Part shown: piece after piece, positions 1 to 64,000 of the stretch
How the letters are laid out: every line of letters starts with the position of its first letter
Position numbering within the stretch: the first letter of the stretch is position 1
Source: a virus
DNA: 64,000 nucleotides
Virus record (IMG/VR): IMGVR_UViG_3300029955_000024
Strand: one strand, 5' to 3'
Made by a program: the position numbers and the translations under genes
Notes under the pieces: generated by a model
Databases searched by the model: none
Told to the model about the DNA's origin: nothing
The model's input: only the letters and a program-made list of their open reading frames with translations

Positions 1-236
1 TCCCTTTGAATACACTTTCTCATACTTATTAGGGCAAGGACACTGAATGAACCACACCATACTATCCAAAATATGTTCATATCATTCTTTCCACCACTCA
101 GGTTTAACCTTCGCTAAGATTAGCGCAAGTGTACTTGGATACACAACAGCATGGTCTGATAGGATATCGTGGTTAAAGGTTAAATAAGCTACTTCTTTAA
201 AGAAGATTCTTAATAATCTTAACTCTTCTTCTTCTG

Positions 237-503
237 TCATAACCCTACCTTATTGTGATATTTATTCTTATGGACATTTTCTTTCTGGTTACCTATATGA
301 TAATGCCCACAATCACAACCATAGACCAAGCACTTACAATCTGGGTCTTTCCTTAGCATCCCTCTCAGATGTGCTTTTGCTTGACCTATGGTATCGTGAC
401 AATGCTTGTGTAATTGACAACTACAGGAGGTATTCATAAACCCTCTTGATATGATTATTTCAAAGAACTTTGTGAGGCAGGGAATTTCCAACCATGCCCA
501 CAC
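237..503 (-). CDS. Cys/His-rich small protein, possible HNH/zinc-binding fold
   Basis: 88-aa ORF with clustered CxC...H...CxC..CxCGHYH motifs; overlaps 455..685 by 49 nt. Confidence 0.3.
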   Translation of the reverse strand: MWAWLEIPCLTKFFEIIISRGFMNTSCSCQLHKHCHDTIGQAKAHLRGMLRKDPDCKCLVYGCDCGHYHIGNQKENVHKNKYHNKVGL

Positions 504-685
504 TCAACCCACCAAGCTGGTGAAGTAAGGTATTTGTCTCCATCTTTTGATACTGAATATTTGGAGAGAATGGTTACTTCTTCTCCTATAGATGGATACT
601 TTACCTTATCGCCCACTTTCATTGTGCGAGTATTTACTTTGTTTTTCATTGAATCTCCAATCGGTAGAGCTTCCCGATTCTCCAA
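455..685 (-). CDS. hypothetical protein (76 aa)
   Basis: ORF track only; no recognisable motif. Confidence 0.3.
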   Translation of the reverse strand: MENREALPIGDSMKNKVNTRTMKVGDKVKYPSIGEEVTILSKYSVSKDGDKYLTSPAWWVECGHGWKFPASQSSLK

Positions 686-922
686 CTCTACATGGTTTTC
701 TGTCCTTTCGGACTGGGCCGTAACCCTCGAAGCTGAAAAACCTCGTGTTCAGGATGGAGTATCATCCTACGATTAGATTAGTGAGGTCGCATCAGAGCCC
801 TAATCTAATCTTCACTTAGCGTCTAATTTATTGATCGTATCTTTTCCGCCACGATTGGAGCATCTAAGGTGGAAATGTGAAAGCACATTTTATGGTTGAT
901 GAGACCAACCACCTAAGACATT

Positions 923-1153
923 TTACTTCTTCTTCTTCTTTTCTTCCAATGCAACTTCCCTGATACGCAACTCATTGGGTTTGGTCCCAACATCAGTGAT
1001 GTGGTCGCCAAGGTGCTTACGCAAGCCACTTCCCCTGCGCTTGGAATGAACCTGACCAGACGGATCAATCTTGCCACGATATTTCTTGTGGATCCCGTCA
1101 ACTTTTGCTTCGTTTCTTTCCTGCTTCGGGTTGAACAACGTCAAGTCGGACAT
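923..1153 (-). CDS. hypothetical basic protein with poly-Lys C-terminus
   Basis: 76-aa ORF, K/R-rich, ends EEKKKKK. Confidence 0.4.
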   Translation of the reverse strand: MSDLTLFNPKQERNEAKVDGIHKKYRGKIDPSGQVHSKRRGSGLRKHLGDHITDVGTKPNELRIREVALEEKKKKK

Positions 1154-1358
1154 AATTTCCCTTCTGTTGTTTAAAGTTTGTTGTAAAGGTTGTTTAAGGT
1201 TGTTATTTCTTCTTGAGCTGTGTGAGGCATCCCAATAAGATCTCTTAGTTCTCTTTCTTGTTTACATATTGGACAAGGTTGCCCCATAACGTAGCCATTT
1301 ATACATAGGCTACAATTGTGGTAGGATTCGAACTCAGAGCCCATAGACACCTCGTATT

Positions 1359-1435
1359 TGGTAGCTCCTCCTAGGGTCGAACTAGGCTATGCGGCTTATG
1401 AGACCGCCACTTTACCTACCATAAGTTAAAGAGCC
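1359..1435 (-). tRNA. tRNA with anticodon CAT (Met or Ile2/lysidine type), 77 nt, CCA encoded
   Basis: Hand-folded on the reverse complement. Acceptor GGCTCTT/AGGAGCT with two GU pairs; D-stem ACTT/AAGT; anticodon stem GCGGT/GCCGC with loop CTCATAA; T-arm CCTAG-TTCGACC-CTAGG; discriminator A + CCA. Confidence 0.7.
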
Positions 1436-1671
1436 ACGCTTTCACTTATTTCTGCTACTGGGGTAGTCGTAATAAGTCTAATATCAGTTCCTTCTGTAAG
1501 AGGAGGCCCCAAGATTTCTACTGGTTCGCCTATCTTAACATTCGAATGTGAGGTCATAACCCCGTCAGTAGTTCGTATGTTATATTTAGTATCGCCACCT
1601 CTTATCCAAGTTCCGACCTCTTCATTTAATGTGTATTCCGCTCCAGATTCAGTCTTGAATTTGATAATCAT
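1426..1671 (-). CDS. hypothetical protein (81 aa)
   Basis: ORF abutting Dps gene; 3' end overlaps tRNA by 10 nt. Confidence 0.4.
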   Translation of the reverse strand: MIIKFKTESGAEYTLNEEVGTWIRGGDTKYNIRTTDGVMTSHSNVKIGEPVEILGPPLTEGTDIRLITTTPVAEISESVAL

Positions 1672-1679
1672 AGTTTCCT

Positions 1680-2168
1680 TTAAGCGCGTAAACTTGCTTC
1701 CAAGAAATAGAGGAACTTTTCTAATCCTCTTACTAACCCAATATATACGTCTTGGGTTATTAGATCCCCATTCTCACTGGAGACTTTCATACCTTTCCTC
1801 ATTGCATTGGAAATGTCACTGATATAATCTGACATCTTTTCTATGTGGGTTCTACAATTGTCATCATAGATACCAGCGTAAGTAAAACCTTGACTATTGT
1901 TTGTAACCATCCAAGGTTTACCTTCTGGTACACCACCTAGAGCTGTTATTCGCTCGGCGATAGTATCGCTAGCATCTGCCATATAATCATAGATTTGATC
2001 AAATAGTAGATGTGTAGGATGAAATCCATCCCCTTTCACATTCCAGTGTGCAAATTTTATATCCATTTGTGCCAGCATGGTATTAGCAAGATTCACGTTT
2101 AGATTGTCGACGATTACCTTGATCTTATCTTCTGGCACGTCAATGCGCGTCGTATACAATTCACTCAT
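1680..2168 (-). CDS. dps: Dps-family DNA-protection/ferritin-like protein
   Basis: 162 aa. 'FAHWNVKGDGFHPTHLLFDQ...DTIAERITALGGVPEG' and 'DKFLYFLEASL' align to E. coli Dps ('AHWNMRGANFIAVHEMLD...DTMAERAVQLGGVALG', 'DKFLWFIESNIE'). Ferroxidase-centre His/His/Asp/Glu positions conserved. Confidence 0.85.
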   Translation of the reverse strand: MSELYTTRIDVPEDKIKVIVDNLNVNLANTMLAQMDIKFAHWNVKGDGFHPTHLLFDQIYDYMADASDTIAERITALGGVPEGKPWMVTNNSQGFTYAGIYDDNCRTHIEKMSDYISDISNAMRKGMKVSSENGDLITQDVYIGLVRGLEKFLYFLEASLRA

Positions 2169-2180
2169 CTTACTTTACCT

Positions 2181-2594
2181 TTATTCCTTAAGTGGATATA
2201 TTTGATGTGCTTCTGTAGTTCCTTTTATCAACATTCTTCCTAGATGCTCAGAACAACTCTCTGTAATCTTACGCCCCGTTGAATCAAGAACTTCGTATTC
2301 AGCTAACTGGTTACAAGGCAGTTGATCTGAATCAGTCCAGCGGCATAAGACCTGAGAGGAATTAGGGTAGCATCCACTTCCGTCATTCTGTTTACAGAGT
2401 AGTTCGTATAACCCTCTACAATTACGTAGTATCCCTGTATGAAAGTCTTCTCTTCCACAAGAGCTACATACTAGCTTTGTACGATAAGACGGGACAATAA
2501 CCTGCTCGATTACCTGTCCTTCTGGCTCTGTTTCTTTTATCTTCTGTTCTACTTCCTGAGGAAGTACTTCTTCGTTCTCCATCTTTCTCCACAT
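2181..2594 (-). CDS. Cys-rich hypothetical protein (137 aa)
   Basis: ORF with about 10 Cys, possible zinc-binding; no family recognised. Confidence 0.45.
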   Translation of the reverse strand: MWRKMENEEVLPQEVEQKIKETEPEGQVIEQVIVPSYRTKLVCSSCGREDFHTGILRNCRGLYELLCKQNDGSGCYPNSSQVLCRWTDSDQLPCNQLAEYEVLDSTGRKITESCSEHLGRMLIKGTTEAHQIYPLKE

Positions 2595-2619
2595 CTATTG
2601 ATATTGTTGGAATGTAAAT

Positions 2620-2694
2620 TGGTCGGCTCGGCTGGTGTCGAACCAGCGACCTAACCATTATGAGCGGTTGGCTCTACCGTTGAGCTACGAGCCG
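2620..2694 (-). tRNA. tRNA with anticodon CAT (Met or Ile2), 75 nt, CCA encoded
   Basis: Reverse complement folds canonically. Acceptor CGGCTCG/CGAGCCG; D-stem GCTC/GAGC; anticodon stem AACCG/TGGTT with loop CTCATAA; variable AGGTC; T-arm GCTGG-TTCGACA-CCAGC; discriminator A + CCA. Confidence 0.8.
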
Positions 2695-2745
2695 TTTCCT
2701 ATTTACATTATCACTTTAAATCACTAAGCTTCACGAGATCAGTAT

Positions 2746-3006
2746 TTACTTGAAATAAATAGCTCTATTTTCAGGTTGAATTTCTTCTTCTGGAATATCT
2801 AAACAATATCCTAATTCTTCTAGAGAATTACTTATGTCCAGCAGACGCTTTTTGTTATTTCCTACTCTTCCTCCTCCTCCAATTCTTCGGAGAATACCAG
2901 CTAAAACTTCAGCTTCTGCTGATGTTAAAAAAAGAGTAACACCTACTACTCTTTTTTCATATGTAGTTACTGGAACTTGTTCAATCATTCTTTCTGCTTT
3001 TGCCAC
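2746..3006 (-). CDS. hypothetical protein (86 aa)
   Basis: ORF track; Gly-run GGGGRVG; no family recognised. Confidence 0.4.
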   Translation of the reverse strand: MAKAERMIEQVPVTTYEKRVVGVTLFLTSAEAEVLAGILRRIGGGGRVGNNKKRLLDISNSLEELGYCLDIPEEEIQPENRAIYFK

Positions 3007-3018
3007 TTCTTATCTCCT

Positions 3019-3687
3019 CTAAATACCAACCATTTTCTGGACTTCTTCAGGAAGCATAGCAAGCCGCTCCTTGTTGATGGCTTCGTAGTCATACCCATCT
3101 TTGGTATCTGCCCAATGCAGAAGCCAGATAAAAGGCTGTTCCAACCAAGGATTGAGCAAAGTTCCGTGATTCCGTAGCTCTCGGATGTGGAATCGTAATG
3201 CTTCTCGCCCATCGAAATCACCCGAGAAATTGAGCTTATCAATTGGGTAACTTGAGCACTTAAGATCACATCGAGCTTTGCTCATAGCATCCACATCTTC
3301 ACAGTACAGATTGAACAACAATGTTGAGCTATTGATGCCCACGCCATAAGTGTCAAACCGAAGGAGCATGCCATCTGGGTGGTAGTACACAAAAAACTTA
3401 TCACCATCGTGAATAGAGCCACACTGTTCTGTTGATGGGATAGCTAGTTCCATCACCTTCTTGAACCCCTCCTCTTCAACAATCCGCTGGTAACGGTCCA
3501 GCTTATTGGAGAAAGTAGTATCATCAAGAGCTGTGAGCTCTTTTTCTAGCAAAGTGCTCTTTTTGCAGTACAAGAGGGAACCTATTGCTCTAGCCTTCCC
3601 ATCTGTCTTGTAGTCACCGCCGGTAATCTTCTCAGCAGCGCCAAGGGCATCGAATTCAAGTAATGCCTTCAAATCTTTGTCTTCCAT
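3019..3687 (-). CDS. hypothetical protein (222 aa)
   Basis: Long clean ORF packed against neighbours. Confidence 0.5.
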   Translation of the reverse strand: MEDKDLKALLEFDALGAAEKITGGDYKTDGKARAIGSLLYCKKSTLLEKELTALDDTTFSNKLDRYQRIVEEEGFKKVMELAIPSTEQCGSIHDGDKFFVYYHPDGMLLRFDTYGVGINSSTLLFNLYCEDVDAMSKARCDLKCSSYPIDKLNFSGDFDGREALRFHIRELRNHGTLLNPWLEQPFIWLLHWADTKDGYDYEAINKERLAMLPEEVQKMVGI

Positions 3688-3977
3688 GATAAGCCTCTTC
3701 CTCTAGCGCATAATCAGAATGATTATGATCCAAAACATCAGAGAAATTCCTGATGCTATGATTAAACCAGCAATTGAATTGCTAATCCTTGGATAACTCA
3801 TTTCAGTTTATTCCTAAACTCTTTTTCAAGCTCCAGAAGGTACGAAGCAGCATGTTCTCCAGTAAAGCCTTGATCCAGTAAGAAGTCCATAGCTGCAAGA
3901 TAGCTCAACCATTCAACTCCAAACCAGTATTGAAACCCTGTAGGAGTAGACATTGCTTTGTCCATAAACAAGACCTC

Positions 3978-4223
3978 CTAGTACCTGATTTTGATTGTGA
4001 TCACTTCCCCGGGAAGGAGCAAGCGAGCTCTGAGAGGGCAACTTCCTTCCCACACCTCAGATGGATCTGTAATAGACACTATGTCTCCACCATAGACTTT
4101 GGTGACAATATGCTTTCCACCACGGTAATTTTCAAGTAGGATCGCATACTGCCCTACTAGGAGAGAAGATGCATAAAAGTCTTCCTTCTTTGGTGCAGGC
4201 GTGAGTGTGATTTCATGATACAT
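3978..4223 (-). CDS. hypothetical protein (81 aa)
   Basis: ORF track; upstream region also holds two sub-60-aa ORFs (about 3700..3801 and 3797..3967). Confidence 0.35.
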   Translation of the reverse strand: MYHEITLTPAPKKEDFYASSLLVGQYAILLENYRGGKHIVTKVYGGDIVSITDPSEVWEGSCPLRARLLLPGEVITIKIRY

Positions 4224-4363
4224 GATATCTCTCCTATGATAAGGATACTTTCTTTTCGAATGTTTGACGTATTTTCAACCGATCTTCTTCTTTCTAGTAT
4301 AGTTATCCTATACTAAATAGTGATAGGAAGTAAGAAATAACTTCCCCTAGGAGAATTCAAACT

Positions 4364-5095
4364 ATGGCTATTGCCGCAAAAACTTTCGCTGGTAAGGTGA
4401 ATCTGGACAGTACTGCAAGTACGCTGAACGTCCCGTTCGTTACTGCCTCTGGTGACGCCGTTGTAGTTTACGTCGCCGTTAAATCGGCGAATGTCACAGT
4501 TCTAAGTGTTACAGATACCGCTGGAAACGTTTACGTTAAGAAAACATCAGGAACCTCTGAAAACGCTGTTCATGATTATAATAGCAATATAGCTGGTGAC
4601 ACCGTTGATGACTTAGTATCTTATGATGATGCTATAGACGCAGAAGCATGGGTAACAGTCGCTAGTGCTACAGCAGCTTCCTCGCTAACTGTAACCCTAG
4701 TAAGTGGTTCTACATGTGCTGTAGCAGTTCAGTCGTACACTGGCGCTAATGTCGCTGTCGCTACTGCTTTCCCACAAGCCGCTTTCGTTTCCTTAACAAA
4801 GGGGTCTACCCCTACAAATACTCTAACTGGAATGACTAGTACCAGTTACCTATCTGCTTGCTACGCATCTTGTGTTGGCTTGAACCAACTAACCCCCAGA
4901 GCAGGAACACTACGTCAAGAAGTAACTGCTTCTAGTGCAGACAAGTCTATCACACTTGTTGTGGTTGATAATATAGTTACTGGTACTTCTAGTACTGTTA
5001 CACTAGCTCCAGCTTCGGAAATAGATTCACCTGATGGAATTTCAGAACCAGTTCCAGAGGGAGTTGCTGTTTGCTGTGTTGAAGTTCACGTCTAA
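4364..5095 (+). CDS. Ala/Thr/Val/Ser-rich protein of unknown function (243 aa), the only plus-strand gene in the 48-kb minus block
   Basis: AGGAGA RBS 9 nt before the ATG. TATAGT/TATACT -10-like hexamers upstream. Followed directly by a strong intrinsic terminator. Almost no charged residues. Confidence 0.6.
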   Translation: MAIAAKTFAGKVNLDSTASTLNVPFVTASGDAVVVYVAVKSANVTVLSVTDTAGNVYVKKTSGTSENAVHDYNSNIAGDTVDDLVSYDDAIDAEAWVTVASATAASSLTVTLVSGSTCAVAVQSYTGANVAVATAFPQAAFVSLTKGSTPTNTLTGMTSTSYLSACYASCVGLNQLTPRAGTLRQEVTASSADKSITLVVVDNIVTGTSSTVTLAPASEIDSPDGISEPVPEGVAVCCVEVHV

Positions 5096-5113
5096 TTTTC
5101 TTCGTAATTAAGA

Positions 5114-5150
5114 CAAAACATCCTCAGACTTAATCTGAGGATGTTTTTTG
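5114..5150. terminator. bidirectional rho-independent terminator between convergent genes
   Basis: AACATCCTCAGA-cttaa-TCTGAGGATGTT 12-bp stem followed by TTTTTT on plus; A-run on the other side. Confidence 0.7.
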
Positions 5151-5162
5151 TGATAAAGATTA

Positions 5163-5417
5163 TTAGAATCGTGTTGGTATACCGTTTTGTACAGTTGTAC
5201 TCTCTTCATCTTCTAGCTCAATCCTTTGACCAGAGTCTAGGTTGATAATAGCTACTAGAATATTAATTTCACGATCGTCTTTACTAACTTCTCTCTCTAG
5301 GATAACTTGGACGGTATACCCCTGAGTAGTCCTATCTCTTATGGAAGTAATGTTAGTCCATCTACCGAGTACTGTATTTCCTAGACTGGTGTCTTTTAAA
5401 ACAAAAGTGTTATTCAT
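5163..5417 (-). CDS. hypothetical protein (84 aa)
   Basis: ORF track. Confidence 0.4.
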   Translation of the reverse strand: MNNTFVLKDTSLGNTVLGRWTNITSIRDRTTQGYTVQVILEREVSKDDREINILVAIINLDSGQRIELEDEESTTVQNGIPTRF

Positions 5418-5421
5418 CTAT

Positions 5422-5949
5422 TTACTCTTCTCTTGGAAGTGGAGAGTAAGCAAGTTCTTGCAACTCGTTCATATCTACCGCTTCGTTCTGTTCGGCGAAG
5501 TTTCCTTCGTCTATGATTTCAATATCCCCTTGTTTATCTTTCAATGTTTTACGCATTGAAGAACTTACATCTAACCACATCTTAACATATGTTTCTTCTC
5601 TAGATATCGCTGGTGGGTTCTCTCCAGCACACCAACGAGAACAAGCTTCCATAGCTACATTACGTTGTATAGAGATGTCTAGTTCTAATCCTCTTAGTTG
5701 TTTGAATGTCTCAAAAGAAACCGTTTCTAGACCCTCTGGAATAATTTTGATGGTCCACTCTTTGGCACGTTCATCTTCTATATACTCTTTACATATATCT
5801 TCTGCTGCTTCTTGAGCGTCTTTGCTAGTGCCGAATGTTAACCTAGAATCTAAATTCTGAGTTCTACGACCATCTGGATGTGAAGCGTCTACTATGAATC
5901 TCCAACGCCTCATCTTCCTTTTTGAGGCTTTACTCTTTGGTGTTGGCAT
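5422..5949 (-). CDS. hypothetical protein (175 aa)
   Basis: ORF with AGGAG RBS (caaatttaggagtatATG on the reverse complement). Confidence 0.5.
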   Translation of the reverse strand: MPTPKSKASKRKMRRWRFIVDASHPDGRRTQNLDSRLTFGTSKDAQEAAEDICKEYIEDERAKEWTIKIIPEGLETVSFETFKQLRGLELDISIQRNVAMEACSRWCAGENPPAISREETYVKMWLDVSSSMRKTLKDKQGDIEIIDEGNFAEQNEAVDMNELQELAYSPLPREE

Positions 5950-6222
5950 ATACTCCTAAATTTGGCTGGGATTGAAGGCTCCCAGCAAGCCCTTACTATT
6001 AGAATTAACTAGGATCAAATAGGTAATTGGCCTAATAGTAATAACTACACACATATTCCACGCTCTTGTTGGCGGCCCCGGAAATCTGGACGATGTTCCC
6101 TACAGCGTTGCGGTCCCCAAACCGCTGCCAAATCCCGGTGAAACCAGTGTGTAGCAAAAGGTTAATTAACATCTACCGCTGTTTCTCCTCTCCCTCGATT
6201 AGCGGTGTCATCGAGGGGCAGG

Positions 6223-6447
6223 TTAATCTGAACCTTTACACGTTGGCTTACTATCAATGATAACGAGATTGGTCCCTGCAGGGTGTTCGTGCTTTTCGAG
6301 TACGTACCCTGTAGGACATTGCCACGTCCCCCAGCCATAATTGGTGTTGGGAAGAATAGCAGGCATATCATCATGATAGTTAATCCATGTAGGTTCAACT
6401 GTTTGCTTGTCAATAATTTCACCATCTTCCATGCGGCGATTCCGCAT
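6223..6447 (-). CDS. hypothetical protein (74 aa)
   Basis: ORF track; sits beside a GC-rich 270-bp non-coding stretch (5950-6222). Confidence 0.35.
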   Translation of the reverse strand: MRNRRMEDGEIIDKQTVEPTWINYHDDMPAILPNTNYGWGTWQCPTGYVLEKHEHPAGTNLVIIDSKPTCKGSD

Positions 6448-6458
6448 ACTGAAGACTA

Positions 6459-7115
6459 TTACATATTCTTCAGCAAATCTTCTGCGGCTGCCGTTGTCTC
6501 AGGATCTTCAGATGTAGTGACAGCTCCCATGGCACGGTTCAACTTCTCTGTGGCTATATCATTCTGTGCTCGCATGCGCCCTTCAACATCATCGACAGAG
6601 ATATCTGCCCCACTGCCTACTAATCTACCCGCGTGCTCAAGAGCAGTTGCTGCATGAGTTTGAGCCTTCGAGGACTGATTTAGTGCCTCAAGTTCACGAA
6701 CTTTGCTCAACATCTCTGCATGCTTACTGGTAATATTGGCGACTGAAATGTCCATCTTGTTCGATGTTTCCGTCTCTGAAATCAACAAAGCCTGCTTGTT
6801 GGTTACTTCATTCTGTAACCGAACAATTTCCTTTGCTTTTTCCAAAGCCTGATCAGGATGCCCGTTGTTTTTCAGCTTCGTTGCTGTAATTCTGGAGGTC
6901 TCGATTTTTGCATTGAGATCGTCGATCTCACGCTTTGTCGTGTGAACTGTAGCTGCTGCTACCGCTGCTTCTCCACGTAGCTGGTCAAGAGCCTCTTCCA
7001 GATCCCTTACATACTGCCGAAGAGCAGATGGACTGTTAAGATCGATCACTTTGTCAAGTAGATCATGGGTCTCACCAAGTCCAATCGTTCTGAGCTTGCT
7101 AAAAATTCCTGTCAT
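6459..7115 (-). CDS. pspA: PspA/IM30/Vipp1-family protein (phage shock protein A homolog)
   Basis: From internal Met: 'MTGIFSKLRTIGLGETHDLLDKVIDLNSPSALRQYVRDLEEAL...' parallels E. coli PspA '[40 protein letters not shown]', then long coiled-coil. ATG at 7113-7115 sits 17 nt after the TPM gene stop. The upstream 75 codons of the ORF are the TPM gene's Gly/Ser tail read in another frame. Confidence 0.85.
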   Translation of the reverse strand: MTGIFSKLRTIGLGETHDLLDKVIDLNSPSALRQYVRDLEEALDQLRGEAAVAAATVHTTKREIDDLNAKIETSRITATKLKNNGHPDQALEKAKEIVRLQNEVTNKQALLISETETSNKMDISVANITSKHAEMLSKVRELEALNQSSKAQTHAATALEHAGRLVGSGADISVDDVEGRMRAQNDIATEKLNRAMGAVTTSEDPETTAAAEDLLKNM

Positions 7116-7131
7116 TGCCTTTCCCTTCTTC

Positions 7132-8472
7132 TTAGAAATCGCTACTACCACCGCCGCCGCTGTCGGAACTGCTGCTACTGTCAAAGCTGCTACTCCCGCC
7201 GCTGTCAAAGCTAGAACTGGAATCAGAACTACCCCAACTGGATGAGCCACCAGACTCGCTTTCACGATCTGGTTCTGGATCTGGAGCTCTGTACGTTGAT
7301 TCTTCTCGTCTTGGTTCTTCGCGACGAATCTCTTCCACACGTGGTCGATTGTTTATAGATTCGCCGATGAGAACACCAGTCAATAAATCATTGTTGGGAG
7401 TTGATGTCGGTGTTGGTTCATAAGTCGGTCTTTGTTCTATGTTATGGTGCTGGTGATGATGCCTAACTTGGTTGTATCCAGTGGTATCATTTACATCGGC
7501 AGTGTCAATGGGGGGTCCTTGTTCAGCCGGCTGTTCCGTTGCCATTGGGCTCTGTACATATTTGTGTGCTGAACGTAGAGACTCGAACTTATCGATGAGG
7601 ATTCGATATTCTTTGGTAATGGCTTGATAACCATCTTCTGTCATACTTTGTTTGGGGTCCATCGAGTCTGAGTTCTCCATATTGGAAAACTCTTCCATAT
7701 ACGTATCAAACATATCTTGAATGGATTTCTCTGGTGGATCACTCTGGAACGCTGATTTGAGGGTAAGAACTAGCGCAATACATTGATTCTTTGTAACTTG
7801 AGCTAACCTCTTCGCTTTTGCTTTGGCATCTCTTATTTCTGCCCAACGGGTGCAAGCGATATACCCTGCGGCAATAATGAAGATTAAGAACCCCAATCCA
7901 AGACACCATAGTAGTACAGTCCATAAACCTTTATAGTCCGTTGCTTGGACATTGGTTGTGTTCTGGACTGGGTGTAGAGCTTCATCTTTGGAAGCCGCTA
8001 ATCGAAGTGAGAATTGTTCGATACCAGTAGACATGCCAAGTGCATAGTTACCGTCTTTGAATCTTGGGATCATATAGGACGTCATGATCCGGTTCCAATT
8101 TCCGTCTAGTGCGGAATGCCAAGCGGAACCATACATTATTCCTACTTTATGATTCCCGGCTAACATAAAAACAATGAGTGTACTTTTACGTCCACCGCTG
8201 CCACTTTCCCAAGAGGCACATTGGTTCTCCATCTGTTTTTCTGTGATATCGAGGTTGGTGCTATACCCGACTGTCCTTATTCGGACATCAGCGCCTTGTT
8301 GAACCAACCTGTTCGCAGCGGTTTCTACTGTTGTAATACCTTTTCCAAACAGATTTGCTTGGTCAATGACAATGTTGTCACACAATAGAGATTGAGCCAT
8401 GACCCAACCTGACGTTGAAAACACCATCATCATAACCAACAACGTATACATTGTCAGCTTTGAACTTTTCAT
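7132..8472 (-). CDS. TPM-domain (TLP18.3/Psb32/MOLO-1, YgcG-like) membrane protein
   Basis: Signal peptide (MKSSKLTMYTLLVMMMVFSTSGWVMA). TPM motifs 'VIDQANLF', 'LIVFMLAGNHKVGIMYGSAWHS', 'IPRFKDGNYALGMSTGIEQ'. One TM helix, then Gly/Ser-rich C-tail typical of YgcG. GGAGGTGGAG RBS before ATG at 8472. Confidence 0.8.
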   Translation of the reverse strand: MKSSKLTMYTLLVMMMVFSTSGWVMAQSLLCDNIVIDQANLFGKGITTVETAANRLVQQGADVRIRTVGYSTNLDITEKQMENQCASWESGSGGRKSTLIVFMLAGNHKVGIMYGSAWHSALDGNWNRIMTSYMIPRFKDGNYALGMSTGIEQFSLRLAASKDEALHPVQNTTNVQATDYKGLWTVLLWCLGLGFLIFIIAAGYIACTRWAEIRDAKAKAKRLAQVTKNQCIALVLTLKSAFQSDPPEKSIQDMFDTYMEEFSNMENSDSMDPKQSMTEDGYQAITKEYRILIDKFESLRSAHKYVQSPMATEQPAEQGPPIDTADVNDTTGYNQVRHHHQHHNIEQRPTYEPTPTSTPNNDLLTGVLIGESINNRPRVEEIRREEPRREESTYRAPDPEPDRESESGGSSSWGSSDSSSSFDSGGSSSFDSSSSSDSGGGGSSDF

Positions 8473-8524
8473 ACACTCCACCTCCAAGTGGATCGGGAGG
8501 GTTGTTACACCCTCCCTTTACTAG

Positions 8525-8824
8525 TTAGTAGTCGTTGATTACGTCGTCGCCATCAAAGTTACCGATATCGGTGTCGTCGGGTTCGTTGACAGGGGTCTTC
8601 TCAGGGATCCCAACTGGTTCCGATGGAGGAGTAGCAATTGGAGGCTTAACCTCTGGGGCTACTGGCGCTCCTTTCACTTTCTTCTTCTCTAGCTTCTTGA
8701 CGCTCGGTTCTTTCACATCCGGTTTAACGGTCTCGACAACTTTCTTCGTTGTCTTCGGGACATCCTTCTTTACGACTTTCTTGGATGCCTTCTTCTTGGT
8801 GACTACTGCTTTCTTTTTGGGCAT
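8525..8824 (-). CDS. Lys-rich histone H1-like / nucleic-acid-binding protein with acidic C-tail
   Basis: 99 aa: KKKAVVTKKKASKKVVKK... (about 30% Lys, Pro/Val spaced) ending DDTDIGNFDGDDVINDY. Confidence 0.5.
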   Translation of the reverse strand: MPKKKAVVTKKKASKKVVKKDVPKTTKKVVETVKPDVKEPSVKKLEKKKVKGAPVAPEVKPPIATPPSEPVGIPEKTPVNEPDDTDIGNFDGDDVINDY

Positions 8825-8890
8825 TGCTTTCTCCGAAAGGACAAGATAAATTCCCTGTCTCTTTTTCAGCGCTTACAACTGAACTTAATA

Positions 8891-9151
8891 TTAGTTTTTT
8901 CTTTTATCTTTTGTTAATCTTCTAAAGTGTTGTGAAATAGTGGTTACAACTTCATCGATCACCACTATAACTAACACGATTAAGGCGAAGGGTATCGTTA
9001 TAACCCAACTTATATAGAAAGGGAGGAGTACTAACCACCAAGACCATGTAATTATATGACATAGTTTGAGTACAACAAAAACTATGCCTAATACCCCAAA
9101 TATTGGGTTTAGATTTACATGAACGGTTGAAACTCTCGATGCGTTAGGCAT
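8891..9151 (-). CDS. small membrane protein (86 aa, 2-3 TM)
   Basis: Strongly hydrophobic ORF. Confidence 0.4.
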   Translation of the reverse strand: MPNASRVSTVHVNLNPIFGVLGIVFVVLKLCHIITWSWWLVLLPFYISWVITIPFALIVLVIVVIDEVVTTISQHFRRLTKDKRKN

Positions 9152-9232
9152 TTCCTCCCCTTATACTACTTAGCTTTAGCAGGGTTCTGTTTAGTAGCGC
9201 ACCTATTGCTAAGTCCAAGTATTGGAACATAG

Positions 9233-9457
9233 TTAACGACTTGCTAAAGACTGTTCTCGTCTAATTTTCGCCCAAGCAACATATGCCGCCACGGCTTGTG
9301 TAGAAATACTAAATGCCTTACCAATATTTGTACAAGTATACCCCTTCTTGTGCAAATCTACCATCGTCTTCTTGTCTGTATTACTGATGGTCACTTTCTT
9401 GGTAGGCTTTTTGTTACCTAACTTCTTTGTGCTCATTATTTCCTCGTTACGCACCAT
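9233..9457 (-). CDS. small HTH DNA-binding protein
   Basis: 74 aa; 'GYTCTNIGKAFSISTQAVAAYVAWAKIRR' helix-turn-helix-like. Confidence 0.45.
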   Translation of the reverse strand: MVRNEEIMSTKKLGNKKPTKKVTISNTDKKTMVDLHKKGYTCTNIGKAFSISTQAVAAYVAWAKIRREQSLASR

Positions 9458-9918
9458 CCAAATGTATGCATGGTGTAAATACCACTCTTGTAAGAGAAGT
9501 TTATATCTTCTCCGAGATTGGTTAGTTCATAGCCACCGCATATGGCTAATCCTTTTACAACTAGATTTATCTCATCTCGCGAGAATTTCGGGTTGTAATA
9601 CCTATCGGAACCCATTGATGCCATAGTGCGGTCGGCAACTGTCATAAACAGCAGGGCTTCGTCAGATAATCTACGTCTATTAAATAGTAGTGTTAAATCC
9701 TCTACTATTTTCATACAAAAGTGACAGCAAAAGTCTAGATTAGCACCGTTAAACACTGTATCTGTTGTACGTATAAATTCGTTAAAACTTATCGGCTTGT
9801 CTGGTAGAACAGCGGAAAGATGATGAATATTTCTCTTCTTTTCCTCTAATCCACTCGATCTATTCTCGACGATGTGGACTCGTCCAAACAAGAGGGCGAC
9901 TTCGTCATAGTCGGACAT
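9436..9918 (-). CDS. hypothetical protein (start uncertain; overlaps upstream gene)
   Basis: 214-aa ORF 9436..10080 shares 235 nt with 9846..10625 in another frame. Internal ATG at 9918 chosen; a frameshift or fusion is possible. Confidence 0.3.
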   Translation of the reverse strand: MSDYDEVALLFGRVHIVENRSSGLEEKKRNIHHLSAVLPDKPISFNEFIRTTDTVFNGANLDFCCHFCMKIVEDLTLLFNRRRLSDEALLFMTVADRTMASMGSDRYYNPKFSRDEINLVVKGLAICGGYELTNLGEDINFSYKSGIYTMHTFGWCVTRK

Positions 9919-10625
9919 GTCGTCTGCTGCGAACCAGATATATTCACCTCTAGCAGACGATCGAAGAGCGGAGATATATCTAAGCCATCCAATTCTCGAA
10001 CGCCTTTTTCCGTCAGTATCGAGCTGCTCTCGTTGAGAACGCGTGCGCCGAAGACTACGTTCTCGAATATCGAGATCCATATCGCTCTTGCCTCCATTAA
10101 CTTTGGTTTAAGTTCTTTATGTAAAGACAAGAGTTTGTCTATTGAAACGTTCAGTTCTTTATCACCCTCTGGATGCTTCACCTTCTCGTTGTATTGATGA
10201 ACGTTAAGACCTAACAATGAGATTTCCTCACATAACTGATTATGTATGACATATCTCTTTTCTTTCTTGTCTTTGTTTGTTGTAAGTTTCTTACTCCCCG
10301 GGGTAACCAAGCGGAATTTCTTTCCCCGCTTCTCAATCTTGAACCCAGTTGGTATAGTTGGAATGAACCCTTCGTCAATACATATTCTCACGGCAGAGCG
10401 AATGGCACTAACACAAGCTTTGATAGTAGCCGCGCTCAAATGATTTGGGTCCCCAGTTCCTACTCTACAAGTGTTTGTGAATAAATCACAAGCCTTATCG
10501 AGCTCTGCTACGGAGAAATCAAAGCACTCTTTAGCATGGTTTTTAACCATATCAAGTTGAGCTTTGCTTTTTGGTTTCTTCCCAACTATATATTTATACA
10601 CATCAGCTAGTGTCTGCTCAGCCAT
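9846..10625 (-). CDS. hypothetical protein (259 aa)
   Basis: Clean ORF; no family recognised. Confidence 0.45.
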   Translation of the reverse strand: MAEQTLADVYKYIVGKKPKSKAQLDMVKNHAKECFDFSVAELDKACDLFTNTCRVGTGDPNHLSAATIKACVSAIRSAVRICIDEGFIPTIPTGFKIEKRGKKFRLVTPGSKKLTTNKDKKEKRYVIHNQLCEEISLLGLNVHQYNEKVKHPEGDKELNVSIDKLLSLHKELKPKLMEARAIWISIFENVVFGARVLNESSSILTEKGVRELDGLDISPLFDRLLEVNISGSQQTTCPTMTKSPSCLDESTSSRIDRVD

Positions 10626-10636
10626 ATGGACCTTCC

Positions 10637-12148
10637 TTACACGTCTTTTAGGACGGTGAATGAATCCTTTCGTTTCCTTCTATGACAATTTGTACACATT
10701 ATGAACTCTTTTGTATCATTTTTACAATTGTATTCTTCCCTGATAGTGGTTTTTACCATTCCATGAGGATAATTTATCTCATTACTGTTTTTATCCTTCA
10801 TCCTAACCCCAGTAGTGAACATCATAGTTCCTTTACATTTGGGGCACTTTGCTGCTATACGGATAACCTTGGATTGGTCGGAGAAGAATCCAGTTTTCAG
10901 AAGTCTATTGACATGTTTATACCAAACTTCACAGATTGCTTTCTTAATTGAATCTTTACCATAACTAGGGTTCTCTAGTTGATAGTCAAAAGCACGCTCC
11001 AACATTCTTTTATATTCATTACTGGGGGTGAATCCCCACTCGGTGAGATCGTCGCCAGTAACCAATGGTTTGGGGAATCCAAGAGTCTTAGCAGCAGTTA
11101 TATACCCTATGGTATTCTCCATATTTATAGAGATGATCTTAGCATTAACTAGAATCCATAGTAATTCTATAGCTCTGTTTATATTTGGCTTGTTGGCAAG
11201 CTTCCTTCTTTCACATAGTGAAGTAAGCCTATTAGACCTAAGATCAATTACTATTTGCACCATCTCTGAGATTGTATTTCTGTCTTCGTTAGAGAATTTG
11301 AGATATTTTAATACATCCCCAATATTCCAATATATACCAGTTGTATACAAAAGACAACACCATGCTAAGATTGGATCTTTAACTTGTCCAATCTTGTCGA
11401 AATTGACAGTTTGATCTACTATATTAAAAAGGGAATTTGGTTGTTGCTCATAGATTTTGGTGTATAAATTAGTTCTCTGAAGACAGAACAAAGCGTCACC
11501 GACGTGTTCCCCCGTTATGAGCTTTGTCATTTCGTCTCTAACACGTTCTCGCGAAACCCTAATCATCAAATTTGCATTATTACGAATTGCTCGTAATGTC
11601 TCAAATTCTATCTGAAACCCAAGTTGTGACACGAATCTAACAGCTCTTAACATTCGAAGAGGATCCTCTTGGAAACGAATGTTAGGGTCACCAATACAAC
11701 CAATCCTTCGTATTGATATATCATATTTACCACCAACATAATCAATAACTTCCATTGACTCTGGGTTCATCAATATCCCATTCATCCTAAAATCTCTACG
11801 ACCAGCGTCAATACATTCTTGATCAGTAAATATAACACTATCCGGTCTACGAAGGTCTGAATACTCAGTAGAATCACTTCTCAATGTAGCTACTTCTATG
11901 GAGTGATCTACACCATCTATATCAACAAGGACTTTTACAACTCCGAATTCTACTCCAATTGGAATATTGTGGGGAAATAGATCCATTACTTCATTGGGTT
12001 TAGCTGAAGTACATATATCAAAGTCTTTCGGTTCCTTGTTCATAAGAAGGTTTCTAACACACCTACCTACAAGGAAGACTTTGAAGTTATTTTGCTTTAA
12101 CGTCTTAGCTACTTTCCTAGCAGCTTCTAAACTACTTATCTCTGGCAT
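10637..12148 (-). CDS. cca: CCA-adding tRNA nucleotidyltransferase / poly(A) polymerase family, with C-terminal Zn-ribbon extension
   Basis: Head-domain motifs 'GRCVRNLLMNKEPKDFDI' (GGxVRDxLL..DxD), 'RRDFRMNGILMNP' (RRDFTIN), 'EDPLRMLRAVRF'. C-terminal CPKCKG...CTNCH. ATG at 12148 with AAGGA RBS; the track's 12163 start is TTG. Confidence 0.85.
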   Translation of the reverse strand: MPEISSLEAARKVAKTLKQNNFKVFLVGRCVRNLLMNKEPKDFDICTSAKPNEVMDLFPHNIPIGVEFGVVKVLVDIDGVDHSIEVATLRSDSTEYSDLRRPDSVIFTDQECIDAGRRDFRMNGILMNPESMEVIDYVGGKYDISIRRIGCIGDPNIRFQEDPLRMLRAVRFVSQLGFQIEFETLRAIRNNANLMIRVSRERVRDEMTKLITGEHVGDALFCLQRTNLYTKIYEQQPNSLFNIVDQTVNFDKIGQVKDPILAWCCLLYTTGIYWNIGDVLKYLKFSNEDRNTISEMVQIVIDLRSNRLTSLCERRKLANKPNINRAIELLWILVNAKIISINMENTIGYITAAKTLGFPKPLVTGDDLTEWGFTPSNEYKRMLERAFDYQLENPSYGKDSIKKAICEVWYKHVNRLLKTGFFSDQSKVIRIAAKCPKCKGTMMFTTGVRMKDKNSNEINYPHGMVKTTIREEYNCKNDTKEFIMCTNCHRRKRKDSFTVLKDV

Positions 12149-12273
12149 ATATTCCTTGTTCAATCTTATCCCAAGTACTCAGGACTAAAAGGGGGTAGTG
12201 TAAGTTATAAAGTAGTAAAGTACACTACCCTTCGTATTTGTCTACTTCTGACCACCAAACCATCATGGCTTGT

Positions 12274-13191
12274 CTACTTGTTTGGAATTCCAATCAGAAA
12301 GTTTCCACCCTTGTCACCACCGGATAGATACTCTGGCATACGACCATCCCAACGCCAAATAGCAGCATTCTGGTTATCCAGTGCTCTCATATTTAAGATG
12401 TTTGGTGTGATTGAAGCGTTCCTGATTCTATTGGCTTCCGCTTCACCAGTAGCCTTGGTAATCTGTGCCTTAGCTTCACCCTCAGACTGAGCAACTAGTT
12501 TAGCTGCATCAGCTTGCACCTGAATAAGCTCAATCTGCTTCTTCTGTGCAACTTGATTTGCCTGTGCCTTATTGTTGATAGCATCGATTACTGATTGAGG
12601 TGGCCTTGGTGCTCCGATGAACCCGAACTGAGTAAGCTCAGCTCCATACTCTAATACTTGGCTTTGAACGCATTTCTTGGTTTCTTCAATGAAAACTGCG
12701 TTATCACCCATAACTTGTTCGATGCCATACTTGCCGGCATGTTCATTGAAGCAGTCTCTTGCTATGTTTCTAAGGAACCCGTGAGTGAATTTCGTATCAA
12801 TTTCTTTTTCGTCGTGTGCCAAGAACTTTACATAGAAGTATGGAACTTTCTCTGCATGTAGGAAATAACTCAATGAGATATCAGCACCAATTACCATTGA
12901 ATCTTTGTTGGTAAAGGTGATACTCTCGTCGATTGGCTTGCCCTCGTTGGGGCTTGCAGTCCATTTCGCTGTCTGCATGGAGGTTGGGTATTCATACACA
13001 CTCTCGGTAATTGGGTTATAAAACACCCAGCCAGTACGAACAGGGGTATCCGTTACCCCTTTGCTTGAACCTGCCATGTTTACAACAATTCCGACATGTC
13101 CCGGTCCAACTGACGTCCAGCCACAACCGGTTAGGAGACAAGCGGATAAGATAGTAACAATCAAGCTAAGATTCGCTGTGTTTAGTTTCAT
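12274..13191 (-). CDS. SPFH/band-7 (stomatin/prohibitin-like, YqiK/QmcA-type) lipoprotein
   Basis: Signal + lipobox LLTGC. 'VGPGHVGIVVNMAGSSKGV', coiled-coil 'AQANQVAQKKQIELIQVQADAAKLVAQSEGEAKAQ' and 'AEANRIRNASITPNILNMRALDNQNAAIWRWDGRMPEYLSGG' match the SPFH C-terminal region. AAGGAG RBS before ATG 13191. Confidence 0.8.
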   Translation of the reverse strand: MKLNTANLSLIVTILSACLLTGCGWTSVGPGHVGIVVNMAGSSKGVTDTPVRTGWVFYNPITESVYEYPTSMQTAKWTASPNEGKPIDESITFTNKDSMVIGADISLSYFLHAEKVPYFYVKFLAHDEKEIDTKFTHGFLRNIARDCFNEHAGKYGIEQVMGDNAVFIEETKKCVQSQVLEYGAELTQFGFIGAPRPPQSVIDAINNKAQANQVAQKKQIELIQVQADAAKLVAQSEGEAKAQITKATGEAEANRIRNASITPNILNMRALDNQNAAIWRWDGRMPEYLSGGDKGGNFLIGIPNK

Positions 13192-13441
13192 TTTCGTTCT
13201 CCTTGTGATACTGAAGTTGTAGGTAATGATATGTTTCTCCAAACAATTTATAACTCCAAGAACTTGCGTACTTCCAACTGATGAACAAACTAATCAATAC
13301 AACAAACAGCCCAAAGAAAGCCAATAGAGTACTGGGAGCGGATAAGGCAACAAACCCCCAATTCATGACATATAACCCAGCGCATGTTACAACTACAATC
13401 TTGAGAGATTGTATAAGGAAGTGCCACCAGAATCTATTCAT
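13166..13441 (-). CDS. small 2-TM membrane protein, possible NfeD/YqiJ-like partner of the SPFH protein
   Basis: 91 aa, two hydrophobic helices, sits immediately upstream of the SPFH gene and overlaps it by 26 nt. Confidence 0.35.
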   Translation of the reverse strand: MNRFWWHFLIQSLKIVVVTCAGLYVMNWGFVALSAPSTLLAFFGLFVVLISLFISWKYASSWSYKLFGETYHYLQLQYHKENENETKHSES

Positions 13442-13525
13442 ACAATAATCTCCTTAGTTTCATCTAGCATCCCATTCGCTACAATGAATAGGTATTACTT
13501 TTATCTTATTTTCCCCGCCACGCTA

Positions 13526-14053
13526 TTAAAAGTCTTCGTCAACACAACGCACGGGAATGACTCTTACTCCTTCTCTTCTCCACATATCAACAACCCGTTT
13601 ACGATCCTCAATGGCGAACAGAATTTGATCTTTTCCTCTTGGTAATGAGTTAACTAACTCATTCAGAATTTCCTTTTTTACTACGTCGCCTGGTCTCTTA
13701 TCCCCTTCCCAACAGAAGAATATCCAAGAGAAAGGAATGTCATATTTTCTTAACCACTCTACGGACAGATCCCCTGTTGTGAAAGAAGGGCGGCCAGATA
13801 TGATGACGATACTACAATCTTGAGAGATTGTCCGTACCCAAGAAGCTATAATGTCCACTGGAAGGTCATTACACGCTTCTATGTGAAATTGTTTGAAGTT
13901 TTTAGGATGAGATTTAACGTAGTGTAGTCTATGACTACAGTCTGACAGTGTTCCGTCTAGATCAACAATCACTACTGGTTTTTCTCCCCATTCTATCTTG
14001 TTCTCCAGTAATAACACTCTGGACTTTTCAACACTGTTACGACATGGTTTCAT
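13526..14053 (-). CDS. HAD-family polynucleotide 3'-phosphatase, T4 Pnkp phosphatase-domain-like (no kinase domain)
   Basis: 'VVIVDLDGTL' DxDGT motif. C-terminal 'DVVKKEIL...FAIEDRKRVVDMWRREGVRVIPV' matches remembered T4 Pnkp 'DVVKEEIF...[22 protein letters not shown]'. No P-loop. Confidence 0.6.
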   Translation of the reverse strand: MKPCRNSVEKSRVLLLENKIEWGEKPVVIVDLDGTLSDCSHRLHYVKSHPKNFKQFHIEACNDLPVDIIASWVRTISQDCSIVIISGRPSFTTGDLSVEWLRKYDIPFSWIFFCWEGDKRPGDVVKKEILNELVNSLPRGKDQILFAIEDRKRVVDMWRREGVRVIPVRCVDEDF

Positions 14054-14242
14054 CCTTGCTTACAGCTTCCTCTTCATTCTTTCTGAACCAAGGTTATCAG
14101 GTTATTTGGTGACATCCTCAAACTCTTGACTCCCTACTCAAATGCCAGTTATTATAACCTGGCACAAAAGAATTACGCCAATGACAATACATGCCCATTT
14201 GACAATCTTTAGGACTCTTCTCATCTCTCCCTGCTTGGTTTA

Positions 14243-14554
14243 CTAGCTACCGTACGGTCTTAGATCTGTTTTGGGAGGTATTGGTGGCGTTAACTTTCTG
14301 CTCCAACTTATTTCGTCTTCTGCGTAGTTGATCAAATATGCCAGTCCAAACAAGGAAGCTACTAAAGCTAGCTTGTTTAGTTTGAGGATTAACAGCACGA
14401 TAGCAATTGGAAAGAATCCCCATTGCAGGGTATAACCCATCCAATTCTTCCGTCTTGGCATGCGAATCTCCTTACCTTCCATTACAATCCCAACCCGTGG
14501 GGATATGTGTGGGCGAATTGTTACCACAACAGCCTTTGTTTTAACTACTGCCAT
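14243..14554 (-). CDS. hypothetical membrane protein (103 aa)
   Basis: ORF with one central hydrophobic helix. Confidence 0.4.
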   Translation of the reverse strand: MAVVKTKAVVVTIRPHISPRVGIVMEGKEIRMPRRKNWMGYTLQWGFFPIAIVLLILKLNKLALVASLFGLAYLINYAEDEISWSRKLTPPIPPKTDLRPYGS

Positions 14555-14635
14555 ACCATTTACTCTTTCTGTGTTCGTACGACATTAACAGTGTTAACGT
14601 TTAGGGATTGTTGTCATTTAGGGTTGTTGTTTAGG

Positions 14636-14908
14636 TCATACCCCGGAGTACTTATCTTTCCAAGGCTTGTAGATTTGATACCAAAGTCTTAGGCCACCGT
14701 ATCCAAGAGGCAATAGAACTGCTCCAGTGGCTACGACAGCACTTGTTGATGCTACGAACCCAGCCATTTCTTTCTTCTCAGCAAATGTCATGGGTTCCCT
14801 GTGTTCAGGTTCTGGTATTGGTTTTCCCTTTGTTCTGAGAACTATTACAATACCAGAACCAAGAACAACTAAAAAGAGGATGTACATCAAAATGGATACA
14901 TCTCCCAT
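14636..14908 (-). CDS. small membrane protein
   Basis: Internal Met MGDVSILMYILFLVVLGSGIVIV chosen because the 5' part of the ORF overlaps 14911..15567. Confidence 0.4.
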   Translation of the reverse strand: MGDVSILMYILFLVVLGSGIVIVLRTKGKPIPEPEHREPMTFAEKKEMAGFVASTSAVVATGAVLLPLGYGGLRLWYQIYKPWKDKYSGV

Positions 14909-14910
14909 GG

Positions 14911-15567
14911 TTATTCCTCGGGTACCCCTTTTCCAACTTCTGATTCTTTTGGCTCTTCTGCCGTAACTTCTGCTACGTCCCCCTCTTTGGGCACCGGCCC
15001 GTCGCAACCTCCTGCCTCCCACGCCCCTCCAGCGGTCGAGCTGGGAGCGCCCGCAGCGTGCTCTTCCATGGTGGCGTTCAGCTCATCAGCGAAATCAATT
15101 GACTTCTGAAGTCTGATGAACAAGCGGAACAATGGATAAGACAGTTCGTTCTGGTGTTTGTCCAACCAACCTTCCAGAACTGCCCTGTTTATATCAACTT
15201 TGCTTTCCGCTTCTTCGAGGGTTGCAGGTTTTACCATGTCTTCAACTATCTTTTCCTTGAAGTCTTGACTTCTTTCGATGAGCTCTCCTAGCTCCGTTTC
15301 AGAGGGGTCTACCCCAAATAACTCGATCGAAAGAACCTTAACCAAATGTTCTGCCTCTTCTGGTTCAAGAGCAACCTGCAAAACCATTGGTTCAGTGTAC
15401 CCAGTGCTGTGATTTGGGACGAGACGCCAAGCTCTTAGGCAATAACCAATCGTCCCAAGCATCCTCTGGCTGAACTCGATCAGATCAATCTTATGGGTAG
15501 GCGTATCGAGTATACCTGCTAACTTCGTCTCGATCTCTTGTGTTGCACGGCTTCCACCTAAGCTCAC
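14911..15567 (-). CDS. hypothetical acidic protein (218 aa)
   Basis: ORF track. Confidence 0.45.
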   Translation of the reverse strand: MSLGGSRATQEIETKLAGILDTPTHKIDLIEFSQRMLGTIGYCLRAWRLVPNHSTGYTEPMVLQVALEPEEAEHLVKVLSIELFGVDPSETELGELIERSQDFKEKIVEDMVKPATLEEAESKVDINRAVLEGWLDKHQNELSYPLFRLFIRLQKSIDFADELNATMEEHAAGAPSSTAGGAWEAGGCDGPVPKEGDVAEVTAEEPKESEVGKGVPEE

Positions 15568-15734
15568 TTGTTCCTCCTTGATTTCCGGTTAAGTTAACTC
15601 TGAGAACTTCTCTCTCGATTGTGAGAGGGGTAGTCCGTTTCTCACATCGTTTACAGCGTCGGCACATTTCATACTAGCTGCAATAACGATTACTATCCAG
15701 AAAAATAAGCGGAGGACATTCAACAATACGCTCA

Positions 15735-16166
15735 TTATTCCTCCTGTTCTTCCTCTTCTACTTCGATTGCGTTGGCTACAGCAACGGTTGTTGGTCCAAC
15801 GTTGTTTTTGGCTATTGTTTCAGTCCGATGTACCGTTGCACTATACCCGGACTGACCTTCATAGACGTTCACGTATACCGTTTTTCTAACCCGTTTTGGT
15901 GCCATATACAACAATCCTGAGGTGCCAGAACTAATCCCATCCAAAGAGGAAGTTATTATTTTCCTTGATGCAGAGTGTAATTCCAACATAACTGGTCTAA
16001 CAGATAACAATACCCGAGTTAAGACATATACTGTAGTTCTGTCTTTCTCTAGGCAGACCGCATCAAGGCTTAGCACTCTCTTCAAATCAAACGGTTTCAG
16101 TGGCTTCTTCTCTCGTTCTTCCGCTGGCTTCTCGTCACCATTCTCCCCATTTGGGGTATCTGACAT
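15735..16166 (-). CDS. hypothetical protein, paralog A (shares C-terminal domain with next gene)
   Basis: C-terminus 'KTVYVNVYEGQSGYSATV...TTVAVANAIEVEEEEQEE' resembles C-terminus of 16173..16904. Confidence 0.45.
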   Translation of the reverse strand: MSDTPNGENGDEKPAEEREKKPLKPFDLKRVLSLDAVCLEKDRTTVYVLTRVLLSVRPVMLELHSASRKIITSSLDGISSGTSGLLYMAPKRVRKTVYVNVYEGQSGYSATVHRTETIAKNNVGPTTVAVANAIEVEEEEQEE

Positions 16167-16172
16167 GGTTCT

Positions 16173-16904
16173 TTACTCCTCTTCTTCTATTTCAATCTCC
16201 TGTGCTACTGCTACAGCAAGTTCCCCAGCGGTGTCGCTGGCCCTATTTGCTGTTAAATGAGAAACGAGCTTGTACCCGTTGTACCCAAAGGGATCTGGAT
16301 AGACATTCACATAAATCTTCTTCTTGATCTTCTTTTGAGCCATGCACAGGGAACCTTCACGCGTCATTCCTTTTGCATCTGAAGCTATGTGTGCACCACC
16401 CAAACGTGAGTGGTACTCCAAAACACATGAACAACTTCCAAGCAAGATACGAGTGAGGATAAATTCCACTCCTGTACATGGTAGAACCACTGAGTTACCG
16501 TTTACCACGTCTTCCAGACTAAACTGTTTCAGAGGTTTCTGTTCTGGCCGTGGAAACCGACTCCAATCAGCCGGGTGCAACGGGTTTGGCGTAGGCGTCG
16601 GTGGTGATTTCTCGAATGTCTTGTTTGGGGCGTCTGCCACGTCTTTCTCATCCTTTCCAAGGACAAACTCCATGCTTCTTCTCTCCTGTGCTTCATGTTC
16701 CATAGTTTTACATCCGTCCCGGATAGTTACGTTTACTAGGAAGCTTGTGCAGAGGGGTTTACACGACGGACATAGATAGATATTCGTGTCTGGGTTGTGT
16801 AAATGAAGCATAGCACGGTCGAGCTTACCTAAGCTCCATTCTTTCCTCTTAGTACTTGCTACGCTTCGGAGGCAACCTGAGCATTTTGATACTTTTCTAG
16901 GCAT
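16173..16904 (-). CDS. hypothetical protein, paralog B
   Basis: C-terminus 'KKIYVNVYPDPFGYNGYKLV...LAVAVAQEIEIEEEE'. Internal ATG 16904 avoids overlap with 16921..17307. Confidence 0.45.
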   Translation of the reverse strand: MPRKVSKCSGCLRSVASTKRKEWSLGKLDRAMLHLHNPDTNIYLCPSCKPLCTSFLVNVTIRDGCKTMEHEAQERRSMEFVLGKDEKDVADAPNKTFEKSPPTPTPNPLHPADWSRFPRPEQKPLKQFSLEDVVNGNSVVLPCTGVEFILTRILLGSCSCVLEYHSRLGGAHIASDAKGMTREGSLCMAQKKIKKKIYVNVYPDPFGYNGYKLVSHLTANRASDTAGELAVAVAQEIEIEEEE

Positions 16905-16920
16905 TGCCCTCACTTTCAGA

Positions 16921-17307
16921 TTAGCCTTTGAATGTTCCCCAAATCTTCTTATCTTGTGGAAGGTACAGTTCCCACTTCTCATCGAAGTAACAATTACTTG
17001 GTGCGTTCTCGAACATCTTTGCCATGTCTTGGTCACGTAGTCTTGCTCGTCCACAACCTATACGAGTTACTTGGAACTCTCTCTTTTGCTGGTTAATAGC
17101 AAAAGATATGAAGTTCTCTACGTAGACATTTATCTCTTTGAGTGTCAATGTCCTTAGGGACCCATCCTTCGTGGGAATAGCATAACTATTCCCGTGGAAA
17201 CCCATATGACCTTCCACTCCTAATATTGCTCCATATTCTCTTAGCGCTGTTAACGCCGCGCCGGCTCCGTGGCGACCCCCGAGGTTAGAACCGAAGACAA
17301 ATATCAC
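16921..17307 (-). CDS. hypothetical protein with Gly-rich Rossmann-like N-terminus
   Basis: 'IFVFGSNLGGRHGAGAALTA' resembles nucleotide-binding loops of SLOG/macro-type folds but the protein is only 128 aa. Confidence 0.4.
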   Translation of the reverse strand: MIFVFGSNLGGRHGAGAALTALREYGAILGVEGHMGFHGNSYAIPTKDGSLRTLTLKEINVYVENFISFAINQQKREFQVTRIGCGRARLRDQDMAKMFENAPSNCYFDEKWELYLPQDKKIWGTFKG

Positions 17308-17322
17308 TTTTGTTACTCTCTT

Positions 17323-18576
17323 TCATTTTAAGATACCTTTGAAGGACTCAACTGACATTCTGTCCTCGAACCTTGGTCCAAACGAGATTGTGTTGATAGT
17401 CGGTTCCAACAAATTCTTTAGAACAGACAAGTAAGTGCTTAGACTCGGGGGTTGTATAAACAAACCCTTCTCTGAGTCGATTATCTTCAGATAGTCTGTC
17501 CACCTGTCCAAATGGGACAAAGCTATTTCATCTACGCCTTTACAAATCTTAATGGACTTATTGACAAGCCCAATGTCCAAGTGTCCCACCCGAAACTCCC
17601 CTTGATACTCGCCTTTCTGGTTATGATTTTCTGGCAGTAAACCAGTTAATCTCATATCCTCGGTTGGGAATGGACCCACTCCGTGACGAGTGGCGTAGGT
17701 TCTTATACAGCCAATTCTGACTCTGTTACCAATGAACCCAGAAATGTTGAGCAAATCATCAGCATTCCTGAAAGTTGTGTTGGTCCATGAGTTATACGGA
17801 TAGGTCCCATACCACTCATCTAACATTACTCCTTGTGCCCCCTCGAACACAGATGCAGTGGATTTTGATAGCAAATCAGAAAGGAACTCTTGTGGCTTTA
17901 CCTGAGCGTTCCATTTGCTATATATCCGACTGTGCCATTCAGACCAGTCTTCATTACTATCTACTATGATGTCGTAGTCCTTTTTCCACTGGTCCACTGG
18001 TATCTTTTCCAATGTCGGAAGCAGCTCTTTCAGCTTGGCGAGGTACACCTTGTGAAGGAAGCTCAATTTGCTACGTGTTACCTCTTCTGATTCTATGTCT
18101 TTAGCAAATAGGACGTTGTTCCCATATTCAATGGAATCACTACGAGTTTGTCCTATTCCTTGTCCACAGCTACCGTGTCTGTTCTTCCCTCTGGCAATTT
18201 CTCTCAACCTTCCAAAAGCTATTTGGAAGGGAGTGACTACCAAGCAATCCCCATCAACAAATGTTCTGTCCCATATATCAGTTATCCCAAGGGACATTAG
18301 ATGAGCTGCTTCTCTCATCATGTAGAATGGATTGACCAATGTAAACTTGGACAAGTAAGTCTTCACATTGGGTTGTAGCATCCCACTACCAAACTGTTGG
18401 AAGGTATGGCTTCTCGATAATTCAACAACGTTATGTGCAGCTTGTGGCCCACCGTTGTATCGAACTATCAAATCAGCTTTGTGAGTACGGGTTAGATACT
18501 CTACGTGGGCTCCTTTTGCGCAATCGCCCCATAGCATCCCAGCAACGAGATATGCTATACCCATTAGTACCTCCAT
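17323..18576 (-). CDS. adenylosuccinate synthetase family protein (divergent PurA/PurZ-like)
   Basis: 'WGDCAKGAHV' (P-loop GDEGKGK), 'GGPQAAHN', 'GSCGQGIGQTR', 'FEGAQGVMLDEWYGTYPY', 'TRHGVGPFPTE' parallel PurA motifs. The TGRRRR region is diverged. Confidence 0.75.
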   Translation of the reverse strand: MEVLMGIAYLVAGMLWGDCAKGAHVEYLTRTHKADLIVRYNGGPQAAHNVVELSRSHTFQQFGSGMLQPNVKTYLSKFTLVNPFYMMREAAHLMSLGITDIWDRTFVDGDCLVVTPFQIAFGRLREIARGKNRHGSCGQGIGQTRSDSIEYGNNVLFAKDIESEEVTRSKLSFLHKVYLAKLKELLPTLEKIPVDQWKKDYDIIVDSNEDWSEWHSRIYSKWNAQVKPQEFLSDLLSKSTASVFEGAQGVMLDEWYGTYPYNSWTNTTFRNADDLLNISGFIGNRVRIGCIRTYATRHGVGPFPTEDMRLTGLLPENHNQKGEYQGEFRVGHLDIGLVNKSIKICKGVDEIALSHLDRWTDYLKIIDSEKGLFIQPPSLSTYLSVLKNLLEPTINTISFGPRFEDRMSVESFKGILK

Positions 18577-18655
18577 CTCTATTTGAGTTTGTGCTGTAAT
18601 ACTTACATGGATGAAGCATTCCTGATTACTTAGTTAAGCACAAGAAGTTGACGTT

Positions 18656-18880
18656 TCACCTCTCGATTTTCTTATCTAACCATTCAGTGAACACCATGAA
18701 ACTATCTCTTGGTGTTAACATTGACACTACAAGGGTGATAGGGCCTAACAGAACAAATATGACCAAACCGACTACGAATAACAAAGTTCGGTTCCTACGA
18801 TCACACTGTTCTGTATAGGCCCATATCCAAGGTAGTGCCATAACAAGACCGAACGCTACCCAGATTTCCACCAAATGCAT
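18656..18880 (-). CDS. small membrane protein (74 aa)
   Basis: Two hydrophobic helices. Confidence 0.4.
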   Translation of the reverse strand: MHLVEIWVAFGLVMALPWIWAYTEQCDRRNRTLLFVVGLVIFVLLGPITLVVSMLTPRDSFMVFTEWLDKKIER

Positions 18881-18882
18881 GG

Positions 18883-19806
18883 TTAAGACTCTTCTCTGAA
18901 GAACTCTCCACCACTTGCAGTTGCTGTGGAGGCTTTCTCCTTGTCTGTCGCTTCAGCTTTCTCCATCTCTGAGGCAACGACTTCGATTAGATGCTTTGGA
19001 CTCTGAACGGTGATAACGTTGTTATCACCAACCAGTTTTACATACTGCTCTCTGGCCTCTGTCTGTCCACTGGTAGGCCAAAGGAACATTAGATGATACT
19101 TTGCTTGAACTTCTTTGACGATCTCCTCAATGGGGATGTCAGCTTGGATGTGATCGTCGAAAACATATTCCACATGTTTCGCGCTCACTTTACTGAACAC
19201 TGGCTCGTCGGCATAGAGGAACATGTACCCTTTCTTTCCTCTCTTATCCAGTGAGTCAAGCTTCGTCTTGCGAGCGGCGCAGTACAACAGTAGATCGTAA
19301 GACTCTCCCGGGTTAGAGCCGCCCCGTCCAATTAACCAAGTTGCACGTATCGAGTCGTCGATACGATTGTCTGATTCAAAATCGGACACCTGAATACAGG
19401 ATGGACCTGAAGTCAGGTAATCATCGTTTGACCAGACAGCAACTTGTGGATTGGGTATCACTTTCAGCAGTCGTGCCATCAGAGTTGGCAGCTCCTTTTG
19501 TGCGATGACAGCGTTGCTGTAGTTTGATCCAGTTACATCAAACGTGAGAATGACAGGCAAAGATTCAGGGTGTTCTGTACTGTCACAACTCTCCAGAACC
19601 CCCATTGCTTTCTTGTTGATCCGAAGAGGATCAAGCATCTGATTAACCTTTTGTGTCTTTTCTGCCTCCTCGGTGTAAGCGAAATCCTTTACCCCTGATT
19701 TGGAACGTAATGCTCTTGCCGTTCCATAACTCGCTTCTGAAAATGTTCCTCCTCCGATATAGCTAACCCATCCCTTTCCTAAGATTGAGTTTGGCAAATT
19801 CTCCAA
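18883..19806 (-). CDS. von Willebrand factor A (vWA)-like protein
   Basis: 'ILTFDVTGSN' fits the MIDAS DxSGS motif, in the context of a 307-aa alpha/beta-looking protein. Confidence 0.5.
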   Translation of the reverse strand: MENLPNSILGKGWVSYIGGGTFSEASYGTARALRSKSGVKDFAYTEEAEKTQKVNQMLDPLRINKKAMGVLESCDSTEHPESLPVILTFDVTGSNYSNAVIAQKELPTLMARLLKVIPNPQVAVWSNDDYLTSGPSCIQVSDFESDNRIDDSIRATWLIGRGGSNPGESYDLLLYCAARKTKLDSLDKRGKKGYMFLYADEPVFSKVSAKHVEYVFDDHIQADIPIEEIVKEVQAKYHLMFLWPTSGQTEAREQYVKLVGDNNVITVQSPKHLIEVVASEMEKAEATDKEKASTATASGGEFFREES

Positions 19807-19847
19807 ACTCGGCTAAGGCAGCCTTGGCTGCTCCAATTTGTTACTTG

Positions 19848-20237
19848 TTAAACTTCGTTCCAAACTTTTCCATACCCTCGCTCCCAGTATGGTTCTAGAG
19901 ACTTCCCAGTGATTTCGTCTTCTAGCATAGACATTTGCTGTCGGTGCTGGTCTCTGGACTGTTCTAACCGGAAATGGAATGAACTACCCTCCCGAAGCGT
20001 TATCAGAGGGACATAATCAATGTTCCCAATCTTCCTGAGCTTTAGCTTACAGGCTACATATTCATGTAGATGATATGTATACTGTCTCTCTAGATCGGTA
20101 ACAGGACTAGCTTGTCTTCGCCTTATGCGACGTAGCCTGCTTGCTATGACAAGAGCCTGAGCTTTGGACAACACTTCCATTGTGAAGAGCCCAGCTTCCT
20201 CGTGAGCGCTTGCTCGAAGCTCTTCCAAGATGCTCAT
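19848..20237 (-). CDS. hypothetical protein (129 aa)
   Basis: ORF track. Confidence 0.4.
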   Translation of the reverse strand: MSILEELRASAHEEAGLFTMEVLSKAQALVIASRLRRIRRRQASPVTDLERQYTYHLHEYVACKLKLRKIGNIDYVPLITLREGSSFHFRLEQSRDQHRQQMSMLEDEITGKSLEPYWERGYGKVWNEV

Positions 20238-20239
20238 AC

Positions 20240-20794
20240 CTATTCCTTCTTCCGCCCCTCGTTCCCCTTGTTACTGTTGGAGACGATCTCACTGATCTGC
20301 GTAAAGTCATTCTCCTCCAACCCACGCTGCAACGCCTTCTGGAGTTTCGTGTGTTCTTTGAGCAGATTCTCCATTAGCGCTGCTTGCTCGGGATCGAACA
20401 CAGGTTGACCGACTACTTTCTTGTTTCCATTCTCATCGAACGAGAAACCTGCTGGTTTCGGTTTGATACGCTTCCGCTCATGCTCGTTCTTCTCGATGAG
20501 TTCAAGAATGAGAGCAGTGGCATGAACGTTCTTCTCGACTTCCTTCGCTGCCAAACCGTCAATGACAGCTTTCCTGACTACATCGCCGGTAGCTATCTTC
20601 TTGACTTCTTGGCGAACCGAAATAGACGGAAGAACTGATTTGACAGCTTCGGTAATTCTAATGTCAGCCTTGTACGCCTTAACTTCAGACTGAGGTTCAG
20701 AAGAGGTAACTTCGTTACCAAGGGTCTCTGGGACTGGTTCATTCTGAGTCCCTTCTACTTCGGGAGATGGCTGATCCTTATCCTCTCGTCCCAT
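20240..20794 (-). CDS. hypothetical protein (184 aa)
   Basis: ORF track; acidic N-terminus. Confidence 0.45.
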   Translation of the reverse strand: MGREDKDQPSPEVEGTQNEPVPETLGNEVTSSEPQSEVKAYKADIRITEAVKSVLPSISVRQEVKKIATGDVVRKAVIDGLAAKEVEKNVHATALILELIEKNEHERKRIKPKPAGFSFDENGNKKVVGQPVFDPEQAALMENLLKEHTKLQKALQRGLEENDFTQISEIVSNSNKGNEGRKKE

Positions 20795-21195
20795 TAAATT
20801 GTTCCTTTCGTGGGTAAAGGTTTAATCTTCCTTTGTTTGGACTTCTTCCTTTTCGTAGGCTTCCTGACGCACTGCTTGATACTTGCTTTGTCAGTCCCTT
20901 TCTCTTTGACTGGCTGTTCTTCAACACAAGGCTTCTTACCACGTTGCTTCTCACGATAGAACGCAATAGCTGCCTCCACTACATCAATCTTTGAGTCCCA
21001 GTATTGTGCAGCAACTGGTTCATAAGCTTCTCTCCACAATAAGTACTTCGGTGTAACAAATTCTGGTACTGATGGTCTTTCTATGTGTAACTTTTCGATT
21101 TTCCTTAGTAGGTTTATATGATTCCCAACTACCTCCAAGAATGACTCTTCAGCCTTATTAGATACTTCTATTTGGCTGTCTTTTCCGCTCTTCAT
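20794..21195 (-). CDS. hypothetical protein (133 aa) with basic C-tail
   Basis: ORF track; ATGA-type overlap with downstream gene. Confidence 0.4.
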   Translation of the reverse strand: MKSGKDSQIEVSNKAEESFLEVVGNHINLLRKIEKLHIERPSVPEFVTPKYLLWREAYEPVAAQYWDSKIDVVEAAIAFYREKQRGKKPCVEEQPVKEKGTDKASIKQCVRKPTKRKKSKQRKIKPLPTKGTI

Positions 21196-21236
21196 CTACT
21201 CTAACCTTCTTTTCTATTACTACCACTTTGCACCTT

Positions 21237-21770
21237 CTAGAAGATGCTACTACGATTCCAAGTAGTGTTTGGCACATCAAAACGATGCAAAATATCTAGT
21301 TCCTCACTGTAACAATTACATATGCGAACGAACTTGTCCAAGGCCGTGTTGAACTCCCTCAAAGCTTTGTCACACCGCTTCGAGGGCAGAGTCCATATAT
21401 CTTTCTCTTGATCTTGGCACGTCTTACAGTGATCTCTGTTAGCTTCAATCACTTCTAGATTAGCATCACTGAAAGACTTACCCTTTTCAATCACTTCTAC
21501 GGGTAAAGCAGAGAAAACTGGACGAAAGTTATTTATCCTTACCACTATCTCCACTTTGGGTTTGTTAGCAAGGATATACTGAATCCGTTCTTCAGGAGGA
21601 GCAGTTAGTGGTTCACACGGGATAGTATGGTGAACGTTCCATCCCCAAGTTTCCCCAACTTTCCATTCTACTGTGCTCCATGCCTTTTGCCATTCTTCAA
21701 TTGCTTCTTTTATCCTTTTTTCCCGTTCTGCCAGATAAAAGTTGTTTGCTAGACCCACACGCAGATTCAT
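21237..21770 (-). CDS. hypothetical protein (177 aa)
   Basis: ORF track. Confidence 0.45.
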   Translation of the reverse strand: MNLRVGLANNFYLAEREKRIKEAIEEWQKAWSTVEWKVGETWGWNVHHTIPCEPLTAPPEERIQYILANKPKVEIVVRINNFRPVFSALPVEVIEKGKSFSDANLEVIEANRDHCKTCQDQEKDIWTLPSKRCDKALREFNTALDKFVRICNCYSEELDILHRFDVPNTTWNRSSIF

Positions 21771-21815
21771 ACAAGTCCTCCGGGTTCAATCTCTTTTCTG
21801 TATCTCCTTATCCAA

Positions 21816-23462
21816 TTAGCTCGCCCTGTGCCACCCCTTGGCAGATTTCAGGGCAAAAAGAATGTTCTTAGCTTCTGCTGAGTCTCCTCCAGCCAAACTT
21901 TCAGTGTACATTAACATTGCAGCTTCAGTGTTTCCCTTGTCTGGGTGAAAATCAAGGAATACACCAGCCCTTGGGACTTGTCTATCAGTTAGATTCTGGG
22001 CTTTTATCTTTGCCACCGCTCCAATTAGTTGGTCTCTGTGGTCCCAGATCCACTGTCTCTTCTCATCAGTAATACTGAAGCTACCAATTTCTCCCCTAGC
22101 CCCGTTAGCAGGGTTCTCAACAACCATCCTGCCAACGGAACCTGAGTACTTACCTGATCCTTCAAGGATCTCCACAACAGGTAGATCAAAAGGATCCGTG
22201 TTCTTTACTTTGAACCAATTACCCTCGCCGACTTTACTATCAACAGACTTGGCGACAATTCCTTCACCATATGGCATTGGTTGAGCAATAACCATATCGT
22301 AGAACTCTTCTGGTGACTGGTATCGCCCTTTCTCAGCACTCACGTACCAGTGCTTGTTGAAAATCCTAACTTCGGCAATGGTATCCTTAAGTAGCGCACG
22401 CCGCTCTCCGTATGGCAACTTTGATACGTCCCTACCACGGTACTTGAGAATATCCCAAGCAACAAAGGTGGCCTCACCACGGAGCGCCTGAATTTGGCGA
22501 GCCTTTTCCGGATAAGCATTTAGGATCCCTCCTATTCTCCCAGGGCCATCGGGATGGACTAATTCACCTCTTACAAGGGATCCACGTAAATTTGGACCTC
22601 TGAACAACTTTCTGGAAGACCACAAATTTGATGTGTTACTTATATGCTCCAACTGTGGAAGCCTGTCGTAATATGTCTCCCCTTCTTCTCTATGGCTTCT
22701 AAAGGTAGCATAGTTGTCCATGATGAGTACGTTAGAAAGTGAACCATCATACTTCTGTTCAAATACGTACTCATCTGGGTTGACGGTTTTTAGCCAGTTT
22801 CTCAGCTTCGTTCTGTAAGCTGGTTTTGGTATTACCATGCCTTCGTCTTTCATCGGGACTATAAGCTTTCCCTTCGGAGTGGTCACAAAGGCATAGCGCC
22901 CCTTGAATTCGCCAGATGGTATGTTAAGTTCCCACTGCTCTGTTCCAGGAGGTACCCCCTCAACGACAAGGTCGTAATGCAAGCCAGCTCTGATTGCATT
23001 ATGAGAGTGGTAATTAATTTTGGCGGGAAAGGTCCTTTCACCAATCTTAACAATACCGACCTTAGAAAGAAGCAGTGTTTTAATTCCTTTACCGTAACCT
23101 TCCTCGATTTCCCCAGAGAAGTCTGTGATAAAGTGCGGATCATTCTCGATCGCAAGCGCACGCTTGCCACTGATCGGTAAACCCTTCGGAATCGCGTACT
23201 TGGCAAACGCCGGATTAGGCGTGAATTCATTAAGGGTAGCTCCATCTACTGACCTCGTAGGATACCATCTAGAAGTGTACAATCTAGAACGGGGATACTT
23301 AGGTAACAACATAGCATGAAGATTGTTTTGAACTCTTGGCTGTATAACAGAACCAAAAGTATCAAGTCCGATGTCTAATCCAGTCCTGAGTAGGGCTTTC
23401 GATATCGTTTTTACCCATCTCCAAACTTTGCTTTTCATGTTGTCACTCCCGGTATTTTCCAC
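21816..23462 (-). CDS. ATP-dependent polynucleotide ligase (DNA/RNA ligase nucleotidyltransferase superfamily)
   Basis: Motif I 'KYDGSL', motif IV 'EGIVAK', motif V 'WFKVK', motif III-like 'FVAWDIL'. No Arg after motif I Gly (present in many DNA ligases). Confidence 0.75.
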   Translation of the reverse strand: MENTGSDNMKSKVWRWVKTISKALLRTGLDIGLDTFGSVIQPRVQNNLHAMLLPKYPRSRLYTSRWYPTRSVDGATLNEFTPNPAFAKYAIPKGLPISGKRALAIENDPHFITDFSGEIEEGYGKGIKTLLLSKVGIVKIGERTFPAKINYHSHNAIRAGLHYDLVVEGVPPGTEQWELNIPSGEFKGRYAFVTTPKGKLIVPMKDEGMVIPKPAYRTKLRNWLKTVNPDEYVFEQKYDGSLSNVLIMDNYATFRSHREEGETYYDRLPQLEHISNTSNLWSSRKLFRGPNLRGSLVRGELVHPDGPGRIGGILNAYPEKARQIQALRGEATFVAWDILKYRGRDVSKLPYGERRALLKDTIAEVRIFNKHWYVSAEKGRYQSPEEFYDMVIAQPMPYGEGIVAKSVDSKVGEGNWFKVKNTDPFDLPVVEILEGSGKYSGSVGRMVVENPANGARGEIGSFSITDEKRQWIWDHRDQLIGAVAKIKAQNLTDRQVPRAGVFLDFHPDKGNTEAAMLMYTESLAGGDSAEAKNILFALKSAKGWHRAS

Positions 23463-23656
23463 AAATCTAGGTTACATTTATACTCCGGGTAGCGCTTCAT
23501 CAGAAGAAGAATACTTGGTAATATAATTGCGTAGTTCTCTTTATCTGTACTAATTATAGCTTGAGCCATAGCTGTTAAGAAGTCTTCAGCGTTATAGGGC
23601 TCAGCGTAAAGGATACCGTAGGCCCATATCAAAACGTTTCGGTCCTTCTCAGGCAT
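23435..23656 (-). CDS. hypothetical protein (73 aa)
   Basis: ORF track. Confidence 0.3.
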   Translation of the reverse strand: MPEKDRNVLIWAYGILYAEPYNAEDFLTAMAQAIISTDKENYAIILPSILLLMKRYPEYKCNLDLWKIPGVTT

Positions 23657-24358
23657 TTACTTACCTCTTTCCATACGCCAAAATTCCTGTGGTAAGTCTT
23701 CTTCATTGACTCGGACAAATTGCTTATCACGATTTACATACTTTACAATAGGGCAAACACTATCAATGTGAGCTCTTACTACACACAATTGTTCAGCGTC
23801 ACAAGAGTCTAACTGTCCAACTTCGCTGGCTTCTTTCATAAATGGTTGATCTTCTATACCCGTGGAGACGAATGGGTGTTCTTTCCACCAAGACTTCAGA
23901 TACATTTGACTTGTTCCACAAGCATAAAACTCGCTTGGTGGATGGACAAATAGATCATGGTAGAACTTAAAGCATTCCTCGTTATCTGTGTCAAAGAACA
24001 GGATGTTATGCCAACCTGTTACAGCTTTGCCTGTCTGAGCCAGTCTATCAACTTGAGCCTGAATACGATTGTCTGCGAACCAATCATCACAGTCCCAAGT
24101 AACACAGATTTCACCGGTTGCATGTAGCGTTCCTAAGTTGCGTAAGGCCCCCACAGGCCGCTTTTCACATTGTATATAAACAATCCTTGGGTCATTGATA
24201 GGAAGAAGATGTTGAATCTTCTTATCGTTAGGGTTGTTATCGACTACAATGAGTTCTCGGTTCTCATAGGTCTGGTTTAGGAAACATTGAATTGCTATTT
24301 TTGCAATGTCCCCATAGTAAGCAGGCATTACACAAGAAACTTTTAACATGATTGACAT
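23657..24358 (-). CDS. family-2 glycosyltransferase (GT-A fold)
   Basis: 'VSCVMPAYY', 'IVVDNNPND', DxD motif 'DCDDW'. Confidence 0.7.
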   Translation of the reverse strand: MSIMLKVSCVMPAYYGDIAKIAIQCFLNQTYENRELIVVDNNPNDKKIQHLLPINDPRIVYIQCEKRPVGALRNLGTLHATGEICVTWDCDDWFADNRIQAQVDRLAQTGKAVTGWHNILFFDTDNEECFKFYHDLFVHPPSEFYACGTSQMYLKSWWKEHPFVSTGIEDQPFMKEASEVGQLDSCDAEQLCVVRAHIDSVCPIVKYVNRDKQFVRVNEEDLPQEFWRMERGK

Positions 24359-24379
24359 TTATCCTTTGACACTACAAAA

Positions 24380-24976
24380 TCAATAAGTAAAGAGCGTTAT
24401 CAAGGTAATGATAGCTATTAAAGCTATTGCTACCCCGTGGTACTCCCTTGGGCTAATATAGTAGTTACTACCAACGTACTCAGCGATTTTATAGTCCCTT
24501 ATCTTTTTACCTTTGTCGTTGTAGTGCTCACCAATAACTACGGACCTAGTCATACACGTTTTCTTATATGACCATAGCCAAATTGATAGGGAAACAACCA
24601 TGAACAGTAATCCCATTGATATATGTACCAATATACCAATAAGACTATCGCCTATCAACTTCCATACTACTACAATAGCAGTTAATTTGCCAACTGGTGT
24701 CTGGGCAAAGTTGTTGGCTTGAATGTTAATAGCAGACATAGAATCATTGATTGCTACCCCAACTTCTTTTCCTACCCCCACCCAACTGTGAACTTCCGTC
24801 TTCACATCCGTCTTCTGGACTTGCTGTAGTTGATATTCTGTCAACAGACTTTTTGGGACTACTACGTGGTCTGTATCCTGACCTTGGCTCATCGTAGGTG
24901 TCAGTAGTAGCATTGATACGAACACCAAGGTTATCATTAGCCTTAGGCTCAATAACCTCTTCCTTAACTGGTTCAT
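24380..24976 (-). CDS. membrane protein (start uncertain)
   Basis: N- and C-terminal TM helices; 5' part overlaps 24744..25331. Confidence 0.4.
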   Translation of the reverse strand: MNQLRKRLLSLRLMITLVFVSMLLLTPTMSQGQDTDHVVVPKSLLTEYQLQQVQKTDVKTEVHSWVGVGKEVGVAINDSMSAINIQANNFAQTPVGKLTAIVVVWKLIGDSLIGILVHISMGLLFMVVSLSIWLWSYKKTCMTRSVVIGEHYNDKGKKIRDYKIAEYVGSNYYISPREYHGVAIALIAIITLITLFTY

Positions 24977-25331
24977 TTTCTCCCCTTATTCTCCACAACT
25001 CAGTCGCTTGACAAACATGGCCAAGCTGGCCAAATATATCACTTAGACCTGAAGCTTGTTTCAACACTAACAAAAGCTCAGGGTTCTCAGCGATGTACTC
25101 ATCCCATAACTGTGAGTACAATTTGGTAACAGCTTCCATGTTTACTGCTTGTCTTCCTTTTGCTTGTCTCCAAGACAACCCAGTTGTCCCATCCTCGAAG
25201 ATCTTGGCTGCTTGGTAAATTTCTTCAATGGGCTTGTTACCACGACTTCGGATTCTAGCCCAGAACGCACTGAGCCTTTTGAAACCACGAGTTGAGCATT
25301 CTATAAATGGTGGATTACCATGTTTTACCAA
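24744..25331 (-). CDS. hypothetical protein (195 aa)
   Basis: ORF track; 'GFKRLSAFWA' vaguely ParB/Srx-like GxxRLxA but not convincing. Confidence 0.35.
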   Translation of the reverse strand: MVKHGNPPFIECSTRGFKRLSAFWARIRSRGNKPIEEIYQAAKIFEDGTTGLSWRQAKGRQAVNMEAVTKLYSQLWDEYIAENPELLLVLKQASGLSDIFGQLGHVCQATELWRIRGENEPVKEEVIEPKANDNLGVRINATTDTYDEPRSGYRPRSSPKKSVDRISTTASPEDGCEDGSSQLGGGRKRSWGSNQ

Positions 25332-25343
25332 CTCTCTTCCTCC

Positions 25344-25604
25344 TCAAAGATTCTTGTAAGCACGACGGAGTATAAACCAACCCTCTTCGTCTGAGACACC
25401 ATCCAGCTCGTCTCCAAGCAACTCCATTGAAGCAACTACTTTCTCGTGAGCTTCCTGATAAGTTTCTGAATCTTCTGCATGGAAGTTTTTGGCAAATCTA
25501 CGGAAGGCAGAGACATCTCTGAGATCTGCGTCTGGTCTGCTCTTTTTTATTTCACGCAGTAGTTCAGCATCTGACATGTTACTAATCATCTTGACTTTCT
25601 CCAT
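25344..25604 (-). CDS. hypothetical acidic protein (86 aa)
   Basis: ORF track. Confidence 0.4.
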   Translation of the reverse strand: MEKVKMISNMSDAELLREIKKSRPDADLRDVSAFRRFAKNFHAEDSETYQEAHEKVVASMELLGDELDGVSDEEGWFILRRAYKNL

Positions 25605-25624
25605 TCGGGAGCTTCAACCTTTAG

Positions 25625-25888
25625 CTAAAAATGTCCGCCAAAGGTTTCCTCTGTTCCTTGAACCAACTCATGTCTTTTCACACAGCCACCAGTACCAAAC
25701 CTACATATACCACTAGAGTGACCATATACAACACACTCATCACCCGGTTTTCTTGGCATTGATTTCTTTATGAAGGAGAGTTCAGTCATAAGTGCGTTAC
25801 ACCTGTACTTATGGTCTTCGAGGATCACGAAGCTACATACACACATCAAAATGATTAGTGTAATGAAGCCAATAAAGATAAGATTCAT
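25625..25888 (-). CDS. small membrane protein (87 aa)
   Basis: N-terminal TM; AAGGAG RBS. Confidence 0.4.
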   Translation of the reverse strand: MNLIFIGFITLIILMCVCSFVILEDHKYRCNALMTELSFIKKSMPRKPGDECVVYGHSSGICRFGTGGCVKRHELVQGTEETFGGHF

Positions 25889-26412
25889 TGTAAGTCTCCT
25901 TGATCTAAGATGTGCCTAGCAAGTATCGAACCTTGCATCCCCCCATTAAAAATGGCAAGGACTAATAGACAATGCATATCTATTAGCCGGTATCTTCCCT
26001 GTTAGTAAGTATGTCTAGAAAGGCTTACTAATTAGACGATAGGCACATCACGCCCAAATAAGTTAAGTAAAAGGTACTCTTACTTAACCATAGTGATTGT
26101 AACGATTTCCCATTGGAAATCCTCCTTGGCCAACCAGCGCGCATCGTGCGCAAACAAGATTTACAACCTTGCCAAGTTCGGAGGGTGGGATTAGCCTGAA
26201 CGCTACCCTCTGTACGTTCCCAGCCCATGTTCTATATGTCCGCTGAAGTCCAGAGCATGGTCAACTTCAACGTTAGCCACCGTCCCACGAACTGTCTTGT
26301 TCTAAAGGCTTCGTGACCGTGGCTTGCGGGTTGCTGGCTAGGCTAAGGGCACCTGAGTACAATGGAACAGGCTTACTGTGGTAGCCACCACGCCCCTTCT
26401 CCGCAATCTCTT

Positions 26413-26868
26413 TTATCTTGGTTCCAATCCTCTCTCTTTTAGGAGGACTCTCCAGCGAATTGATTCAATTGGATCAACGTAGGTAACGTTACACTCGCTA
26501 CAAACACCTACTTTGGCGTTTTTCACAGTGAACAATACCCCGTTCTTAGCTGTTATCTCATATTCAGGAAGCACTCTTTCTATTATGTTTCCTCTGAAAC
26601 ATTCTAGGCAGAAGCCACCCCAAATATGTATCTGTGGTTGGTTCGATTCGTTGGTTGGTGTTCCTTCCACTGCTGATGTACATACCTTCAGATCGTCTTC
26701 ATCGAAGACGTACTCCGAGATAGCATAGGGAGGGCCATTGTACCAGCTTGGGTTATCACTCCTATCCAGTGGAATACCAATTATTACTCTTGTCCCGATG
26801 TCTGTGCATCTGAATGGGTTGTTATCACAGTAGAATGTTTCACCAATCTTGAAGTCAGAGAGTATCAA
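26413..26868 (-). CDS. Cys-rich hypothetical protein (151 aa)
   Basis: ORF track; several CxxC pairs. Confidence 0.45.
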   Translation of the reverse strand: MILSDFKIGETFYCDNNPFRCTDIGTRVIIGIPLDRSDNPSWYNGPPYAISEYVFDEDDLKVCTSAVEGTPTNESNQPQIHIWGGFCLECFRGNIIERVLPEYEITAKNGVLFTVKNAKVGVCSECNVTYVDPIESIRWRVLLKERGLEPR

Positions 26869-26880
26869 TATTACCTCCTG

Positions 26881-27369
26881 CTAATCTTCTCGGGAGGTGA
26901 ATAGGCTATCAAGCCCATCACCATAGATCATCTTTGCTTCTATCTGTTGTAGCTCAGCAGGAGTGAATTTGACGAAGGATTCAGTCTCCACTTTCTTGTC
27001 TTGAACCGCTTTGCTATACAAAACAGATTTAAGCTTCGTCTTTCCACCTGCTACAGCTTTACCATCTACCATGAAAACATAGGAGTCGGCGCTGTAGTCA
27101 GATGTTGGTGAATGAACAATCAGTTTAATCTTTCCTGACTTGCCACCGGTTATACTATCGGAGTGGTACTCACGATTGTAACCGTTTGCACATTTCTTTC
27201 TGTTATCCCTTTTCCAATCTTCACTACGTTTCATCCGTAGTTTCAGATCTCCCTTGAGGACCTTTCCTCCAGTTTTCTGATACTCTGGGTAAATCAAATC
27301 CATTAAGCCGTCGTCTACCCACGTTGATACATGGTTCCTTACTGATTCACTGATTCCTTTTCCACTCAA
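26881..27369 (-). CDS. hypothetical protein (162 aa)
   Basis: ORF track. Confidence 0.45.
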   Translation of the reverse strand: MSGKGISESVRNHVSTWVDDGLMDLIYPEYQKTGGKVLKGDLKLRMKRSEDWKRDNRKKCANGYNREYHSDSITGGKSGKIKLIVHSPTSDYSADSYVFMVDGKAVAGGKTKLKSVLYSKAVQDKKVETESFVKFTPAELQQIEAKMIYGDGLDSLFTSRED

Positions 27370-27378
27370 ATCCTTCTC

Positions 27379-27663
27379 CTAGTTCTGATTACTTTCATCT
27401 GCTGCTTCTGATATCGTTCTCATCATTGTTGCACCTTCAAACGAAGTTATGAACTCTATGCTTTTCTTCATAACTTCCCAGTAACCAAGGTCAGGGTGAA
27501 CAGAAGCAACGGACAAGGAAAGGTAAAAGAATAAGTTGTTGTAAGCTTCACTACCAATCGTTAGCTCTACAACAGATTCGAATAGTGATAACTTCTCACC
27601 GCTCAAGTATTCCCTTGCTTTCGCAATAACCTGTTCCTTGGCACCCTCGTTATTTTTATCCAT
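27379..27663 (-). CDS. hypothetical protein (94 aa)
   Basis: ORF track. Confidence 0.35.
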   Translation of the reverse strand: MDKNNEGAKEQVIAKAREYLSGEKLSLFESVVELTIGSEAYNNLFFYLSLSVASVHPDLGYWEVMKKSIEFITSFEGATMMRTISEAADESNQN

Positions 27664-27952
27664 TGTTCTCCTCTTCCTTGTTCTCCTTATCTGCGCTCCT
27701 GCTCAATAAGACAATGGCGAACCTAACACATTCCCAAAAAGATGTGTTTGGTTCAGTAATCCCAATTGCAAACATAGATAGCAGAAGCTGTCGAGAGATT
27801 ATAGCAGAAGGAAACGCGTGTTTCCTACATATTGCTAACATTTCCAACTGGTCGGTAGACAGAGCTTCAAGGATAAAACCTTCTACCCTTGCTTCTGCTA
27901 ACTCCTTTTTGACAGTTTCGTCAGCTTTCTCCACTTTATCTCCTATTACCAA
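27656..27952 (-). CDS. hypothetical protein (98 aa)
   Basis: ORF track. Confidence 0.35.
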   Translation of the reverse strand: MVIGDKVEKADETVKKELAEARVEGFILEALSTDQLEMLAICRKHAFPSAIISRQLLLSMFAIGITEPNTSFWECVRFAIVLLSRSADKENKEEENNG

Positions 27953-28149
27953 GGAAGGTTGTCAGTTACATCGATCTCAGGTGTTGGTACAACAACTTGG
28001 ACTTCCTTCTGAATGATCTGTCCATTGATAACACTTTCCACTATAACCGTGGAGAGTGTGTCAACATTGACATCATCAGAATTATCAAGTGGTTGGTTTT
28101 CAGATGATTGGGCCATCGACTGTGGATAGTATCTGTTTGTACCACACAT
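27946..28149 (-). CDS. hypothetical protein (67 aa)
   Basis: ORF track. Confidence 0.3.
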   Translation of the reverse strand: MCGTNRYYPQSMAQSSENQPLDNSDDVNVDTLSTVIVESVINGQIIQKEVQVVVPTPEIDVTDNLPW

Positions 28150-28510
28150 TGTCCTTACTCCTCTCTGCCAATTCTATTAACACATCTCCATGGCAACTCA
28201 AAGGAAAGCACCAGCATCCAAGAGTCTTATCTTGTAATTGGGTTAGTTGAGAAAGTATATTTTTCCTCATTACTTCCCAACTATTCTGCCAAAGGGCCGG
28301 GAAACGATTGTATACCCAGTCTTCCTTTAACAACCAAGCTCTGTAACAGTCCACAGACTCTTGTCTACTATCCACTTGGAAAGTAGCAAAAGTCTTGTTA
28401 ACGTCTAGATGAGTGAACGGATTACCAAGCTCGGTTGTTCTATCTATCCGAATATCAAATTTACCCCTCTTCAGATGGACAACTCTCCCTGGCATCTTTT
28501 CTCCCTTCAT
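28100..28510 (-). CDS. DUF4326-like protein
   Basis: 'LGNPF...YRAWLL...LGCWCFPLSCHGDVL' pattern recalled for DUF4326 phage proteins. Confidence 0.4.
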   Translation of the reverse strand: MKGEKMPGRVVHLKRGKFDIRIDRTTELGNPFTHLDVNKTFATFQVDSRQESVDCYRAWLLKEDWVYNRFPALWQNSWEVMRKNILSQLTQLQDKTLGCWCFPLSCHGDVLIELAERSKDNVWYKQILSTVDGPII

Positions 28511-28672
28511 TACGCCGTGCTCTGAACATCATTGACGATATGAATGTATATACTTTTACAAGTATATACTCAACCGTGTTTGCTAGCCAAATTATCGATG
28601 CAATTATAAAGACTACAACCAAACCGTCTAGGTTTACACTTGATGGATGAAACATCTAACCTTTCTCCGAGG

Positions 28673-29206
28673 TTACGAACTAACCGGTTTTTCTATTAAC
28701 TCTCTTAGACAAGTTACAAGAAATTTGTCCACAGTCAAAGTTGTACTTGGTAACACAGTTACCACTTTTATACCTAAACCAGTGGCAATCCGAATGCCTT
28801 GTCTTGTCCCACCGTTGCCATCTTCTTGTGGAAATGCACACACAAGACAAGATCCTTCGATAATACCGAAGTTACGAGCATGAAGCTTAAACGCTCCCTG
28901 TGTTAGAAAACTTGGATTCGGATGGTATTGTATAACTGAATCTCTCCAATCCAGATGAACCAACTCATCATACACAATCTTGTGTGTACAGTCTCTCGGT
29001 ATAATCCCCGAGTTGTATGAGTACCAAGGCAAATACACTCGTAGATTCTTGGGTGTAGCGTTTAGCATGGCTGCGTGATCAATTCCCATTGCTGCTCCAG
29101 TAGCGATTACATAGTCGAGGAAGGAGAATTTTCTCGCTGCAGCTGCAGCTAATACAAGTTGTCGTTGACTGGGGTTACGAGTGCCAATAATGGCAATCTT
29201 GCTCAT
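28673..29206 (-). CDS. DprA/Smf-like Rossmann (SLOG superfamily) protein, paralog 1
   Basis: 'IAIIGTR...ATGAAMGIDHAAM...GNGGTRQGIRIATGLGIKVVTV' follows the DprA pattern (vaIVGSR...SGlArGIDaaAH...SGslITA..A). Confidence 0.6.
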   Translation of the reverse strand: MSKIAIIGTRNPSQRQLVLAAAAARKFSFLDYVIATGAAMGIDHAAMLNATPKNLRVYLPWYSYNSGIIPRDCTHKIVYDELVHLDWRDSVIQYHPNPSFLTQGAFKLHARNFGIIEGSCLVCAFPQEDGNGGTRQGIRIATGLGIKVVTVLPSTTLTVDKFLVTCLRELIEKPVSS

Positions 29207-29223
29207 TACTTATCTCCAATGTA

Positions 29224-29532
29224 TCACTTCTTCGGTGTCAAAGTTCCGAGAGAACGTGTGTAGCAGAGAACTTTACCGTCTACTGCTACACCAACATAGT
29301 TTCCATTCTCTCGGAACTGGACGACCTCATGTCCTTCTCTAGCTAACTTCCCCCAGAGGCTTGGCTTGTTTGGATTTTGTTCAATTGCAAGGACAGGTTT
29401 TCCACCGGTGTCCCTGAAAAACGCGGTACGAAGACCACTAATTGATGTCCTCTTGATAGTTAGTGACTTACCACTCTTCGTTATCCCCGTGAACAATGCT
29501 CTTGCTATTGCTTTGAACAGAGTTCCATTCAT
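29224..29532 (-). CDS. hypothetical protein with P-loop-like motif (102 aa)
   Basis: 'TGITKSGKS' fits GxxxxGKS but the protein is too short for a standard kinase or ATPase; overlaps next gene by 65 nt. Confidence 0.3.
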   Translation of the reverse strand: MNGTLFKAIARALFTGITKSGKSLTIKRTSISGLRTAFFRDTGGKPVLAIEQNPNKPSLWGKLAREGHEVVQFRENGNYVGVAVDGKVLCYTRSLGTLTPKK

Positions 29533-30061
29533 ATTCCCTCCGTTGGCTTTGTTCTCTCAACCGTTCGATACACAGAGCCATTAGCTCACCTTTGCTAATA
29601 GCAGACTCTGGTTCGATAGGGATCACAGGAATGTCGTAGTAGGTTGCCATCTTTATTGCTATGGCAGTGGCACCATTCCCACCGGACTGTGGGAATGCAA
29701 CTAACAGCTCACTACCTACGACGGCACCGTAGGTACAAGCATGGATTGCAATTGCCCCTTTACTTAACACTGACGGGTTAGGGTGGAAAGCGAACACAGC
29801 ATCTCTCCATGCTGGGTCCCTAAACTCATCGTACAAATAAATGTTTGCATGAGATGGGAGCATATCTTGGGCATAGCTCAACCATGGAATTACAACATTT
29901 AACTTTGGTTCCTTGCAGTTCATCATTACTGATTGATCAACGCCTCTAGAGCCTCCAGTGAATATATCAAAACCCTTTCCCGAGAATTCTTTTGCTACAA
30001 CCGCAGCTAGATACAACTGGGTTGTTACTGGCCTACGGGTTCCCAGTACTGCTATCTTCAT
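29468..30061 (-). CDS. DprA/Smf-like Rossmann (SLOG superfamily) protein, paralog 2
   Basis: 'IAVLGTRRP...TGGSRGVDQSVM...GGNGATAIAIKMATYYDIPVIPI'; clearly paralogous to 28673..29206. Confidence 0.6.
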   Translation of the reverse strand: MKIAVLGTRRPVTTQLYLAAVVAKEFSGKGFDIFTGGSRGVDQSVMMNCKEPKLNVVIPWLSYAQDMLPSHANIYLYDEFRDPAWRDAVFAFHPNPSVLSKGAIAIHACTYGAVVGSELLVAFPQSGGNGATAIAIKMATYYDIPVIPIEPESAISKGELMALCIERLREQSQRREYEWNSVQSNSKSIVHGDNEEW

Positions 30062-30073
30062 ACGTCTTCTCCT

Positions 30074-30493
30074 TTACATCTCAAGGGGACTATTCGTTCT
30101 TCGTTCATTATATTTCTCCTCAGTCCACTGCTGTCTGATATACCCGAGAAATCCACAATTCCCTGTGATTATGTCGACACTGAACACACTCACAAGGGCA
30201 AGAACTTCCAAAGCACTTATACTTATGGAATTAAACAGCATACCAACGAAGACAGCCACCGTGATCTTCATGTTGTGTGATGTTATTGGTCTAACCACGA
30301 GGTTAACTGCCCATGCTACGAGTAAAACAGGAAGTTTCCAAGACAAAAAACTAATGATAGACCAGTCACAGATGCTCTTAAAGAGCTTAAACTTCAGTGA
30401 TTTACGTCGATAGGCTAGGCAATTTTTACAGAGCACCGCTGCAAATAGAGCAGTTAACAACAGAGCAATGTAACGATGGAATGCTTTCACCAT
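30074..30493 (-). CDS. membrane protein (139 aa)
   Basis: Multiple TM helices. Confidence 0.4.
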   Translation of the reverse strand: MVKAFHRYIALLLTALFAAVLCKNCLAYRRKSLKFKLFKSICDWSIISFLSWKLPVLLVAWAVNLVVRPITSHNMKITVAVFVGMLFNSISISALEVLALVSVFSVDIITGNCGFLGYIRQQWTEEKYNERRTNSPLEM

Positions 30494-30496
30494 AGG

Positions 30497-30766
30497 TCAC
30501 TTCCCTATTGGACTGTTTCTGACAGCCTCGATGAAGGGATTTGTATCGGTTGGGTATAGCATACCGGTATCTTCATGTCTTACTACCCAACCTTTTTCCA
30601 TTGCTTGGGCTCCGTTTTCATACCCACGGGTGAAACAAACGTTACCAACAACAGTTAACAAGCAGAATCCAACCCATGATGCCAAACCTGTCATATTACG
30701 TTTGGCGAGTTGAACCATGGTGTAGATACCAACCAACCCTGCACAAGCTACCAGCCAAAACTTCAT
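30497..30766 (-). CDS. membrane protein (89 aa)
   Basis: Two TM helices. Confidence 0.4.
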   Translation of the reverse strand: MKFWLVACAGLVGIYTMVQLAKRNMTGLASWVGFCLLTVVGNVCFTRGYENGAQAMEKGWVVRHEDTGMLYPTDTNPFIEAVRNSPIGK

Positions 30767-30768
30767 GA

Positions 30769-31065
30769 CTACCCCCGTGTTGCAGATGGTAAAGTTGTTT
30801 CCTTCCGTCCTGCTCCACCAGTTTTAGATTCCTTTGCCAAGACAGGAACGTTAACAACTGGTTCAATCGGTGCGTGTATAGCAGACTTCACAGACACTAA
30901 GTCCTGTACATCAAAGGACTCAGTTGCTATCGGTCTACCATCCTTGTCCAATTTCTCAGGGGTAACCTGAACACGTACACAACCATTCAGGTATACTGTC
31001 ACTGCTGTGACAATACCAGTGAAACCGGTTACTCGATCCTTAGCTCGGTCGCCCAGCTTAACCAT
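30769..31065 (-). CDS. hypothetical protein (98 aa)
   Basis: ORF track. Confidence 0.4.
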   Translation of the reverse strand: MVKLGDRAKDRVTGFTGIVTAVTVYLNGCVRVQVTPEKLDKDGRPIATESFDVQDLVSVKSAIHAPIEPVVNVPVLAKESKTGGAGRKETTLPSATRG

Positions 31066-31558
31066 TTTCTATCTCCTTTTCCTCGGCTGATTGCCTTGTC
31101 TTGATGTAGTTATATCTTATCTGAACTTTTAAAGCATTGGTCTGCAACAGCAGGATCTCTTTCGTATCAGCAGGATAGAACATATCCAGTATAGCCTTTG
31201 GTGCTTTCCAATGAATTTCAAGCATCTCAACAAGGCTACCAGAAGAATCCTTAACCTTTACTTTGTCCATACTGGTACGTTCCCAACCGGAGCTCCTTAG
31301 GAACTCTAACCTTTCGTATGGTTTACCCTTCATACGATTACGGTACTCGTTTGTTACCCAAGCTTCCTGTAGGTCGAGTTCCTGCCTTACCTTGAGAGCT
31401 TTATCTACAGCTTCTTTCCTTGCTGCTTCTAAAACTCTATCATATTCTTGTTGTTGGATACAGCGAGGACAATAATGTCCATCAAAGCCGCACTCACGAA
31501 CGTTCAGACGCCCGTTTATTGATAACACCACTTTGTGGAAAAATTGACAAGGCATCAT
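31058..31558 (-). CDS. hypothetical protein with N-terminal Cys cluster (166 aa)
   Basis: ORF track. Confidence 0.45.
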   Translation of the reverse strand: MMPCQFFHKVVLSINGRLNVRECGFDGHYCPRCIQQQEYDRVLEAARKEAVDKALKVRQELDLQEAWVTNEYRNRMKGKPYERLEFLRSSGWERTSMDKVKVKDSSGSLVEMLEIHWKAPKAILDMFYPADTKEILLLQTNALKVQIRYNYIKTRQSAEEKEIENG

Positions 31559-31853
31559 ATCTCCTGTGAAACAAGATCAGGTTTCATCAGGTGCCCATGA
31601 GGTACCTTATGTCCTGTACAAATTCAATCTTCTACTGAGTTTCTTCTTGGCCATTTAACTCTGTCCAGAAGTACTAGACTTTCGTGAATGGATTGGTACG
31701 GTACCATACCTAGGTTTATCGTTAATATCATAACGAATGTCGGAAGCTTCCAATAAGGAGTCACACATTAAACATAAAATTGTGTGACCATCTTCTTGCA
31801 ACCCCCCAAAACTCAGAGATCCAGGGCAACTCTCTTTCACAGCTTCCATGTGG

Positions 31854-32105
31854 TTAACCTCCAGAGTTAATACGCTTTGCCCATCTGAACCTTTGGTTCG
31901 TCGCGTCGTGGAAAGATTCCTTTATATTGTAATACAAATACGCAAGAAAGAAAGTCCCCATTGGAGTTACTCCAATGGCGAAGAACGCCCACATAAACAT
32001 TCCGAAGTTGCTACATCTGTTCCGTCTGACATACCAGAGTAGCAGTATCAACATAAGAGATGGGTAAATGTAGTCTATGAAGAACAACCAATTAGGATTG
32101 GGCAT
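31854..32105 (-). CDS. small membrane protein (83 aa)
   Basis: ORF track. Confidence 0.35.
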   Translation of the reverse strand: MPNPNWLFFIDYIYPSLMLILLLWYVRRNRCSNFGMFMWAFFAIGVTPMGTFFLAYLYYNIKESFHDATNQRFRWAKRINSGG

Positions 32106-32335
32106 TATCCACCGTTACTTCTTTGTACAGCAGAGCAAGTCTTACTATAACCCGTTCAGTTTCATTCAGTTTATAGTAAGCCTGCTTTAAACCTTTGAGC
32201 AGTGTCGCGGCTTCTTCACGCGAACAAATGGGATCAGTTGCATTCATTCTATTTTCCTTTTACTGTACAAAAAGGCCCTCTTGATAAACAACTATCAAGA
32301 GGGCGAATTATCAGGTTAACAGGATAATGCATGAG

Positions 32336-33115
32336 CTACGGTTTGTCCGCGTGCGCCCAGACAATCTCTTCGTATTTCTTCTCGTCCCAGACTTCGACGT
32401 AGTAAGACTCTGAACCATTGATCACTACGAGGAACGGGTCCGGTTCAATAACCTCTAGAGCCTTTTGCCCTTTTGTCTCTACCAAAGCTTCTACGAGCAA
32501 TTGTGCTGTAGGACAAGCACGACTTATCTCCAAGGCTTTTTCCAAGACAAATGGTTCTATGTCCTTGTCAAACGTACTCAGGGTGAACAACTTCCAATGC
32601 CGTTCAACTCTTTCACCTCTTCCCCATTGAGAGCTATCGCTAGGGATCAGCCAGGTCACAGCAGTTAACAACGCTATTGCGTTCAACGCGGTCAAGACGA
32701 CCGTTAACACTAATCCACTCTCAGAGATTAGTGCAGGCTGAAGAAACTCTTGATATTTCGGTGGTAGCCTGACTACCCAATCGAAACCATCGTACCAATT
32801 GATGATGTTCAAAACTAATGGGAAAATCAGTACCACTGCTATCGCCAAGTACTTCAACTTTTCTTTTGTTCCTGACCACATTCCAATGTACTCTTGACTT
32901 TTCTTGTAAGCTTTGACATCCTCGATATCAAAAGGAGTGATATCGATTCCTTTCAAAGCTTTAAGAAGCGGTTTTGCTGGTGGGGTCCTCACAGCAACCA
33001 AAAGTCTGGAGTAGCCAAGCTCGTCTTGAACTTTCTTGGCAAACTCCACACTGGAAGTATCAGCCTCTTGAACAGCTGGTATCTCCATGCTCATTCTTCT
33101 CAGGACGTTTCCCAT
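32336..33115 (-). CDS. membrane protein (259 aa, 2 central TM)
   Basis: ORF track. Confidence 0.45.
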   Translation of the reverse strand: MGNVLRRMSMEIPAVQEADTSSVEFAKKVQDELGYSRLLVAVRTPPAKPLLKALKGIDITPFDIEDVKAYKKSQEYIGMWSGTKEKLKYLAIAVVLIFPLVLNIINWYDGFDWVVRLPPKYQEFLQPALISESGLVLTVVLTALNAIALLTAVTWLIPSDSSQWGRGERVERHWKLFTLSTFDKDIEPFVLEKALEISRACPTAQLLVEALVETKGQKALEVIEPDPFLVVINGSESYYVEVWDEKKYEEIVWAHADKP

Positions 33116-33572
33116 CTCATCCTTCTCCTTGTGACAATACTACGTAGTTTCAGGGTGCCGTTCCCATCCAAGAGAACGGCACCAAGAAGTTACTGGATTG
33201 GGGTTGTTGGCGTCTGTTCTGTGTGGAACAACTTACTCGCATAACCCTTGGTGGCGTCAATGCCGTTCATCAATCCATCAGAAACGGATTGATAATCTGC
33301 CAGCCGTTGTTCCCTTGAACGCAGGCTGAAGTAAGCACCGGTGCCAATGGCACCTATGCTAAGTATTCCGAGGAACCATCTCAACATGATCTCAACTCCT
33401 TATTGGCCAAAGCCGGAGGGTTTTGTTCGTAGTGTTTTTCAACGTCTTAGTGCCTTCTTCAAGGTTTCCCAACAGATGACAATCAAAACGAGAGAACACA
33501 GGAATACAGCCACCAAAAAAACTAGATGGCATATAGTACCCAAAGTGACAATTAACACAGCGAGCATGTTTT

Positions 33573-33923
33573 TCATGCCACATCCTTTAGCTGAATGGAC
33601 TTTCCACGCAGTTTGTTCAATGGCCATATAACACAGAAGATAACGATTGCATTCACAATCGTAGCTCCTCCTGCGAACGTAACTGCGTTAGGATTGTCGA
33701 TACCGGTATGCCCATAGTTCAGACACTCGGTAGTCAAAAGGGTGAGCACTTTGTGATTGGCAACCCAGTTGAAAAACTTCCCTTGGTTGACCCAACGACT
33801 TAGTTTAAATACTTCGGCTATTGCATCCAAATGGGATAGCATCAGCCAAGATAGAGCAGACAACCCCATGCCTGCTATGAAACTGGATCTAGCAGTGGGA
33901 GTTAACGAACTTATTCCTGCCAT
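33573..33923 (-). CDS. membrane protein (116 aa)
   Basis: Hydrophobic. Confidence 0.4.
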   Translation of the reverse strand: MAGISSLTPTARSSFIAGMGLSALSWLMLSHLDAIAEVFKLSRWVNQGKFFNWVANHKVLTLLTTECLNYGHTGIDNPNAVTFAGGATIVNAIVIFCVIWPLNKLRGKSIQLKDVA

Positions 33924-33931
33924 ACTCTCTC

Positions 33932-34258
33932 CTACGTTTCTAAGCTAACGTCACTGTCCAATTCTTCGTCTGCTCGGAACTTGGAGTTGTGGTTCACTAC
34001 GTTGGCTACCCCTAACTCGAACAGCCTTGTATTCACCACTGTTCTAGTTAGCTTTACAATCTGTTTAGTAGCAATCTCTTCAACCTTGTTTGGTTCACCA
34101 GCTTGTCCAGCTAGCAAACTATCCAGAATTGGTATACTGATGGGATCTTGATCAGTCCCATCAAGCAAACGTTTCCTCTTGCGATAGGAAACAAATACCC
34201 AGACACCACCAACTTCAGCTAGCTTCATTCCGACAGCTGCCAACAGAAGGTTCAGCAT
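33932..34258 (-). CDS. hypothetical protein (108 aa)
   Basis: ORF track. Confidence 0.4.
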   Translation of the reverse strand: MLNLLLAAVGMKLAEVGGVWVFVSYRKRKRLLDGTDQDPISIPILDSLLAGQAGEPNKVEEIATKQIVKLTRTVVNTRLFELGVANVVNHNSKFRADEELDSDVSLET

Positions 34259-34264
34259 GACGCC

Positions 34265-34588
34265 TCACTTTCTGGCTTCTACAAAGTTTTCTACAAAGTT
34301 AGCGTTGCCACTGGAAGGTGAACTGGAGGACACTGATTGCTTGGTGACTTTCTCACCAAGAGCAAGTGCCATGGAACTTTCCTTCTGTACGCAGGTAGCC
34401 CCGCATATAGGACGAGACCCAGAGATGTGTAGGATAGCCGGATCCCAACTGGATAGTAGGATCCCTTCCTTCGTTGGAACGGATACTAACCAAGTGTTAG
34501 TTTCACCCTTGGTGGTGCCACAGACGGCACACTTATACCCAATGTAAACGTATGGATTCGAAGCGTGGAATTCCATTACCACCCCCAA
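34265..34588 (-). CDS. hypothetical Cys-containing protein (107 aa)
   Basis: ORF track. Confidence 0.4.
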   Translation of the reverse strand: MGVVMEFHASNPYVYIGYKCAVCGTTKGETNTWLVSVPTKEGILLSSWDPAILHISGSRPICGATCVQKESSMALALGEKVTKQSVSSSSPSSGNANFVENFVEARK

Positions 34589-35025
34589 TGTCCGGAAACG
34601 ATCAAATGATTCAGTCTTACTAATAGCCCTGAATACATTGACCAGAAGATGGTTATAACGAAGAACGCTGGTACCACAACAAACGCTACGTGTTTGGTGT
34701 TCTCCGTATAACGCTCTATCTTCTTGGCTTCCGGTTCCGGTTCCTTCGAGAGTTTAAGCAGTCCCTGTAAACCGGGGACTTGCATATAAACCTTGTCCTG
34801 TTCGCATTCGTAAGTTGCGCAGAACTCACAGATTGCAGATTCGCAGTCTAACCAAAGTCTCTGGAAGATAACATCTCCCTGTTTGAGACCTGCTGCTTTG
34901 TGCTTCTTCGCTAGCTCAATGTTTCTGGCTAGCCTTTTGGACAGAGAATGTAAAGCTGTCTTGCGAACGACAGTAAGTTTCTTATCATCGTACCAGCTCC
35001 CCATTCTTTCCAGAATATCCAGCAT
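34576..35025 (-). CDS. hypothetical protein with C-terminal TM (149 aa)
   Basis: ORF track. Confidence 0.4.
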   Translation of the reverse strand: MLDILERMGSWYDDKKLTVVRKTALHSLSKRLARNIELAKKHKAAGLKQGDVIFQRLWLDCESAICEFCATYECEQDKVYMQVPGLQGLLKLSKEPEPEAKKIERYTENTKHVAFVVVPAFFVITIFWSMYSGLLVRLNHLIVSGHWGW

Positions 35026-35162
35026 GAGCCAGCTCCTTTCCTATACTAATGATGAAGACAAATTGTTGGTACGCTAAGTACCAACAATTTAATCTCCATC
35101 CGTATTGGATGGTCTAACAGACAACAAAACATCCCCGTAGGATTGCTCCTACGGGGAGTCTA

Positions 35163-35861
35163 CTACTTGATGCGGGTCGCGTTCGGGATGGTGGAAACGA
35201 TCTCGGACGTACCGTCCTTGTACTTGACTTCCAACATCTCAACGCGGAGGCTGTGCTGCCCTTCCAACTGCTGTTGAACAGCGGCATTGCCTACACGTAG
35301 TGCTGCAGCGCGTGCCGCCCTGCTGTACATCGGCTGACCGATAACGTTCAGACTCAGAACCTCCTCGTTGTCGGCGATCGATCTGAGCACATCTTCGTCC
35401 GGACCGAATCCGTTCAGACGAATCGTTTCGCCCTTACGGAATCGACCGATCAAAGAGATGTAAGGCTCACCGGTTTCCGTGTAGCCTTTCTCCGTGCGAC
35501 CGCGATAACGCTGGATACGCCCGCCAACGTTCACTTCCTGAGCTGCCCGTGGAGCAGCGGTAACGTCGCGAACGATCTGAATGCCGGTGCAAACATCCAA
35601 ACGGATCTGCCGTTGGAAAGTCCCGCCCAATGCTGACTCCGAGATATTGAAGACAGCCTGACCGGGGTAGTACTCACCGGACACTTCGAGGTCAATTGGC
35701 CGAGCCGACCTTGCAGGACTCGGTGCGCCCACTGGGGCCGTACGACTGGAATGAGCAGCTGGTACTGCCGGCGCTGCCGTTGTTGGCTGGTTCTGATTGG
35801 CTTGTTCCATTGTATTATTCTCCGCGACTGAGTCGCTAAGTTCATCGATCTCTTTTCCCAT
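35163..35861 (-). CDS. hypothetical protein encoded in a GC-rich island
   Basis: 232-aa ORF; local GC visibly higher than flanks; Ala/Pro/Arg-rich N-terminus. Confidence 0.45.
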   Translation of the reverse strand: MGKEIDELSDSVAENNTMEQANQNQPTTAAPAVPAAHSSRTAPVGAPSPARSARPIDLEVSGEYYPGQAVFNISESALGGTFQRQIRLDVCTGIQIVRDVTAAPRAAQEVNVGGRIQRYRGRTEKGYTETGEPYISLIGRFRKGETIRLNGFGPDEDVLRSIADNEEVLSLNVIGQPMYSRAARAAALRVGNAAVQQQLEGQHSLRVEMLEVKYKDGTSEIVSTIPNATRIK

Positions 35862-35961
35862 GAACCTCCTTACATAATGGGTGTATACCCATTTACACCT
35901 GCTTTAGCAGGGAATGAAGGGGTGATAGAACCAGTAACTTATACAGTCACCCTAGTCAATC

Positions 35962-36438
35962 CTACCCACTATTGTGGGCCCCGGAGACTACAGATTCTAC
36001 CACCACCACTTGTTTAAGCTGTTTGTCCCGAGCTGCTAAATAGCGCTCACGTAAGGTCAAACTACGCTTGATCTCTTGTTCTGGATCTCTTGTTCTGGTC
36101 CAAGCCACACATCTATAACAGTATGGATGGAATGGTTCAGGGCTCTCACCACTTTCACAGTACACACATCCCTGTTGACAACTACATGGTGAGTATTCAG
36201 AGCACAGCTCTTTCATACGTTCCTTGGTTTGGTCAGTGTGAATCTCCCATCCGGGCGATTTACTCTCTACCTTATCAACAGACTTGTCAAACCTGTATAG
36301 CAAAGTAGTATCTTTGCTAAAACGGTTTAACTTCCAGCTTAACCTCTCCTTCTCCTCCATCATTGCTCCTTGTAACAAGAACCGGTGCCGTTTCCATGGG
36401 ACCATATATTCTGGAATAGTAGCCCCTGCGTATGCCAC
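35962..36438 (-). CDS. Cys-rich hypothetical protein (158 aa)
   Basis: 'CSCQQGCVYCESGESPEPFHPYCYRCVAW'. Confidence 0.45.
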   Translation of the reverse strand: MAYAGATIPEYMVPWKRHRFLLQGAMMEEKERLSWKLNRFSKDTTLLYRFDKSVDKVESKSPGWEIHTDQTKERMKELCSEYSPCSCQQGCVYCESGESPEPFHPYCYRCVAWTRTRDPEQEIKRSLTLRERYLAARDKQLKQVVVVESVVSGAHNSG

Positions 36439-36532
36439 CCCTTAGAAACGGTAGTGGCCTTAGTACCGTGTCGCCGTCTAGACGTTGACACGGTTCCGGC
36501 TTAGGCTGTGCCCGATAACGGCCAAACTTGTG

Positions 36533-37672
36533 TCAACCAACGTTGTTGGTTGGTTGTTGTGTCTCCTCTGTTGAGGAGTTTGATGGGAGAATCCTCCCAT
36601 ATACTCCTTTGTCGATGGCCTTGATGTAACCTCTGTCCTTTAACGATTGGACAGTGGCATATATCGGTTGCTTTCTTGTACCGATGTCCATGCCACGACT
36701 GGCGAGTAGTTTGATGAGAGCCAGAACATCGAATGTTTTCTCTGGTTCTTTCTCCCATTCCTCCATAATCGTCCTTACCATATCCGTTGGCTTGTAAGGA
36801 CTCAGTATGCGGGAATGTGTTTGTTTCTTTGGCTCGGTAGCCTTCGCTAAAGCTTGTTTCTGGAAGACAGACAAGAATGGTTCTACCTTCTTGCTCTCTT
36901 CCATGGCTAGGTCATACCAGTTTAACAACTCGTTGACCATTGACATTTGTTGGACTGCCTCAGCCTTAACAGCTTCGGCAGTATCGATTATTCGCCGGGC
37001 TTCCGCGAACTGCTCCTCACAGCGAATAATCCGCCGCTCTAAATCCTGCTTGAGTTCGCGAGCGCCGGCTATTCTTAAATCCAGAATACTCGGCATCTCT
37101 TCACTCCCCTTCGTTGGTTTAACAGTATTCACTTCACCCAACTCACGTTGTTCTGCCAAGTAGGCGTTCATTGCTGGCATCCCGTTTTCGTTACGAATGC
37201 GGGCTGCTTCAGCAAGAACTTCTTGTTTATAAGTGAACACTTGACCTTTGGGTTTACTCTCCCGAACCTTCCGTATTGGATGATACACCAATACTTCTGG
37301 TTCCGTCTCCACCTTGGGTTTTGGCACAAGCTTGGCCAACTCCTCAAGATTACGTAGAGCTTGCTCTTCCACAGCAGACTTGCTAACAACTAGCAACTGC
37401 TTGTGTACAGATTTCTTCGCCTTCTTCTTTACCACTTTGGCGACCAAGGTTACTGCCTTGTAAGGTTTCGCCTTTGGCTTGATGCCAAGCATCCCCTTTA
37501 ACTCAGCCAAGTGGTTAGCGTATGACCTATACGCTGAAGGCGTCTTTGACAAAACGAATGTTTCGCCGTTGGATAGCGTGTATACATAGTGCTTCTTCTG
37601 CCTTACGCAGGTAGCACCATCCCGCTTTAAGATAGCTTCGATTTGGTCCTTAGGCGGCTTAACTGTTGACAT
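36533..37672 (-). CDS. putative DNA-binding protein with C-terminal winged-helix
   Basis: 379 aa; C-terminal 'LALIKLLASRGMDIGTRKQPIYATVQSLKDRGYIKAIDKGVY' is winged-helix-like. Confidence 0.45.
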   Translation of the reverse strand: MSTVKPPKDQIEAILKRDGATCVRQKKHYVYTLSNGETFVLSKTPSAYRSYANHLAELKGMLGIKPKAKPYKAVTLVAKVVKKKAKKSVHKQLLVVSKSAVEEQALRNLEELAKLVPKPKVETEPEVLVYHPIRKVRESKPKGQVFTYKQEVLAEAARIRNENGMPAMNAYLAEQRELGEVNTVKPTKGSEEMPSILDLRIAGARELKQDLERRIIRCEEQFAEARRIIDTAEAVKAEAVQQMSMVNELLNWYDLAMEESKKVEPFLSVFQKQALAKATEPKKQTHSRILSPYKPTDMVRTIMEEWEKEPEKTFDVLALIKLLASRGMDIGTRKQPIYATVQSLKDRGYIKAIDKGVYGRILPSNSSTEETQQPTNNVG

Positions 37673-37678
37673 ACCACC

Positions 37679-37981
37679 TCACAGTTGACAGATTGTTTTG
37701 TTCTTGTAGCCCGGATCTCTGAGATAACTTACGATCCGGCGTAGCAAGCCCTTCCAAACGATGTTCGCAGTTGGGCTGCATGTATCACAGCATCTACGTA
37801 GAACATCCCAGTGTCTGTAACAAACGAGCCGATCACAATGTTCACAAACGTATTCCATGGGTAATTTACAATCACCCATCTTTTGCACTGGCGTAACCAG
37901 TCGGAATTCCATTCCTTTTGGCACGTTACCAGTGTAAAAACCTGTTGTCTTCCCATCCGTTCCAACTAACAATTGAGCCAT
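37679..37981 (-). CDS. Cys-rich hypothetical protein (100 aa)
   Basis: ORF track. Confidence 0.4.
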   Translation of the reverse strand: MAQLLVGTDGKTTGFYTGNVPKGMEFRLVTPVQKMGDCKLPMEYVCEHCDRLVCYRHWDVLRRCCDTCSPTANIVWKGLLRRIVSYLRDPGYKNKTICQL

Positions 37982-38110
37982 TGCTCACCTCCAGCTTTGT
38001 CCCTTCCAAATGAAATAGGAGGGCTAAGACAGTATGTACATGGTATAGTTTGGTAGGCTGTCTTAGCCAGTTTATGAAGGAGGAGCCCTACCACCAAAAT
38101 CGCGTGTTTG

Positions 38111-38902
38111 CTAAGCTTTCAGGTTGAGCACCTCTGCTTGGTCCACTCGGAACTTGCCACATTCGAGGCTTCGTACGCTGCCGAGTCCACAGTTGCTACT
38201 CATGGCGAGAATACTGAGGATGTCATCCTCATTGACCTTGCCCGGAACGAATCGGTACACGAAGTGAATGCGACTTCCTTCTGGAGCCACTTCACTGTCA
38301 TGGACGATTGATGCCGCGCCTTTGGGTGTTTGAACACGACCCATGAACGTCTCGAAGTGCGTTTTCACTGGTTCGCCGGCTGGCGTTACCATGTAGACAT
38401 GGTTCGGATGGTCGCTGTCGATCAACGATTGACCGACTGCTCTGACACGCCCACCTTCGGAGAAGTTACCCTTGGTGCCGATTTTGCCCTTGAATAAGCC
38501 TGTTCTGCTGGCTGCCTGCTTGAGCATGGCCTTCATCATCCAGTCACCAAGCCAGACGCCCTTGTCGCTGTGCCGTAACACGTTGACGCCGTAAGATTCC
38601 ACTTCGACAATCTCTGGCGCTGCCGCCGTTACCGAAGCTTCACTGCTTGGGTCAACCTGAATGGTTGGTTTCTTCTCACCAACCTCTTGTTTGAGTATAC
38701 GCCTAACGGCCTCCTCGAACAAGATTTTCTGTTCTTCCGTTTCCTGCGGTAGCTTCATCTGAAAGGCGACGAATGCTCGTACACCTTCTTCACCGCCGGG
38801 TTGTCCACCGACAACCTTCGTTAAGAATGTTGCGTGAATTTCCAATGATGCAGTGAGGCCTATAAAGCGTCCCTCCACATCGTCCGATGTAAATGTAGCC
38901 AT
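38111..38902 (-). CDS. hypothetical protein (263 aa) immediately downstream of iteron array
   Basis: ORF track. Confidence 0.5.
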   Translation of the reverse strand: MATFTSDDVEGRFIGLTASLEIHATFLTKVVGGQPGGEEGVRAFVAFQMKLPQETEEQKILFEEAVRRILKQEVGEKKPTIQVDPSSEASVTAAAPEIVEVESYGVNVLRHSDKGVWLGDWMMKAMLKQAASRTGLFKGKIGTKGNFSEGGRVRAVGQSLIDSDHPNHVYMVTPAGEPVKTHFETFMGRVQTPKGAASIVHDSEVAPEGSRIHFVYRFVPGKVNEDDILSILAMSSNCGLGSVRSLECGKFRVDQAEVLNLKA

Positions 38903-38939
38903 ATAGGCCCCCTTGATTGTAAAACTGTTGAGATGGAAG

Positions 38940-39330
38940 CGGTGTCACGATGTTTTGCCGCCTCGAAGTATCAGATCACGAGTCGTCAAGTTTTGCTGCT
39001 CAGTTCAGTCTTGTAGCGTCTCATCTTACCTTGCCACCACGTCTCGTTGAGCCTTGTCTCAACTTGCCACTATGTGGAATTTTGTAATGTCGAGCTGCAA
39101 TGTTACATGTAATGGAATGTAACCTTGCCGCCGCGTCCCATACCGCTTTGCATCGGCAGATGTTATCTTGCCGCCAAGTTATACTCTGTGATGTCTAGCC
39201 GCTAAGTTAGAACTTAACTCGACATGTTCTGCCGCTTCGATATATGACATCTTGGATTGCCACTACATACGGAAGAATCACATAACGGACTGCCGCTGTG
39301 TATTGACATGATGTATACAGCTTCGGTTTG
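38940..39330. repeat. array of eight yTGCCRCy iterons in a 480-bp non-coding region
   Basis: TTGCCGCC, TTGCCACC, TTGCCACT, TTGCCGCC, TTGCCGCC, CTGCCGCT, TTGCCACT, CTGCCGCT spaced about 30-70 bp apart. Confidence 0.6.
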
Positions 39331-39420
39331 CCTCTTAGTTCTGGGGGCACCTAGCCCCTGTACTACGGTAGTACTAACCAACTTTGTGATGATCAAACGA
39401 ATCTCTGCTTATCCCTCCTC

Positions 39421-39744
39421 CTAAACCGTGTTTTTAATACGGTCTTCGTCGTCCATGATTTCACACTTGCTACACCTTGCTTGGGAAGCAGTGTAAATAC
39501 CACAGAATTCACAGGTGAACTCGATATCACCAGGGTGATCGTGGGTAAAGCCACATACACAAGGGAACCCGAATTCTGGATTACCACAAGCACAAGGCAT
39601 TGTCTCCCTTTCTGGGTTCCATGATAACTCGACCGCCTCCTTACAAATGGGGCAGCACTCGTGTGTTACCCAATGAACTGGTCCATCTACTTCTTTAACG
39701 AATCGTTTGCACCAGCCACATAGAACAAGCACAAAGATCTCCAA
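39421..39744 (-). CDS. zinc-finger-like Cys-rich protein (107 aa)
   Basis: 16 Cys in CxxC and CxC arrangements. Confidence 0.45.
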   Translation of the reverse strand: MEIFVLVLCGWCKRFVKEVDGPVHWVTHECCPICKEAVELSWNPERETMPCACGNPEFGFPCVCGFTHDHPGDIEFTCEFCGIYTASQARCSKCEIMDDEDRIKNTV

Positions 39745-40141
39745 AGACTAAATCTTATTCCATTTGGAACCAGTCCAAACGTAAGAACTGTCACTTCCCT
39801 GCTTCCAGAAGTCAAGTGCTTTCAAAGCACCATGACCATAGCCCGCTTGATTCAGGGCATCGTTAACACTCTTACCAATGAGCATCTCACGGGTTCCGTC
39901 CAGCCAATAGAAAGTAAACAGTTCCATTACTCACCTTCCTTTTGCTTTGTAGCTGTTACCATGTCAATCCACGGCTGCAACCGGGGGCCGGACGCTTTGG
40001 CCACTCTCTTAGCAGACAGACGTAGACAATATGTTTGTCCAAGCAGAAACCATACAGGGTTGTGAACCATTTAACTTTGAAAACTGACCAATGGTCGCCA
40101 GAGAGATTCTTGACAATTTCTAACTTTGGTACAATCATACC

Positions 40142-40357
40142 TTATTCCTTTGGCCAGAAGATCTTTATTTCACTGGGCATAAACCATACACCCAGATCTT
40201 CGGGGCCGGCAGGATAAAGACCATAAACTTCAACAGCATGCTGGTTAGTTGTAGCAGATTGGACATGCTCCAGCTTAGCAAACCCAAACCGATCTTTGAA
40301 TTGAGATTTTGCTGTGACAATCACAACAACTTCACCCGGTTTAATTGATCTTGGCAT
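40142..40357 (-). CDS. hypothetical protein (71 aa)
   Basis: ORF track. Confidence 0.35.
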   Translation of the reverse strand: MPRSIKPGEVVVIVTAKSQFKDRFGFAKLEHVQSATTNQHAVEVYGLYPAGPEDLGVWFMPSEIKIFWPKE

Positions 40358-40370
40358 TATCCCACCTCCT

Positions 40371-40604
40371 CTACCAGTACTTGATTACAAAGTTGTCACC
40401 CTCTTTGAGGGCTTCATCTCGTAGTAACTGTCTTGCTAGTTCGTTGGCAGGAATTGTTGACCAATGCTCAGGTAGCTCATCACCAACCGTAAGTCCCATA
40501 CCTTCTGGAGGGGCCTCAACAAAGTAGCACTTACCATTTATTTCTCTAACTAGTCCCCCACCCTGAGTACCAAATACTGGAAACTTGTATTCTTCTGGGT
40601 TCAT
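40371..40604 (-). CDS. hypothetical protein (77 aa)
   Basis: ORF track. Confidence 0.35.
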   Translation of the reverse strand: MNPEEYKFPVFGTQGGGLVREINGKCYFVEAPPEGMGLTVGDELPEHWSTIPANELARQLLRDEALKEGDNFVIKYW

Positions 40605-40693
40605 GAACCTTCTCCTTTGGGCACATTCGATTGGGAGCTATACATAAGCGCGCTCAACCAGAATCGTGAGACTAAGATATATCGATAGATCTG

Positions 40694-40939
40694 TTACAAC
40701 CGAATTGGAGAGCCATCTTGTTCGATGACATATTCCTCATCAGGTAGGTGATCCTGTTCACAATGTTGCACCGTGCAAACAGTCCCACTAGTAAGACTGA
40801 GATTCTTTACAAGCTGTTGAATAGTTAGGAAGTTGCGGTTGTAAACATACGTCTTCCCCTCCACTTTCAGCAAGGTCATTGTCTTTCTCCTTATTGAAAC
40901 ATTAAACAGTCGCTTGGAAGCAGCCAGACCGGCGCTCAA
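40694..40939 (-). CDS. hypothetical protein (81 aa)
   Basis: ORF track. Confidence 0.35.
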   Translation of the reverse strand: MSAGLAASKRLFNVSIRRKTMTLLKVEGKTYVYNRNFLTIQQLVKNLSLTSGTVCTVQHCEQDHLPDEEYVIEQDGSPIRL

Positions 40940-41110
40940 CCAAGAGCTACTAGTTATATCCTGTTAATACCAATAGATAATACCAATAACACTAGGATAG
41001 AGATAACCCTGTTAATCCTGATAACACTTTAACAGTGTAACACTTTAACAGTAACAGTGTAACCCTGTTAATACTTAACTCTGATAACCCTGTTAATACT
41101 AGGTCTCTCC
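40940..41110. repeat. AT-rich tandem and dispersed direct repeats (CCTGTTAATAC x4-5; 16-bp GTAACACTTTAACAGT x2)
   Basis: Read directly from sequence; no ORFs. Confidence 0.55.
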
Positions 41111-41553
41111 ATCCTAATACACCGATATCATCTCGTGTGTAAAGACTTTAAGGTTTGTGGTGGTATATTCACACCACTAATCCCAGCTACTCACAGCTGT
41201 AAGCTGTTGTAATTGTTGATGTTGCTTCACAAGTACACTGGTCTTGGGCCCGTAGCATGTACCGGAAGATAGGCCCTCACGGGACGCTACCGACTCTCAT
41301 CGGGGTGAGCGAGACTCACCTACTATACAAGCTTGGACACTTGTATAGTTTCGAATTATCATCTATTCACTAGATATTGGACAATCTAGCTACTGTTTAT
41401 CCTATACTATATAATAGTAAGGGGACAAAAGAATCGCCCCTACAGGTAGACAGCAAGGAAGCATCCCTACTGAACACCGACTACGCCTAACAGACGGCTC
41501 ATACTATTATGGTAGTACCTATGGATCGGTACAATATGACCTCTTTGTCTCTT

Positions 41554-44500
41554 TTATCCCACCTCATCAGGATTAGGTTCTTCGAATGCCTCATAATTCT
41601 TCTGAGGCAACAAAGACTCGTGTGATTCTCTCAGAATCACCATTCCATCTTCCATTGTGAAGCCACCGAACTCTATCCCCTCGTCCTCTAGCCTTACAGG
41701 GATAGTTCCAATAGCTTCCATAGTGCTTAACCGATACACAATACCAGCCTCCTTGATCACAACATCAACCTTAGCTTCGCCAAGGTCATAAGCAAACTCC
41801 TCGTCCAAATCCACTGGTACTACAAGCCCAGTTATTGGACGCAGCTTACGAGTCTTGATATCCATATACTTGATATCCCGACTCGCCTGAATAATCGCAT
41901 TACCCATGCGCTTAGTCCACAACATACCATCTGGGAAGCTCTTTCGCTTCCCCATCTCCTCTCCCTCAACAACATACTGAGCATCTGCGTAGATGGTGTG
42001 ATACAGATAGCAGAGCAGCTCTACAGCCATCTGCTTAACAGTGTCATCATCAAACTGTGCCAGATACTCAGCACAATCATTCTCTACCTTCTTATACGCT
42101 TCGTTAAGACCCTCTCTGGTCATTGGATTACCAGCGCCAAGGATAGCTTTCCAGCCACCTCTCCACACCTGTATATAACCAGGCGCATCTTCACGCTTCC
42201 GACCGGGATTGGAACCGAGATAGACAGCGATGTCCGGGCTATGCCCACCCATCTCAAACACAAATGCTTCATCGGCAGGAGCTACTGATATCCACTCACG
42301 CAGCTTCAGACGATCTATCAACACATCACGTTTATGTGTTAAGTCTTTCAGACTCTTACACATAAGCGAGTCATAAATGTGATAATCAGCCTTAGCTACC
42401 TTAGTGGTGGGGATTCTAAGGGTATCCTTCCCACTAATACGCTTACCCATAGTAGCAATATATGGATAGATCAGAGTCCCTTCCAATCCAATGTTCTCAA
42501 CAGGTTCTCTACCTTCCTGTAAGCCACTATGGAACTGACGTACAGCATCGCTAACGTTACCAAGTTGAACCAAGATGTTTGCATCCAGAACAACGCCATC
42601 AATGACATGTTCCAGATTAGTTTCAAACTTCCTCATCTGATAAAGAGGTCTCATCACAAACCACTCACGGGTTGCTTCGAGGTCAGCAATCTTAGCAAGG
42701 TTACCAAACCTCTTAGCTTCAGCGATTTCAGCATCGAGCTGTTCAAACATATATGCCCGATCCGCTGCATTGGACAACCTATTGTCAATCATATTTGCAT
42801 TAACAACAGGTCCAATTCCAGCACCGCTCCTCTGCTTCCTATCAATCTGATAAGCAAAGTGCCGATTGTTATACCATTCCTTCACGCCGCGACCGGGGAT
42901 TTTATAACCTTCAGCTTCTGCTTCTTCATCAAACTGACGACGAAGCACAGCTCCTGACTTCTTGATCTTAGCAGTTTCTGGATACGGGTTATCGTTCAAT
43001 TCCTTGAACTTGTTAACCCAGAATTCATCAAATACTACGATGAAGCGATCATCCAGATCACCACCACCTAATCTGGCTAACACTTTGTTACAGCCAGCGC
43101 CGAGAATGATAATACCTTTCCCAGCGAACCTAGCATAACGCTGATGGTGGATATTCTTGAGAATCACGAATGCATTCTGATTCTCATTTGGTTGTCTATA
43201 ACAGGCAACCAAAATACCAGCAGGGATGTCCATCATACAGCACTCATCTTTACCAATGAGCTCATCCTCAATTGGTAACAGATTCCCTTCCGTATCATGC
43301 ATATACGGGTCATGGATACAATATCCACTAACAGCTACCTTATCCAATGGGATACGTCCACGCTCCATTTGCATGACACGATACATCATGAAGTTGTTAA
43401 CCCTACGACCCAATCCCGGGTACTTAAGAGCAGACCATCCATTGATGACCGCTTCTCTCAGCACCCAAGCATCCCAATCAATCATTGAGATCCCATCATT
43501 GTAGTAATGCTCATCATCACGTACACTGTTGATATACTTAACCAACAGCTTCGTGATTTCCTTGTTATCCATCGTCTTGTTCCAATAATCCAGACGGAAC
43601 AGCTGAGCTTGATAATCAATCATGCCCGGACGCTCAAAGCGGAAGTTATCCCAGCTTTGCATATCACTGAACGGCATGATCTTCTTCAGCTTACCAAAAC
43701 AGCCGAAGTAGAACCGCTCATTCTTAATCATAGTCTTGGACCCATACACTACGAAGTCATACTCCAAATCCTCCTTATAGACGAAGTTACCCTTCGGCAT
43801 ACCTACATACCTCTCACCAATAGTGCACTGCCATGCATCTCCAATACGTGGATGCTTGCTAAGTCCAACAGACTTTGCACCATGTTCTCCTACCAAGCCG
43901 CCACCATCCAACCGAGCAGCGTCATCATCTGTCAGTCCATCGATGCTATTAAACTTCACGGTAATGATGGCACCGTTATCCAAACGATACACACCAATAC
44001 CAGCGACAACATCGAACTTAACCGGTTTACCTAACGCATGCACCCAAGTTGGTGCCATCTCACGGTTTAAATACTTACCCGCTTTCAGGCATTTCTCCAA
44101 ATCATTGAGCTCAATCCAGATCCCAACACTTCTCAAATCCACTAAATTTGTCATGGCATCAGGAACGAGATAAGCAGTAGCCCTGTCATCTCTCTGATAA
44201 CCAAACAAACACTTATAGTGGATTCCCTCGTATTGATACCCACTGTTCATAACTCGCTCTGCTACCGCAGAGTCATCAGTTACAAACTCTATGTAGGTAC
44301 AGTCTAATGCGTCTTCCAACAGCCATGGAACTTCCGCATACGGCCCATAAGCTCTGAAGAACTTAGGATCATCGTCAAGTTTTGACCCAAACTTAACTTT
44401 ATTACGACGATGAGCCTCTGTATACGGAGTCCGAGTAACAAGCTTCTTGTTACTCTTCATCCATTCAACAACAGCGATCTTCTTTACTCCTCCATCATCC

Positions 44501-45339
44501 ATCTTTACTACCTCCTTTACAACATCCTTCTTAACCGGTTCAGTAGGAACCGGAGGATTCAATTTAGTCCAGAGCTGCTCAGGGCTAATACGCACCATAG
44601 GTGCATTAACCCGAAGGCAATAACGCCATCTGTTGTTAACAGACTCATACATCACACACCAACCACTCGTTAGATACCAAACAGTATCTAACGCATTAGG
44701 TTGGAGTGCTCCCTTAACCTTCTCATTCAAGAAGGCAAATAGTCTCTCCTTAACAGGTACCTCAATAACCGGTACCTTCTCAACAACAGGTTCAATCCGA
44801 GGCTCACCAAGCTTGGTAAATGCCTCATCCACCACGGTATCAGAGACATATTGGTCGCCAAGCAGTTTCTTTACAATCACATCCTGAGATACCTCGTTCA
44901 ATTGCTTATCAGCAATAGAACGCATACCCCAGCGATTCGCATCAATGTTATGAGCGACAAACGTTGTGCCAATGTCCCAACTCTGGAACCCCGGCATAGA
45001 CAAAGAAGGCTTACCCACTTCCTTATTTAGGTAATCCAACAAATTGATTACCTTAGGAGTTTCAGCCTTCTTCTCCACAACTGGCTCAGCCGGCTGAGAT
45101 ACAGGTACCTTCACCAACGCCTTCTCAGCTTCCAATAGAAGTGTTACCTTAGTCACATTGGACCGGATCCACTTCTTAGCCTCCTCATTCCTAACCGCCC
45201 AGATATCGGTATTTTCATAGAACATCACCGACAAACCACCGATGACAAACAAAGTCTTGTTACCATCCTGTTTGTCCGCAGAAGCACCCATAGCAGCAAA
45301 CAACGCAACCAACGTATTAGAATCCATAACACACTCCAT
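41554..45339 (-). CDS. 1261-aa protein, candidate non-canonical single-subunit RNA polymerase (YonO / cellular RdRP-like two-barrel) - tentative
   Basis: 'LGGGDLDDRFIVVFDEF' resembles the (S)GGDLDGD catalytic loop of RdRP/YonO-type polymerases. No DNA Pol A/B motifs and no Walker A were found. Confidence 0.35.
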   Translation of the reverse strand: MECVMDSNTLVALFAAMGASADKQDGNKTLFVIGGLSVMFYENTDIWAVRNEEAKKWIRSNVTKVTLLLEAEKALVKVPVSQPAEPVVEKKAETPKVINLLDYLNKEVGKPSLSMPGFQSWDIGTTFVAHNIDANRWGMRSIADKQLNEVSQDVIVKKLLGDQYVSDTVVDEAFTKLGEPRIEPVVEKVPVIEVPVKERLFAFLNEKVKGALQPNALDTVWYLTSGWCVMYESVNNRWRYCLRVNAPMVRISPEQLWTKLNPPVPTEPVKKDVVKEVVKMDDGGVKKIAVVEWMKSNKKLVTRTPYTEAHRRNKVKFGSKLDDDPKFFRAYGPYAEVPWLLEDALDCTYIEFVTDDSAVAERVMNSGYQYEGIHYKCLFGYQRDDRATAYLVPDAMTNLVDLRSVGIWIELNDLEKCLKAGKYLNREMAPTWVHALGKPVKFDVVAGIGVYRLDNGAIITVKFNSIDGLTDDDAARLDGGGLVGEHGAKSVGLSKHPRIGDAWQCTIGERYVGMPKGNFVYKEDLEYDFVVYGSKTMIKNERFYFGCFGKLKKIMPFSDMQSWDNFRFERPGMIDYQAQLFRLDYWNKTMDNKEITKLLVKYINSVRDDEHYYNDGISMIDWDAWVLREAVINGWSALKYPGLGRRVNNFMMYRVMQMERGRIPLDKVAVSGYCIHDPYMHDTEGNLLPIEDELIGKDECCMMDIPAGILVACYRQPNENQNAFVILKNIHHQRYARFAGKGIIILGAGCNKVLARLGGGDLDDRFIVVFDEFWVNKFKELNDNPYPETAKIKKSGAVLRRQFDEEAEAEGYKIPGRGVKEWYNNRHFAYQIDRKQRSGAGIGPVVNANMIDNRLSNAADRAYMFEQLDAEIAEAKRFGNLAKIADLEATREWFVMRPLYQMRKFETNLEHVIDGVVLDANILVQLGNVSDAVRQFHSGLQEGREPVENIGLEGTLIYPYIATMGKRISGKDTLRIPTTKVAKADYHIYDSLMCKSLKDLTHKRDVLIDRLKLREWISVAPADEAFVFEMGGHSPDIAVYLGSNPGRKREDAPGYIQVWRGGWKAILGAGNPMTREGLNEAYKKVENDCAEYLAQFDDDTVKQMAVELLCYLYHTIYADAQYVVEGEEMGKRKSFPDGMLWTKRMGNAIIQASRDIKYMDIKTRKLRPITGLVVPVDLDEEFAYDLGEAKVDVVIKEAGIVYRLSTMEAIGTIPVRLEDEGIEFGGFTMEDGMVILRESHESLLPQKNYEAFEEPNPDEVG

Positions 45340-45423
45340 GCCCAGAAGGGCATCTCCGTTAGTGGTATGCTTTTCACATCCACGTTTAAGCGTATCTCGT
45401 ATAACAATACGAGACAGATGTTT

Positions 45424-45669
45424 CTAGAGGTTGTTCATCCAATAACCAATAGCAGTTAATACTTCTTCCTTAGTGCCAACGCATACATTCAAAGGCACCG
45501 CTATCTTGCTTCCGCCCTCTTCAATAAATAGGGCACGGTATTCACCACTCTGTTTATCACGAGCAATGGTGACACGTTGGGAGAAGAACACCCTTCGTAC
45601 ATCAATATCAGACAACGACATTCTATTCCTCCTTGTTACAGAGCTACCTCTTATAGCAGGTATGCTCAA
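45424..45669 (-). CDS. hypothetical protein (81 aa)
   Basis: ORF track. Confidence 0.35.
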   Translation of the reverse strand: MSIPAIRGSSVTRRNRMSLSDIDVRRVFFSQRVTIARDKQSGEYRALFIEEGGSKIAVPLNVCVGTKEEVLTAIGYWMNNL

Positions 45670-45714
45670 AGAGTAATACTAGGGACATAACCTAGTATTA
45701 AACTCTCAGCATAT

Positions 45715-46176
45715 CTAGTTCATGTATTTAGAAGCTTCAGATACGGAGTTTTCATCCATATCCACACCGCCCCTCAAGTTAAGCATAGAGGATAAATCCA
45801 CTACTTGGATATCCCCTTGTGGTACGTTGTACATCTGCTTAAGAGCATACAAAGTGCTCCTAAGTACATGCGCCACTGTCCATTCCCTTCTGGGCAAACG
45901 ACCCAGATAACGGGCAAGTATCCAAGGATACTTGAACTTACCTCCCCAAAAGCCCATCTCACGACGAGCTTTCTTGGTAAGTTCGTTATACTGCAGAGTC
46001 GTACCCTCCCCAGAAGAGAGGGTATACTCCAAGAAACGACCCAATGCCTGAGCACAAGGCTTAGGGAACGCTGTGTATATCAATATAGGCATACTTCCTC
46101 CAATAGAACATATCTTCAATAGCAGATATGCCCAAAGGACTAGGTATACTGTCACTATACCTAGAACTCTCGACAT
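45715..46176 (-). CDS. hypothetical protein with N-terminal TM (153 aa)
   Basis: ORF track. Confidence 0.4.
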   Translation of the reverse strand: MSRVLGIVTVYLVLWAYLLLKICSIGGSMPILIYTAFPKPCAQALGRFLEYTLSSGEGTTLQYNELTKKARREMGFWGGKFKYPWILARYLGRLPRREWTVAHVLRSTLYALKQMYNVPQGDIQVVDLSSMLNLRGGVDMDENSVSEASKYMN

Positions 46177-46178
46177 AA

Positions 46179-46415
46179 CTACATCTTGATCTTGGACAGC
46201 TCCTTTACTGCCCTATACATCCAGTAAGTCTCTAAAACAAGTGCTCCAACAACCAAAGCAGTCCTAAGACTCTTCGGTCTCACAGGTGCGAGTACTCCAC
46301 ACATCACCCACTCCCCAAAGCTGCACTTCTTCTGTTCTTTCATGACTATATTTCCTCCGAGATATGGATGGTATACGTCGTCCATCCAATTGTTAACACA
46401 ACAACAAACTCGCAC
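46179..46415 (-). CDS. hypothetical protein (78 aa)
   Basis: ORF track. Confidence 0.35.
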   Translation of the reverse strand: MRVCCCVNNWMDDVYHPYLGGNIVMKEQKKCSFGEWVMCGVLAPVRPKSLRTALVVGALVLETYWMYRAVKELSKIKM

Positions 46416-46534
46416 ATCACAGTTGCATACGCACCATAACGTGGGAGCTCAACAGCGGCGAGCATATAATAATACACACTCGCCGCCAAAATGGTTACCA
46501 CCACACCAAAGAGCGAATGGATAAACCTATTCAT
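46346..46534 (-). CDS. small membrane protein (62 aa), translationally coupled to an upstream 43-aa ORF
   Basis: Its ATG overlaps the stop of an unlisted 43-aa ORF (about 46529..46660, GGAGG RBS) in an ATGAATAG arrangement. Confidence 0.4.
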   Translation of the reverse strand: MNRFIHSLFGVVVTILAASVYYYMLAAVELPRYGAYATVMCEFVVVLTIGWTTYTIHISEEI

Positions 46535-46758
46535 TGGCTACCTTAATTAATTCCAATATCGTCTCCAAAGCCTTGTCTTCCAACCCCTTGAGACGGGCAT
46601 CTTCCGCCTTGAGGCGGGCTTCATCTACCAAATTGTCGATTATCATCTCCAAAGACATATACTTCCTCCTAGAACATCCCCTAAAGCAGTTATGTTCTAT
46701 CCCAGATACGGAGGGACTAACCCCGTATCAAGGGAGAATATAACTACTGTTGAACATA

Positions 46759-47061
46759 TTACCTAACTACAGACGTATCAATAGTCTTGGTATACCCCCT
46801 CACAGCAGCAGCCAATGCCTGCTTCTTGGTCATAATACGTGTGTTACCCATATACGTATTGAAGTAATGACGCACAGTCTGTTCTGGTATGGTACCGAAC
46901 GACACTGACATCAACTCCGCCTGAAGCTCTGCAAACAACTGTTTGCGACCTTCTTCCCTAAGTGCCAACACAATGCTCAGAGTAGATGGAACAACCACCT
47001 GCTTCTGCTTATTGATGTTAATGGTACGAGCGGTGGCGAGCTTAGACCCAAATACGGTCAT
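46759..47061 (-). CDS. hypothetical protein (start at second Met of MYM)
   Basis: AAGGAG sits 6 nt before the ATG at 47061; leader shared with 47192..47407. Confidence 0.45.
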   Translation of the reverse strand: MTVFGSKLATARTININKQKQVVVPSTLSIVLALREEGRKQLFAELQAELMSVSFGTIPEQTVRHYFNTYMGNTRIMTKKQALAAAVRGYTKTIDTSVVR

Positions 47062-47191
47062 ATACATCTCCTTGTGAGCTATACAAGCTCCTTTGATAAC
47101 AGACATTACATAGCCTGCATCCTTCCATACACATAATACTTAGGTGTACAGAAGGATACAGGCCCTCCCTAAGGAGGACCTATATACATAA

Positions 47192-47407
47192 CTACACATG
47201 CTGACAATGTCCACCATGTAAACCCTTTGCAGGATATTCACATGGTGAATACGCCTCTATCCCCTCATTAATACATTTAGGACAGCGATTGTCTGTATAG
47301 AGCGCCTTTGGGTAATAGCAATCACAAGTTACGCATTCATACATGTTTTCACAGCGATTAAGCTCTACCAATGCGTCCCAAACAACAGCTTTATCAAGCT
47401 TAGCCAT
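47192..47407 (-). CDS. Cys-rich small protein (zinc-ribbon-like)
   Basis: CxxC...CxxC; same conserved leader/RBS as 46759..47061. Confidence 0.45.
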   Translation of the reverse strand: MAKLDKAVVWDALVELNRCENMYECVTCDCYYPKALYTDNRCPKCINEGIEAYSPCEYPAKGLHGGHCQHV

Positions 47408-47537
47408 ATACATCTCCTTGTGAGTCATACAGACTCCTTAGTGCAAGGTATTACCTAACCTGCACTCTTAAACGTATGTGTTACACAGGTATACGCTTAA
47501 GAGCACAGGCCCTCCCACTTAAGGGAGGACCTATATC

Positions 47538-47825
47538 CTATTTCATGTTGTTCGGATCCAGCATACGTTCCTGAGCGAAATCGCAAAACTCCCTGTATTC
47601 AATACAGGTAATCTCACCATCTCTCTCACCAAGAAGATGTTCAATAGCGTGTTGTAAGAACACATATACACCCGGAGCTAGCACTTGGGTGTATACTATT
47701 TCAGCTAATAACTTCGTAGCGGGAATAGCTGCAATGGCATCCTGTCTAGCTTGCCATACGGCAAGCTCCTTCTTCCAGTGATTGTGAGACATACTGCCTC
47801 CTTGTAGCAACCGAAAGCTACACAT
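47538..47825 (-). CDS. hypothetical protein (95 aa)
   Basis: ORF track. Confidence 0.4.
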   Translation of the reverse strand: MCSFRLLQGGSMSHNHWKKELAVWQARQDAIAAIPATKLLAEIVYTQVLAPGVYVFLQHAIEHLLGERDGEITCIEYREFCDFAQERMLDPNNMK

Positions 47826-47906
47826 TACGTGGGACCCATCTTGTAAATGGGTCTTGTCGGTTAACTATGTGGTTATCCCACATAGCTACTCCCGATTAAT
47901 ACCGAA

Positions 47907-48107
47907 CTATAACCACGTCACTGGGTTTTCAGCAAAGACGTGTCTCACGTCTTTACCTTTTAACCAACACGCGTGGTCCAGCTCCGCCGCCTCGTTGGGT
48001 GACCTCCACCGAGTACAGAGAATTACTGGGGTTCCGCTGGAAAGGTCTACTACATTGTATAAATAAGACCGTTCCGACAGATTGGCGAAGAACGACGAGT
48101 TATTCAT
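47907..48107 (-). CDS. hypothetical protein (66 aa)
   Basis: ORF track. Confidence 0.3.
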   Translation of the reverse strand: MNNSSFFANLSERSYLYNVVDLSSGTPVILCTRWRSPNEAAELDHACWLKGKDVRHVFAENPVTWL

Positions 48108-48255
48108 TTACTTCCTCCTTCTAGAATAAGGCTCTAGATAACCAACCTCACTACTAATAGAGTCCTCTTAGAAAGGACTCTTGTGGGTTATCACGAGACT
48201 ATCCTCGTGATCTTCCCCTGTTAAAGGGGAGTAGTTTCCTACTCCCCCATGTTTA

Positions 48256-48621
48256 CTACCTTGGCGGCAGGACGATCCCCTGTCCTGACTTCTCCGCCAA
48301 CCTCGCTGCCAAGTTGTCATCCCATTCCTGGGATGTGGCGACAAGCTTGTTAAGTGTCGCGTCAACGGCGTCCTTCGCCCTTGATGTAAAGGGATCGATA
48401 ATGATCCCTGCCACGAGCACACTTACAAGGACGTGACCTGCTCCGTTCTCGATCGATTGCTCGATCGCTTTCGCCCCGTTGTGAAGGGACTTCAGCATTC
48501 TGTACTTTGCAACGGCAGCTGCTGCTCTTTCTCCGTGAGTCATTGTAATTCCTCCTGGTGATTTATTTAATGAAGGGGTGGGCTCGAATGTATCTGTCGA
48601 ATCCTTCTCCTTCATAATCAC
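48256..48621 (-). CDS. first gene of leftward early block, hypothetical (121 aa; true start may be an internal Met)
   Basis: ORF adjacent to the divergent promoter region. Confidence 0.4.
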   Translation of the reverse strand: MIMKEKDSTDTFEPTPSLNKSPGGITMTHGERAAAAVAKYRMLKSLHNGAKAIEQSIENGAGHVLVSVLVAGIIIDPFTSRAKDAVDATLNKLVATSQEWDDNLAARLAEKSGQGIVLPPR

Positions 48622-48738
48622 CTATACTATCAATCCATTACACTTTCTGGGTGGCTATAAGACTTTATCCAGTACGTCTATACTAAATATATTTATAGAT
48701 CCTTTGGATATTTCTAGTTCTGATGGTATAATAAAGAC
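48622..48738. promoter_or_regulatory. divergent promoter region at strand-switch point
   Basis: 117-bp AT-rich gap between divergent genes. On plus: TTGGAT-17 nt-TATAAT ending 6 nt before ATG 48739 (possibly leaderless). Confidence 0.45.
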
Positions 48739-49101
48739 ATGAGAACTTCATCAATATCTATGAACGGGGTCCCCGCGATGATGTATAAAGACATCCCCTA
48801 TATAAACCAGAAGAATTGGTCCTCGTATGTAGACTTTAAAAGGATCGGTCGCATGCAGATTTGGTCTGCTCCTTTACCTATACCAGAGTCTATTTCTCCT
48901 ATAGTTATAGTTTCTCCAGGAGAATTATATGATCATGAAGCTAAAAAACTTATCCGGTCTGGGAAGTTATTAGCTCAGGCCCATGCTGCTTATCTTCTCC
49001 GATATTGGGGGCTAACCATACATAATTCTTTAACTACTGCGTTAATAAATTGTGTTTATGAAGAGACTAGAAAGGGTTTCGAAGATGATCAAATTTTCTA
49101 G
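48739..49101 (+). CDS. hypothetical protein (120 aa), first rightward gene
   Basis: ORF directly after promoter. Confidence 0.45.
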   Translation: MRTSSISMNGVPAMMYKDIPYINQKNWSSYVDFKRIGRMQIWSAPLPIPESISPIVIVSPGELYDHEAKKLIRSGKLLAQAHAAYLLRYWGLTIHNSLTTALINCVYEETRKGFEDDQIF

Positions 49102-49615
49102 GGTTACAGTGATAGAAGTATTACCACACCACTGTTGGCACGAAGAAGCTGGAAATATTAAATGCTGTTATTGCGGGCTACTAGATACATTCCTCCCCAG
49201 CGAGGCTGCTGGAGGACATGGCCGATATGCTATAAAGAATTCAATTAGAATTTATGAAAAGACGTTGTGTTCCGCCAGAATGACGGAAGAACAGAAGAAG
49301 CAACAACTCTTTGAGGATTGCTTAGTACAGTCTATTAACCCACAGCTTATAACTAATCCATTTATTAGTTATACTCAACCTTATCAACAATTTATTTATA
49401 GTTCACCACAAGTTACTACTACTGAGGGTTTACTAACTTATGTACCTTACCTAACCGGCCAAGTGGAGTCTACTTTTACTGGAAACACAGAGAGTTTAGT
49501 ACAGTACTTTTATACTTCTGGACTAGGAAACTCAATGTCTGGTGGGACAGCCTCATCAAACTTAGCATATAATCCAATCTATAATTTGGAAGCTAACGTT
49601 ATAGACAATAAGTAA
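49085..49615 (+). CDS. Cys/His-containing protein with Q/Y/S/T-rich C-terminus
   Basis: Internal ATG 49085 chosen; 'HHCWHEEAGNIKCCYCG' then a low-complexity polar tail. Confidence 0.4.
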   Translation: MIKFSRVTVIEVLPHHCWHEEAGNIKCCYCGLLDTFLPSEAAGGHGRYAIKNSIRIYEKTLCSARMTEEQKKQQLFEDCLVQSINPQLITNPFISYTQPYQQFIYSSPQVTTTEGLLTYVPYLTGQVESTFTGNTESLVQYFYTSGLGNSMSGGTASSNLAYNPIYNLEANVIDNK

Positions 49616-49640
49616 TAAACGAATAGAGCACGGAGAATAG

Positions 49641-49994
49641 ATGTTTATCCTAAGTGGAGATAATATGACTATCAAGTATAGCAGGCGCGGCATATACAAT
49701 CGGTTATACGGCTATCATTGTCCTATCTGTAGCGGTACCGGTAAGAAATTGGAATATGCACCGGATGAAGCATTAAATAATAATGGGGACACCTTTACTA
49801 CTTATATTATGAAGCCATGCCCTTGTTACGCTTGTGAGGGAACTGGAACTATAAGAAGTCAGACCCCTCCGAAGTTAACTCTGGAATCACCGAAGTTAAC
49901 TCCTGAGGACACTCCATTTATAACAGGGATGCGTGCGCTTCGGATGGTTCGCGCCCAGCATGCCGCTGCTCTTGCCAGCCAGGTGCCTGAATAG
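49641..49994 (+). CDS. zinc-ribbon protein (117 aa)
   Basis: CPICSG...CPCYACEG. Confidence 0.45.
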   Translation: MFILSGDNMTIKYSRRGIYNRLYGYHCPICSGTGKKLEYAPDEALNNNGDTFTTYIMKPCPCYACEGTGTIRSQTPPKLTLESPKLTPEDTPFITGMRALRMVRAQHAAALASQVPE

Positions 49995-49996
49995 AA

Positions 49997-50260
49997 TTGC
50001 GTAAGAATAGAACAAACATATTTAATACTATTCCCTCTAATGTTAAAAGATGGACATATAGGTATGAGAAGAATGGCTATAATCTTGAACGACATTCAGA
50101 TACTCTTATAGATTTAGTAACTATAGCTGTGGACGATTTGGAACAGAATAGAGCCATTCCTTTATCTATTCGGGCGGACTCAGTAGAGATAATGAATACA
50201 CAGGACATAGCACTTGCTTGGTCAGATAAATACTTAGAGGGAAGAAAACTCTCCTATTAA
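49997..50260 (+). CDS. hypothetical protein (87 aa)
   Basis: ORF track. Confidence 0.4.
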   Translation: MRKNRTNIFNTIPSNVKRWTYRYEKNGYNLERHSDTLIDLVTIAVDDLEQNRAIPLSIRADSVEIMNTQDIALAWSDKYLEGRKLSY

Positions 50261-50280
50261 CGTATACTAATAAGGTTTGT

Positions 50281-51018
50281 ATGGATAACGATTCAAAAAC
50301 ATCAGATAAAATAATCACTACTGATACTAAAGCTCTAACTAGTTCAGCTTTTGATCTTCTTCCTATTAAACATATATCGCTTACATTAGAAGAAACAGAT
50401 CGTGTTCAGAAACTACAAACAGCCTTATTAGTATTAGGTCCAGCTGGAGGAAGTTGCCTTGTATGCCCCGGAAACCAGATAAACACACCACAAGATGAAA
50501 GATGCCCTTATTATTCTAAGTGTGAATTATTAAAGATGAGAAAGGCTCCTCAAGGTGAGCTCTGCCCAATAGAAGCTAATTATATAGCCACTCGTTTTAC
50601 TGATTGGGCAAAAGAACTTAATAGGACTGTCGATCAACTAACAGAAACAGAAAGATGCTTTGTATCTGATCTAACTTGGATAGATACCCAAGCATTACGT
50701 TGTAACTCCATTGTGTCTGAAGCTGAAGCATCTAGATTAACACAATTAGACCCGAAGGAAACCCACCCAGAAACCGGTGAGATATTATCGTGGCAAAGAG
50801 TAGTACACGCTAATATGGCAAGATTAGATATGTTAGTAACACAAAGAAGGATGCTTCTAAAAGATTGGATGTTGACCCCAGAACAGAAAGCAAAGCAAGC
50901 TAAATGGGAAGGGCGTACCGTAGGAAATGATATTAGCAAGAAACAATCAGCCACTGCCGATAAGTTACGAGACTTAGGTATGACGATTGTTAATCAAGAA
51001 GAAAAAGAAGAAGAATAA
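50281..51018 (+). CDS. hypothetical Cys-cluster protein (245 aa)
   Basis: ORF; CLVCPGN...CPYYSKC...CP; followed by the GGTCAGG-gtat-CCTGACC hairpin at 51031-51047. Confidence 0.45.
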   Translation: MDNDSKTSDKIITTDTKALTSSAFDLLPIKHISLTLEETDRVQKLQTALLVLGPAGGSCLVCPGNQINTPQDERCPYYSKCELLKMRKAPQGELCPIEANYIATRFTDWAKELNRTVDQLTETERCFVSDLTWIDTQALRCNSIVSEAEASRLTQLDPKETHPETGEILSWQRVVHANMARLDMLVTQRRMLLKDWMLTPEQKAKQAKWEGRTVGNDISKKQSATADKLRDLGMTIVNQEEKEEE

Positions 51019-51114
51019 GTTCCCCACTAGGTCAGGGTATCCTGACCGATGTACCCAGCCCAGGGTCAAAGCATCGATCCTGGGAATAATTTAAATAATA
51101 TCATTAGAGGTGAT

Positions 51115-52287
51115 ATGGAACGTCAAAGCATCGAAATGAATATGAATGCTATGTTAGAGGATTCTAAGACTCTAGAAATCTCTGAGCTAGCTACAAAGTA
51201 TGGTGTTTCTATACCTACAATGTACGCTTTCCTACAAGAATCTAAACCAGAAGTATTTAATTCTCACGTAATACAAGAGGCATCCCAAGTAATTAACACA
51301 CCAAATATAACAGCTCCAGTACAATCTACTGGGGTATACAAGTTTGGTACACCAGCGGGAACAAGAGGGGATAACCTCAAGAAAAAGAAGCCAATTAACT
51401 TATATACAGATAGTGACTTTGACGTTTATTATAAACAGTATCGTGACTGGTTAGGTTGGTTCAAAGAACCCTCTCCAAAGGTGGTTCATCCAGTATCAAG
51501 TAACCAGTCGGAGTTAACAATTATAATTGGTGACTTACACGTTCCATATCATCACGAAGAAGCATTAAAGTGGGCTATCAGTCGTACTAGCAAGAGAGCT
51601 AATAGACTTATCATAGGCGGGGATCTAGCAGATATGTTCTGGTGCTCTAAGTATATGAAGTTCGATCAGCATTTTACTCCAGTAGAAGAAATGAAGAGAG
51701 TTCAGGCTGTGCTAGTAGCGTTAAGTGAAGCTTACGAAGAGGTCATTCTAATGCGGGGCAACCATGATGATAGATTTATTAAATATTTACTAAGACAGGG
51801 TATTAAGCCAGAGGCTATGGAAGTATTCAAATACATCTATGGTGCACACGCTATGCATCCTATTTATGTATTAGCGCACGGCTTACCTAATGTAAAAGTA
51901 ATTGAACCATTAAATAAAGACTACGCAGAGTTTAGTTATTTGTACCAGCATGGCGATTGTGTTGTAAGTCACGCTGAGAAGTTTTCACAGCAACCTAACA
52001 AAGTGGCAGAAGACATGATTAAGACATTAATGAGCTATCATGTTCCTGCTGGTATTATCAAACCATTTAACGTAGTAGTTCAATGTCATACACACATGGC
52101 AGGAAAGACTTGGGGAGACTTTGGTAAGATTGGTATCGAGAACGGTTGTATGGCAATGATACCAGATTACTCAGGTAACGCCAAATTACTTCCTCGCCGT
52201 CCACCAGTATTAGGCTATACAGAATTATGGCAATACGCCGGCATCTCGGATTTAGAGAGAACCAACTTTGTACCATATCAAAGATAG
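51115..52287 (+). CDS. calcineurin-like metallophosphoesterase
   Basis: 'IIGDLHVPYHH', 'GGDLADMF', 'RGNHDD', 'CHTHMAG'. ORF opens at 51049 but ATG 51115 has a GAGGTGA RBS. Confidence 0.7.
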   Translation: MERQSIEMNMNAMLEDSKTLEISELATKYGVSIPTMYAFLQESKPEVFNSHVIQEASQVINTPNITAPVQSTGVYKFGTPAGTRGDNLKKKKPINLYTDSDFDVYYKQYRDWLGWFKEPSPKVVHPVSSNQSELTIIIGDLHVPYHHEEALKWAISRTSKRANRLIIGGDLADMFWCSKYMKFDQHFTPVEEMKRVQAVLVALSEAYEEVILMRGNHDDRFIKYLLRQGIKPEAMEVFKYIYGAHAMHPIYVLAHGLPNVKVIEPLNKDYAEFSYLYQHGDCVVSHAEKFSQQPNKVAEDMIKTLMSYHVPAGIIKPFNVVVQCHTHMAGKTWGDFGKIGIENGCMAMIPDYSGNAKLLPRRPPVLGYTELWQYAGISDLERTNFVPYQR

Positions 52288-52297
52288 AGGAGAATAA

Positions 52298-52573
52298 GTG
52301 TCATCAAATCCAAATTTATCACTTCAGACTTTATTGCTAGAACAAATGGCGGCAAAGAATATCTCGTCAGATTCAGCACAAGGTAAAGCTTACCTATCTC
52401 AATTAGGTTTACTACAAACACCGTCAGGTGGTGGTGTACCTATTAACCCAGATGATGGGGAAACTACGATTAGTAGCACCGTTGTTAAGATGACGAGTCT
52501 ACCAGTAGAAGATCCAAAAGTAGTCGGACAATTGTGGAATAACTCAGGTGTCTTAACCGTATCAGCCGGCTAA
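52298..52573 (+). CDS. hypothetical protein (91 aa)
   Basis: ORF track. Confidence 0.4.
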   Translation: MSSNPNLSLQTLLLEQMAAKNISSDSAQGKAYLSQLGLLQTPSGGGVPINPDDGETTISSTVVKMTSLPVEDPKVVGQLWNNSGVLTVSAG

Positions 52574-52587
52574 ATAGGAGGTGGATT

Positions 52588-52947
52588 ATGATAGATCCAC
52601 CAGTAACAAGATGTAAAGTCTCTAAGATACCAAAAGAAATTAAAGTAGGGGCTCACGTATATAAAATTCGCTTAGTAGCAGGGTTAGAAGAAGAAGGGGT
52701 CAAAGCTAACGGTATGTTAGATTCTGACGCCTGTGAAATTCTGCTACTAAGAAGCCTTACTCATACAAAGATGCAAGAGATACTTTTACACGAAACTCTG
52801 CATGCTATATTCTACGCCATTCCAAACAAATCAAACATACTTGAAGAAGAGGAGTTTGTCACCCACGCATCTCCTCATCTATTACAGGTATTACAAGAAA
52901 ATCCTAAGCTAGTAGAATACCTTTCTACTAAATCATCCTTTCTATAA
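52588..52947 (+). CDS. mini zinc-metallopeptidase-like protein (HExxH)
   Basis: 'LLHETLHAIFYA' HExxH motif in a 119-aa protein; GGAGG RBS. Confidence 0.45.
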   Translation: MIDPPVTRCKVSKIPKEIKVGAHVYKIRLVAGLEEEGVKANGMLDSDACEILLLRSLTHTKMQEILLHETLHAIFYAIPNKSNILEEEEFVTHASPHLLQVLQENPKLVEYLSTKSSFL

Positions 52948-52956
52948 GGGACTACT

Positions 52957-53889
52957 TTGTTCAAATCAGAAAATAAGCAGCAGTCTACACAGACTAGGTC
53001 TCAATACTTCTGGGGTAAGTTTGAAGTATTTGAACCTTTTACTGCCGTGGCTGAATTGGCTCACGACTTCTTCTCGCATTTACATGGTGAAGAAAGCACC
53101 TTAGGAGGAATGCTTAAAAGTCAAGCTATTGCAGCTGGGGTAACTCTTGGTGCGGCTGCTCTTACAACTGCTGTCTTTTATAATAAGGACAAAGTAGTAA
53201 ACAGCCATAAACAGAAGAATATAGCAAGAGCTGCTGCTGCAGGTATAGTTGTTGCTGGTGGGGCTGCTACCTATTACTATTTAACACATAAAAAAGATAA
53301 ATCATCTTCATCTTCGTCTCGTCCATTTTCTTCTAATAACGGCGTTGTAATACCCCCTCCACCAAAACCATCAGCACCTAGTAGTCCTAATACAACACAA
53401 ACAATACAAGGTGAATGGAAAGAAGCTCCATTTGAAAAACCACCTATAAGGTTACTAGAACCTCCAAAACCTACTATAGTAAGCCCTACTATAGGAGGAG
53501 GAACTATAGCAGCAGCTCAAGAAGATACTAACTTCTTCGGGCAGGCTCAAGCAGAATTCAAAGAAACATATTCTTCTAGAGTAGCTAAGAGGGCACAAGA
53601 ATTAAAAGAATTACATACACTTCGAAAATCAAGAGTATTACATAAGCCTTCAGTATTCACTTCTATTGACGAAGCAGGTTTAATGACTGCTAAGTCTATT
53701 GCTAGGGAGGCCCATCTAGCTCCGGGCCGTGGGCGCACCAAAACTGATATTATTGCTGCATTCAAACAAGCCAAAGATTCAGCAGTTGTTAAAGCTTCAA
53801 TGAAGAACGGTGAGACTGCTTCAAGAGTAGGAACGGGTATAAGGAATTTAATAACTAAAGGCTCTCGCGTATTAAAAGGTCTGTTATAA
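52957..53889 (+). CDS. membrane-anchored Pro/Ser-rich protein (310 aa)
   Basis: TM helices then a PPPPKPSAPSSP linker. Confidence 0.45.
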   Translation: MFKSENKQQSTQTRSQYFWGKFEVFEPFTAVAELAHDFFSHLHGEESTLGGMLKSQAIAAGVTLGAAALTTAVFYNKDKVVNSHKQKNIARAAAAGIVVAGGAATYYYLTHKKDKSSSSSSRPFSSNNGVVIPPPPKPSAPSSPNTTQTIQGEWKEAPFEKPPIRLLEPPKPTIVSPTIGGGTIAAAQEDTNFFGQAQAEFKETYSSRVAKRAQELKELHTLRKSRVLHKPSVFTSIDEAGLMTAKSIAREAHLAPGRGRTKTDIIAAFKQAKDSAVVKASMKNGETASRVGTGIRNLITKGSRVLKGLL

Positions 53890-53918
53890 CTGTATACTAA
53901 ACAGAACAAAGGAACATA

Positions 53919-54755
53919 ATGGCAAATTGGTTTACAGCACTTCCTGAATTAGTGAAACCTCTGAAAAACCCATATATGTGGGGCGCTTTGGCCGGTACAA
54001 CGGCTGGGGTATTTATGGGTGCGAGTAAAACAGATGAAGACGGTAAGCCATTAGGTCTAGTTGGAAAAGCAGCAAATGCAACAGTCACTGGGCTTGCTAT
54101 GGGTGCTGTAGCAACCGCTGGTGTATTTGCTTTTAAGCATCGTCCGACATTTGAAGGACAAAGCTCAGCAGCTGTAGCTATGAACCGTCCGTTTCCTATG
54201 GTAGATGTTAAAATGCCTAATATGGAGGGGAAAACCTTCGAAGAATCTATTGATGCGATAAATGGGGCAGCGAAAAGGGCACGAACCGTTGCTAATCGTA
54301 TGGCATCTAATAGTAAAGTAGGTATTACTTATAATCAAGCTTTAAAAGAAGCTACTAGTCCAATAGCATCTAGGTTAGGTAGGTCTTCTTCTATGTTTGC
54401 TATGGCAGGAATTGGAGCTGGAATTGGTGCTTTAGTTGATAAGAAAGATAGAGGTAGAGGGGCGGCAATTGGGGCTGTAGCGGGTGCTGGCTTATCTTTA
54501 GCAGCTAGAGGAGCAGCGAATATGAAAGTTATGCCACGAATCCAAAAGACTGTAGTGAAAGGTGGTTTGCTTGCAACAGCTTTATTATTGGGGGCAGGGG
54601 CTATACTTTCACGTTCGATGAGTAATAGGGCTCCTGTATCACAAGAAGCATCACAAGAGGAATCAGAGGAATACAACTATTCCAGAAGATTACAAACTAT
54701 AAACGCCACTGGCAGTATAGTAATGGGTTTACACGGAGGTAGACATGGCAGCTAG
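53919..54755 (+). CDS. Gly/Ala-rich multi-TM membrane protein (278 aa)
   Basis: Repeated GAxxG hydrophobic segments. Confidence 0.45.
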   Translation: MANWFTALPELVKPLKNPYMWGALAGTTAGVFMGASKTDEDGKPLGLVGKAANATVTGLAMGAVATAGVFAFKHRPTFEGQSSAAVAMNRPFPMVDVKMPNMEGKTFEESIDAINGAAKRARTVANRMASNSKVGITYNQALKEATSPIASRLGRSSSMFAMAGIGAGIGALVDKKDRGRGAAIGAVAGAGLSLAARGAANMKVMPRIQKTVVKGGLLATALLLGAGAILSRSMSNRAPVSQEASQEESEEYNYSRRLQTINATGSIVMGLHGGRHGS

Positions 54756-55350
54756 TCCTTTTCCAAAACCACCAATTAGACCAGATAGCGCAGCAGAGCG
54801 CGAAGCATTAAATATCCCGTATAGTTCAGCAGAGTTAGAAACACTCAATGTTTGGAAGTACGACCCACGAATAGGTATGAGTGGATTCGGCAAGCTGAAG
54901 TATGGTGCAAAGAGGGGTTGGCGTATGGGAGCTATGGGCGGTGGTTTAATGAACACTGCGATGATTGGCTTACAAATGGCGACTGCTCAGAGGGGAGAGG
55001 TTATCCCAACTCTTACTACAGGTGTAGTAGGTATTGTTACATATGGTGTCATATCTTCAATGATAACTGCTGGATTAATGTTGATCCCCGGGATTAATGT
55101 AGGTGTAGCTACTTACTTAGCATTAGGTTTAGCTATCCCTCCAGAAATGAAGCTAGAAGCTAAGATGATGAATGGTATGAAATTTCTTAGTGGAGCGGGT
55201 CAACAGATAAGAGCTTTACACATGGGTGGTGGGTACAATGACACCGATAACGCAATCGGACGTCGTAGAGAAGCTATTATGGAAATGAGCGGAGCGTCAA
55301 TGCCCTACAGACGTTATTTAGGACAAGAAGCTAAATTTCTACACAGATAA
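54745..55350 (+). CDS. membrane protein (201 aa)
   Basis: Multi-TM. Confidence 0.45.
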   Translation: MAASPFPKPPIRPDSAAEREALNIPYSSAELETLNVWKYDPRIGMSGFGKLKYGAKRGWRMGAMGGGLMNTAMIGLQMATAQRGEVIPTLTTGVVGIVTYGVISSMITAGLMLIPGINVGVATYLALGLAIPPEMKLEAKMMNGMKFLSGAGQQIRALHMGGGYNDTDNAIGRRREAIMEMSGASMPYRRYLGQEAKFLHR

Positions 55351-55365
55351 AACAAAAGGAGCAAC

Positions 55366-55848
55366 ATGCCAAGCAATAGTAATTCAATTAATCCAAAAAC
55401 TCTTACACACTCCCCGAGTCCGATATATGGTATTCCTTATGGATTCAATATATCTGACCTACCTAGTGTTGGTTTGGCTCAACCTATACCAACTCTAGCT
55501 GCTGTTAGCACAGCTACAGTATCTGCTGAATTAAATATACAAGCAAGATCTATTGAAATAGATGTAGCATTTAGTGCACCATTAGCTACCTGTCAGATTG
55601 ATGTATATTCTGCTGCTGATGGTTATACACAATCCCTATTTACTGCGACGGCTTCACAAGTAGAGAAACCAGCTACAGGAACAAATTTGGACCCATTACC
55701 CCCAGATAACACAGATAACTTATTGCCTTCAACTACTATATTTGTAGGCAACTTCGAAAATATAAATCTTAATGGGGCGCCTGTTAAGATAAAGGTATCT
55801 AATGTTTCAGCTGGAACAGTAACTGTAGCCTATCGTCTAACGAGTTAA
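55366..55848 (+). CDS. hypothetical protein (160 aa) upstream of terminase
   Basis: ORF; stop 3 nt before terL ATG. Confidence 0.45.
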   Translation: MPSNSNSINPKTLTHSPSPIYGIPYGFNISDLPSVGLAQPIPTLAAVSTATVSAELNIQARSIEIDVAFSAPLATCQIDVYSAADGYTQSLFTATASQVEKPATGTNLDPLPPDNTDNLLPSTTIFVGNFENINLNGAPVKIKVSNVSAGTVTVAYRLTS

Positions 55849-55850
55849 TT

Positions 55851-57878
55851 ATGAGTGAGAAAGTAGATATAACTTTAGATAGTTTCTTATCTGAGGTTAA
55901 TAAAAGAAATACAAACAAGGATGGAAGCGAGAGAGACCCTAGATTGCTCGAACGCTTCCAGAACCCTATATGTCAGGATTGTCACGCCCGATATAAAGAG
56001 AAGTACCCGGGTATTCCGTTCAAGATTAAGTGTAATGGTGTTTATGATGATCCCGATTATGTAATTATAAGGGAGAAGTGGAAAGAAACTTATCCAGATG
56101 AGGAACCACCAGATTTAGAGACTATTAAAGAAATTACTGATCCGTCTTACTGGGCGAGAAAACATATCTATAGAAAAGATCATAGAGGTGACTTGGTTCC
56201 TTTCGTTCCTCGTTGGTATCAGGAATGGATTCTTCGTTGTACAGCAATGCAGAAAGTTGATAGATGTGGTAGGGGCACCGGGAAAACTACTGTAGGTGTA
56301 ATTGAAGAATTACATAAAGCTATCACTAGAAAGAATTATGATATCCTTGTTGTAAGCCCTGCTGATTCACAGTCAGAAAAATGGTTCACTGAGATTCTAG
56401 TGCAAGTAGAAAACTCTCCATCATTGAGAGAAGCTCTAGCCCAGAAGAAGCAACAGCCTTATAAAATATTTAGATTTAATAATGGGTCTACTATCTCCAT
56501 CTTCACTGCGGGTTCCGCTTCAGGTCGTGGTGCTGATTCTATTCGTTCTCAATCGCCTAGACGTGTTCGTTGCGAGGAGCAGGACTATCTAGCAGAAAAA
56601 GATTGGGGAGCGATAGAACCTCTTCTAAATAGATATTCAGATTCTGAGTTCCATGGAGCTTCAACCCCTACTGGTTCACGTAATAAGTTCTGGAACATGT
56701 GTACCAAATATCCTAGATATAAAGAATTCTATTTCCCAGTTACTGTTCTTCCAGACTGGAGTCCAGAGAAAGAAGAACAGTGTATTTTAGAAGCTAAAAC
56801 CATGGATAGATATCGCCATGAATATTTAGCTGAATTTGGTGACCCCACACAAGGTGTATTCAAAGGCATCTTCGTAGATAGAGCAAAAGGGGTATATGAA
56901 GACCCACAACATCCACACACTAAAGGATATGATACTTGTCAGTATGACCCAAACCTAAGGTACTTTATGGGCGTGGATTGGAATGGTGAAGGTACTGGTA
57001 CCCGTATACGTGTATTGTCTTATGACACAATTAGTAGAATAAGACGTTGTGTAACAGCACATACTGTAGATGAAGCTACTTGGACAGTTAATAAGTCTAT
57101 TGATGCTATTCAGATATTAAATAAGAAGTGGCATTGTGAAAAGGTATTTATAGACAGGGGTTATGGTCAGGCACAAGACGAAATGATTCGTATGCGAGGA
57201 GTAACAGCTCCCCCAACTGATGCAGATACCCGTAGACTTCGAGATATAATAGCCATAGACTTCGGTGCTAAATTAATAACTAATAAACTTGTTCCATTAA
57301 GAGATCCTAACTCTAAGTACTTACCCGAAGACAAGAATGAACTAGAACGCCCAACTAAGCCGTTTATGGTTGAAGGCGCTGTAATGGCTATAGAAACAGG
57401 TCTTGTTACATTCTGGCAAGGGGACTCTTTATTGGATGAACAATTAAGAGCTTACAGAGTAAAGAACTGGTCAGCACACGGGTATCCGTCTTCTTATGAA
57501 GTAGAAGGAGACTGTGGAGACCACGATTTAGACGCGTTCATGCTGGCACTCCTAGCAATTGAAATGACGTATGGTATGTTCAAGACTCCAGAAGAATTAA
57601 AGAAGTGGACTCAAATTGTATATGTTGGAAACTTCGGAGCTAATATGGGATTCGGTAAGTCCTCTTCTGATCCAATGAATAAGAAGAGAGAAGACGCAGG
57701 CATCCCTAACAGAACACAACCAACAACTACTTCTCCGAAAGATGAATATAGATTAATGTATCTAATGAAGAGTGGGTCTTTAATTGCCCCCGCTAGAAGT
57801 AGTTCTGGTAGAATGCAAACAGGATCGAGAACAAGCATATTTAGAAAATCCCCAGGTAATAAAGATAGGAATTATTAA
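55851..57878 (+). CDS. terL: terminase large subunit
   Basis: Walker A 'CGRGTGKTT', ATPase then RNaseH-like nuclease region ('FMGVDWNGEG', 'IDRGYG', 'DCGDHDLDAF'); 675 aa. Confidence 0.85.
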   Translation: MSEKVDITLDSFLSEVNKRNTNKDGSERDPRLLERFQNPICQDCHARYKEKYPGIPFKIKCNGVYDDPDYVIIREKWKETYPDEEPPDLETIKEITDPSYWARKHIYRKDHRGDLVPFVPRWYQEWILRCTAMQKVDRCGRGTGKTTVGVIEELHKAITRKNYDILVVSPADSQSEKWFTEILVQVENSPSLREALAQKKQQPYKIFRFNNGSTISIFTAGSASGRGADSIRSQSPRRVRCEEQDYLAEKDWGAIEPLLNRYSDSEFHGASTPTGSRNKFWNMCTKYPRYKEFYFPVTVLPDWSPEKEEQCILEAKTMDRYRHEYLAEFGDPTQGVFKGIFVDRAKGVYEDPQHPHTKGYDTCQYDPNLRYFMGVDWNGEGTGTRIRVLSYDTISRIRRCVTAHTVDEATWTVNKSIDAIQILNKKWHCEKVFIDRGYGQAQDEMIRMRGVTAPPTDADTRRLRDIIAIDFGAKLITNKLVPLRDPNSKYLPEDKNELERPTKPFMVEGAVMAIETGLVTFWQGDSLLDEQLRAYRVKNWSAHGYPSSYEVEGDCGDHDLDAFMLALLAIEMTYGMFKTPEELKKWTQIVYVGNFGANMGFGKSSSDPMNKKREDAGIPNRTQPTTTSPKDEYRLMYLMKSGSLIAPARSSSGRMQTGSRTSIFRKSPGNKDRNY

Positions 57879-58708
57879 TGGCAATTAACATTCCAGGTCT
57901 TACTGATATTAATGGTATATCTATACCTATTGTTTCCAAAGCCTCTCAATGGAGAGGTCAACAACAATTACAGTATGCCTCTATAATAAATTATATCAAG
58001 AATGATTTCCATGGGTTAAGCGACTTCCAAACGGAGATGACTATATATTCATCTACGCATCCAATACTCGCTAAAGCGTGGAGTACCATATCTAGTATGG
58101 TTCCTGTTAATGCTCAAGTATCTTTACAAATGTACTATGATATACTGATGGGACCAGTTGGTAACGCCTTCTTGAATATGATTGGATTTGGGACGGTGTT
58201 TGCGGCTTCACCGTTAACACAAATCACTAATGAAGCAACTAATACAGTGTCTAGTGTAGTAAGTAGCGCGGCTAGTACAGCTTCTAGTAGTGGTTCAACT
58301 GGATCAACACTTGGAGTAGTAGCTAGCACAGCAGCTCAATTAGCACCTGCTGCTTCTATTATTGGATCGGCACCTTCTGCGATCAACGCACCAGTTCCAG
58401 TAGCAGGTATAACCTCACCAACTGATACTGGTACAGGTATGGGCGGAACAACTTCTACCACTTCTCCAATAAATGCTAATCAAGTAGCTGGTGTACCTAT
58501 CAGTGGGGTACCAACTACAGCTGGGCAATATCTAGGTTATACCGGACAACAGCTTTCTTGGACTAATCCGATAACAATATTACCAATAACTACTGGTGCC
58601 CCAACAACTCCCGCTCCACAGGTAGGCAGTATGATGTTAGATACCTCTGGAAATTACATTTGGGTATATGCCAATAGTGCTTGGAAAAAAGTGGAGCTGA
58701 CTTCTTAG
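57878..58708 (+). CDS. Ser/Thr/Ala-rich virion-associated protein candidate (276 aa)
   Basis: Low-complexity S/T/A/G tracts; start overlaps terL stop (ATGA-type). Confidence 0.4.
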   Translation: MAINIPGLTDINGISIPIVSKASQWRGQQQLQYASIINYIKNDFHGLSDFQTEMTIYSSTHPILAKAWSTISSMVPVNAQVSLQMYYDILMGPVGNAFLNMIGFGTVFAASPLTQITNEATNTVSSVVSSAASTASSSGSTGSTLGVVASTAAQLAPAASIIGSAPSAINAPVPVAGITSPTDTGTGMGGTTSTTSPINANQVAGVPISGVPTTAGQYLGYTGQQLSWTNPITILPITTGAPTTPAPQVGSMMLDTSGNYIWVYANSAWKKVELTS

Positions 58709-58715
58709 AGAATCT

Positions 58716-60284
58716 ATGTCATTCGAACCAATTAAGTTTATATATAACCCGCCTAGGACTATTGAAGCCCCTTTACCTGAGGCATCGTCTTATGTTCCTA
58801 ATACGACGACGAATAACCCGAATGTTTATCCAGTAAGCACTGCTACTAATGCTGCTACTAGCTTTGCTGTGTCTTTGATATCTAGGTATAATGGACTAGC
58901 TGCAACTTCTAGTTATCTACAGCAAGTTATATTACAGCAGACACAAGATACACCTATAACTATAGATTTTGATGTGGATCCTGATGCTTCTAGAGCTATG
59001 ATAGGGTTGTTTGGTACCCCAAATCCTTCGAACACAGTAACGGTAAAAACATATTCACAGATGTTAGATTCACAATTGGGTGCCACAATGGCAGATATGC
59101 AATTGGGCAGTAATAGCCCTTTCGTGACTAGTCCATATCAGAACGCTAATATACTGACGCTAACTCAGTCTATAGAACAGAATCTACAGAGTCAAGGCAC
59201 GTATTCTTCTATATTACCAACGATGCTACGTAATCTTAAGGGTGACCAAGTTATATTCCAAAGCATAGCACAAACATTACAGAGTTATCCTGTAGTACAA
59301 TACGATCAATATCAAGCTTCCCAATTGGCGAATCCAAGTACTAACACCTCTATTATACCTGCATCGAGTTTAGATGTGTCGCCCCCTCTTAATTCATATT
59401 TAAATGATTATGCTGATAGATACTCCACAGCTTACGCTGGGACATATCAACTTGTATCTGGCATAAATGCTGTAGAGGGCGATATAAACAATGTATTGTC
59501 ACAGTATTTTAATACTGCCATTTCTGAATTAAATATGATAACATCTTTATTAAGTGCTGCTCAAACACTGACGAGTTTGACTAGATTACAGGATATGGCT
59601 GATGATTTATTAGGGTTTGCTTTCGTAAGATTACAATGCGAAGCTTTTACATTTATGAGTTTATTTAATAGACTTATGAATATAACTGTTATTCCATTTC
59701 AACAAGCTAATGGCATTCTTCATAAATTATCTTCTGCAATATCAGGCATCGCTTCAAAGTTAGGCACACAAACAGTAGGTGGATTAAAGGGGATGATTCA
59801 AGGGAGTAGCTGTTCCACCAGATCTAATTCTTCTGTTTACGCGCAAGTAAGGGGCTTACAAATCCCGGGGCTACATAACGTCACAGCTGGGTTAGCATCC
59901 TTAGGTTCACATTTAGCTTGGGCTGAATCAGAGGTAATGAAGGGCGAAGAAGAACTTATGAAACAGTTCCGTAGGTTATGTGAACGTAGAATAAATGCTT
60001 CTGGTGATATGTTAGAGCTAATGTGTTCACTTAAATCTATACAAACATTAGTATCCTTTGGTAAGGCTATCGCCTCTCAACCACAAAGTTTAGCGCCAAC
60101 CCAACAAACACAACCTAGCACAATAACTAATATACTATCTAATATTAGTGTAGGTACCGGAACTACATATAGTGTTAGTAATGGGTCAGTTATAGCTTCT
60201 CCACCAAACGTGCCCCCAATACCACCAACTGTCGCTTCTGTGTTCGCAACCGGTGGATTAAAACAGCTAAATCTGTCTAGTTAG
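58716..60284 (+). CDS. hypothetical structural protein (522 aa)
   Basis: Long ORF between terL and portal; S/T/Q/N-rich. Confidence 0.45.
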   Translation: MSFEPIKFIYNPPRTIEAPLPEASSYVPNTTTNNPNVYPVSTATNAATSFAVSLISRYNGLAATSSYLQQVILQQTQDTPITIDFDVDPDASRAMIGLFGTPNPSNTVTVKTYSQMLDSQLGATMADMQLGSNSPFVTSPYQNANILTLTQSIEQNLQSQGTYSSILPTMLRNLKGDQVIFQSIAQTLQSYPVVQYDQYQASQLANPSTNTSIIPASSLDVSPPLNSYLNDYADRYSTAYAGTYQLVSGINAVEGDINNVLSQYFNTAISELNMITSLLSAAQTLTSLTRLQDMADDLLGFAFVRLQCEAFTFMSLFNRLMNITVIPFQQANGILHKLSSAISGIASKLGTQTVGGLKGMIQGSSCSTRSNSSVYAQVRGLQIPGLHNVTAGLASLGSHLAWAESEVMKGEEELMKQFRRLCERRINASGDMLELMCSLKSIQTLVSFGKAIASQPQSLAPTQQTQPSTITNILSNISVGTGTTYSVSNGSVIASPPNVPPIPPTVASVFATGGLKQLNLSS

Positions 60285-60291
60285 GAAATCA

Positions 60292-62592
60292 ATGAGTAAT
60301 AGTAAAACAGCAAATACATTAGATATTGAAAAAATAGGACGTCAACAGCGTTTAGAAAATTGGTTAGAAAGAGACCAATCTAAATCTATTTCGTCCTTCA
60401 AACGCCGTATAAACGGAAAGACATTAGAGCCCTTTGTGGAAGGTTTAGGAGATAGGTCCAAGATGAAGATGCCTCTTCCTTGGAGACCTATGTCTACCCG
60501 TTCTGTAGAAGATGAAAAAGCAGCAGATGGTGGAAGGGCTATTGACCCTTCATCAGCTTCTATTAAGCTAGCCAAGGCTAGTGATTATATGGGTACTTAT
60601 CATGGCCACAATGGAATCTTACGTCCAGAATATGACATGTTAGAACCATTCGTTATTGCTGATACCGAGGTATACGTCAAGCAAGCAATCGTTCGTAGAC
60701 AAGCTTTAATGTTCCGGAATGGGTTTGAATTAGTTAGTGACTTTGACAAGGATACACAACAAGGACAAAAGAATGTAGATTATATACAGGCTCGTTTTGA
60801 TGTAATGGAGTATGTGACAAATAGGGCCACAGAGATCTTTCTAAAAGACATTTTGTATAATCTTGAATTATGTTCTAATTGTTTTCTGCGGAAGATTCGT
60901 GATGAGAAAGCATCGCCCGGTGTAAAGCAAGATAATAATAATAAAAGAATTCCTGTTGCTGGGTATCAAATCATTCCAGCACATCAAATAATGCCTTATC
61001 TAAAGAGTGGTGTTATTATTAAGTGGCGCAGATACTTCGATACCGGTATGCCATTCGAAGACATCCCTCTTGAAGATATTATACATTTGAAGTGGGATGT
61101 TAAGCCAAGTCACATCTTTGGCACTCCACGTACAATTGGGGTTAGAGATGATATATTTGCGCTTCGCCGGTTGGAAGAGAACATAGAGCTCTTATTTATA
61201 AACCATCTATTTCCTTTATTCCATGTAAAAGTTGGTAATGAAAAAGCTCCGTGTACTTATACTTCAGACGGTAACTCAGAAATAGATCTAATCCGATATC
61301 AGATCGAAGCCATGCCAAAAGAGGGTATCTTCGTTACTGATGAAAGAGTTGAGATAGAAGCCGTTGGTGCTAGCGGGGAATCTCTTGATACTAAGGACAT
61401 CATTACCCATTTAAAGGGAAGGGTGTTTACAGGTCTAGGGGTATCCCCTTTAGACATGGGCGAAGGGGACTCGGCTAATAGAGCTACCGCTGATAATATC
61501 TCCCAGAATCTGAAAGATGCTATAAAAGCGGATCAGGAAACATTTGCCCATTTAATTCGTATCTGGATATTTAAAGAGTGGTTTCTAGAAGCTCCTTATT
61601 CATTGTCTGTTCAAAGAGCTGTGGCATCTACTCATCTAGCGTTCCATGAGATAGATTTGGATAACCTGATTAAAGAACAGAATCATATTATCCAGCTATA
61701 CACCAACCATCTTATTACCGAAACAGAAGCTCGTAAGAAGATACATAAGAAGCCTATGGATAACTCCATGCGTAAAGAAACCCATTACAAGCAGCACATC
61801 GTTGACTTGGTATGGGAAGAAGCTGAAGCTAAAGCTGATGCCCAGATTAAGATTACCGAAGCTCAAACTGAACAACAGAAGGCTTTACTTACCCATCAGA
61901 CTAAAGAAACAGAAAAGGGTGCTTCAACTCAAATGTCTCTATTAAAGGCCGAAGCCGAAGCAGAAGGAAAGAAAGCACAGGCCCAAGTAATAAAGGCGGA
62001 AGCTCAGCACAAAGTCTTGAAAGCTAAGACTGCCCATGCTATAGCTACTGGTGGTGGGAAGGCTGTGAAGAAAGCCACACCATCAGCTAAGACAACTAAG
62101 AATAAGAATATGCCTACTAACCAACATGGTACTAACCCCGGACCAACGAAGGCTAAAAGCTCTCTGGAATTCATGAAACTCCTAAAAGATAGGCTAACAG
62201 AGCTTCGATCTAACGTAATTAACCTTGAACAATGGTCAGTAGTATCAGCAAAAGTGATAGATGATTTAAATTTGGAATTTGAGGACTCCCAAACCATTGA
62301 TGACACAGAGAATTCCTATACTAATCAGATACGAACGGGATTAGATAGACTAAAGAATATAGTTGGACTAACCCACGACCCAGAAATCTTAAGTATCTTG
62401 TTAGACAGCTGGCTTGAATCAGAGGAATTAGAAGATGTCGAACACACAGCGGTGGAATCAGTTACCGGAAGGCTGGAGGACAGTGAAGCACCCAACAACG
62501 AGAGTGCCATTGGACCAAGCAATTCAGAACCCAGCGATAATCCCACGAGAGGGAAGACCAACAACGAAGACTCCCTTACCACAGTCGAATAG
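60292..62592 (+). CDS. portal protein (probable)
   Basis: 766 aa after terminase; AGGAA RBS; long C-terminal K/E/A coiled-coil and acidic tail as in podovirus portals. Confidence 0.6.
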   Translation: MSNSKTANTLDIEKIGRQQRLENWLERDQSKSISSFKRRINGKTLEPFVEGLGDRSKMKMPLPWRPMSTRSVEDEKAADGGRAIDPSSASIKLAKASDYMGTYHGHNGILRPEYDMLEPFVIADTEVYVKQAIVRRQALMFRNGFELVSDFDKDTQQGQKNVDYIQARFDVMEYVTNRATEIFLKDILYNLELCSNCFLRKIRDEKASPGVKQDNNNKRIPVAGYQIIPAHQIMPYLKSGVIIKWRRYFDTGMPFEDIPLEDIIHLKWDVKPSHIFGTPRTIGVRDDIFALRRLEENIELLFINHLFPLFHVKVGNEKAPCTYTSDGNSEIDLIRYQIEAMPKEGIFVTDERVEIEAVGASGESLDTKDIITHLKGRVFTGLGVSPLDMGEGDSANRATADNISQNLKDAIKADQETFAHLIRIWIFKEWFLEAPYSLSVQRAVASTHLAFHEIDLDNLIKEQNHIIQLYTNHLITETEARKKIHKKPMDNSMRKETHYKQHIVDLVWEEAEAKADAQIKITEAQTEQQKALLTHQTKETEKGASTQMSLLKAEAEAEGKKAQAQVIKAEAQHKVLKAKTAHAIATGGGKAVKKATPSAKTTKNKNMPTNQHGTNPGPTKAKSSLEFMKLLKDRLTELRSNVINLEQWSVVSAKVIDDLNLEFEDSQTIDDTENSYTNQIRTGLDRLKNIVGLTHDPEILSILLDSWLESEELEDVEHTAVESVTGRLEDSEAPNNESAIGPSNSEPSDNPTRGKTNNEDSLTTVE

Positions 62593-62619
62593 AATAGTTA
62601 ACCCATTTAAGGAAAAGTA

Positions 62620-64000
62620 ATGTCTTGGATCCGTATGAGGGACTTTGTTAGTGGTCCCACAAAGAAGATAATTAGAGTTGATAACCATAAAGTAATGGAT
62701 TCAGAGAGTAAATCAGAATCATTACTTATCTATGTAGCAGCTACACATGCTGGCATAGTTAATGGTAACTCTCGCTTTTATCGTCCCGACAGGATGCAGG
62801 AAAGCACAACATCTTGGTTGCCTAAGAATAGATTTCCAAAGCCAGTACTAATAGGACATAACGAAGACGGTCAGGTTCTCGGACGTGTAATGTCAGCAAG
62901 ATATGTCGACGAAAGTCATAAATATGTTGTTGATTTTCCTACCGTTCGAGATTCTGTATTTTATAAATCAGCAGCAGATAAAAGAGTTGGTTTATACGAG
63001 TCTATAGATTGGATAGTTGATAACCTACAAGAGCAGGATGAATACGCAGGCTTAGGTTATATAGAATTAGGATCAAAGATTACTAATCCAGAGGGTATTC
63101 AAAGAGTTCTTCGTGATGAGTACCTTACAGTCTCAGTAGGTTTCAAAACAGATTCTGCTATTTGTAGCATTTGTCACACTGATTGGGCGCAAGAAGATAA
63201 ATGCGAACACAAAATGGGCGAATTATACGATAAGAAGAAAATGTTTATTATCAGCGGTAGATTTGAATACGACGAGCTATCGTTTGTGAATTTCCCTGCT
63301 GATCCATTTGCTGGCGTAGTCTCTAAGGATAAGCTGGCTGATAGTCTATCGAAGTATTCACGAGAATCGTGTTTCTTCATGGGCCTCTCCACAAAGGAAC
63401 GTAAGTCCTTAGGTGGAGTTAAGATGACCGACAGTTTGTTAGGTCATGATATCGAATTCGAGGAAGACATGGCTATTTCAGTAGTGGAAGTAAATAATAT
63501 CGATCCGGTTACCTTCGAAGCTGAAATTAAGGACGATGGGTTGGTTTCAGAGAAAGCTCAAGAGCTGAAGAAGAAGCTTCAAACATGGGAGCCAGAGACT
63601 GATGAATTAAAGACTAAGAAACGTTCCTTAATTTCAACATTGAACGCAAGAATTAAGAAGAACAGCTGGGATAAGAAAACAGTAACTGAGACACCAACTA
63701 CAACAGCTCAACAAAGCGGAGAAATTGAAGCAGCTTTGTCTGAATGTAAAGCCTGCCACACCACAGATACAGATAATGATACACCACCAGAATGGAATAT
63801 GGACGAGTTAACTGAAGAAGATAAGTTATTCTTTAGTGACGTCGATGGTATCTATGCTGAGATGGAAGTCGAGATGGACGCGGCTCTTGCTGACGGCGAA
63901 TTAACAGATATAAAAGACGCCAAGCTTAGTTCTGAATCACGTAACAAGTTAAAGGGCGGTTCATTCTGCGGTCCAAATCGTAGCTTCCCGGTTCCAGATT
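62620..64000 (+). CDS. head-morphogenesis protein (scaffold/protease-like?), 5' partial within window
   Basis: Open frame from ATG 62620 (AAGGA RBS) to the window end with no stop; not in ORF track because it has no stop in the window. Confidence 0.4.
   Translation, partial: MSWIRMRDFVSGPTKKIIRVDNHKVMDSESKSESLLIYVAATHAGIVNGNSRFYRPDRMQESTTSWLPKNRFPKPVLIGHNEDGQVLGRVMSARYVDESHKYVVDFPTVRDSVFYKSAADKRVGLYESIDWIVDNLQEQDEYAGLGYIELGSKITNPEGIQRVLRDEYLTVSVGFKTDSAICSICHTDWAQEDKCEHKMGELYDKKKMFIISGRFEYDELSFVNFPADPFAGVVSKDKLADSLSKYSRESCFFMGLSTKERKSLGGVKMTDSLLGHDIEFEEDMAISVVEVNNIDPVTFEAEIKDDGLVSEKAQELKKKLQTWEPETDELKTKKRSLISTLNARIKKNSWDKKTVTETPTTTAQQSGEIEAALSECKACHTTDTDNDTPPEWNMDELTEEDKLFFSDVDGIYAEMEVEMDAALADGELTDIKDAKLSSESRNKLKGGSFCGPNRSFPVPD

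Follow-up and report, generated by a model that had tools for sequence, protein, structure and literature searches.

A phage PurA-like protein from a third clade of the adenylosuccinate synthetase family, apart from PurZ and linked to a vWA gene

PurZ and PurZ0 (phages phiVC8 and S-2L and Gordonia phage Archimedes; PDB 6FM1, 7ODX, and 7VF6) are phage-encoded members of the adenylosuccinate synthetase family (PF00709) with altered specificity. They condense dGMP with aspartate, the step with which dZTP synthesis for a 2-aminoadenine phage genome begins. All 147 phage PurZ/PurZ0 sequences examined in one study (100%) carry Ser at the position of PurA Asp13 (PMC12884076). PurZ uses aspartate and retains the TT-x-T-K loop, with "T273-T276 strictly conserved" (PMC8342488). 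The published NARP pathways are NARP1 (Adps and Namat), NARP2 (NAMPT and NMNAT), and NARP3 (PnuC and an NadR-like protein). NrtR regulons classically consist of NAD synthesis and salvage genes and also include the uncharacterized nrtX-nrtY genes (PMC2330246). Predicted anti-ADP-ribosylation systems combine Nudix-HTH regulators with vWA chaperones and NADAR/Macro domains (PMC9503650).

We analyzed a gene in a 64-kb (64,000-nucleotide) stretch of viral DNA, referred to here as the window. The phage source of the window is represented in metagenomes only. The G+C content of the window is 38 to 50%, and a megablast search with 20 kb of it against 50,697 phage records gave zero matches.

The PurA-like gene and its clade

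The PurA-like gene, encoding a protein of the adenylosuccinate-synthetase fold, lies on the minus strand at 17323..18576. Its longest open reading frame is 417 aa and matches PF00709 Adenylsucc_synt with 187.6 bits (E=4.3e-55; Pfam), confirming the divergent adenylosuccinate synthetase homolog that an earlier note had placed at exactly these positions. A second ATG at 18564, with a GGAGG Shine-Dalgarno sequence 7 nt before it, would give a product of 413 aa, and the public gene calls of the locus also start at 18564 (413 aa, P0001). The spacing of the GGAGG sequence and the public gene calls indicate that 18564 is probably the true start. The AF2 model of the protein had a pLDDT of 88.9, and in a Foldseek search the closest solved structures were those of PurA (E=5e-24 and TM about 0.7; e.g., PDB 1ADE and 1CG0).

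Judged by its sequence, the protein is a member of a large, uncharacterized third clade of PF00709 that is separate from both PurA and PurZ/PurZ0. The clade signature comprises Gln38, Cys129, Trp240, His273, and a (W/Y/F)QGxF loop (E. coli numbering), and the query fits all of these. The signature residues in query numbering are Asp18, Lys21, Gln45, His48, Cys137, Gln248, Trp264, His298, Tyr324-Gln325-Gly326-x-Phe328-Arg329, and Asp357. The query scored 514 bits against a clade HMM built without any sequence identical to it. At least 596 bacterial species genomes carry a member, as do 379 large viral contigs and about 200 cluster C mycobacteriophages. Clustered at 50% identity, the clade numbers more than 2000 representatives (E<=1e-30). 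The earlier note had named clustering with housekeeping PurA as evidence against its proposal; the protein instead appears to fall in this third clade, with gene partners of its own.

The active site compared with PurA and PurZ

The query and its clade keep Asp13, Lys16, His41, Gln224, and Asp333. The P-loop of the query reads GDCAKG, with Asp18 and Lys21 equivalent to E. coli Asp13 and Lys16, and His48 is equivalent to His41. FEGAQG is found at 244 to 249 and TRHGVGPFPTE at 296 to 306, and all of the conserved motifs listed in the earlier note (the P-loop Asp/Lys, the catalytic His, FEGAQG, and TRxGxGPFPTE) were thus recovered. The Asp333 equivalent (query Asp357) is kept in 268/270 relatives, and from its conservation GTP is predicted to be the phosphoryl donor. 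Because the fold and the catalytic motifs are shared with PurA, the enzyme probably also uses GTP to phosphorylate a carbonyl oxygen, with a nitrogen nucleophile then displacing the phosphate.

The substrate-binding residues are different. The PurA aspartate loop GATTGRRRR is changed to G(E/M)(Y/W)QG-xF in the clade and is replaced by GEYQG-EFRV in the query. Thr300, Thr301, Arg303, and Arg305 are all replaced clade-wide, which leaves just the Arg that aligns with Arg306. Thr300, Thr301, and Arg305 are presumably residues of the L-aspartate site of E. coli PurA. A role in this site has been described for Arg303 (PMC8342488). In the nucleotide pocket, Asn38 is changed to Gln in 266/270 relatives, Thr129 to Cys in 258/270, Val273 to His in 270/270, and Ser240 to Trp throughout the clade, with no conserved Arg near position 143 and no equivalent of Arg143. 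Thr239 is the sole retained residue of the IMP 5'-phosphate/ribose set (Asn38, Thr129, Thr239, Arg143', and Val273). We take Asn38, Thr129, Thr239, and Arg143 of E. coli PurA to be the 5'-phosphate ligands. The cross-check of these ligands was confined to the homologous PurZ pocket residue list (PMC8342488). The changes in the aspartate loop and in the nucleotide pocket lend support to the altered substrate specificity proposed in the earlier note.

On these features the protein is not PurZ. Asp13 is retained in the query and in 269/270 relatives, whereas the PurZ proteins of phiVC8 and S-2L have Ser in that column. The divergence of the TGRRRR region, which the earlier note had described and had considered compatible with PurZ, is real, but it argues against PurZ, since PurZ still uses aspartate and keeps a PurA-like TT-x-T-K loop; the aspartate loop that PurZ requires is lost from the query, and the clade has (W/Y/F)-Q-G-x-F in its place. 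The guanine-reading Asp333 is also retained, whereas PurZ has Asn or Gln there with aromatic stacking for adenine. The Asp13 and aspartate-loop tests cleanly split this clade from PurZ. The NCBIfam PurZ model NF038379 scored the query at 28.4 bits against a cut-off of 300, and the clade HMM gave 34 to 44 bits for PurZ proteins and 234 for E. coli PurA, compared to the 514 bits of the query. The BLAST scores of the query against phiVC8 and S-2L PurZ were 26 to 30 bits, while those of E. coli PurA against PurZ were stronger (61 to 65 bits). A PDB sequence search returned zero PurZ structures at E<=0.01, and in the fold search the solved PurZ and PurZ0 structures all ranked below every PurA structure. 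The Arg143 clamp and the ATP/dATP recognition by aromatic stacking of PurZ are missing here, as are Ser13 and the TT-x-T-K loop, and PurZ is shorter (343 to 359 aa, compared to 413 aa from the likely start of the query).

The companion genes of PurZ are DatZ with MazZ/DUF550 or DutZ with DmtZ, plus DpoZ, and the window has none of them. A Pfam census of the 64 kb found no HD, MazG, dUTPase, or DNA polymerase A domain, and tblastn of the window with phiVC8 and S-2L DatZ, MazZ, DpoZ, and PrimPol gave nothing under E=0.3, in line with the missing DatZ and MazZ partners reported in the earlier note. A DUF550 gene and the alternative DutZ and DmtZ pair were likewise absent from the window (tblastn/Pfam census). 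These searches span the 64-kb window of a genome of at least 215 kb.

The protein is not an ordinary PurA either, as judged from comparison with the PurA models and residues. It shares 29% identity with E. coli PurA and scored 142.8 bits against TIGR00184 (cut-off, 395.6) and 146.9 bits against NF002223 (cut-off, 402), about one third of the cut-off of each PurA equivalog model. We also considered a PurA paralog of the toyocamycin or formycin natural-product type. In those pathways aspartate is still used, with a PurB homolog, and the candidate was dropped because no such neighbors are present here.

The vWA and kinase-fold module

The vWA (von Willebrand A/MIDAS) partner gene, a member of the phrog_2971 family, lies at 18883..19806 on the minus strand, the same strand as the PurA-like gene and 250 nt upstream of it. 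An adjacent vWA (MIDAS) gene was found in 155/165 loci and an adjacent J-domain kinase-like gene in 136/165, counts that come from the 160 loci closest to the query and not from a random sample. The module consists of PurA-like and vWA genes on one strand, usually with the J-domain kinase-fold gene. Many bacterial phyla have it, as do jumbo-size viral contigs and cluster C mycobacteriophages. The HRD catalytic Asp is missing from the J-domain kinase-fold protein. Its gene was detected neither by HMM search of every open reading frame of the 64-kb window nor by tblastn, and about 15% of the viral loci are likewise without it; it may be located in another part of the phage genome. Neither a PurB-like lyase, an Hsp70, nor a phosphatase recurs as a fourth gene. 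Module genes were scored by HMM searches over all stop-to-stop open reading frames, and neighbor families were clustered by single linkage with strict coverage, as loose coverage merged three families. Because the loci include near-duplicates (L099/L100 and L116/L117) and many related Actinomycetota, the neighborhood counts overstate the number of independent events. Jumbo phages cluster accessory genes, and some of the module adjacency may therefore be incidental.

Two further genes adjoin the PurA-like gene. A small open reading frame of 74 aa with two hydrophobic stretches (18656..18880, minus strand) is located between the vWA and PurA-like genes and starts 2 nt past the vWA stop codon; it is called as a gene in 4/4 public copies of the locus and had zero family matches. 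A 128-aa gene (16921..17307, minus strand; phrog_2072, E=1.2e-44) lies 15 nt downstream of the PurA-like gene, and its product has more than 2000 homologs, every one annotated as hypothetical. When the phrog_2072 family profile was searched against PDB sequences, the top five matches were TARG1/OARD1 macrodomain chains, although weakly (E about 0.1), and the alignment covers the (P/T)RIGCGL motif and an invariant Lys. Seven related loci have a NADAR gene at this position, flanking the module on one side or the other. The phrog_2072 protein is a possible macrodomain-like ADP-ribose-binding protein.

NAD+/ADP-ribose genes (NrtR, NAMPT, and NADAR) accompany the module in 50/165 loci, while 115/165 have no NAD-related gene within about 8 kb. 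A predicted ADP-ribose-sensing regulator of the NrtR type lies upstream of the module in related loci, and in one phage lineage (L100) Namat and Prs-like genes, a putative NARP1, are found inside the module. The presence of the module in NAMPT and Namat clusters makes a counter-defense role against NAD+ depletion plausible. The 64-kb window itself has no NrtR, NAMPT, Namat, Prs-like, or NMNAT gene and none of the NARP1, NARP2, and NARP3 sets. At 6 to 12 kb from the module, it contains two DprA/SLOG-type genes, a DUF4326 gene, and a NADAR match below threshold.

Proposed function and relation to described systems

We propose, with a probability of roughly 55%, that the protein is a non-PurZ, third-clade GTP-dependent ligase that uses a nucleophile other than aspartate and acts with its vWA partner in a conflict over NAD+ and ADP-ribose. 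With GTP, the enzyme would phosphorylate a nucleotide-like substrate (in the simplest case, a 6-oxopurine nucleotide) at a carbonyl oxygen, and a nitrogen nucleophile other than aspartate (ammonia or another amine) would then displace the phosphate. This would be an amination or ligation by one enzyme, for which PurB would not be needed. The phage enzyme and its vWA partner would act during infection when host immunity cleaves NAD+, and the outcome would be that adenine or pyridine nucleotide pools are kept or restored or that an ADP-ribose-related metabolite is processed. A 2-aminoadenine precursor would not be among the products. The clade has kept the PurA phosphotransfer core but not the aspartate site, which points to an old scaffold turned to a new reaction. 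However, the conserved Asp13 and Gln224 are also compatible with ordinary IMP as the substrate, and other residues may form an aspartate site. A simple metabolic function leaves the roles of the vWA and J-domain kinase-fold proteins unaccounted for.

Linkage to an NrtR-type regulator, NAMPT, NADAR, and Namat with a Prs-like gene connects the module with the depletion and rebuilding of NAD+, an active field of research on bacterial immunity, and the module may be an undescribed part of the NAD+ conflict between phages and bacteria. The question is directly testable, since cluster C mycobacteriophages with the full triad can be cultured and engineered in M. smegmatis. More tentatively, the PurA-like, vWA, and J-domain kinase-fold proteins may together form an undescribed NrtR/ADP-ribose-responsive pathway with a new aspartate-free reaction that serves survival of NAD+ depletion. 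Candidate reactions would be the direct conversion of IMP to AMP with ammonia, the reamidation of a nicotinate nucleotide, and a reaction that converts a metabolite of the inosine or ADPR type. Jumbo and cluster C phages would use such a pathway beside NAMPT or NARP1 against NAD+-depleting immunity, and in many bacteria it would serve NAD+ and adenylate homeostasis.

It is rather doubtful that the enzyme is instead the effector or signal maker of a regulated conflict system and not a metabolite supplier. The vWA protein and the J-domain pseudokinase would then regulate the PurA-like enzyme while sensing a target or acting as its chaperone. The enzyme would produce or destroy a signal or toxin of nucleotide type; for instance, it could remove inosine nucleotides such as the Kongming dITP precursor. 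The vWA, kinase-fold, and J-domain trio recalls regulated multicomponent systems of comparative genomics, and the kinase-fold protein weakly matches "ternary complex associated domain 9." The ADPr-sensing repressor upstream, the Nudix-HTH, vWA chaperone, and NADAR/Macro combination of the predicted anti-ADP-ribosylation systems, an AbiE pair 2 kb from one bacterial copy, and the triggering of NAD+ depletion by dITP signaling also point this way. However, PADLOC models match none of the PurA-like, vWA-like, and downstream proteins of the window, no defense genes recur around the bacterial copies, and the anti-Kongming factor described so far, a dNMP phosphatase, is not PurA-like. The module is found in phages and hosts alike, which fits either direction of action.

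An enzyme that rebuilds NAD+ directly, with a pyridine or ADP-ribose substrate instead of a purine, is unlikely. It might form an acyl phosphate at the expense of GTP and so amidate nicotinate mononucleotide or deamido-NAD, or it might phosphorylate ADP-ribose for subsequent attack by nicotinamide, and the new aromatic pocket (Trp, Tyr, Phe, and His) would hold the pyridine ring. The location of the gene in NrtR-NAMPT clusters, and beside Namat and Prs-like genes in L100, is consistent with this, as is the classical content of NrtR regulons. Of the four presumed 5'-phosphate ligands, three are altered, as is the entire aspartate loop, and aromatic residues and a His have been gained, although this substrate assignment is drawn from sequence. 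In PurA, purine N1-H and O6/N7 are the targets of Asp13 and Gln224; both residues are invariant here, which favors a purine-like lactam. In addition, the activity would be partly redundant where NARP1 or NAMPT already exists, and most loci have no NAD enzyme nearby.

An ordinary adenylosuccinate synthetase, serving as an auxiliary metabolic gene to raise the AMP supply during infection, is improbable. Such an enzyme would be predicted to convert IMP, aspartate, and GTP to adenylosuccinate, with host PurB completing the pathway. The conserved Asp13, Lys16, His41, Gln224, and GTP-specific Asp333, the nearest solved structures, and the database annotation of bacterial members as "adenylosuccinate synthase" fit this reaction, but the equivalog scores and the altered aspartate-loop and pocket residues do not. 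The linkage to vWA and kinase-fold genes is also foreign to housekeeping purA, which in E. coli lies between yjeT and nsrR, and the clade is represented in Actinomycetota (Streptomyces and Micromonospora, for example), whose genomes would be expected to have a canonical purA as well. PurZ or PurZ0 activity, and with it the Z-genome candidate of the earlier note, is highly improbable given the retained Asp13 and the PurZ model score far below its cut-off, even though the protein is a phage-encoded member of PF00709, PHROG 1211 ("2-aminooxy adenylosuccinate synthetase") groups it with PurZ, and RefSeq gives mycobacteriophage homologs the same label. With these labels, hundreds of phages could be mispredicted as carriers of Z genomes.

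The module was not found described in the phage, NrtR, NARP, or Kongming literature. The query has the fold, P-loop, His41, Gln224, FEGAQG, TRxGxGPFPTE, and Asp333 in common with the E. coli type of PurA but differs in the remodeled aspartate loop and pocket and in its nearly constant linkage to a vWA gene and usual linkage to a kinase-fold gene. PurA-like, vWA, and kinase-fold proteins are missing from all of the published NARP pathways; the likeness is that related loci share clusters with NAMPT or with Namat and a Prs-like gene under an NrtR-type regulator. The ARG-centered Nudix/WYL-regulated systems, which are predicted to act against viral ADP-ribosylation, share a Nudix-HTH repressor, a vWA "peptide-binding chaperone," and an optional NADAR/Macro domain (Iyer et al. 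2022, PMC9503650). However, they are built around an ADP-ribosylglycohydrolase that is paired with a phosphatase, they have been described with neither a PurA-like enzyme nor a J-domain kinase fold, and they are found in hosts only. The cluster C (Bixzunavirus) mycobacteriophages, for whose PurA-like, vWA, and kinase-fold genes we found no published function in the literature, differ from the window phage in that the latter has no detectable DNA similarity to deposited phages, a lower G+C content, and no kinase-fold gene within 64 kb. In contrast, gp104 of Tonenili, annotated "PurA-like adenylosuccinate synthetase," belongs to the same clade as the query (37% identity and 463 bits on the clade HMM), with signature residues identical in kind. 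The vWA gene gp105 lies upstream of gp104, with the J-domain kinase-fold gene gp106 before gp105, and a polynucleotide kinase gene is found nearby both in Tonenili-type phages and in the window phage.

The clade and its remodelled active site

The divergent adenylosuccinate synthetase homolog that the earlier note placed at 17323..18576 is real: ORF calling of the window gave a minus-strand product of 417 amino acids that matches Pfam PF00709 (adenylosuccinate synthetase; E=4.3e-55). The gene is likely 17323..18564, since a GGAGG box lies 7 nt 5' of the second ATG, at 18564, and public gene calls contain an identical protein of 413 amino acids (P0001) starting there. The P-loop, catalytic His, and two further motifs described from the sequence were all found (GDCAKG, His48, FEGAQG, and TRHGVGPFPTE), and the alignment bore out the divergence of the GATTGRRRR region. 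The AlphaFold model of this protein, the query, had a pLDDT of 88.9.

The query falls in a PurA-family clade that is widespread and unstudied and whose active site has been remodelled. For the alignment, 270 relatives taken from two very large collections of proteins were added to the query and to reference PurA and PurZ. In E. coli numbering, Asp13, Lys16, His41, Gln224, Arg272, and Asp333 are kept in the clade. Four positions differ from both PurA and PurZ: Asn38 is replaced by Gln in 266 of 270 relatives, Thr129 by Cys in 258/270, Ser240 by Trp in 247/270, and Val273 by His in all 270. No Arg is conserved among the 270 relatives at the equivalent of Arg143, the inter-subunit 5'-phosphate clamp, and (W/Y/F)-Q-G-x-F-R occupies the place of the PurA/PurZ aspartate loop. 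We take the changed positions to line the pockets for nucleotide and aspartate in E. coli PurA structures as well. They line these pockets in the structure of S-2L PurZ (PMC8342488).

We built a clade HMM that left out the query's identical sequence; it scored the query at 514 bits and gp104 of the cluster C mycobacteriophage Tonenili at 463, compared with 234 for E. coli PurA and 34 to 44 for PurZ. The clade numbered 2072 sequences in a representative library (E<=1e-30). There were at least 596 matches in GTDB species genomes (among those listed, Chloroflexota, Actinomycetota, Patescibacteria, Planctomycetota, Myxococcota, and others), 379 in IMG/VR, mainly on 100-500 kb contigs, and 202 in Mycobacterium phage records, labelled "PurA-like" or, in RefSeq, "2-aminooxy adenylosuccinate synthetase".

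Gene neighbourhood

In Tonenili, gp106 ("Ser/Thr kinase") and gp105 (hypothetical) precede the PurA-like gp104. The same three genes occur on a 3-Mb bacterial contig, where the two partner genes are homologs of the phage ones (E=2e-77 and 3e-54). Upstream of the query lies a gp105-family vWA gene (18883-19806, minus strand, 307 amino acids; E=2e-40 and 1e-39). Per-family HMMs were run on all stop-to-stop ORFs of 165 loci bearing a PurA-like gene (the window, Tonenili, and 3 bacterial, 80 genome, and 80 viral loci). In this set, whose 160 fetched loci are those closest to the query rather than a random sample and include near-duplicates and related lineages, 155 loci had a vWA gene and 136 a kinase-like gene. 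The commonest arrangement was kinase, vWA, and PurA-like, abutting on one strand, and missing partners were mostly at contig ends. The 64-kb window has no kinase-like gene by tblastn or HMM, as is the case for about 15% of viral loci.

The kinase-like protein matches Pkinase (E=8.5e-9) and, weakly, an N-terminal DnaJ domain with an HPD motif. Most of the 137 family members retain the ATP-binding Lys (93%) and Glu (96%), but HGA replaces the HRD catalytic loop and conservation of the DFG Asp is no more than moderate, which by sequence makes it an atypical kinase or pseudokinase. The module is unmentioned in the ADP-ribose survey PMC9503650, the jumbo-phage survey, and the NARP1-3 and Kongming papers; targeted literature searches found no description either, and we could not find its gene arrangement described.

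Other neighbours in the 165 loci were clustered de novo, identified with Pfam, and recounted with HMMs. NrtR-type regulators (Nudix plus NrtR winged helix) occurred in 42 loci (33 genomes and 9 viral), in most cases immediately upstream and in the same orientation; the genomes were from Actinomycetota, Saccharibacteria, Ktedonobacteria, Anaerolineae, and Terriglobales. NAMPT-family genes were found in 11/165 loci, 10 of them viral, and NADAR genes in 7/165. At least one of the three was present in 50/165 loci, and 115/165 lacked NAD-related genes to a distance of about 8 kb. NrtR regulators are ADP-ribose sensors whose classical targets are NAD synthesis and salvage genes (PMC2330246). On several viral contigs of 200-500 kb (IMG/VR loci L106-L111, L116, L117, and L133), an NrtR-type regulator heads a compact NAMPT-vWA-PurA-like-kinase cluster, sometimes followed by NADAR, with the kinase-fold gene after the PurA-like gene rather than before the vWA gene. 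Judging from these clusters, the phages may sense ADP-ribose themselves. NrtR-regulated "nrtX-nrtY" operons of unknown function are listed for Streptomyces, Kineococcus, Frankia, Proteus, and Hahella (PMC2330246, Table 1); they might be bacterial pairs resembling NARP1, the phage NAD+ reconstitution pathway of Adps and Namat, or relatives of the PurA-like module.

Most NAMPT-family genes carry the NAMPT-type G(S/M)GGxLLQxxNRD helix. The copy in two loci (L099/L100; 3690-9134 on IMG/VR contigs 3300010373_000045 and 3300010396_000003) reads GSFTYEFVTRD, in agreement with the published Namat signature GS-X-phi-X-phi-X-phi-TRD (PMC12774641). The gene 3' of it has weak Prs-type matches (Pribosyl_synth, 1.1e-4; Pribosyltran_N, 5e-3), and the two therefore form a putative NARP1 pair between the vWA and PurA-like genes. 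This locus has no kinase-fold gene.

The window has neither NrtR nor NAMPT. All features that follow are on the minus strand unless noted. Fifteen nucleotides downstream of the query is a phrog_2072 gene (16921-17307), whose profile has five TARG1/OARD1 macrodomain chains as best PDB matches (E about 0.1). These weak alignments span the (P/T)RIGCGL motif and invariant Lys of the family, and its macrodomain assignment is weak. At 6-12 kb from the PurA-like gene are a DUF4326 gene (28100-28510; E=1e-18), two DprA/SLOG-type genes (28673-29206, E=1.6e-8; 29468-30061, E=1e-5, below the Pfam cut-off), and a NADAR-like 195-amino-acid ORF (24744-25331) with a sub-threshold match to the DarT1-associated NADAR antitoxin (E=2.6e-4; 21 bits versus a cut-off of 27). 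The last overlaps ORF 24380-24976, and its gene model is uncertain. Viral DprA/SLOG, DUF4326, and NADAR domains have been tied to processing or sensing of NAD+/ADPr derivatives (PMC9503650). Gene context connects the module to NAD+/ADP-ribose conflict.

Two adjacent ORFs without a family match (15735-16166 and about 16173-16673) look like tandem paralogs from their sequences. Both end in K-x-(V/I)-Y-V-N-V-Y and an acidic tail (EVEEEEQEE; EIEIEEEE). The longer ORF of 293 amino acids (16173-17054) runs into the macro-like gene; the version in public gene calls has 166 amino acids. An ATP-dependent DNA ligase gene (21816-23462; DNA_ligase_A_M and OB_2) lies about 3 kb upstream of the module. Genes for a TPM-domain protein (7132-8487), a CCA-adding or poly(A) polymerase-type nucleotidyltransferase (10637-12163), a Band-7/SPFH protein (12274-13242), and a HAD-type polynucleotide kinase-phosphatase (13526-14053) recall cluster C mycobacteriophage content; no DNA similarity of the window to deposited phages was found. 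Two tRNA-Met (CAT) genes (1359-1435 and 2620-2694) flank a ferritin-like gene (1680-2168; E=1.4e-18) and a 137-amino-acid ORF. A 1261-amino-acid ORF (41554-45339) has no Pfam match at E<=0.001. The minus strand carries the genes as far as about 48.6 kb; beyond about 48.7 kb and through to the end they lie on the plus strand, as a block of large ORFs (up to 766 amino acids). GC and AT skew reverse at this switch (about 48000-49000).

Proposed reaction and alternatives

Because the phosphotransfer core and guanine-specific Asp are intact, the enzyme probably still transfers a phosphate from GTP to a carbonyl oxygen on the nucleotide-like substrate that it binds. A 6-oxopurine nucleotide would be the simplest acceptor, since Asp13 and Gln224, which act on the purine lactam in PurA, are invariant in the clade. 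Every aspartate ligand is gone, with aromatic residues and His instead, so a nucleophile other than aspartate would do the displacing, and the reaction would not require PurB. Changes in the phosphate and ribose ligands suggest a substrate unlike IMP in its remaining parts as well. Judging by the neighbouring genes, the product would be important during NAD+ cleavage. Possible roles of the module are restoration of adenine or pyridine nucleotides and processing of an ADPR- or inosine-type metabolite, with the vWA and J-domain kinase-fold proteins as partners or regulators. As one composite, this explanation has a probability of roughly 0.55; it draws mostly on the observed clade membership, residue pattern, module, and statistical link to NAD/ADPr genes, while the reaction is what we infer.

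The vWA and kinase-like partners could also fit a regulated effector or signal-processing system, which we consider unlikely. Direct rebuilding of NAD+ by the PurA-like enzyme from a pyridine or ADPR substrate would suit the NAMPT and NrtR neighbours, and is a doubtful reading beside the invariant purine-lactam residues. Ordinary PurA activity is improbable: the catalytic motifs are shared, but the query has 29% identity to E. coli PurA, scores about 95-147 bits against all NCBIfam PurA equivalogs (cut-offs, 368-700), and carries its own clade signature. The clustering with housekeeping PurA that the earlier note named as part of its refutation was not seen by HMM score and alignment. The proposed GTP-dependent enzyme would be a new variant of the PurA type, and its module is directly testable, being present in culturable cluster C mycobacteriophages.

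Comparison with PurZ

The earlier note's proposal of a PurZ (2-aminoadenine Z-genome) candidate is not supported and is extremely improbable. Among 481 viral PF00709 proteins surveyed in 2026, Asp13 was present in 99% of PurA, and Ser replaced it in 100% of 147 phage PurZ/PurZ0 sequences (PMC12884076); a second study defined dZ genomes by the same Ser. In our alignment, position 13 is Asp in the query and 269/270 relatives and Ser in phiVC8 and S-2L PurZ. The curated PurZ model gave 28.4 bits for the query (cut-off, 300), and BLAST scores against PurZ were lower for the query (26-30 bits) than for E. coli PurA (61-65 bits). A PDB search with the query at E<=0.01 matched 22 PurA sequences and no PurZ chain, and Foldseek with the AlphaFold model ranked 32 PurA chains above every PurZ/PurZ0 chain. 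The diverged TGRRRR loop had been considered compatible with PurZ. However, PurZ still uses aspartate as a substrate and retains TT-x-T-K, the counterpart of the TT-G-R loop of PurA (PMC8342488), so the loss of this loop argues against PurZ.

The reported absence of DatZ and MazZ partners held: tblastn with phiVC8 and S-2L DatZ, MazZ, DpoZ, and PrimPol found no match, and a Pfam census of 62 further ORFs found no HD, MazG, dUTPase, or DNA polymerase A domain, in searches covering the 64-kb window of a genome of at least 215 kb. The name "2-aminooxy adenylosuccinate synthetase", used by RefSeq for the cluster C mycobacteriophage homologs and by PHROG 1211, looks like an annotation over-propagated from PurZ, since the labelled proteins keep Asp13 and lack PurZ features. 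At the NTP-base position (Asp357, equivalent to Asp333), PurZ has Asn or Gln, whereas the query's clade has the guanine-reading Asp (268/270 relatives).

Follow-up and report, generated by a model that had tools for sequence, protein, structure and literature searches.

A phage homologue of single-subunit two-barrel RNA polymerases with a predicted DxDD catalytic loop

Does the largest gene of this phage DNA encode a polymerase and, if so, which nucleic acid would it read and which would it make? In the window, by which we mean the whole 64,000-nucleotide stretch analysed, an earlier note had singled out a 1261-residue protein with a GGGDLDD motif as a possible YonO/RdRP-like single-subunit RNA polymerase. 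The ORF is complete (1261 aa plus stop) and runs from ATG to stop at 41554..45339; it lies on the minus strand, a point on which that note was silent, as do all features of the gene given below. The string ARLGGGDLDDRFIVVFDEFW is indeed present in it, and it is the largest gene in the window, as had been claimed, the runner-up being the portal protein (766 aa). That no other polymerase is recognisable also held good: when about 35 of the 46 ORFs of at least 150 aa were scanned, there was no other match to a DNA or RNA polymerase family, a result that covers the 64 kb in view, the full genome being probably much larger. We consider it likely that the gene encodes a single-subunit two-barrel polymerase of the QDE-1/YonO/phage-RNAP clade, most plausibly an early, non-virion DNA-dependent RNA polymerase (RNAP).

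The aspartate loop and its conserved surroundings

Because homologues begin level with M5, translation may really start at 45327 rather than at 45339. The first 290 residues (44470..45339) form a poorly conserved extension with Pro/Glu/Val/Lys-rich linkers, found only in the closest clade (P0001–P0003); most family members are 900–1050 aa long and do without it. No known domain was found in this extension with Pfam. The idea that it consists of a small domain repeated three times in tandem, prompted by a loose visual pattern, was rejected, since BLASTP gave no alignment and Pfam nothing. The remainder, aa 291–1261 (41557..44469), is the conserved polymerase core, on which the structural model and the fold searches were based.

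The GGGDLDD motif occupies aa 758–764 (43048..43068), inside LGGGDLDDRFIVVFDEF (aa 757–773 of the 1261-aa protein), and contains a candidate metal-binding Asp triad, D761/D763/D764. In a 50-sequence family alignment each of the three aspartates is present in 50/50 sequences, and G759, P717, K516, K422 and R426 are also invariant. Given the invariance of D761, D763, D764 and G759, the motif is, on the reading of this alignment, no chance match. The family comprises 133 clusters at 50% identity, with divergence down to ~20% identity, and 103 of the 133 representatives have R-x-P and, after it, G-x-D-x-D-D. Of the 30 that lack the pattern, 25 are ≤512 aa long, mostly fragments short of the loop, and the five full-length exceptions keep RxP...DxDD with the preceding glycines substituted. 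The observation that the loop reads DxDD rather than DxDGD therefore extends from the window protein to the family: all members whose sequence extends over the catalytic loop read DxDD there, and none DxDGD. DxDD has one residue fewer than DxDGD, and profile alignments to QDE-1 and to YonO both need a one-residue gap. The superfamily signature for RNAPs is DxDxD/DxDGD (PMC2919709, PMC7824862, PMC10770324). The protein departs from it, its three invariant aspartates standing as D761-x-D763-D764; the triad has probably retained its function despite this departure from the signature letters.

N-terminal to the loop, R715-Q-P717 (43189..43197; R in 49/50, P in 50/50) is equivalent to R446/P448 of Rpb1, residues that are invariant in two-barrel RNAPs (PMC2919709). 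The R-x-P expected of a beta-prime-type barrel is thus present, and it aligns to the RSP of QDE-1 and YonO. In the superfamily, an Asp and a pair of basic residues come from the beta-type barrel (D837, K979 and K987 in Rpb2). A candidate fourth catalytic Asp is found in D478-G479 (43903..43908; D in 45/50, G in 50/50); its candidate counterpart is QDE-1 D709/Rpb2 D837, in the motif 'DGxG..S', by a QDE-1 sub-alignment that is not significant alone. The segment Q504-x-T506...K516-G517 (43789..43830) holds candidate product-binding basic residues. An R or K occupies position 504 in 35 of the 50 members, K516 is present in all 50, and the two are likened to Rpb2 K979/K987 and QDE-1 Q736/K743 via a non-significant sub-alignment; K535 (43735–43737), which follows K516, is conserved in 49/50. 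The roles of the QDE-1 and Rpb2 residues are taken from PMC9508822 and PMC2919709. D478, position 504, K516 and K535 all fall within the predicted first barrel. The invariance of D761, D763, D764, K516 and P717, and the presence of R715, K535 and D478 in at least 45 of 50 members, argue for an active enzyme.

Relationship to QDE-1, YonO and other two-barrel enzymes

When the family profile was compared with the PDB, the top match was QDE-1 (E 0.0019), aligned on YRQPNEN...GGDMD.D. Comparison of the family profile with YonO by hhalign gave an E-value of 9.3e-4 and a probability of 22% over 104 columns of the catalytic segment. These profile alignments, which place the family at the catalytic loops of both QDE-1 and YonO, together with the fold match described below, support the YonO/RdRP-like reading. 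The sequence links are nevertheless weak (E ~1e-3; hhalign probability 22%), which counts against our interpretation, as do the departure from DxDxD/DxDGD and the lack of a match between the window protein and any curated family. The Pfam RdRP family PF05183, which takes in cellular RdRPs and YonO-like proteins, was matched by 7 of 50 members at E ≤ 0.01, and P0004, which is 35% identical to the window protein, scored 25.0 bits against a gathering cut-off of 23.8. The window protein itself gave no match to PF05183 even at E ≤ 1, so that its link to this family is transitive only, the matches coming from its homologues.

The window protein found nothing in Pfam, PHROGs, NCBIfam or PDB sequences, nor by tblastn against 50,697 phage records. 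P0004 and P0042 gave no tblastn match among cultured phages, and PHROGs was matched by 0/50 family members. Within the reach of pattern and tblastn scans, no relatives were seen in two scans of IMG/VR or in 185,579 GTDB species genomes. As far as these scans reach, the family appears to be unannotated and confined to metagenomes.

The earlier note had proposed looking for two barrels in an AlphaFold model, and the prediction has them: a pair of domains of the double-psi beta-barrel (DPBB) type that together make up a single catalytic core, in a fold that as a whole resembles known members. A model built from three sequences had a pLDDT of 38; a usable one was obtained with the alignment from an exhaustive search of representatives. 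The best matches in both structure and sequence are QDE-1 and RDR2. A structural or tail protein, which that note had given as an example of a refuting outcome, was rejected, as there was no such fold match. The predicted first barrel (~aa 433–550, 43690..44043) is beta-subunit-like, corresponding to DPBB-B, or DPBB1 of QDE-1; its limits are approximate, being taken from the predicted strands of the model and from conserved columns. The second (~aa 669–770, 43030..43335) is beta-prime-like, corresponding to DPBB-A, or DPBB2 of QDE-1, and carries the catalytic loop. Beyond it, GIGPVVNANMID, where a long helix begins (42784..42819; G843 in 50/50, N847 in 48/50, D852 in 46/50), is a mere candidate for the bridge-helix region, and TNLEHVID (42598..42621; E910 in 47/50, I913 in 48/50, D914 in 50/50) is likewise no more than a candidate for a trigger-loop-like element, comparable to V1115/D1116 of QDE-1 (PMC9508822). 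The only PDB entries matched by a sub-profile of the two putative elements were designed helical proteins, none of them relevant.

Set beside its relatives, the protein is only ~11% identical to QDE-1/RDR2 (PF05183), which have a DxDGD loop where it has DxDD; QDE-1 has Q736 where most family members have R or K at position 504, and there is no sign here of the QDE-1 dimer or of its C-tail regulation. QDE-1 and RDR2 are cellular, whereas this protein belongs to a dsDNA phage, so that its template is probably DNA. It resembles YonO of the Bacillus prophage SPbeta in being phage-encoded, with both barrels in a single chain (~100 kDa in YonO), and the catalytic segments align (RSPHL...DNDGD in YonO, RQPNEN...GDLD-D here); the similarity is marginal (hhalign E 9e-4, probability 22%), and YonO has the canonical DxDGD in 839 aa, as against DxDD here in 1261 aa, of which 290 form the N-terminal extension. 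The non-virion RNAP P23-45 gp64 (P74-26 gp62) is much smaller, at ~590 aa for gp64, and both gp64 and the virion RNAP gp96 of P23-45 have DxDxD, unlike the DxDD found here; no sequence similarity of the window protein to gp64 or gp96 was detected.

Operon context and a candidate promoter element

The window derives from a tailed phage, as TerL and portal genes are present, and the nearest TerL relatives belong to phages of 176–235 kb, including 0305phi8-36, which carries a YonO-like enzyme (PMC2919709, PMC7824862). Genes for a divergent PurA/PurZ-like enzyme and for a glycosyltransferase lie in the window too. The polymerase gene closes a short leftward operon of small ORFs, from 48621 down to 41554, that is divergent from the TerL/portal block. 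Its place at the end of such an operon, close behind a strand switch, recurs in all related contigs that were examined. In the window and seven related contigs the gene lies 1.5–3.5 kb past a strand switch or the contig start, preceded by 4–9 small ORFs on the same strand, and in several of those contigs it is followed by a long non-coding gap. A terminator-like hairpin (41422..41440, minus strand), ~115 nt downstream of the polymerase stop codon, is probably where the operon ends. Rfam found two tRNAs only, and no known RNA in the 614-nt gap after the polymerase gene.

Just 3' of the hairpin lies TATATAGTATAG (41402..41413, minus strand), a candidate promoter or regulatory element. In four lineages the non-coding gap that lies downstream of the polymerase gene contains the 10-mer TATAGTATAG, and this recurrence makes it a candidate for the same role. 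K-mer enrichment in intergenic regions yielded TAGTATAG only. Within the window the TAGTATAG/TATAGTATAG pattern was not above shuffles (11-mer with ≤1 mismatch; 12-mer with ≤2), and the significance of the element comes from its conservation at the same position across phages rather than from counts within the window. The SPbeta map offers a parallel, with a non-coding stretch shortly downstream of yonO, after yonN, and a YonO-dependent start site upstream of yonK (PMC5467207); we liken that stretch to the 614-nt gap, with its conserved element, directly after the polymerase gene here. The element is also present at the head of the operon encoding the enzyme, where the divergent intergenic region (48622..48738) contains TAGTATAG twice on its minus strand, and its plus strand has a sigma-70-like site. 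This second location counts against our interpretation, because a purely non-virion polymerase would not need it.

A probable early transcriptase and its alternatives

We envisage that the host polymerase would make the enzyme early, from the first leftward operon, and that the enzyme would then transcribe later phage genes, possibly from the candidate element, without the host polymerase. Its active site would be formed by two double-psi beta-barrels within one chain. The second barrel would contribute R715-x-P717 and D761/D763/D764, with the triad holding the catalytic Mg2+ ions, and the first would contribute D478 and the basic residues at position 504, K516 and K535, holding the 3' end of the RNA and the phosphates of the NTP. 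With one residue fewer in DxDD than in DxDGD, the backbone position from which the third carboxylate contacts the metal must differ, and the invariant glycines just before the triad may permit this altered reach. That the template would be DNA and the product RNA is in keeping with YonO and with gp64 and gp96 of P23-45, which are biochemically characterised DNA-dependent RNAPs (PMC5467207, PMC10770324).

The protein might instead be packaged in the virion and injected with the DNA, like crAss-like gp66, P23-45 gp96 and N4 vRNAP, and transcribe the hairpin-rich early region, its own operon included. We regard this as unlikely: judged by gene position only, the gene sits in a leftward operon of small ORFs and not in the structural module. 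The gp66 of crAss-like phi14:2, whose PDB title is 'Virion-packaged DNA-dependent RNA polymerase', has 2166 residues, about twice the size of the present protein with its early-type operon. Unlikely too, to a similar degree, is that the DxDD family is a functionally distinct two-barrel branch and not simply a divergent YonO; the shortened loop could then reflect a different metal geometry or substrate, as in dNTP/primer synthesis or the transcription of chemically modified phage DNA, a possibility beside which the PurA/PurZ-like enzyme and the glycosyltransferase of the window may be set, and the enzyme could have its own compact promoter, for which TATAGTATAG is the candidate.

It is distinctly improbable that the protein is an RNA-dependent RNAP, or a dual DdRP/RdRP like QDE-1, rather than the phage mRNA polymerase, with antisense or double-stranded RNA, or extended RNA primers, as its products. 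QDE-1 and RDR2 are the closest matches in structure and sequence, and some members pass or approach the Pfam RdRP threshold; we know of no RdRP role in dsDNA tailed phages, which counts against such a function. QDE-1 itself has both activities (PMC9508822), but the characterised phage enzymes of the same fold are DNA-dependent (PMC5467207, PMC10770324), and the conserved early-operon position is that expected of an enzyme for transcription take-over. More improbable still is a use of the fold for DNA synthesis or priming, with the shortened DxDD loop denoting a different substrate. PolD is a two-barrel DNA polymerase in which DP2 acts with the exonuclease partner DP1. The PolD fold score is far below that of the RNAPs (5.3 versus 15.4), DP2 is not the closest fold match, and no DP1-like partner was seen adjoining the polymerase gene; the window is part of a genome of probably at least 150 kb, so replication genes may lie elsewhere. 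Finally, the altered DxDGD might mark a catalytically dead homologue, now structural or regulatory. We give this hardly any credence and reject it, because the three aspartates, R-x-P, K516 and D478 show little or no variation in a family that has drifted to ~20% identity, the pattern of a conserved active site.

The interpretation we prefer, an early non-virion DNA-dependent RNAP, would make this a known kind of enzyme with a DxDD variant of the catalytic loop, its ancient fold apparently shared with the RNA polymerases of cells. Single-subunit relatives of cellular RNA polymerase are few, and YonO, gp66, gp64 and gp96 have shaped ideas about the minimal core and the origin of transcription. 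To these is now added a family of 133 clusters, with a candidate catalytic triad of DxDD in the loop-covering members as against the published DxDxD/DxDGD. Activity of the enzyme would mean that one residue can be lost from the metal-binding loop, and that annotation rules based on 'DxDxD' need widening. A core of ~110 kDa, possibly with a short conserved promoter, could serve as an orthogonal expression tool. Should the family prove to be a distinct branch with a promoter of its own, nature would have furnished an exception to the DxDxD signature and, with it, an orthogonal transcription system of a single subunit that is new.

A metagenome family around the largest gene of the window

The earlier note had singled out the ORF at 41554–45339 as the largest gene of the window, and we confirmed it as real, running from 45339 down on the minus strand, and as the biggest ORF present. 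It opens with ATG and encodes 1261 aa; homologues begin at M5, and the true start may therefore be 45327. The string LGGGDLDDRFIVVFDEF, which contains the GGGDLDD motif (nt 43048–43068, minus strand), lies at aa 757–773.

Searches with this protein gave no significant match in Pfam, PHROGs or NCBIfam, among PDB chain sequences, or by tblastn against 50,697 deposited phage genomes. A word-indexed search of 5.8 billion proteins yielded just two relatives, at 47% and 38% identity, each a metagenome protein lacking annotation. Conservation among the three sequences begins near aa 300 and extends to the C-terminus; aa 1–290 are variable, with Pro/Glu/Val/Lys-rich linkers. A profile made from the 971 conserved aa of the core was searched exhaustively against 1.84 billion cluster representatives, and recovered 133 proteins at E ≤ 0.001, 107 of them at E ≤ 1e-10. 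Because members are mostly 900–1050 aa long, we regard the core as ancestral, and the extension at the N-terminus (44470–45339, minus strand) as specific to the clade of the window polymerase. Within the extension the linkers separate three W-rich segments; a search for a known domain found none, and internal repeats were unsupported by BLASTP. The extension may serve in promoter recognition, host-factor binding or packaging.

In all 10 clusters inspected, entries were unnamed or called 'hypothetical protein', came from JGI, Logan and ENA, and included none from NCBI or UniRef. The window polymerase is itself absent from the searched protein collection. No PHROG match was found among 50 family members, and two further members gave no tblastn match to cultured phages. 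Two scans of IMG/VR and one of 185,579 GTDB species genomes found no relatives; nine family loci were located in JGI metagenomes.

Fold, catalytic loop and links to known polymerases

A structural model built from three sequences was poor (pLDDT 38); AlphaFold2 with a 50-sequence alignment gave a mean pLDDT of 87.9 and a pTM of 0.87. The earlier note had proposed a YonO/RdRP-like single-subunit polymerase, to be abandoned if no double-psi barrel was predicted or if a structural protein or other enzyme was identified. Foldseek gave the opposite outcome. Against the PDB, 22 matches had E ≤ 0.001. QDE-1 or plant RDR2 accounted for 21 of these chains, with E 2e-13 to 3e-6 over about 900 alignment columns, and the last was gp64, the RNAP of a Thermus phage similar to P23-45. 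Weaker matches were to the largest subunits of RNAP II, I and III, and to generic double-psi barrels, for example in the N domain of p97, aspartate decarboxylase and formylmethanofuran dehydrogenase subunit D. In BFVD, the matches included proteins from uncultured phages, two of which carry the label 'RNA dependent RNA polymerase', as well as A7KVB1, RNAPs of the crAss-like type and a protein from Acinetobacter phage ME3.

Profile comparisons point the same way. The top match of the family profile among all PDB sequences was the RdRP QDE-1 (5fsw, E 0.0019), aligned as vvyRqPnen...(35 aa)...GGDmD.Dslvivf­Dpe with lvaRsPahf...GGDYDgDmawvcwDpd, so that a one-residue gap faces the QDE-1 Gly in the catalytic loop. 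The Pfam RdRP family PF05183 was matched individually by 7 of 50 members (best E 1.5e-10); a member 35% identical to the window polymerase (P0004) scored 25.0 bits over residues 326–494, exceeding the gathering threshold of 23.8 bits. With YonO, taken from the SPbeta record, hhalign gave E 9.3e-4 at a probability of 22%, pairing yRQPN with lRSPHL and GGgDmD-D with qfDNDGD. These sequence links are weak one by one; they are mutually consistent, each of them lying on the catalytic segment. We regard the reading of the ORF as a YonO/RdRP-like single-subunit polymerase as supported, its two-barrel fold and homology being highly probable. Judged by each family's criteria, the window polymerase falls outside PF05183 and probably outside the YonO family.

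Conservation was measured, in full-length numbering, on the 50-sequence alignment, in which identity to the window polymerase falls to about 20%. Invariant residues are K422, R426, G479, K516, Q561, P717, G759, D761, D763, D764, G843, D914 and D1137; K419, D478, G517, K535, D559, R662, P664, R715, N847, D852, E910 and I913 are nearly so. An R-x-P followed 25–80 residues on by G-x-D-x-D-D occurs in 103 of 133 family representatives. Of the 30 others, 25 are 512 aa or shorter, mostly fragments that stop short of the loop, and the five full-length exceptions keep RxP...DxDD with substituted glycines, so the motif noticed in the window is a family signature. The superfamily signature for RNAPs is given as DxDxD or DxDGD (PMC2919709, PMC7824862, PMC10770324); none of the 133 representatives has DxDGD at the catalytic loop. 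PolD, the DNA-polymerase member of the superfamily, retains two invariant Asp (PMC4996933). Among the papers listed by a full-text search of one library, none paired 'DxDD' with polymerase terms, which is not proof of novelty.

Two-barrel RNAPs share eight residues: the beta-prime-type barrel contributes three Asp, an Arg and a Pro, and the beta-type barrel an Asp and two Lys (PMC2919709). Their QDE-1 equivalents include D1007/D1009/D1011, D709 and K743, with Q736 replacing the first Lys (PMC9508822). R715, P717 and D761/D763/D764 are mapped by the significant portion of the QDE-1 and YonO alignments, and in the model lie at a strand end and in the loop preceding the last strand of the predicted second barrel. 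The candidate residues D478-G479 ('DGxG..S'), position 504, K516-G517 ('aKG') and K535 all lie in the predicted first barrel and follow the QDE-1 motif order, in a region where the alignment is not significant alone. Position 504 is basic (R or K) in 35 of the 50 aligned sequences; in the window clade it is Q, as in QDE-1. Motifs that may correspond to the bridge helix (GIGPVVN..D) and the trigger loop (TNLE..ID) show strong conservation, and sequence comparison tied neither to a known structure.

Genomic context and a candidate promoter

The window comes from a tailed phage, with a large terminase (TerL) at 55851–57878 (plus) and a portal at 60292–62592. The closest cultured relatives of TerL (23–29% identity), among them Moorella MTATph1, Bacillus 0305phi8-36, WH1 and Edson, and Acinetobacter ME3, are all phages of 176–235 kb, so the window probably belongs to the genome of a large or jumbo phage. 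Both ME3 and A7KVB1 recur among the BFVD matches of the polymerase, and a YonO-like enzyme has been reported in 0305phi8-36 (PMC2919709, PMC7824862). Also encoded are a DNA ligase, a 508-aa tRNA nucleotidyltransferase (CCA-adding enzyme; 10637–12163, minus), two tRNA-Met (CAT) genes (1359–1435 and 2620–2694, minus), a family-2 glycosyltransferase (23657–24358) and a PurA/PurZ-like enzyme of the adenylosuccinate-synthetase family (17323–18576, minus). The last matches PHROG 1211, labelled PurZ-type, at E 1e-61; its NCBIfam scores are 147 bits for PurA, where the cut-off is 402, and only 28 bits for PurZ; 2-aminoadenine DNA, if made, would bear on the template read by the polymerase. ORFs with PspA/IM30-family (6459–7340, minus) and TPM (7132–8487, minus) domains suggest membrane-stress-type functions unusual in a phage; they overlap, and the gene calls therefore need checking. 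On contigs of distant members, the strand opposite the polymerase operon carries glycosyltransferases, methyltransferases and a GIY-YIG endonuclease (contig L006, 934–3897 and 5044–5583; contig L008, 998–2463).

Genes are nearly all on the minus strand from 1 to 48.6 kb and on the plus strand from 48.7 kb onward. The first leftward run comprises ten small ORFs from 48621 and ends with the polymerase gene, which is followed by a terminator-like hairpin (41440–41422) within a 614-nt non-coding gap (40940–41553). The layout is the same in each related contig inspected that had sufficient sequence: 4–9 small same-strand ORFs precede the polymerase gene, which lies 1.5–3.5 kb past a strand switch or contig start, and in several a long non-coding gap follows (820 nt in L014; about 840 nt in the 130-kb contig of P0031, a family member). 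To judge from other RNAP genes of phages, this arrangement fits an early gene, presumably transcribed by the host polymerase.

In the gap 3' of the polymerase gene, the 10-mer TATAGTATAG is present on the coding strand in four lineages, and its 12-mer form TATATAGTATAG in three. The window copy (41402–41413, minus) is directly 3' of the hairpin; those on related contigs are at L001 5871–5882, L003 4929–4940 and L014 7144–7153, polymerase identities being 47% for L001, 45% for L014/L015 and 35% for L003/L016/L017. The core TAGTATAG recurs in the window at the head of the leftward operon (48678–48685 and 48622–48629) and at 35041–35048 and 4308–4315, always intergenic, on the minus strand and mostly right after a hairpin; L001 has it at its very start (6–13). 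By eye, neither the window copies nor those of L001 showed a TTGACA-like -35 upstream at proper spacing. Since counts inside the window are not above shuffles, the case for a candidate phage-specific promoter rests on conservation at the same position across phages. In SPbeta, a YonO-dependent start site lies upstream of yonK (PMC5467207), in a non-coding stretch that comes after yonO and yonN; the parallel with an element in the gap after the polymerase gene is suggestive only.

The 614-nt gap also holds direct repeats TATTAACAGGGTTATC (about four copies) and TGTTAAAGTGTTACAC (two copies) around 41000–41100, and a block common to L001, AGTGTCCAAG ... GA[TC]GAGAGTCGG. It has no Rfam match, and these sequences could be origin iterons, operator sites or an unannotated RNA. 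The repeated hairpins described in the earlier note lie in the spaces that separate the small early ORFs: every such intergenic stretch in 46416–48255 contains from one to four of high stability (MFE -32 to -59 kcal/mol over 81–148 nt), with recurring related stems such as GGTCCTCCC...GGGAGGGCC. They are possible terminators, processing sites or promoters.

Probable function of the enzyme

We consider it probable that the protein would act as an active, early-expressed, non-virion DNA-dependent RNA polymerase, with a two-metal site formed by D478 and D761/D763/D764. A virion RNAP, carried in the particle, is unlikely; if the conserved element is the promoter of the enzyme, the copy heading its own operon would favour this reading. 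RNA-templated synthesis, as by QDE-1, or a dual activity appears distinctly improbable. A role in DNA synthesis or priming seems slightly less probable still. Least credible is a dead enzyme: all three loop Asp are invariant across the family, which argues for a functional rather than a decayed DxDD loop.

The protein is best described as belonging to a new, metagenome-only family in the single-subunit clade, with the DxDD catalytic loop as its hallmark. Two-barrel RNAPs of a single subunit are already an established kind in phages; the interest of this family lies in the family-wide change in the signature loop and in the lack of functional annotation.
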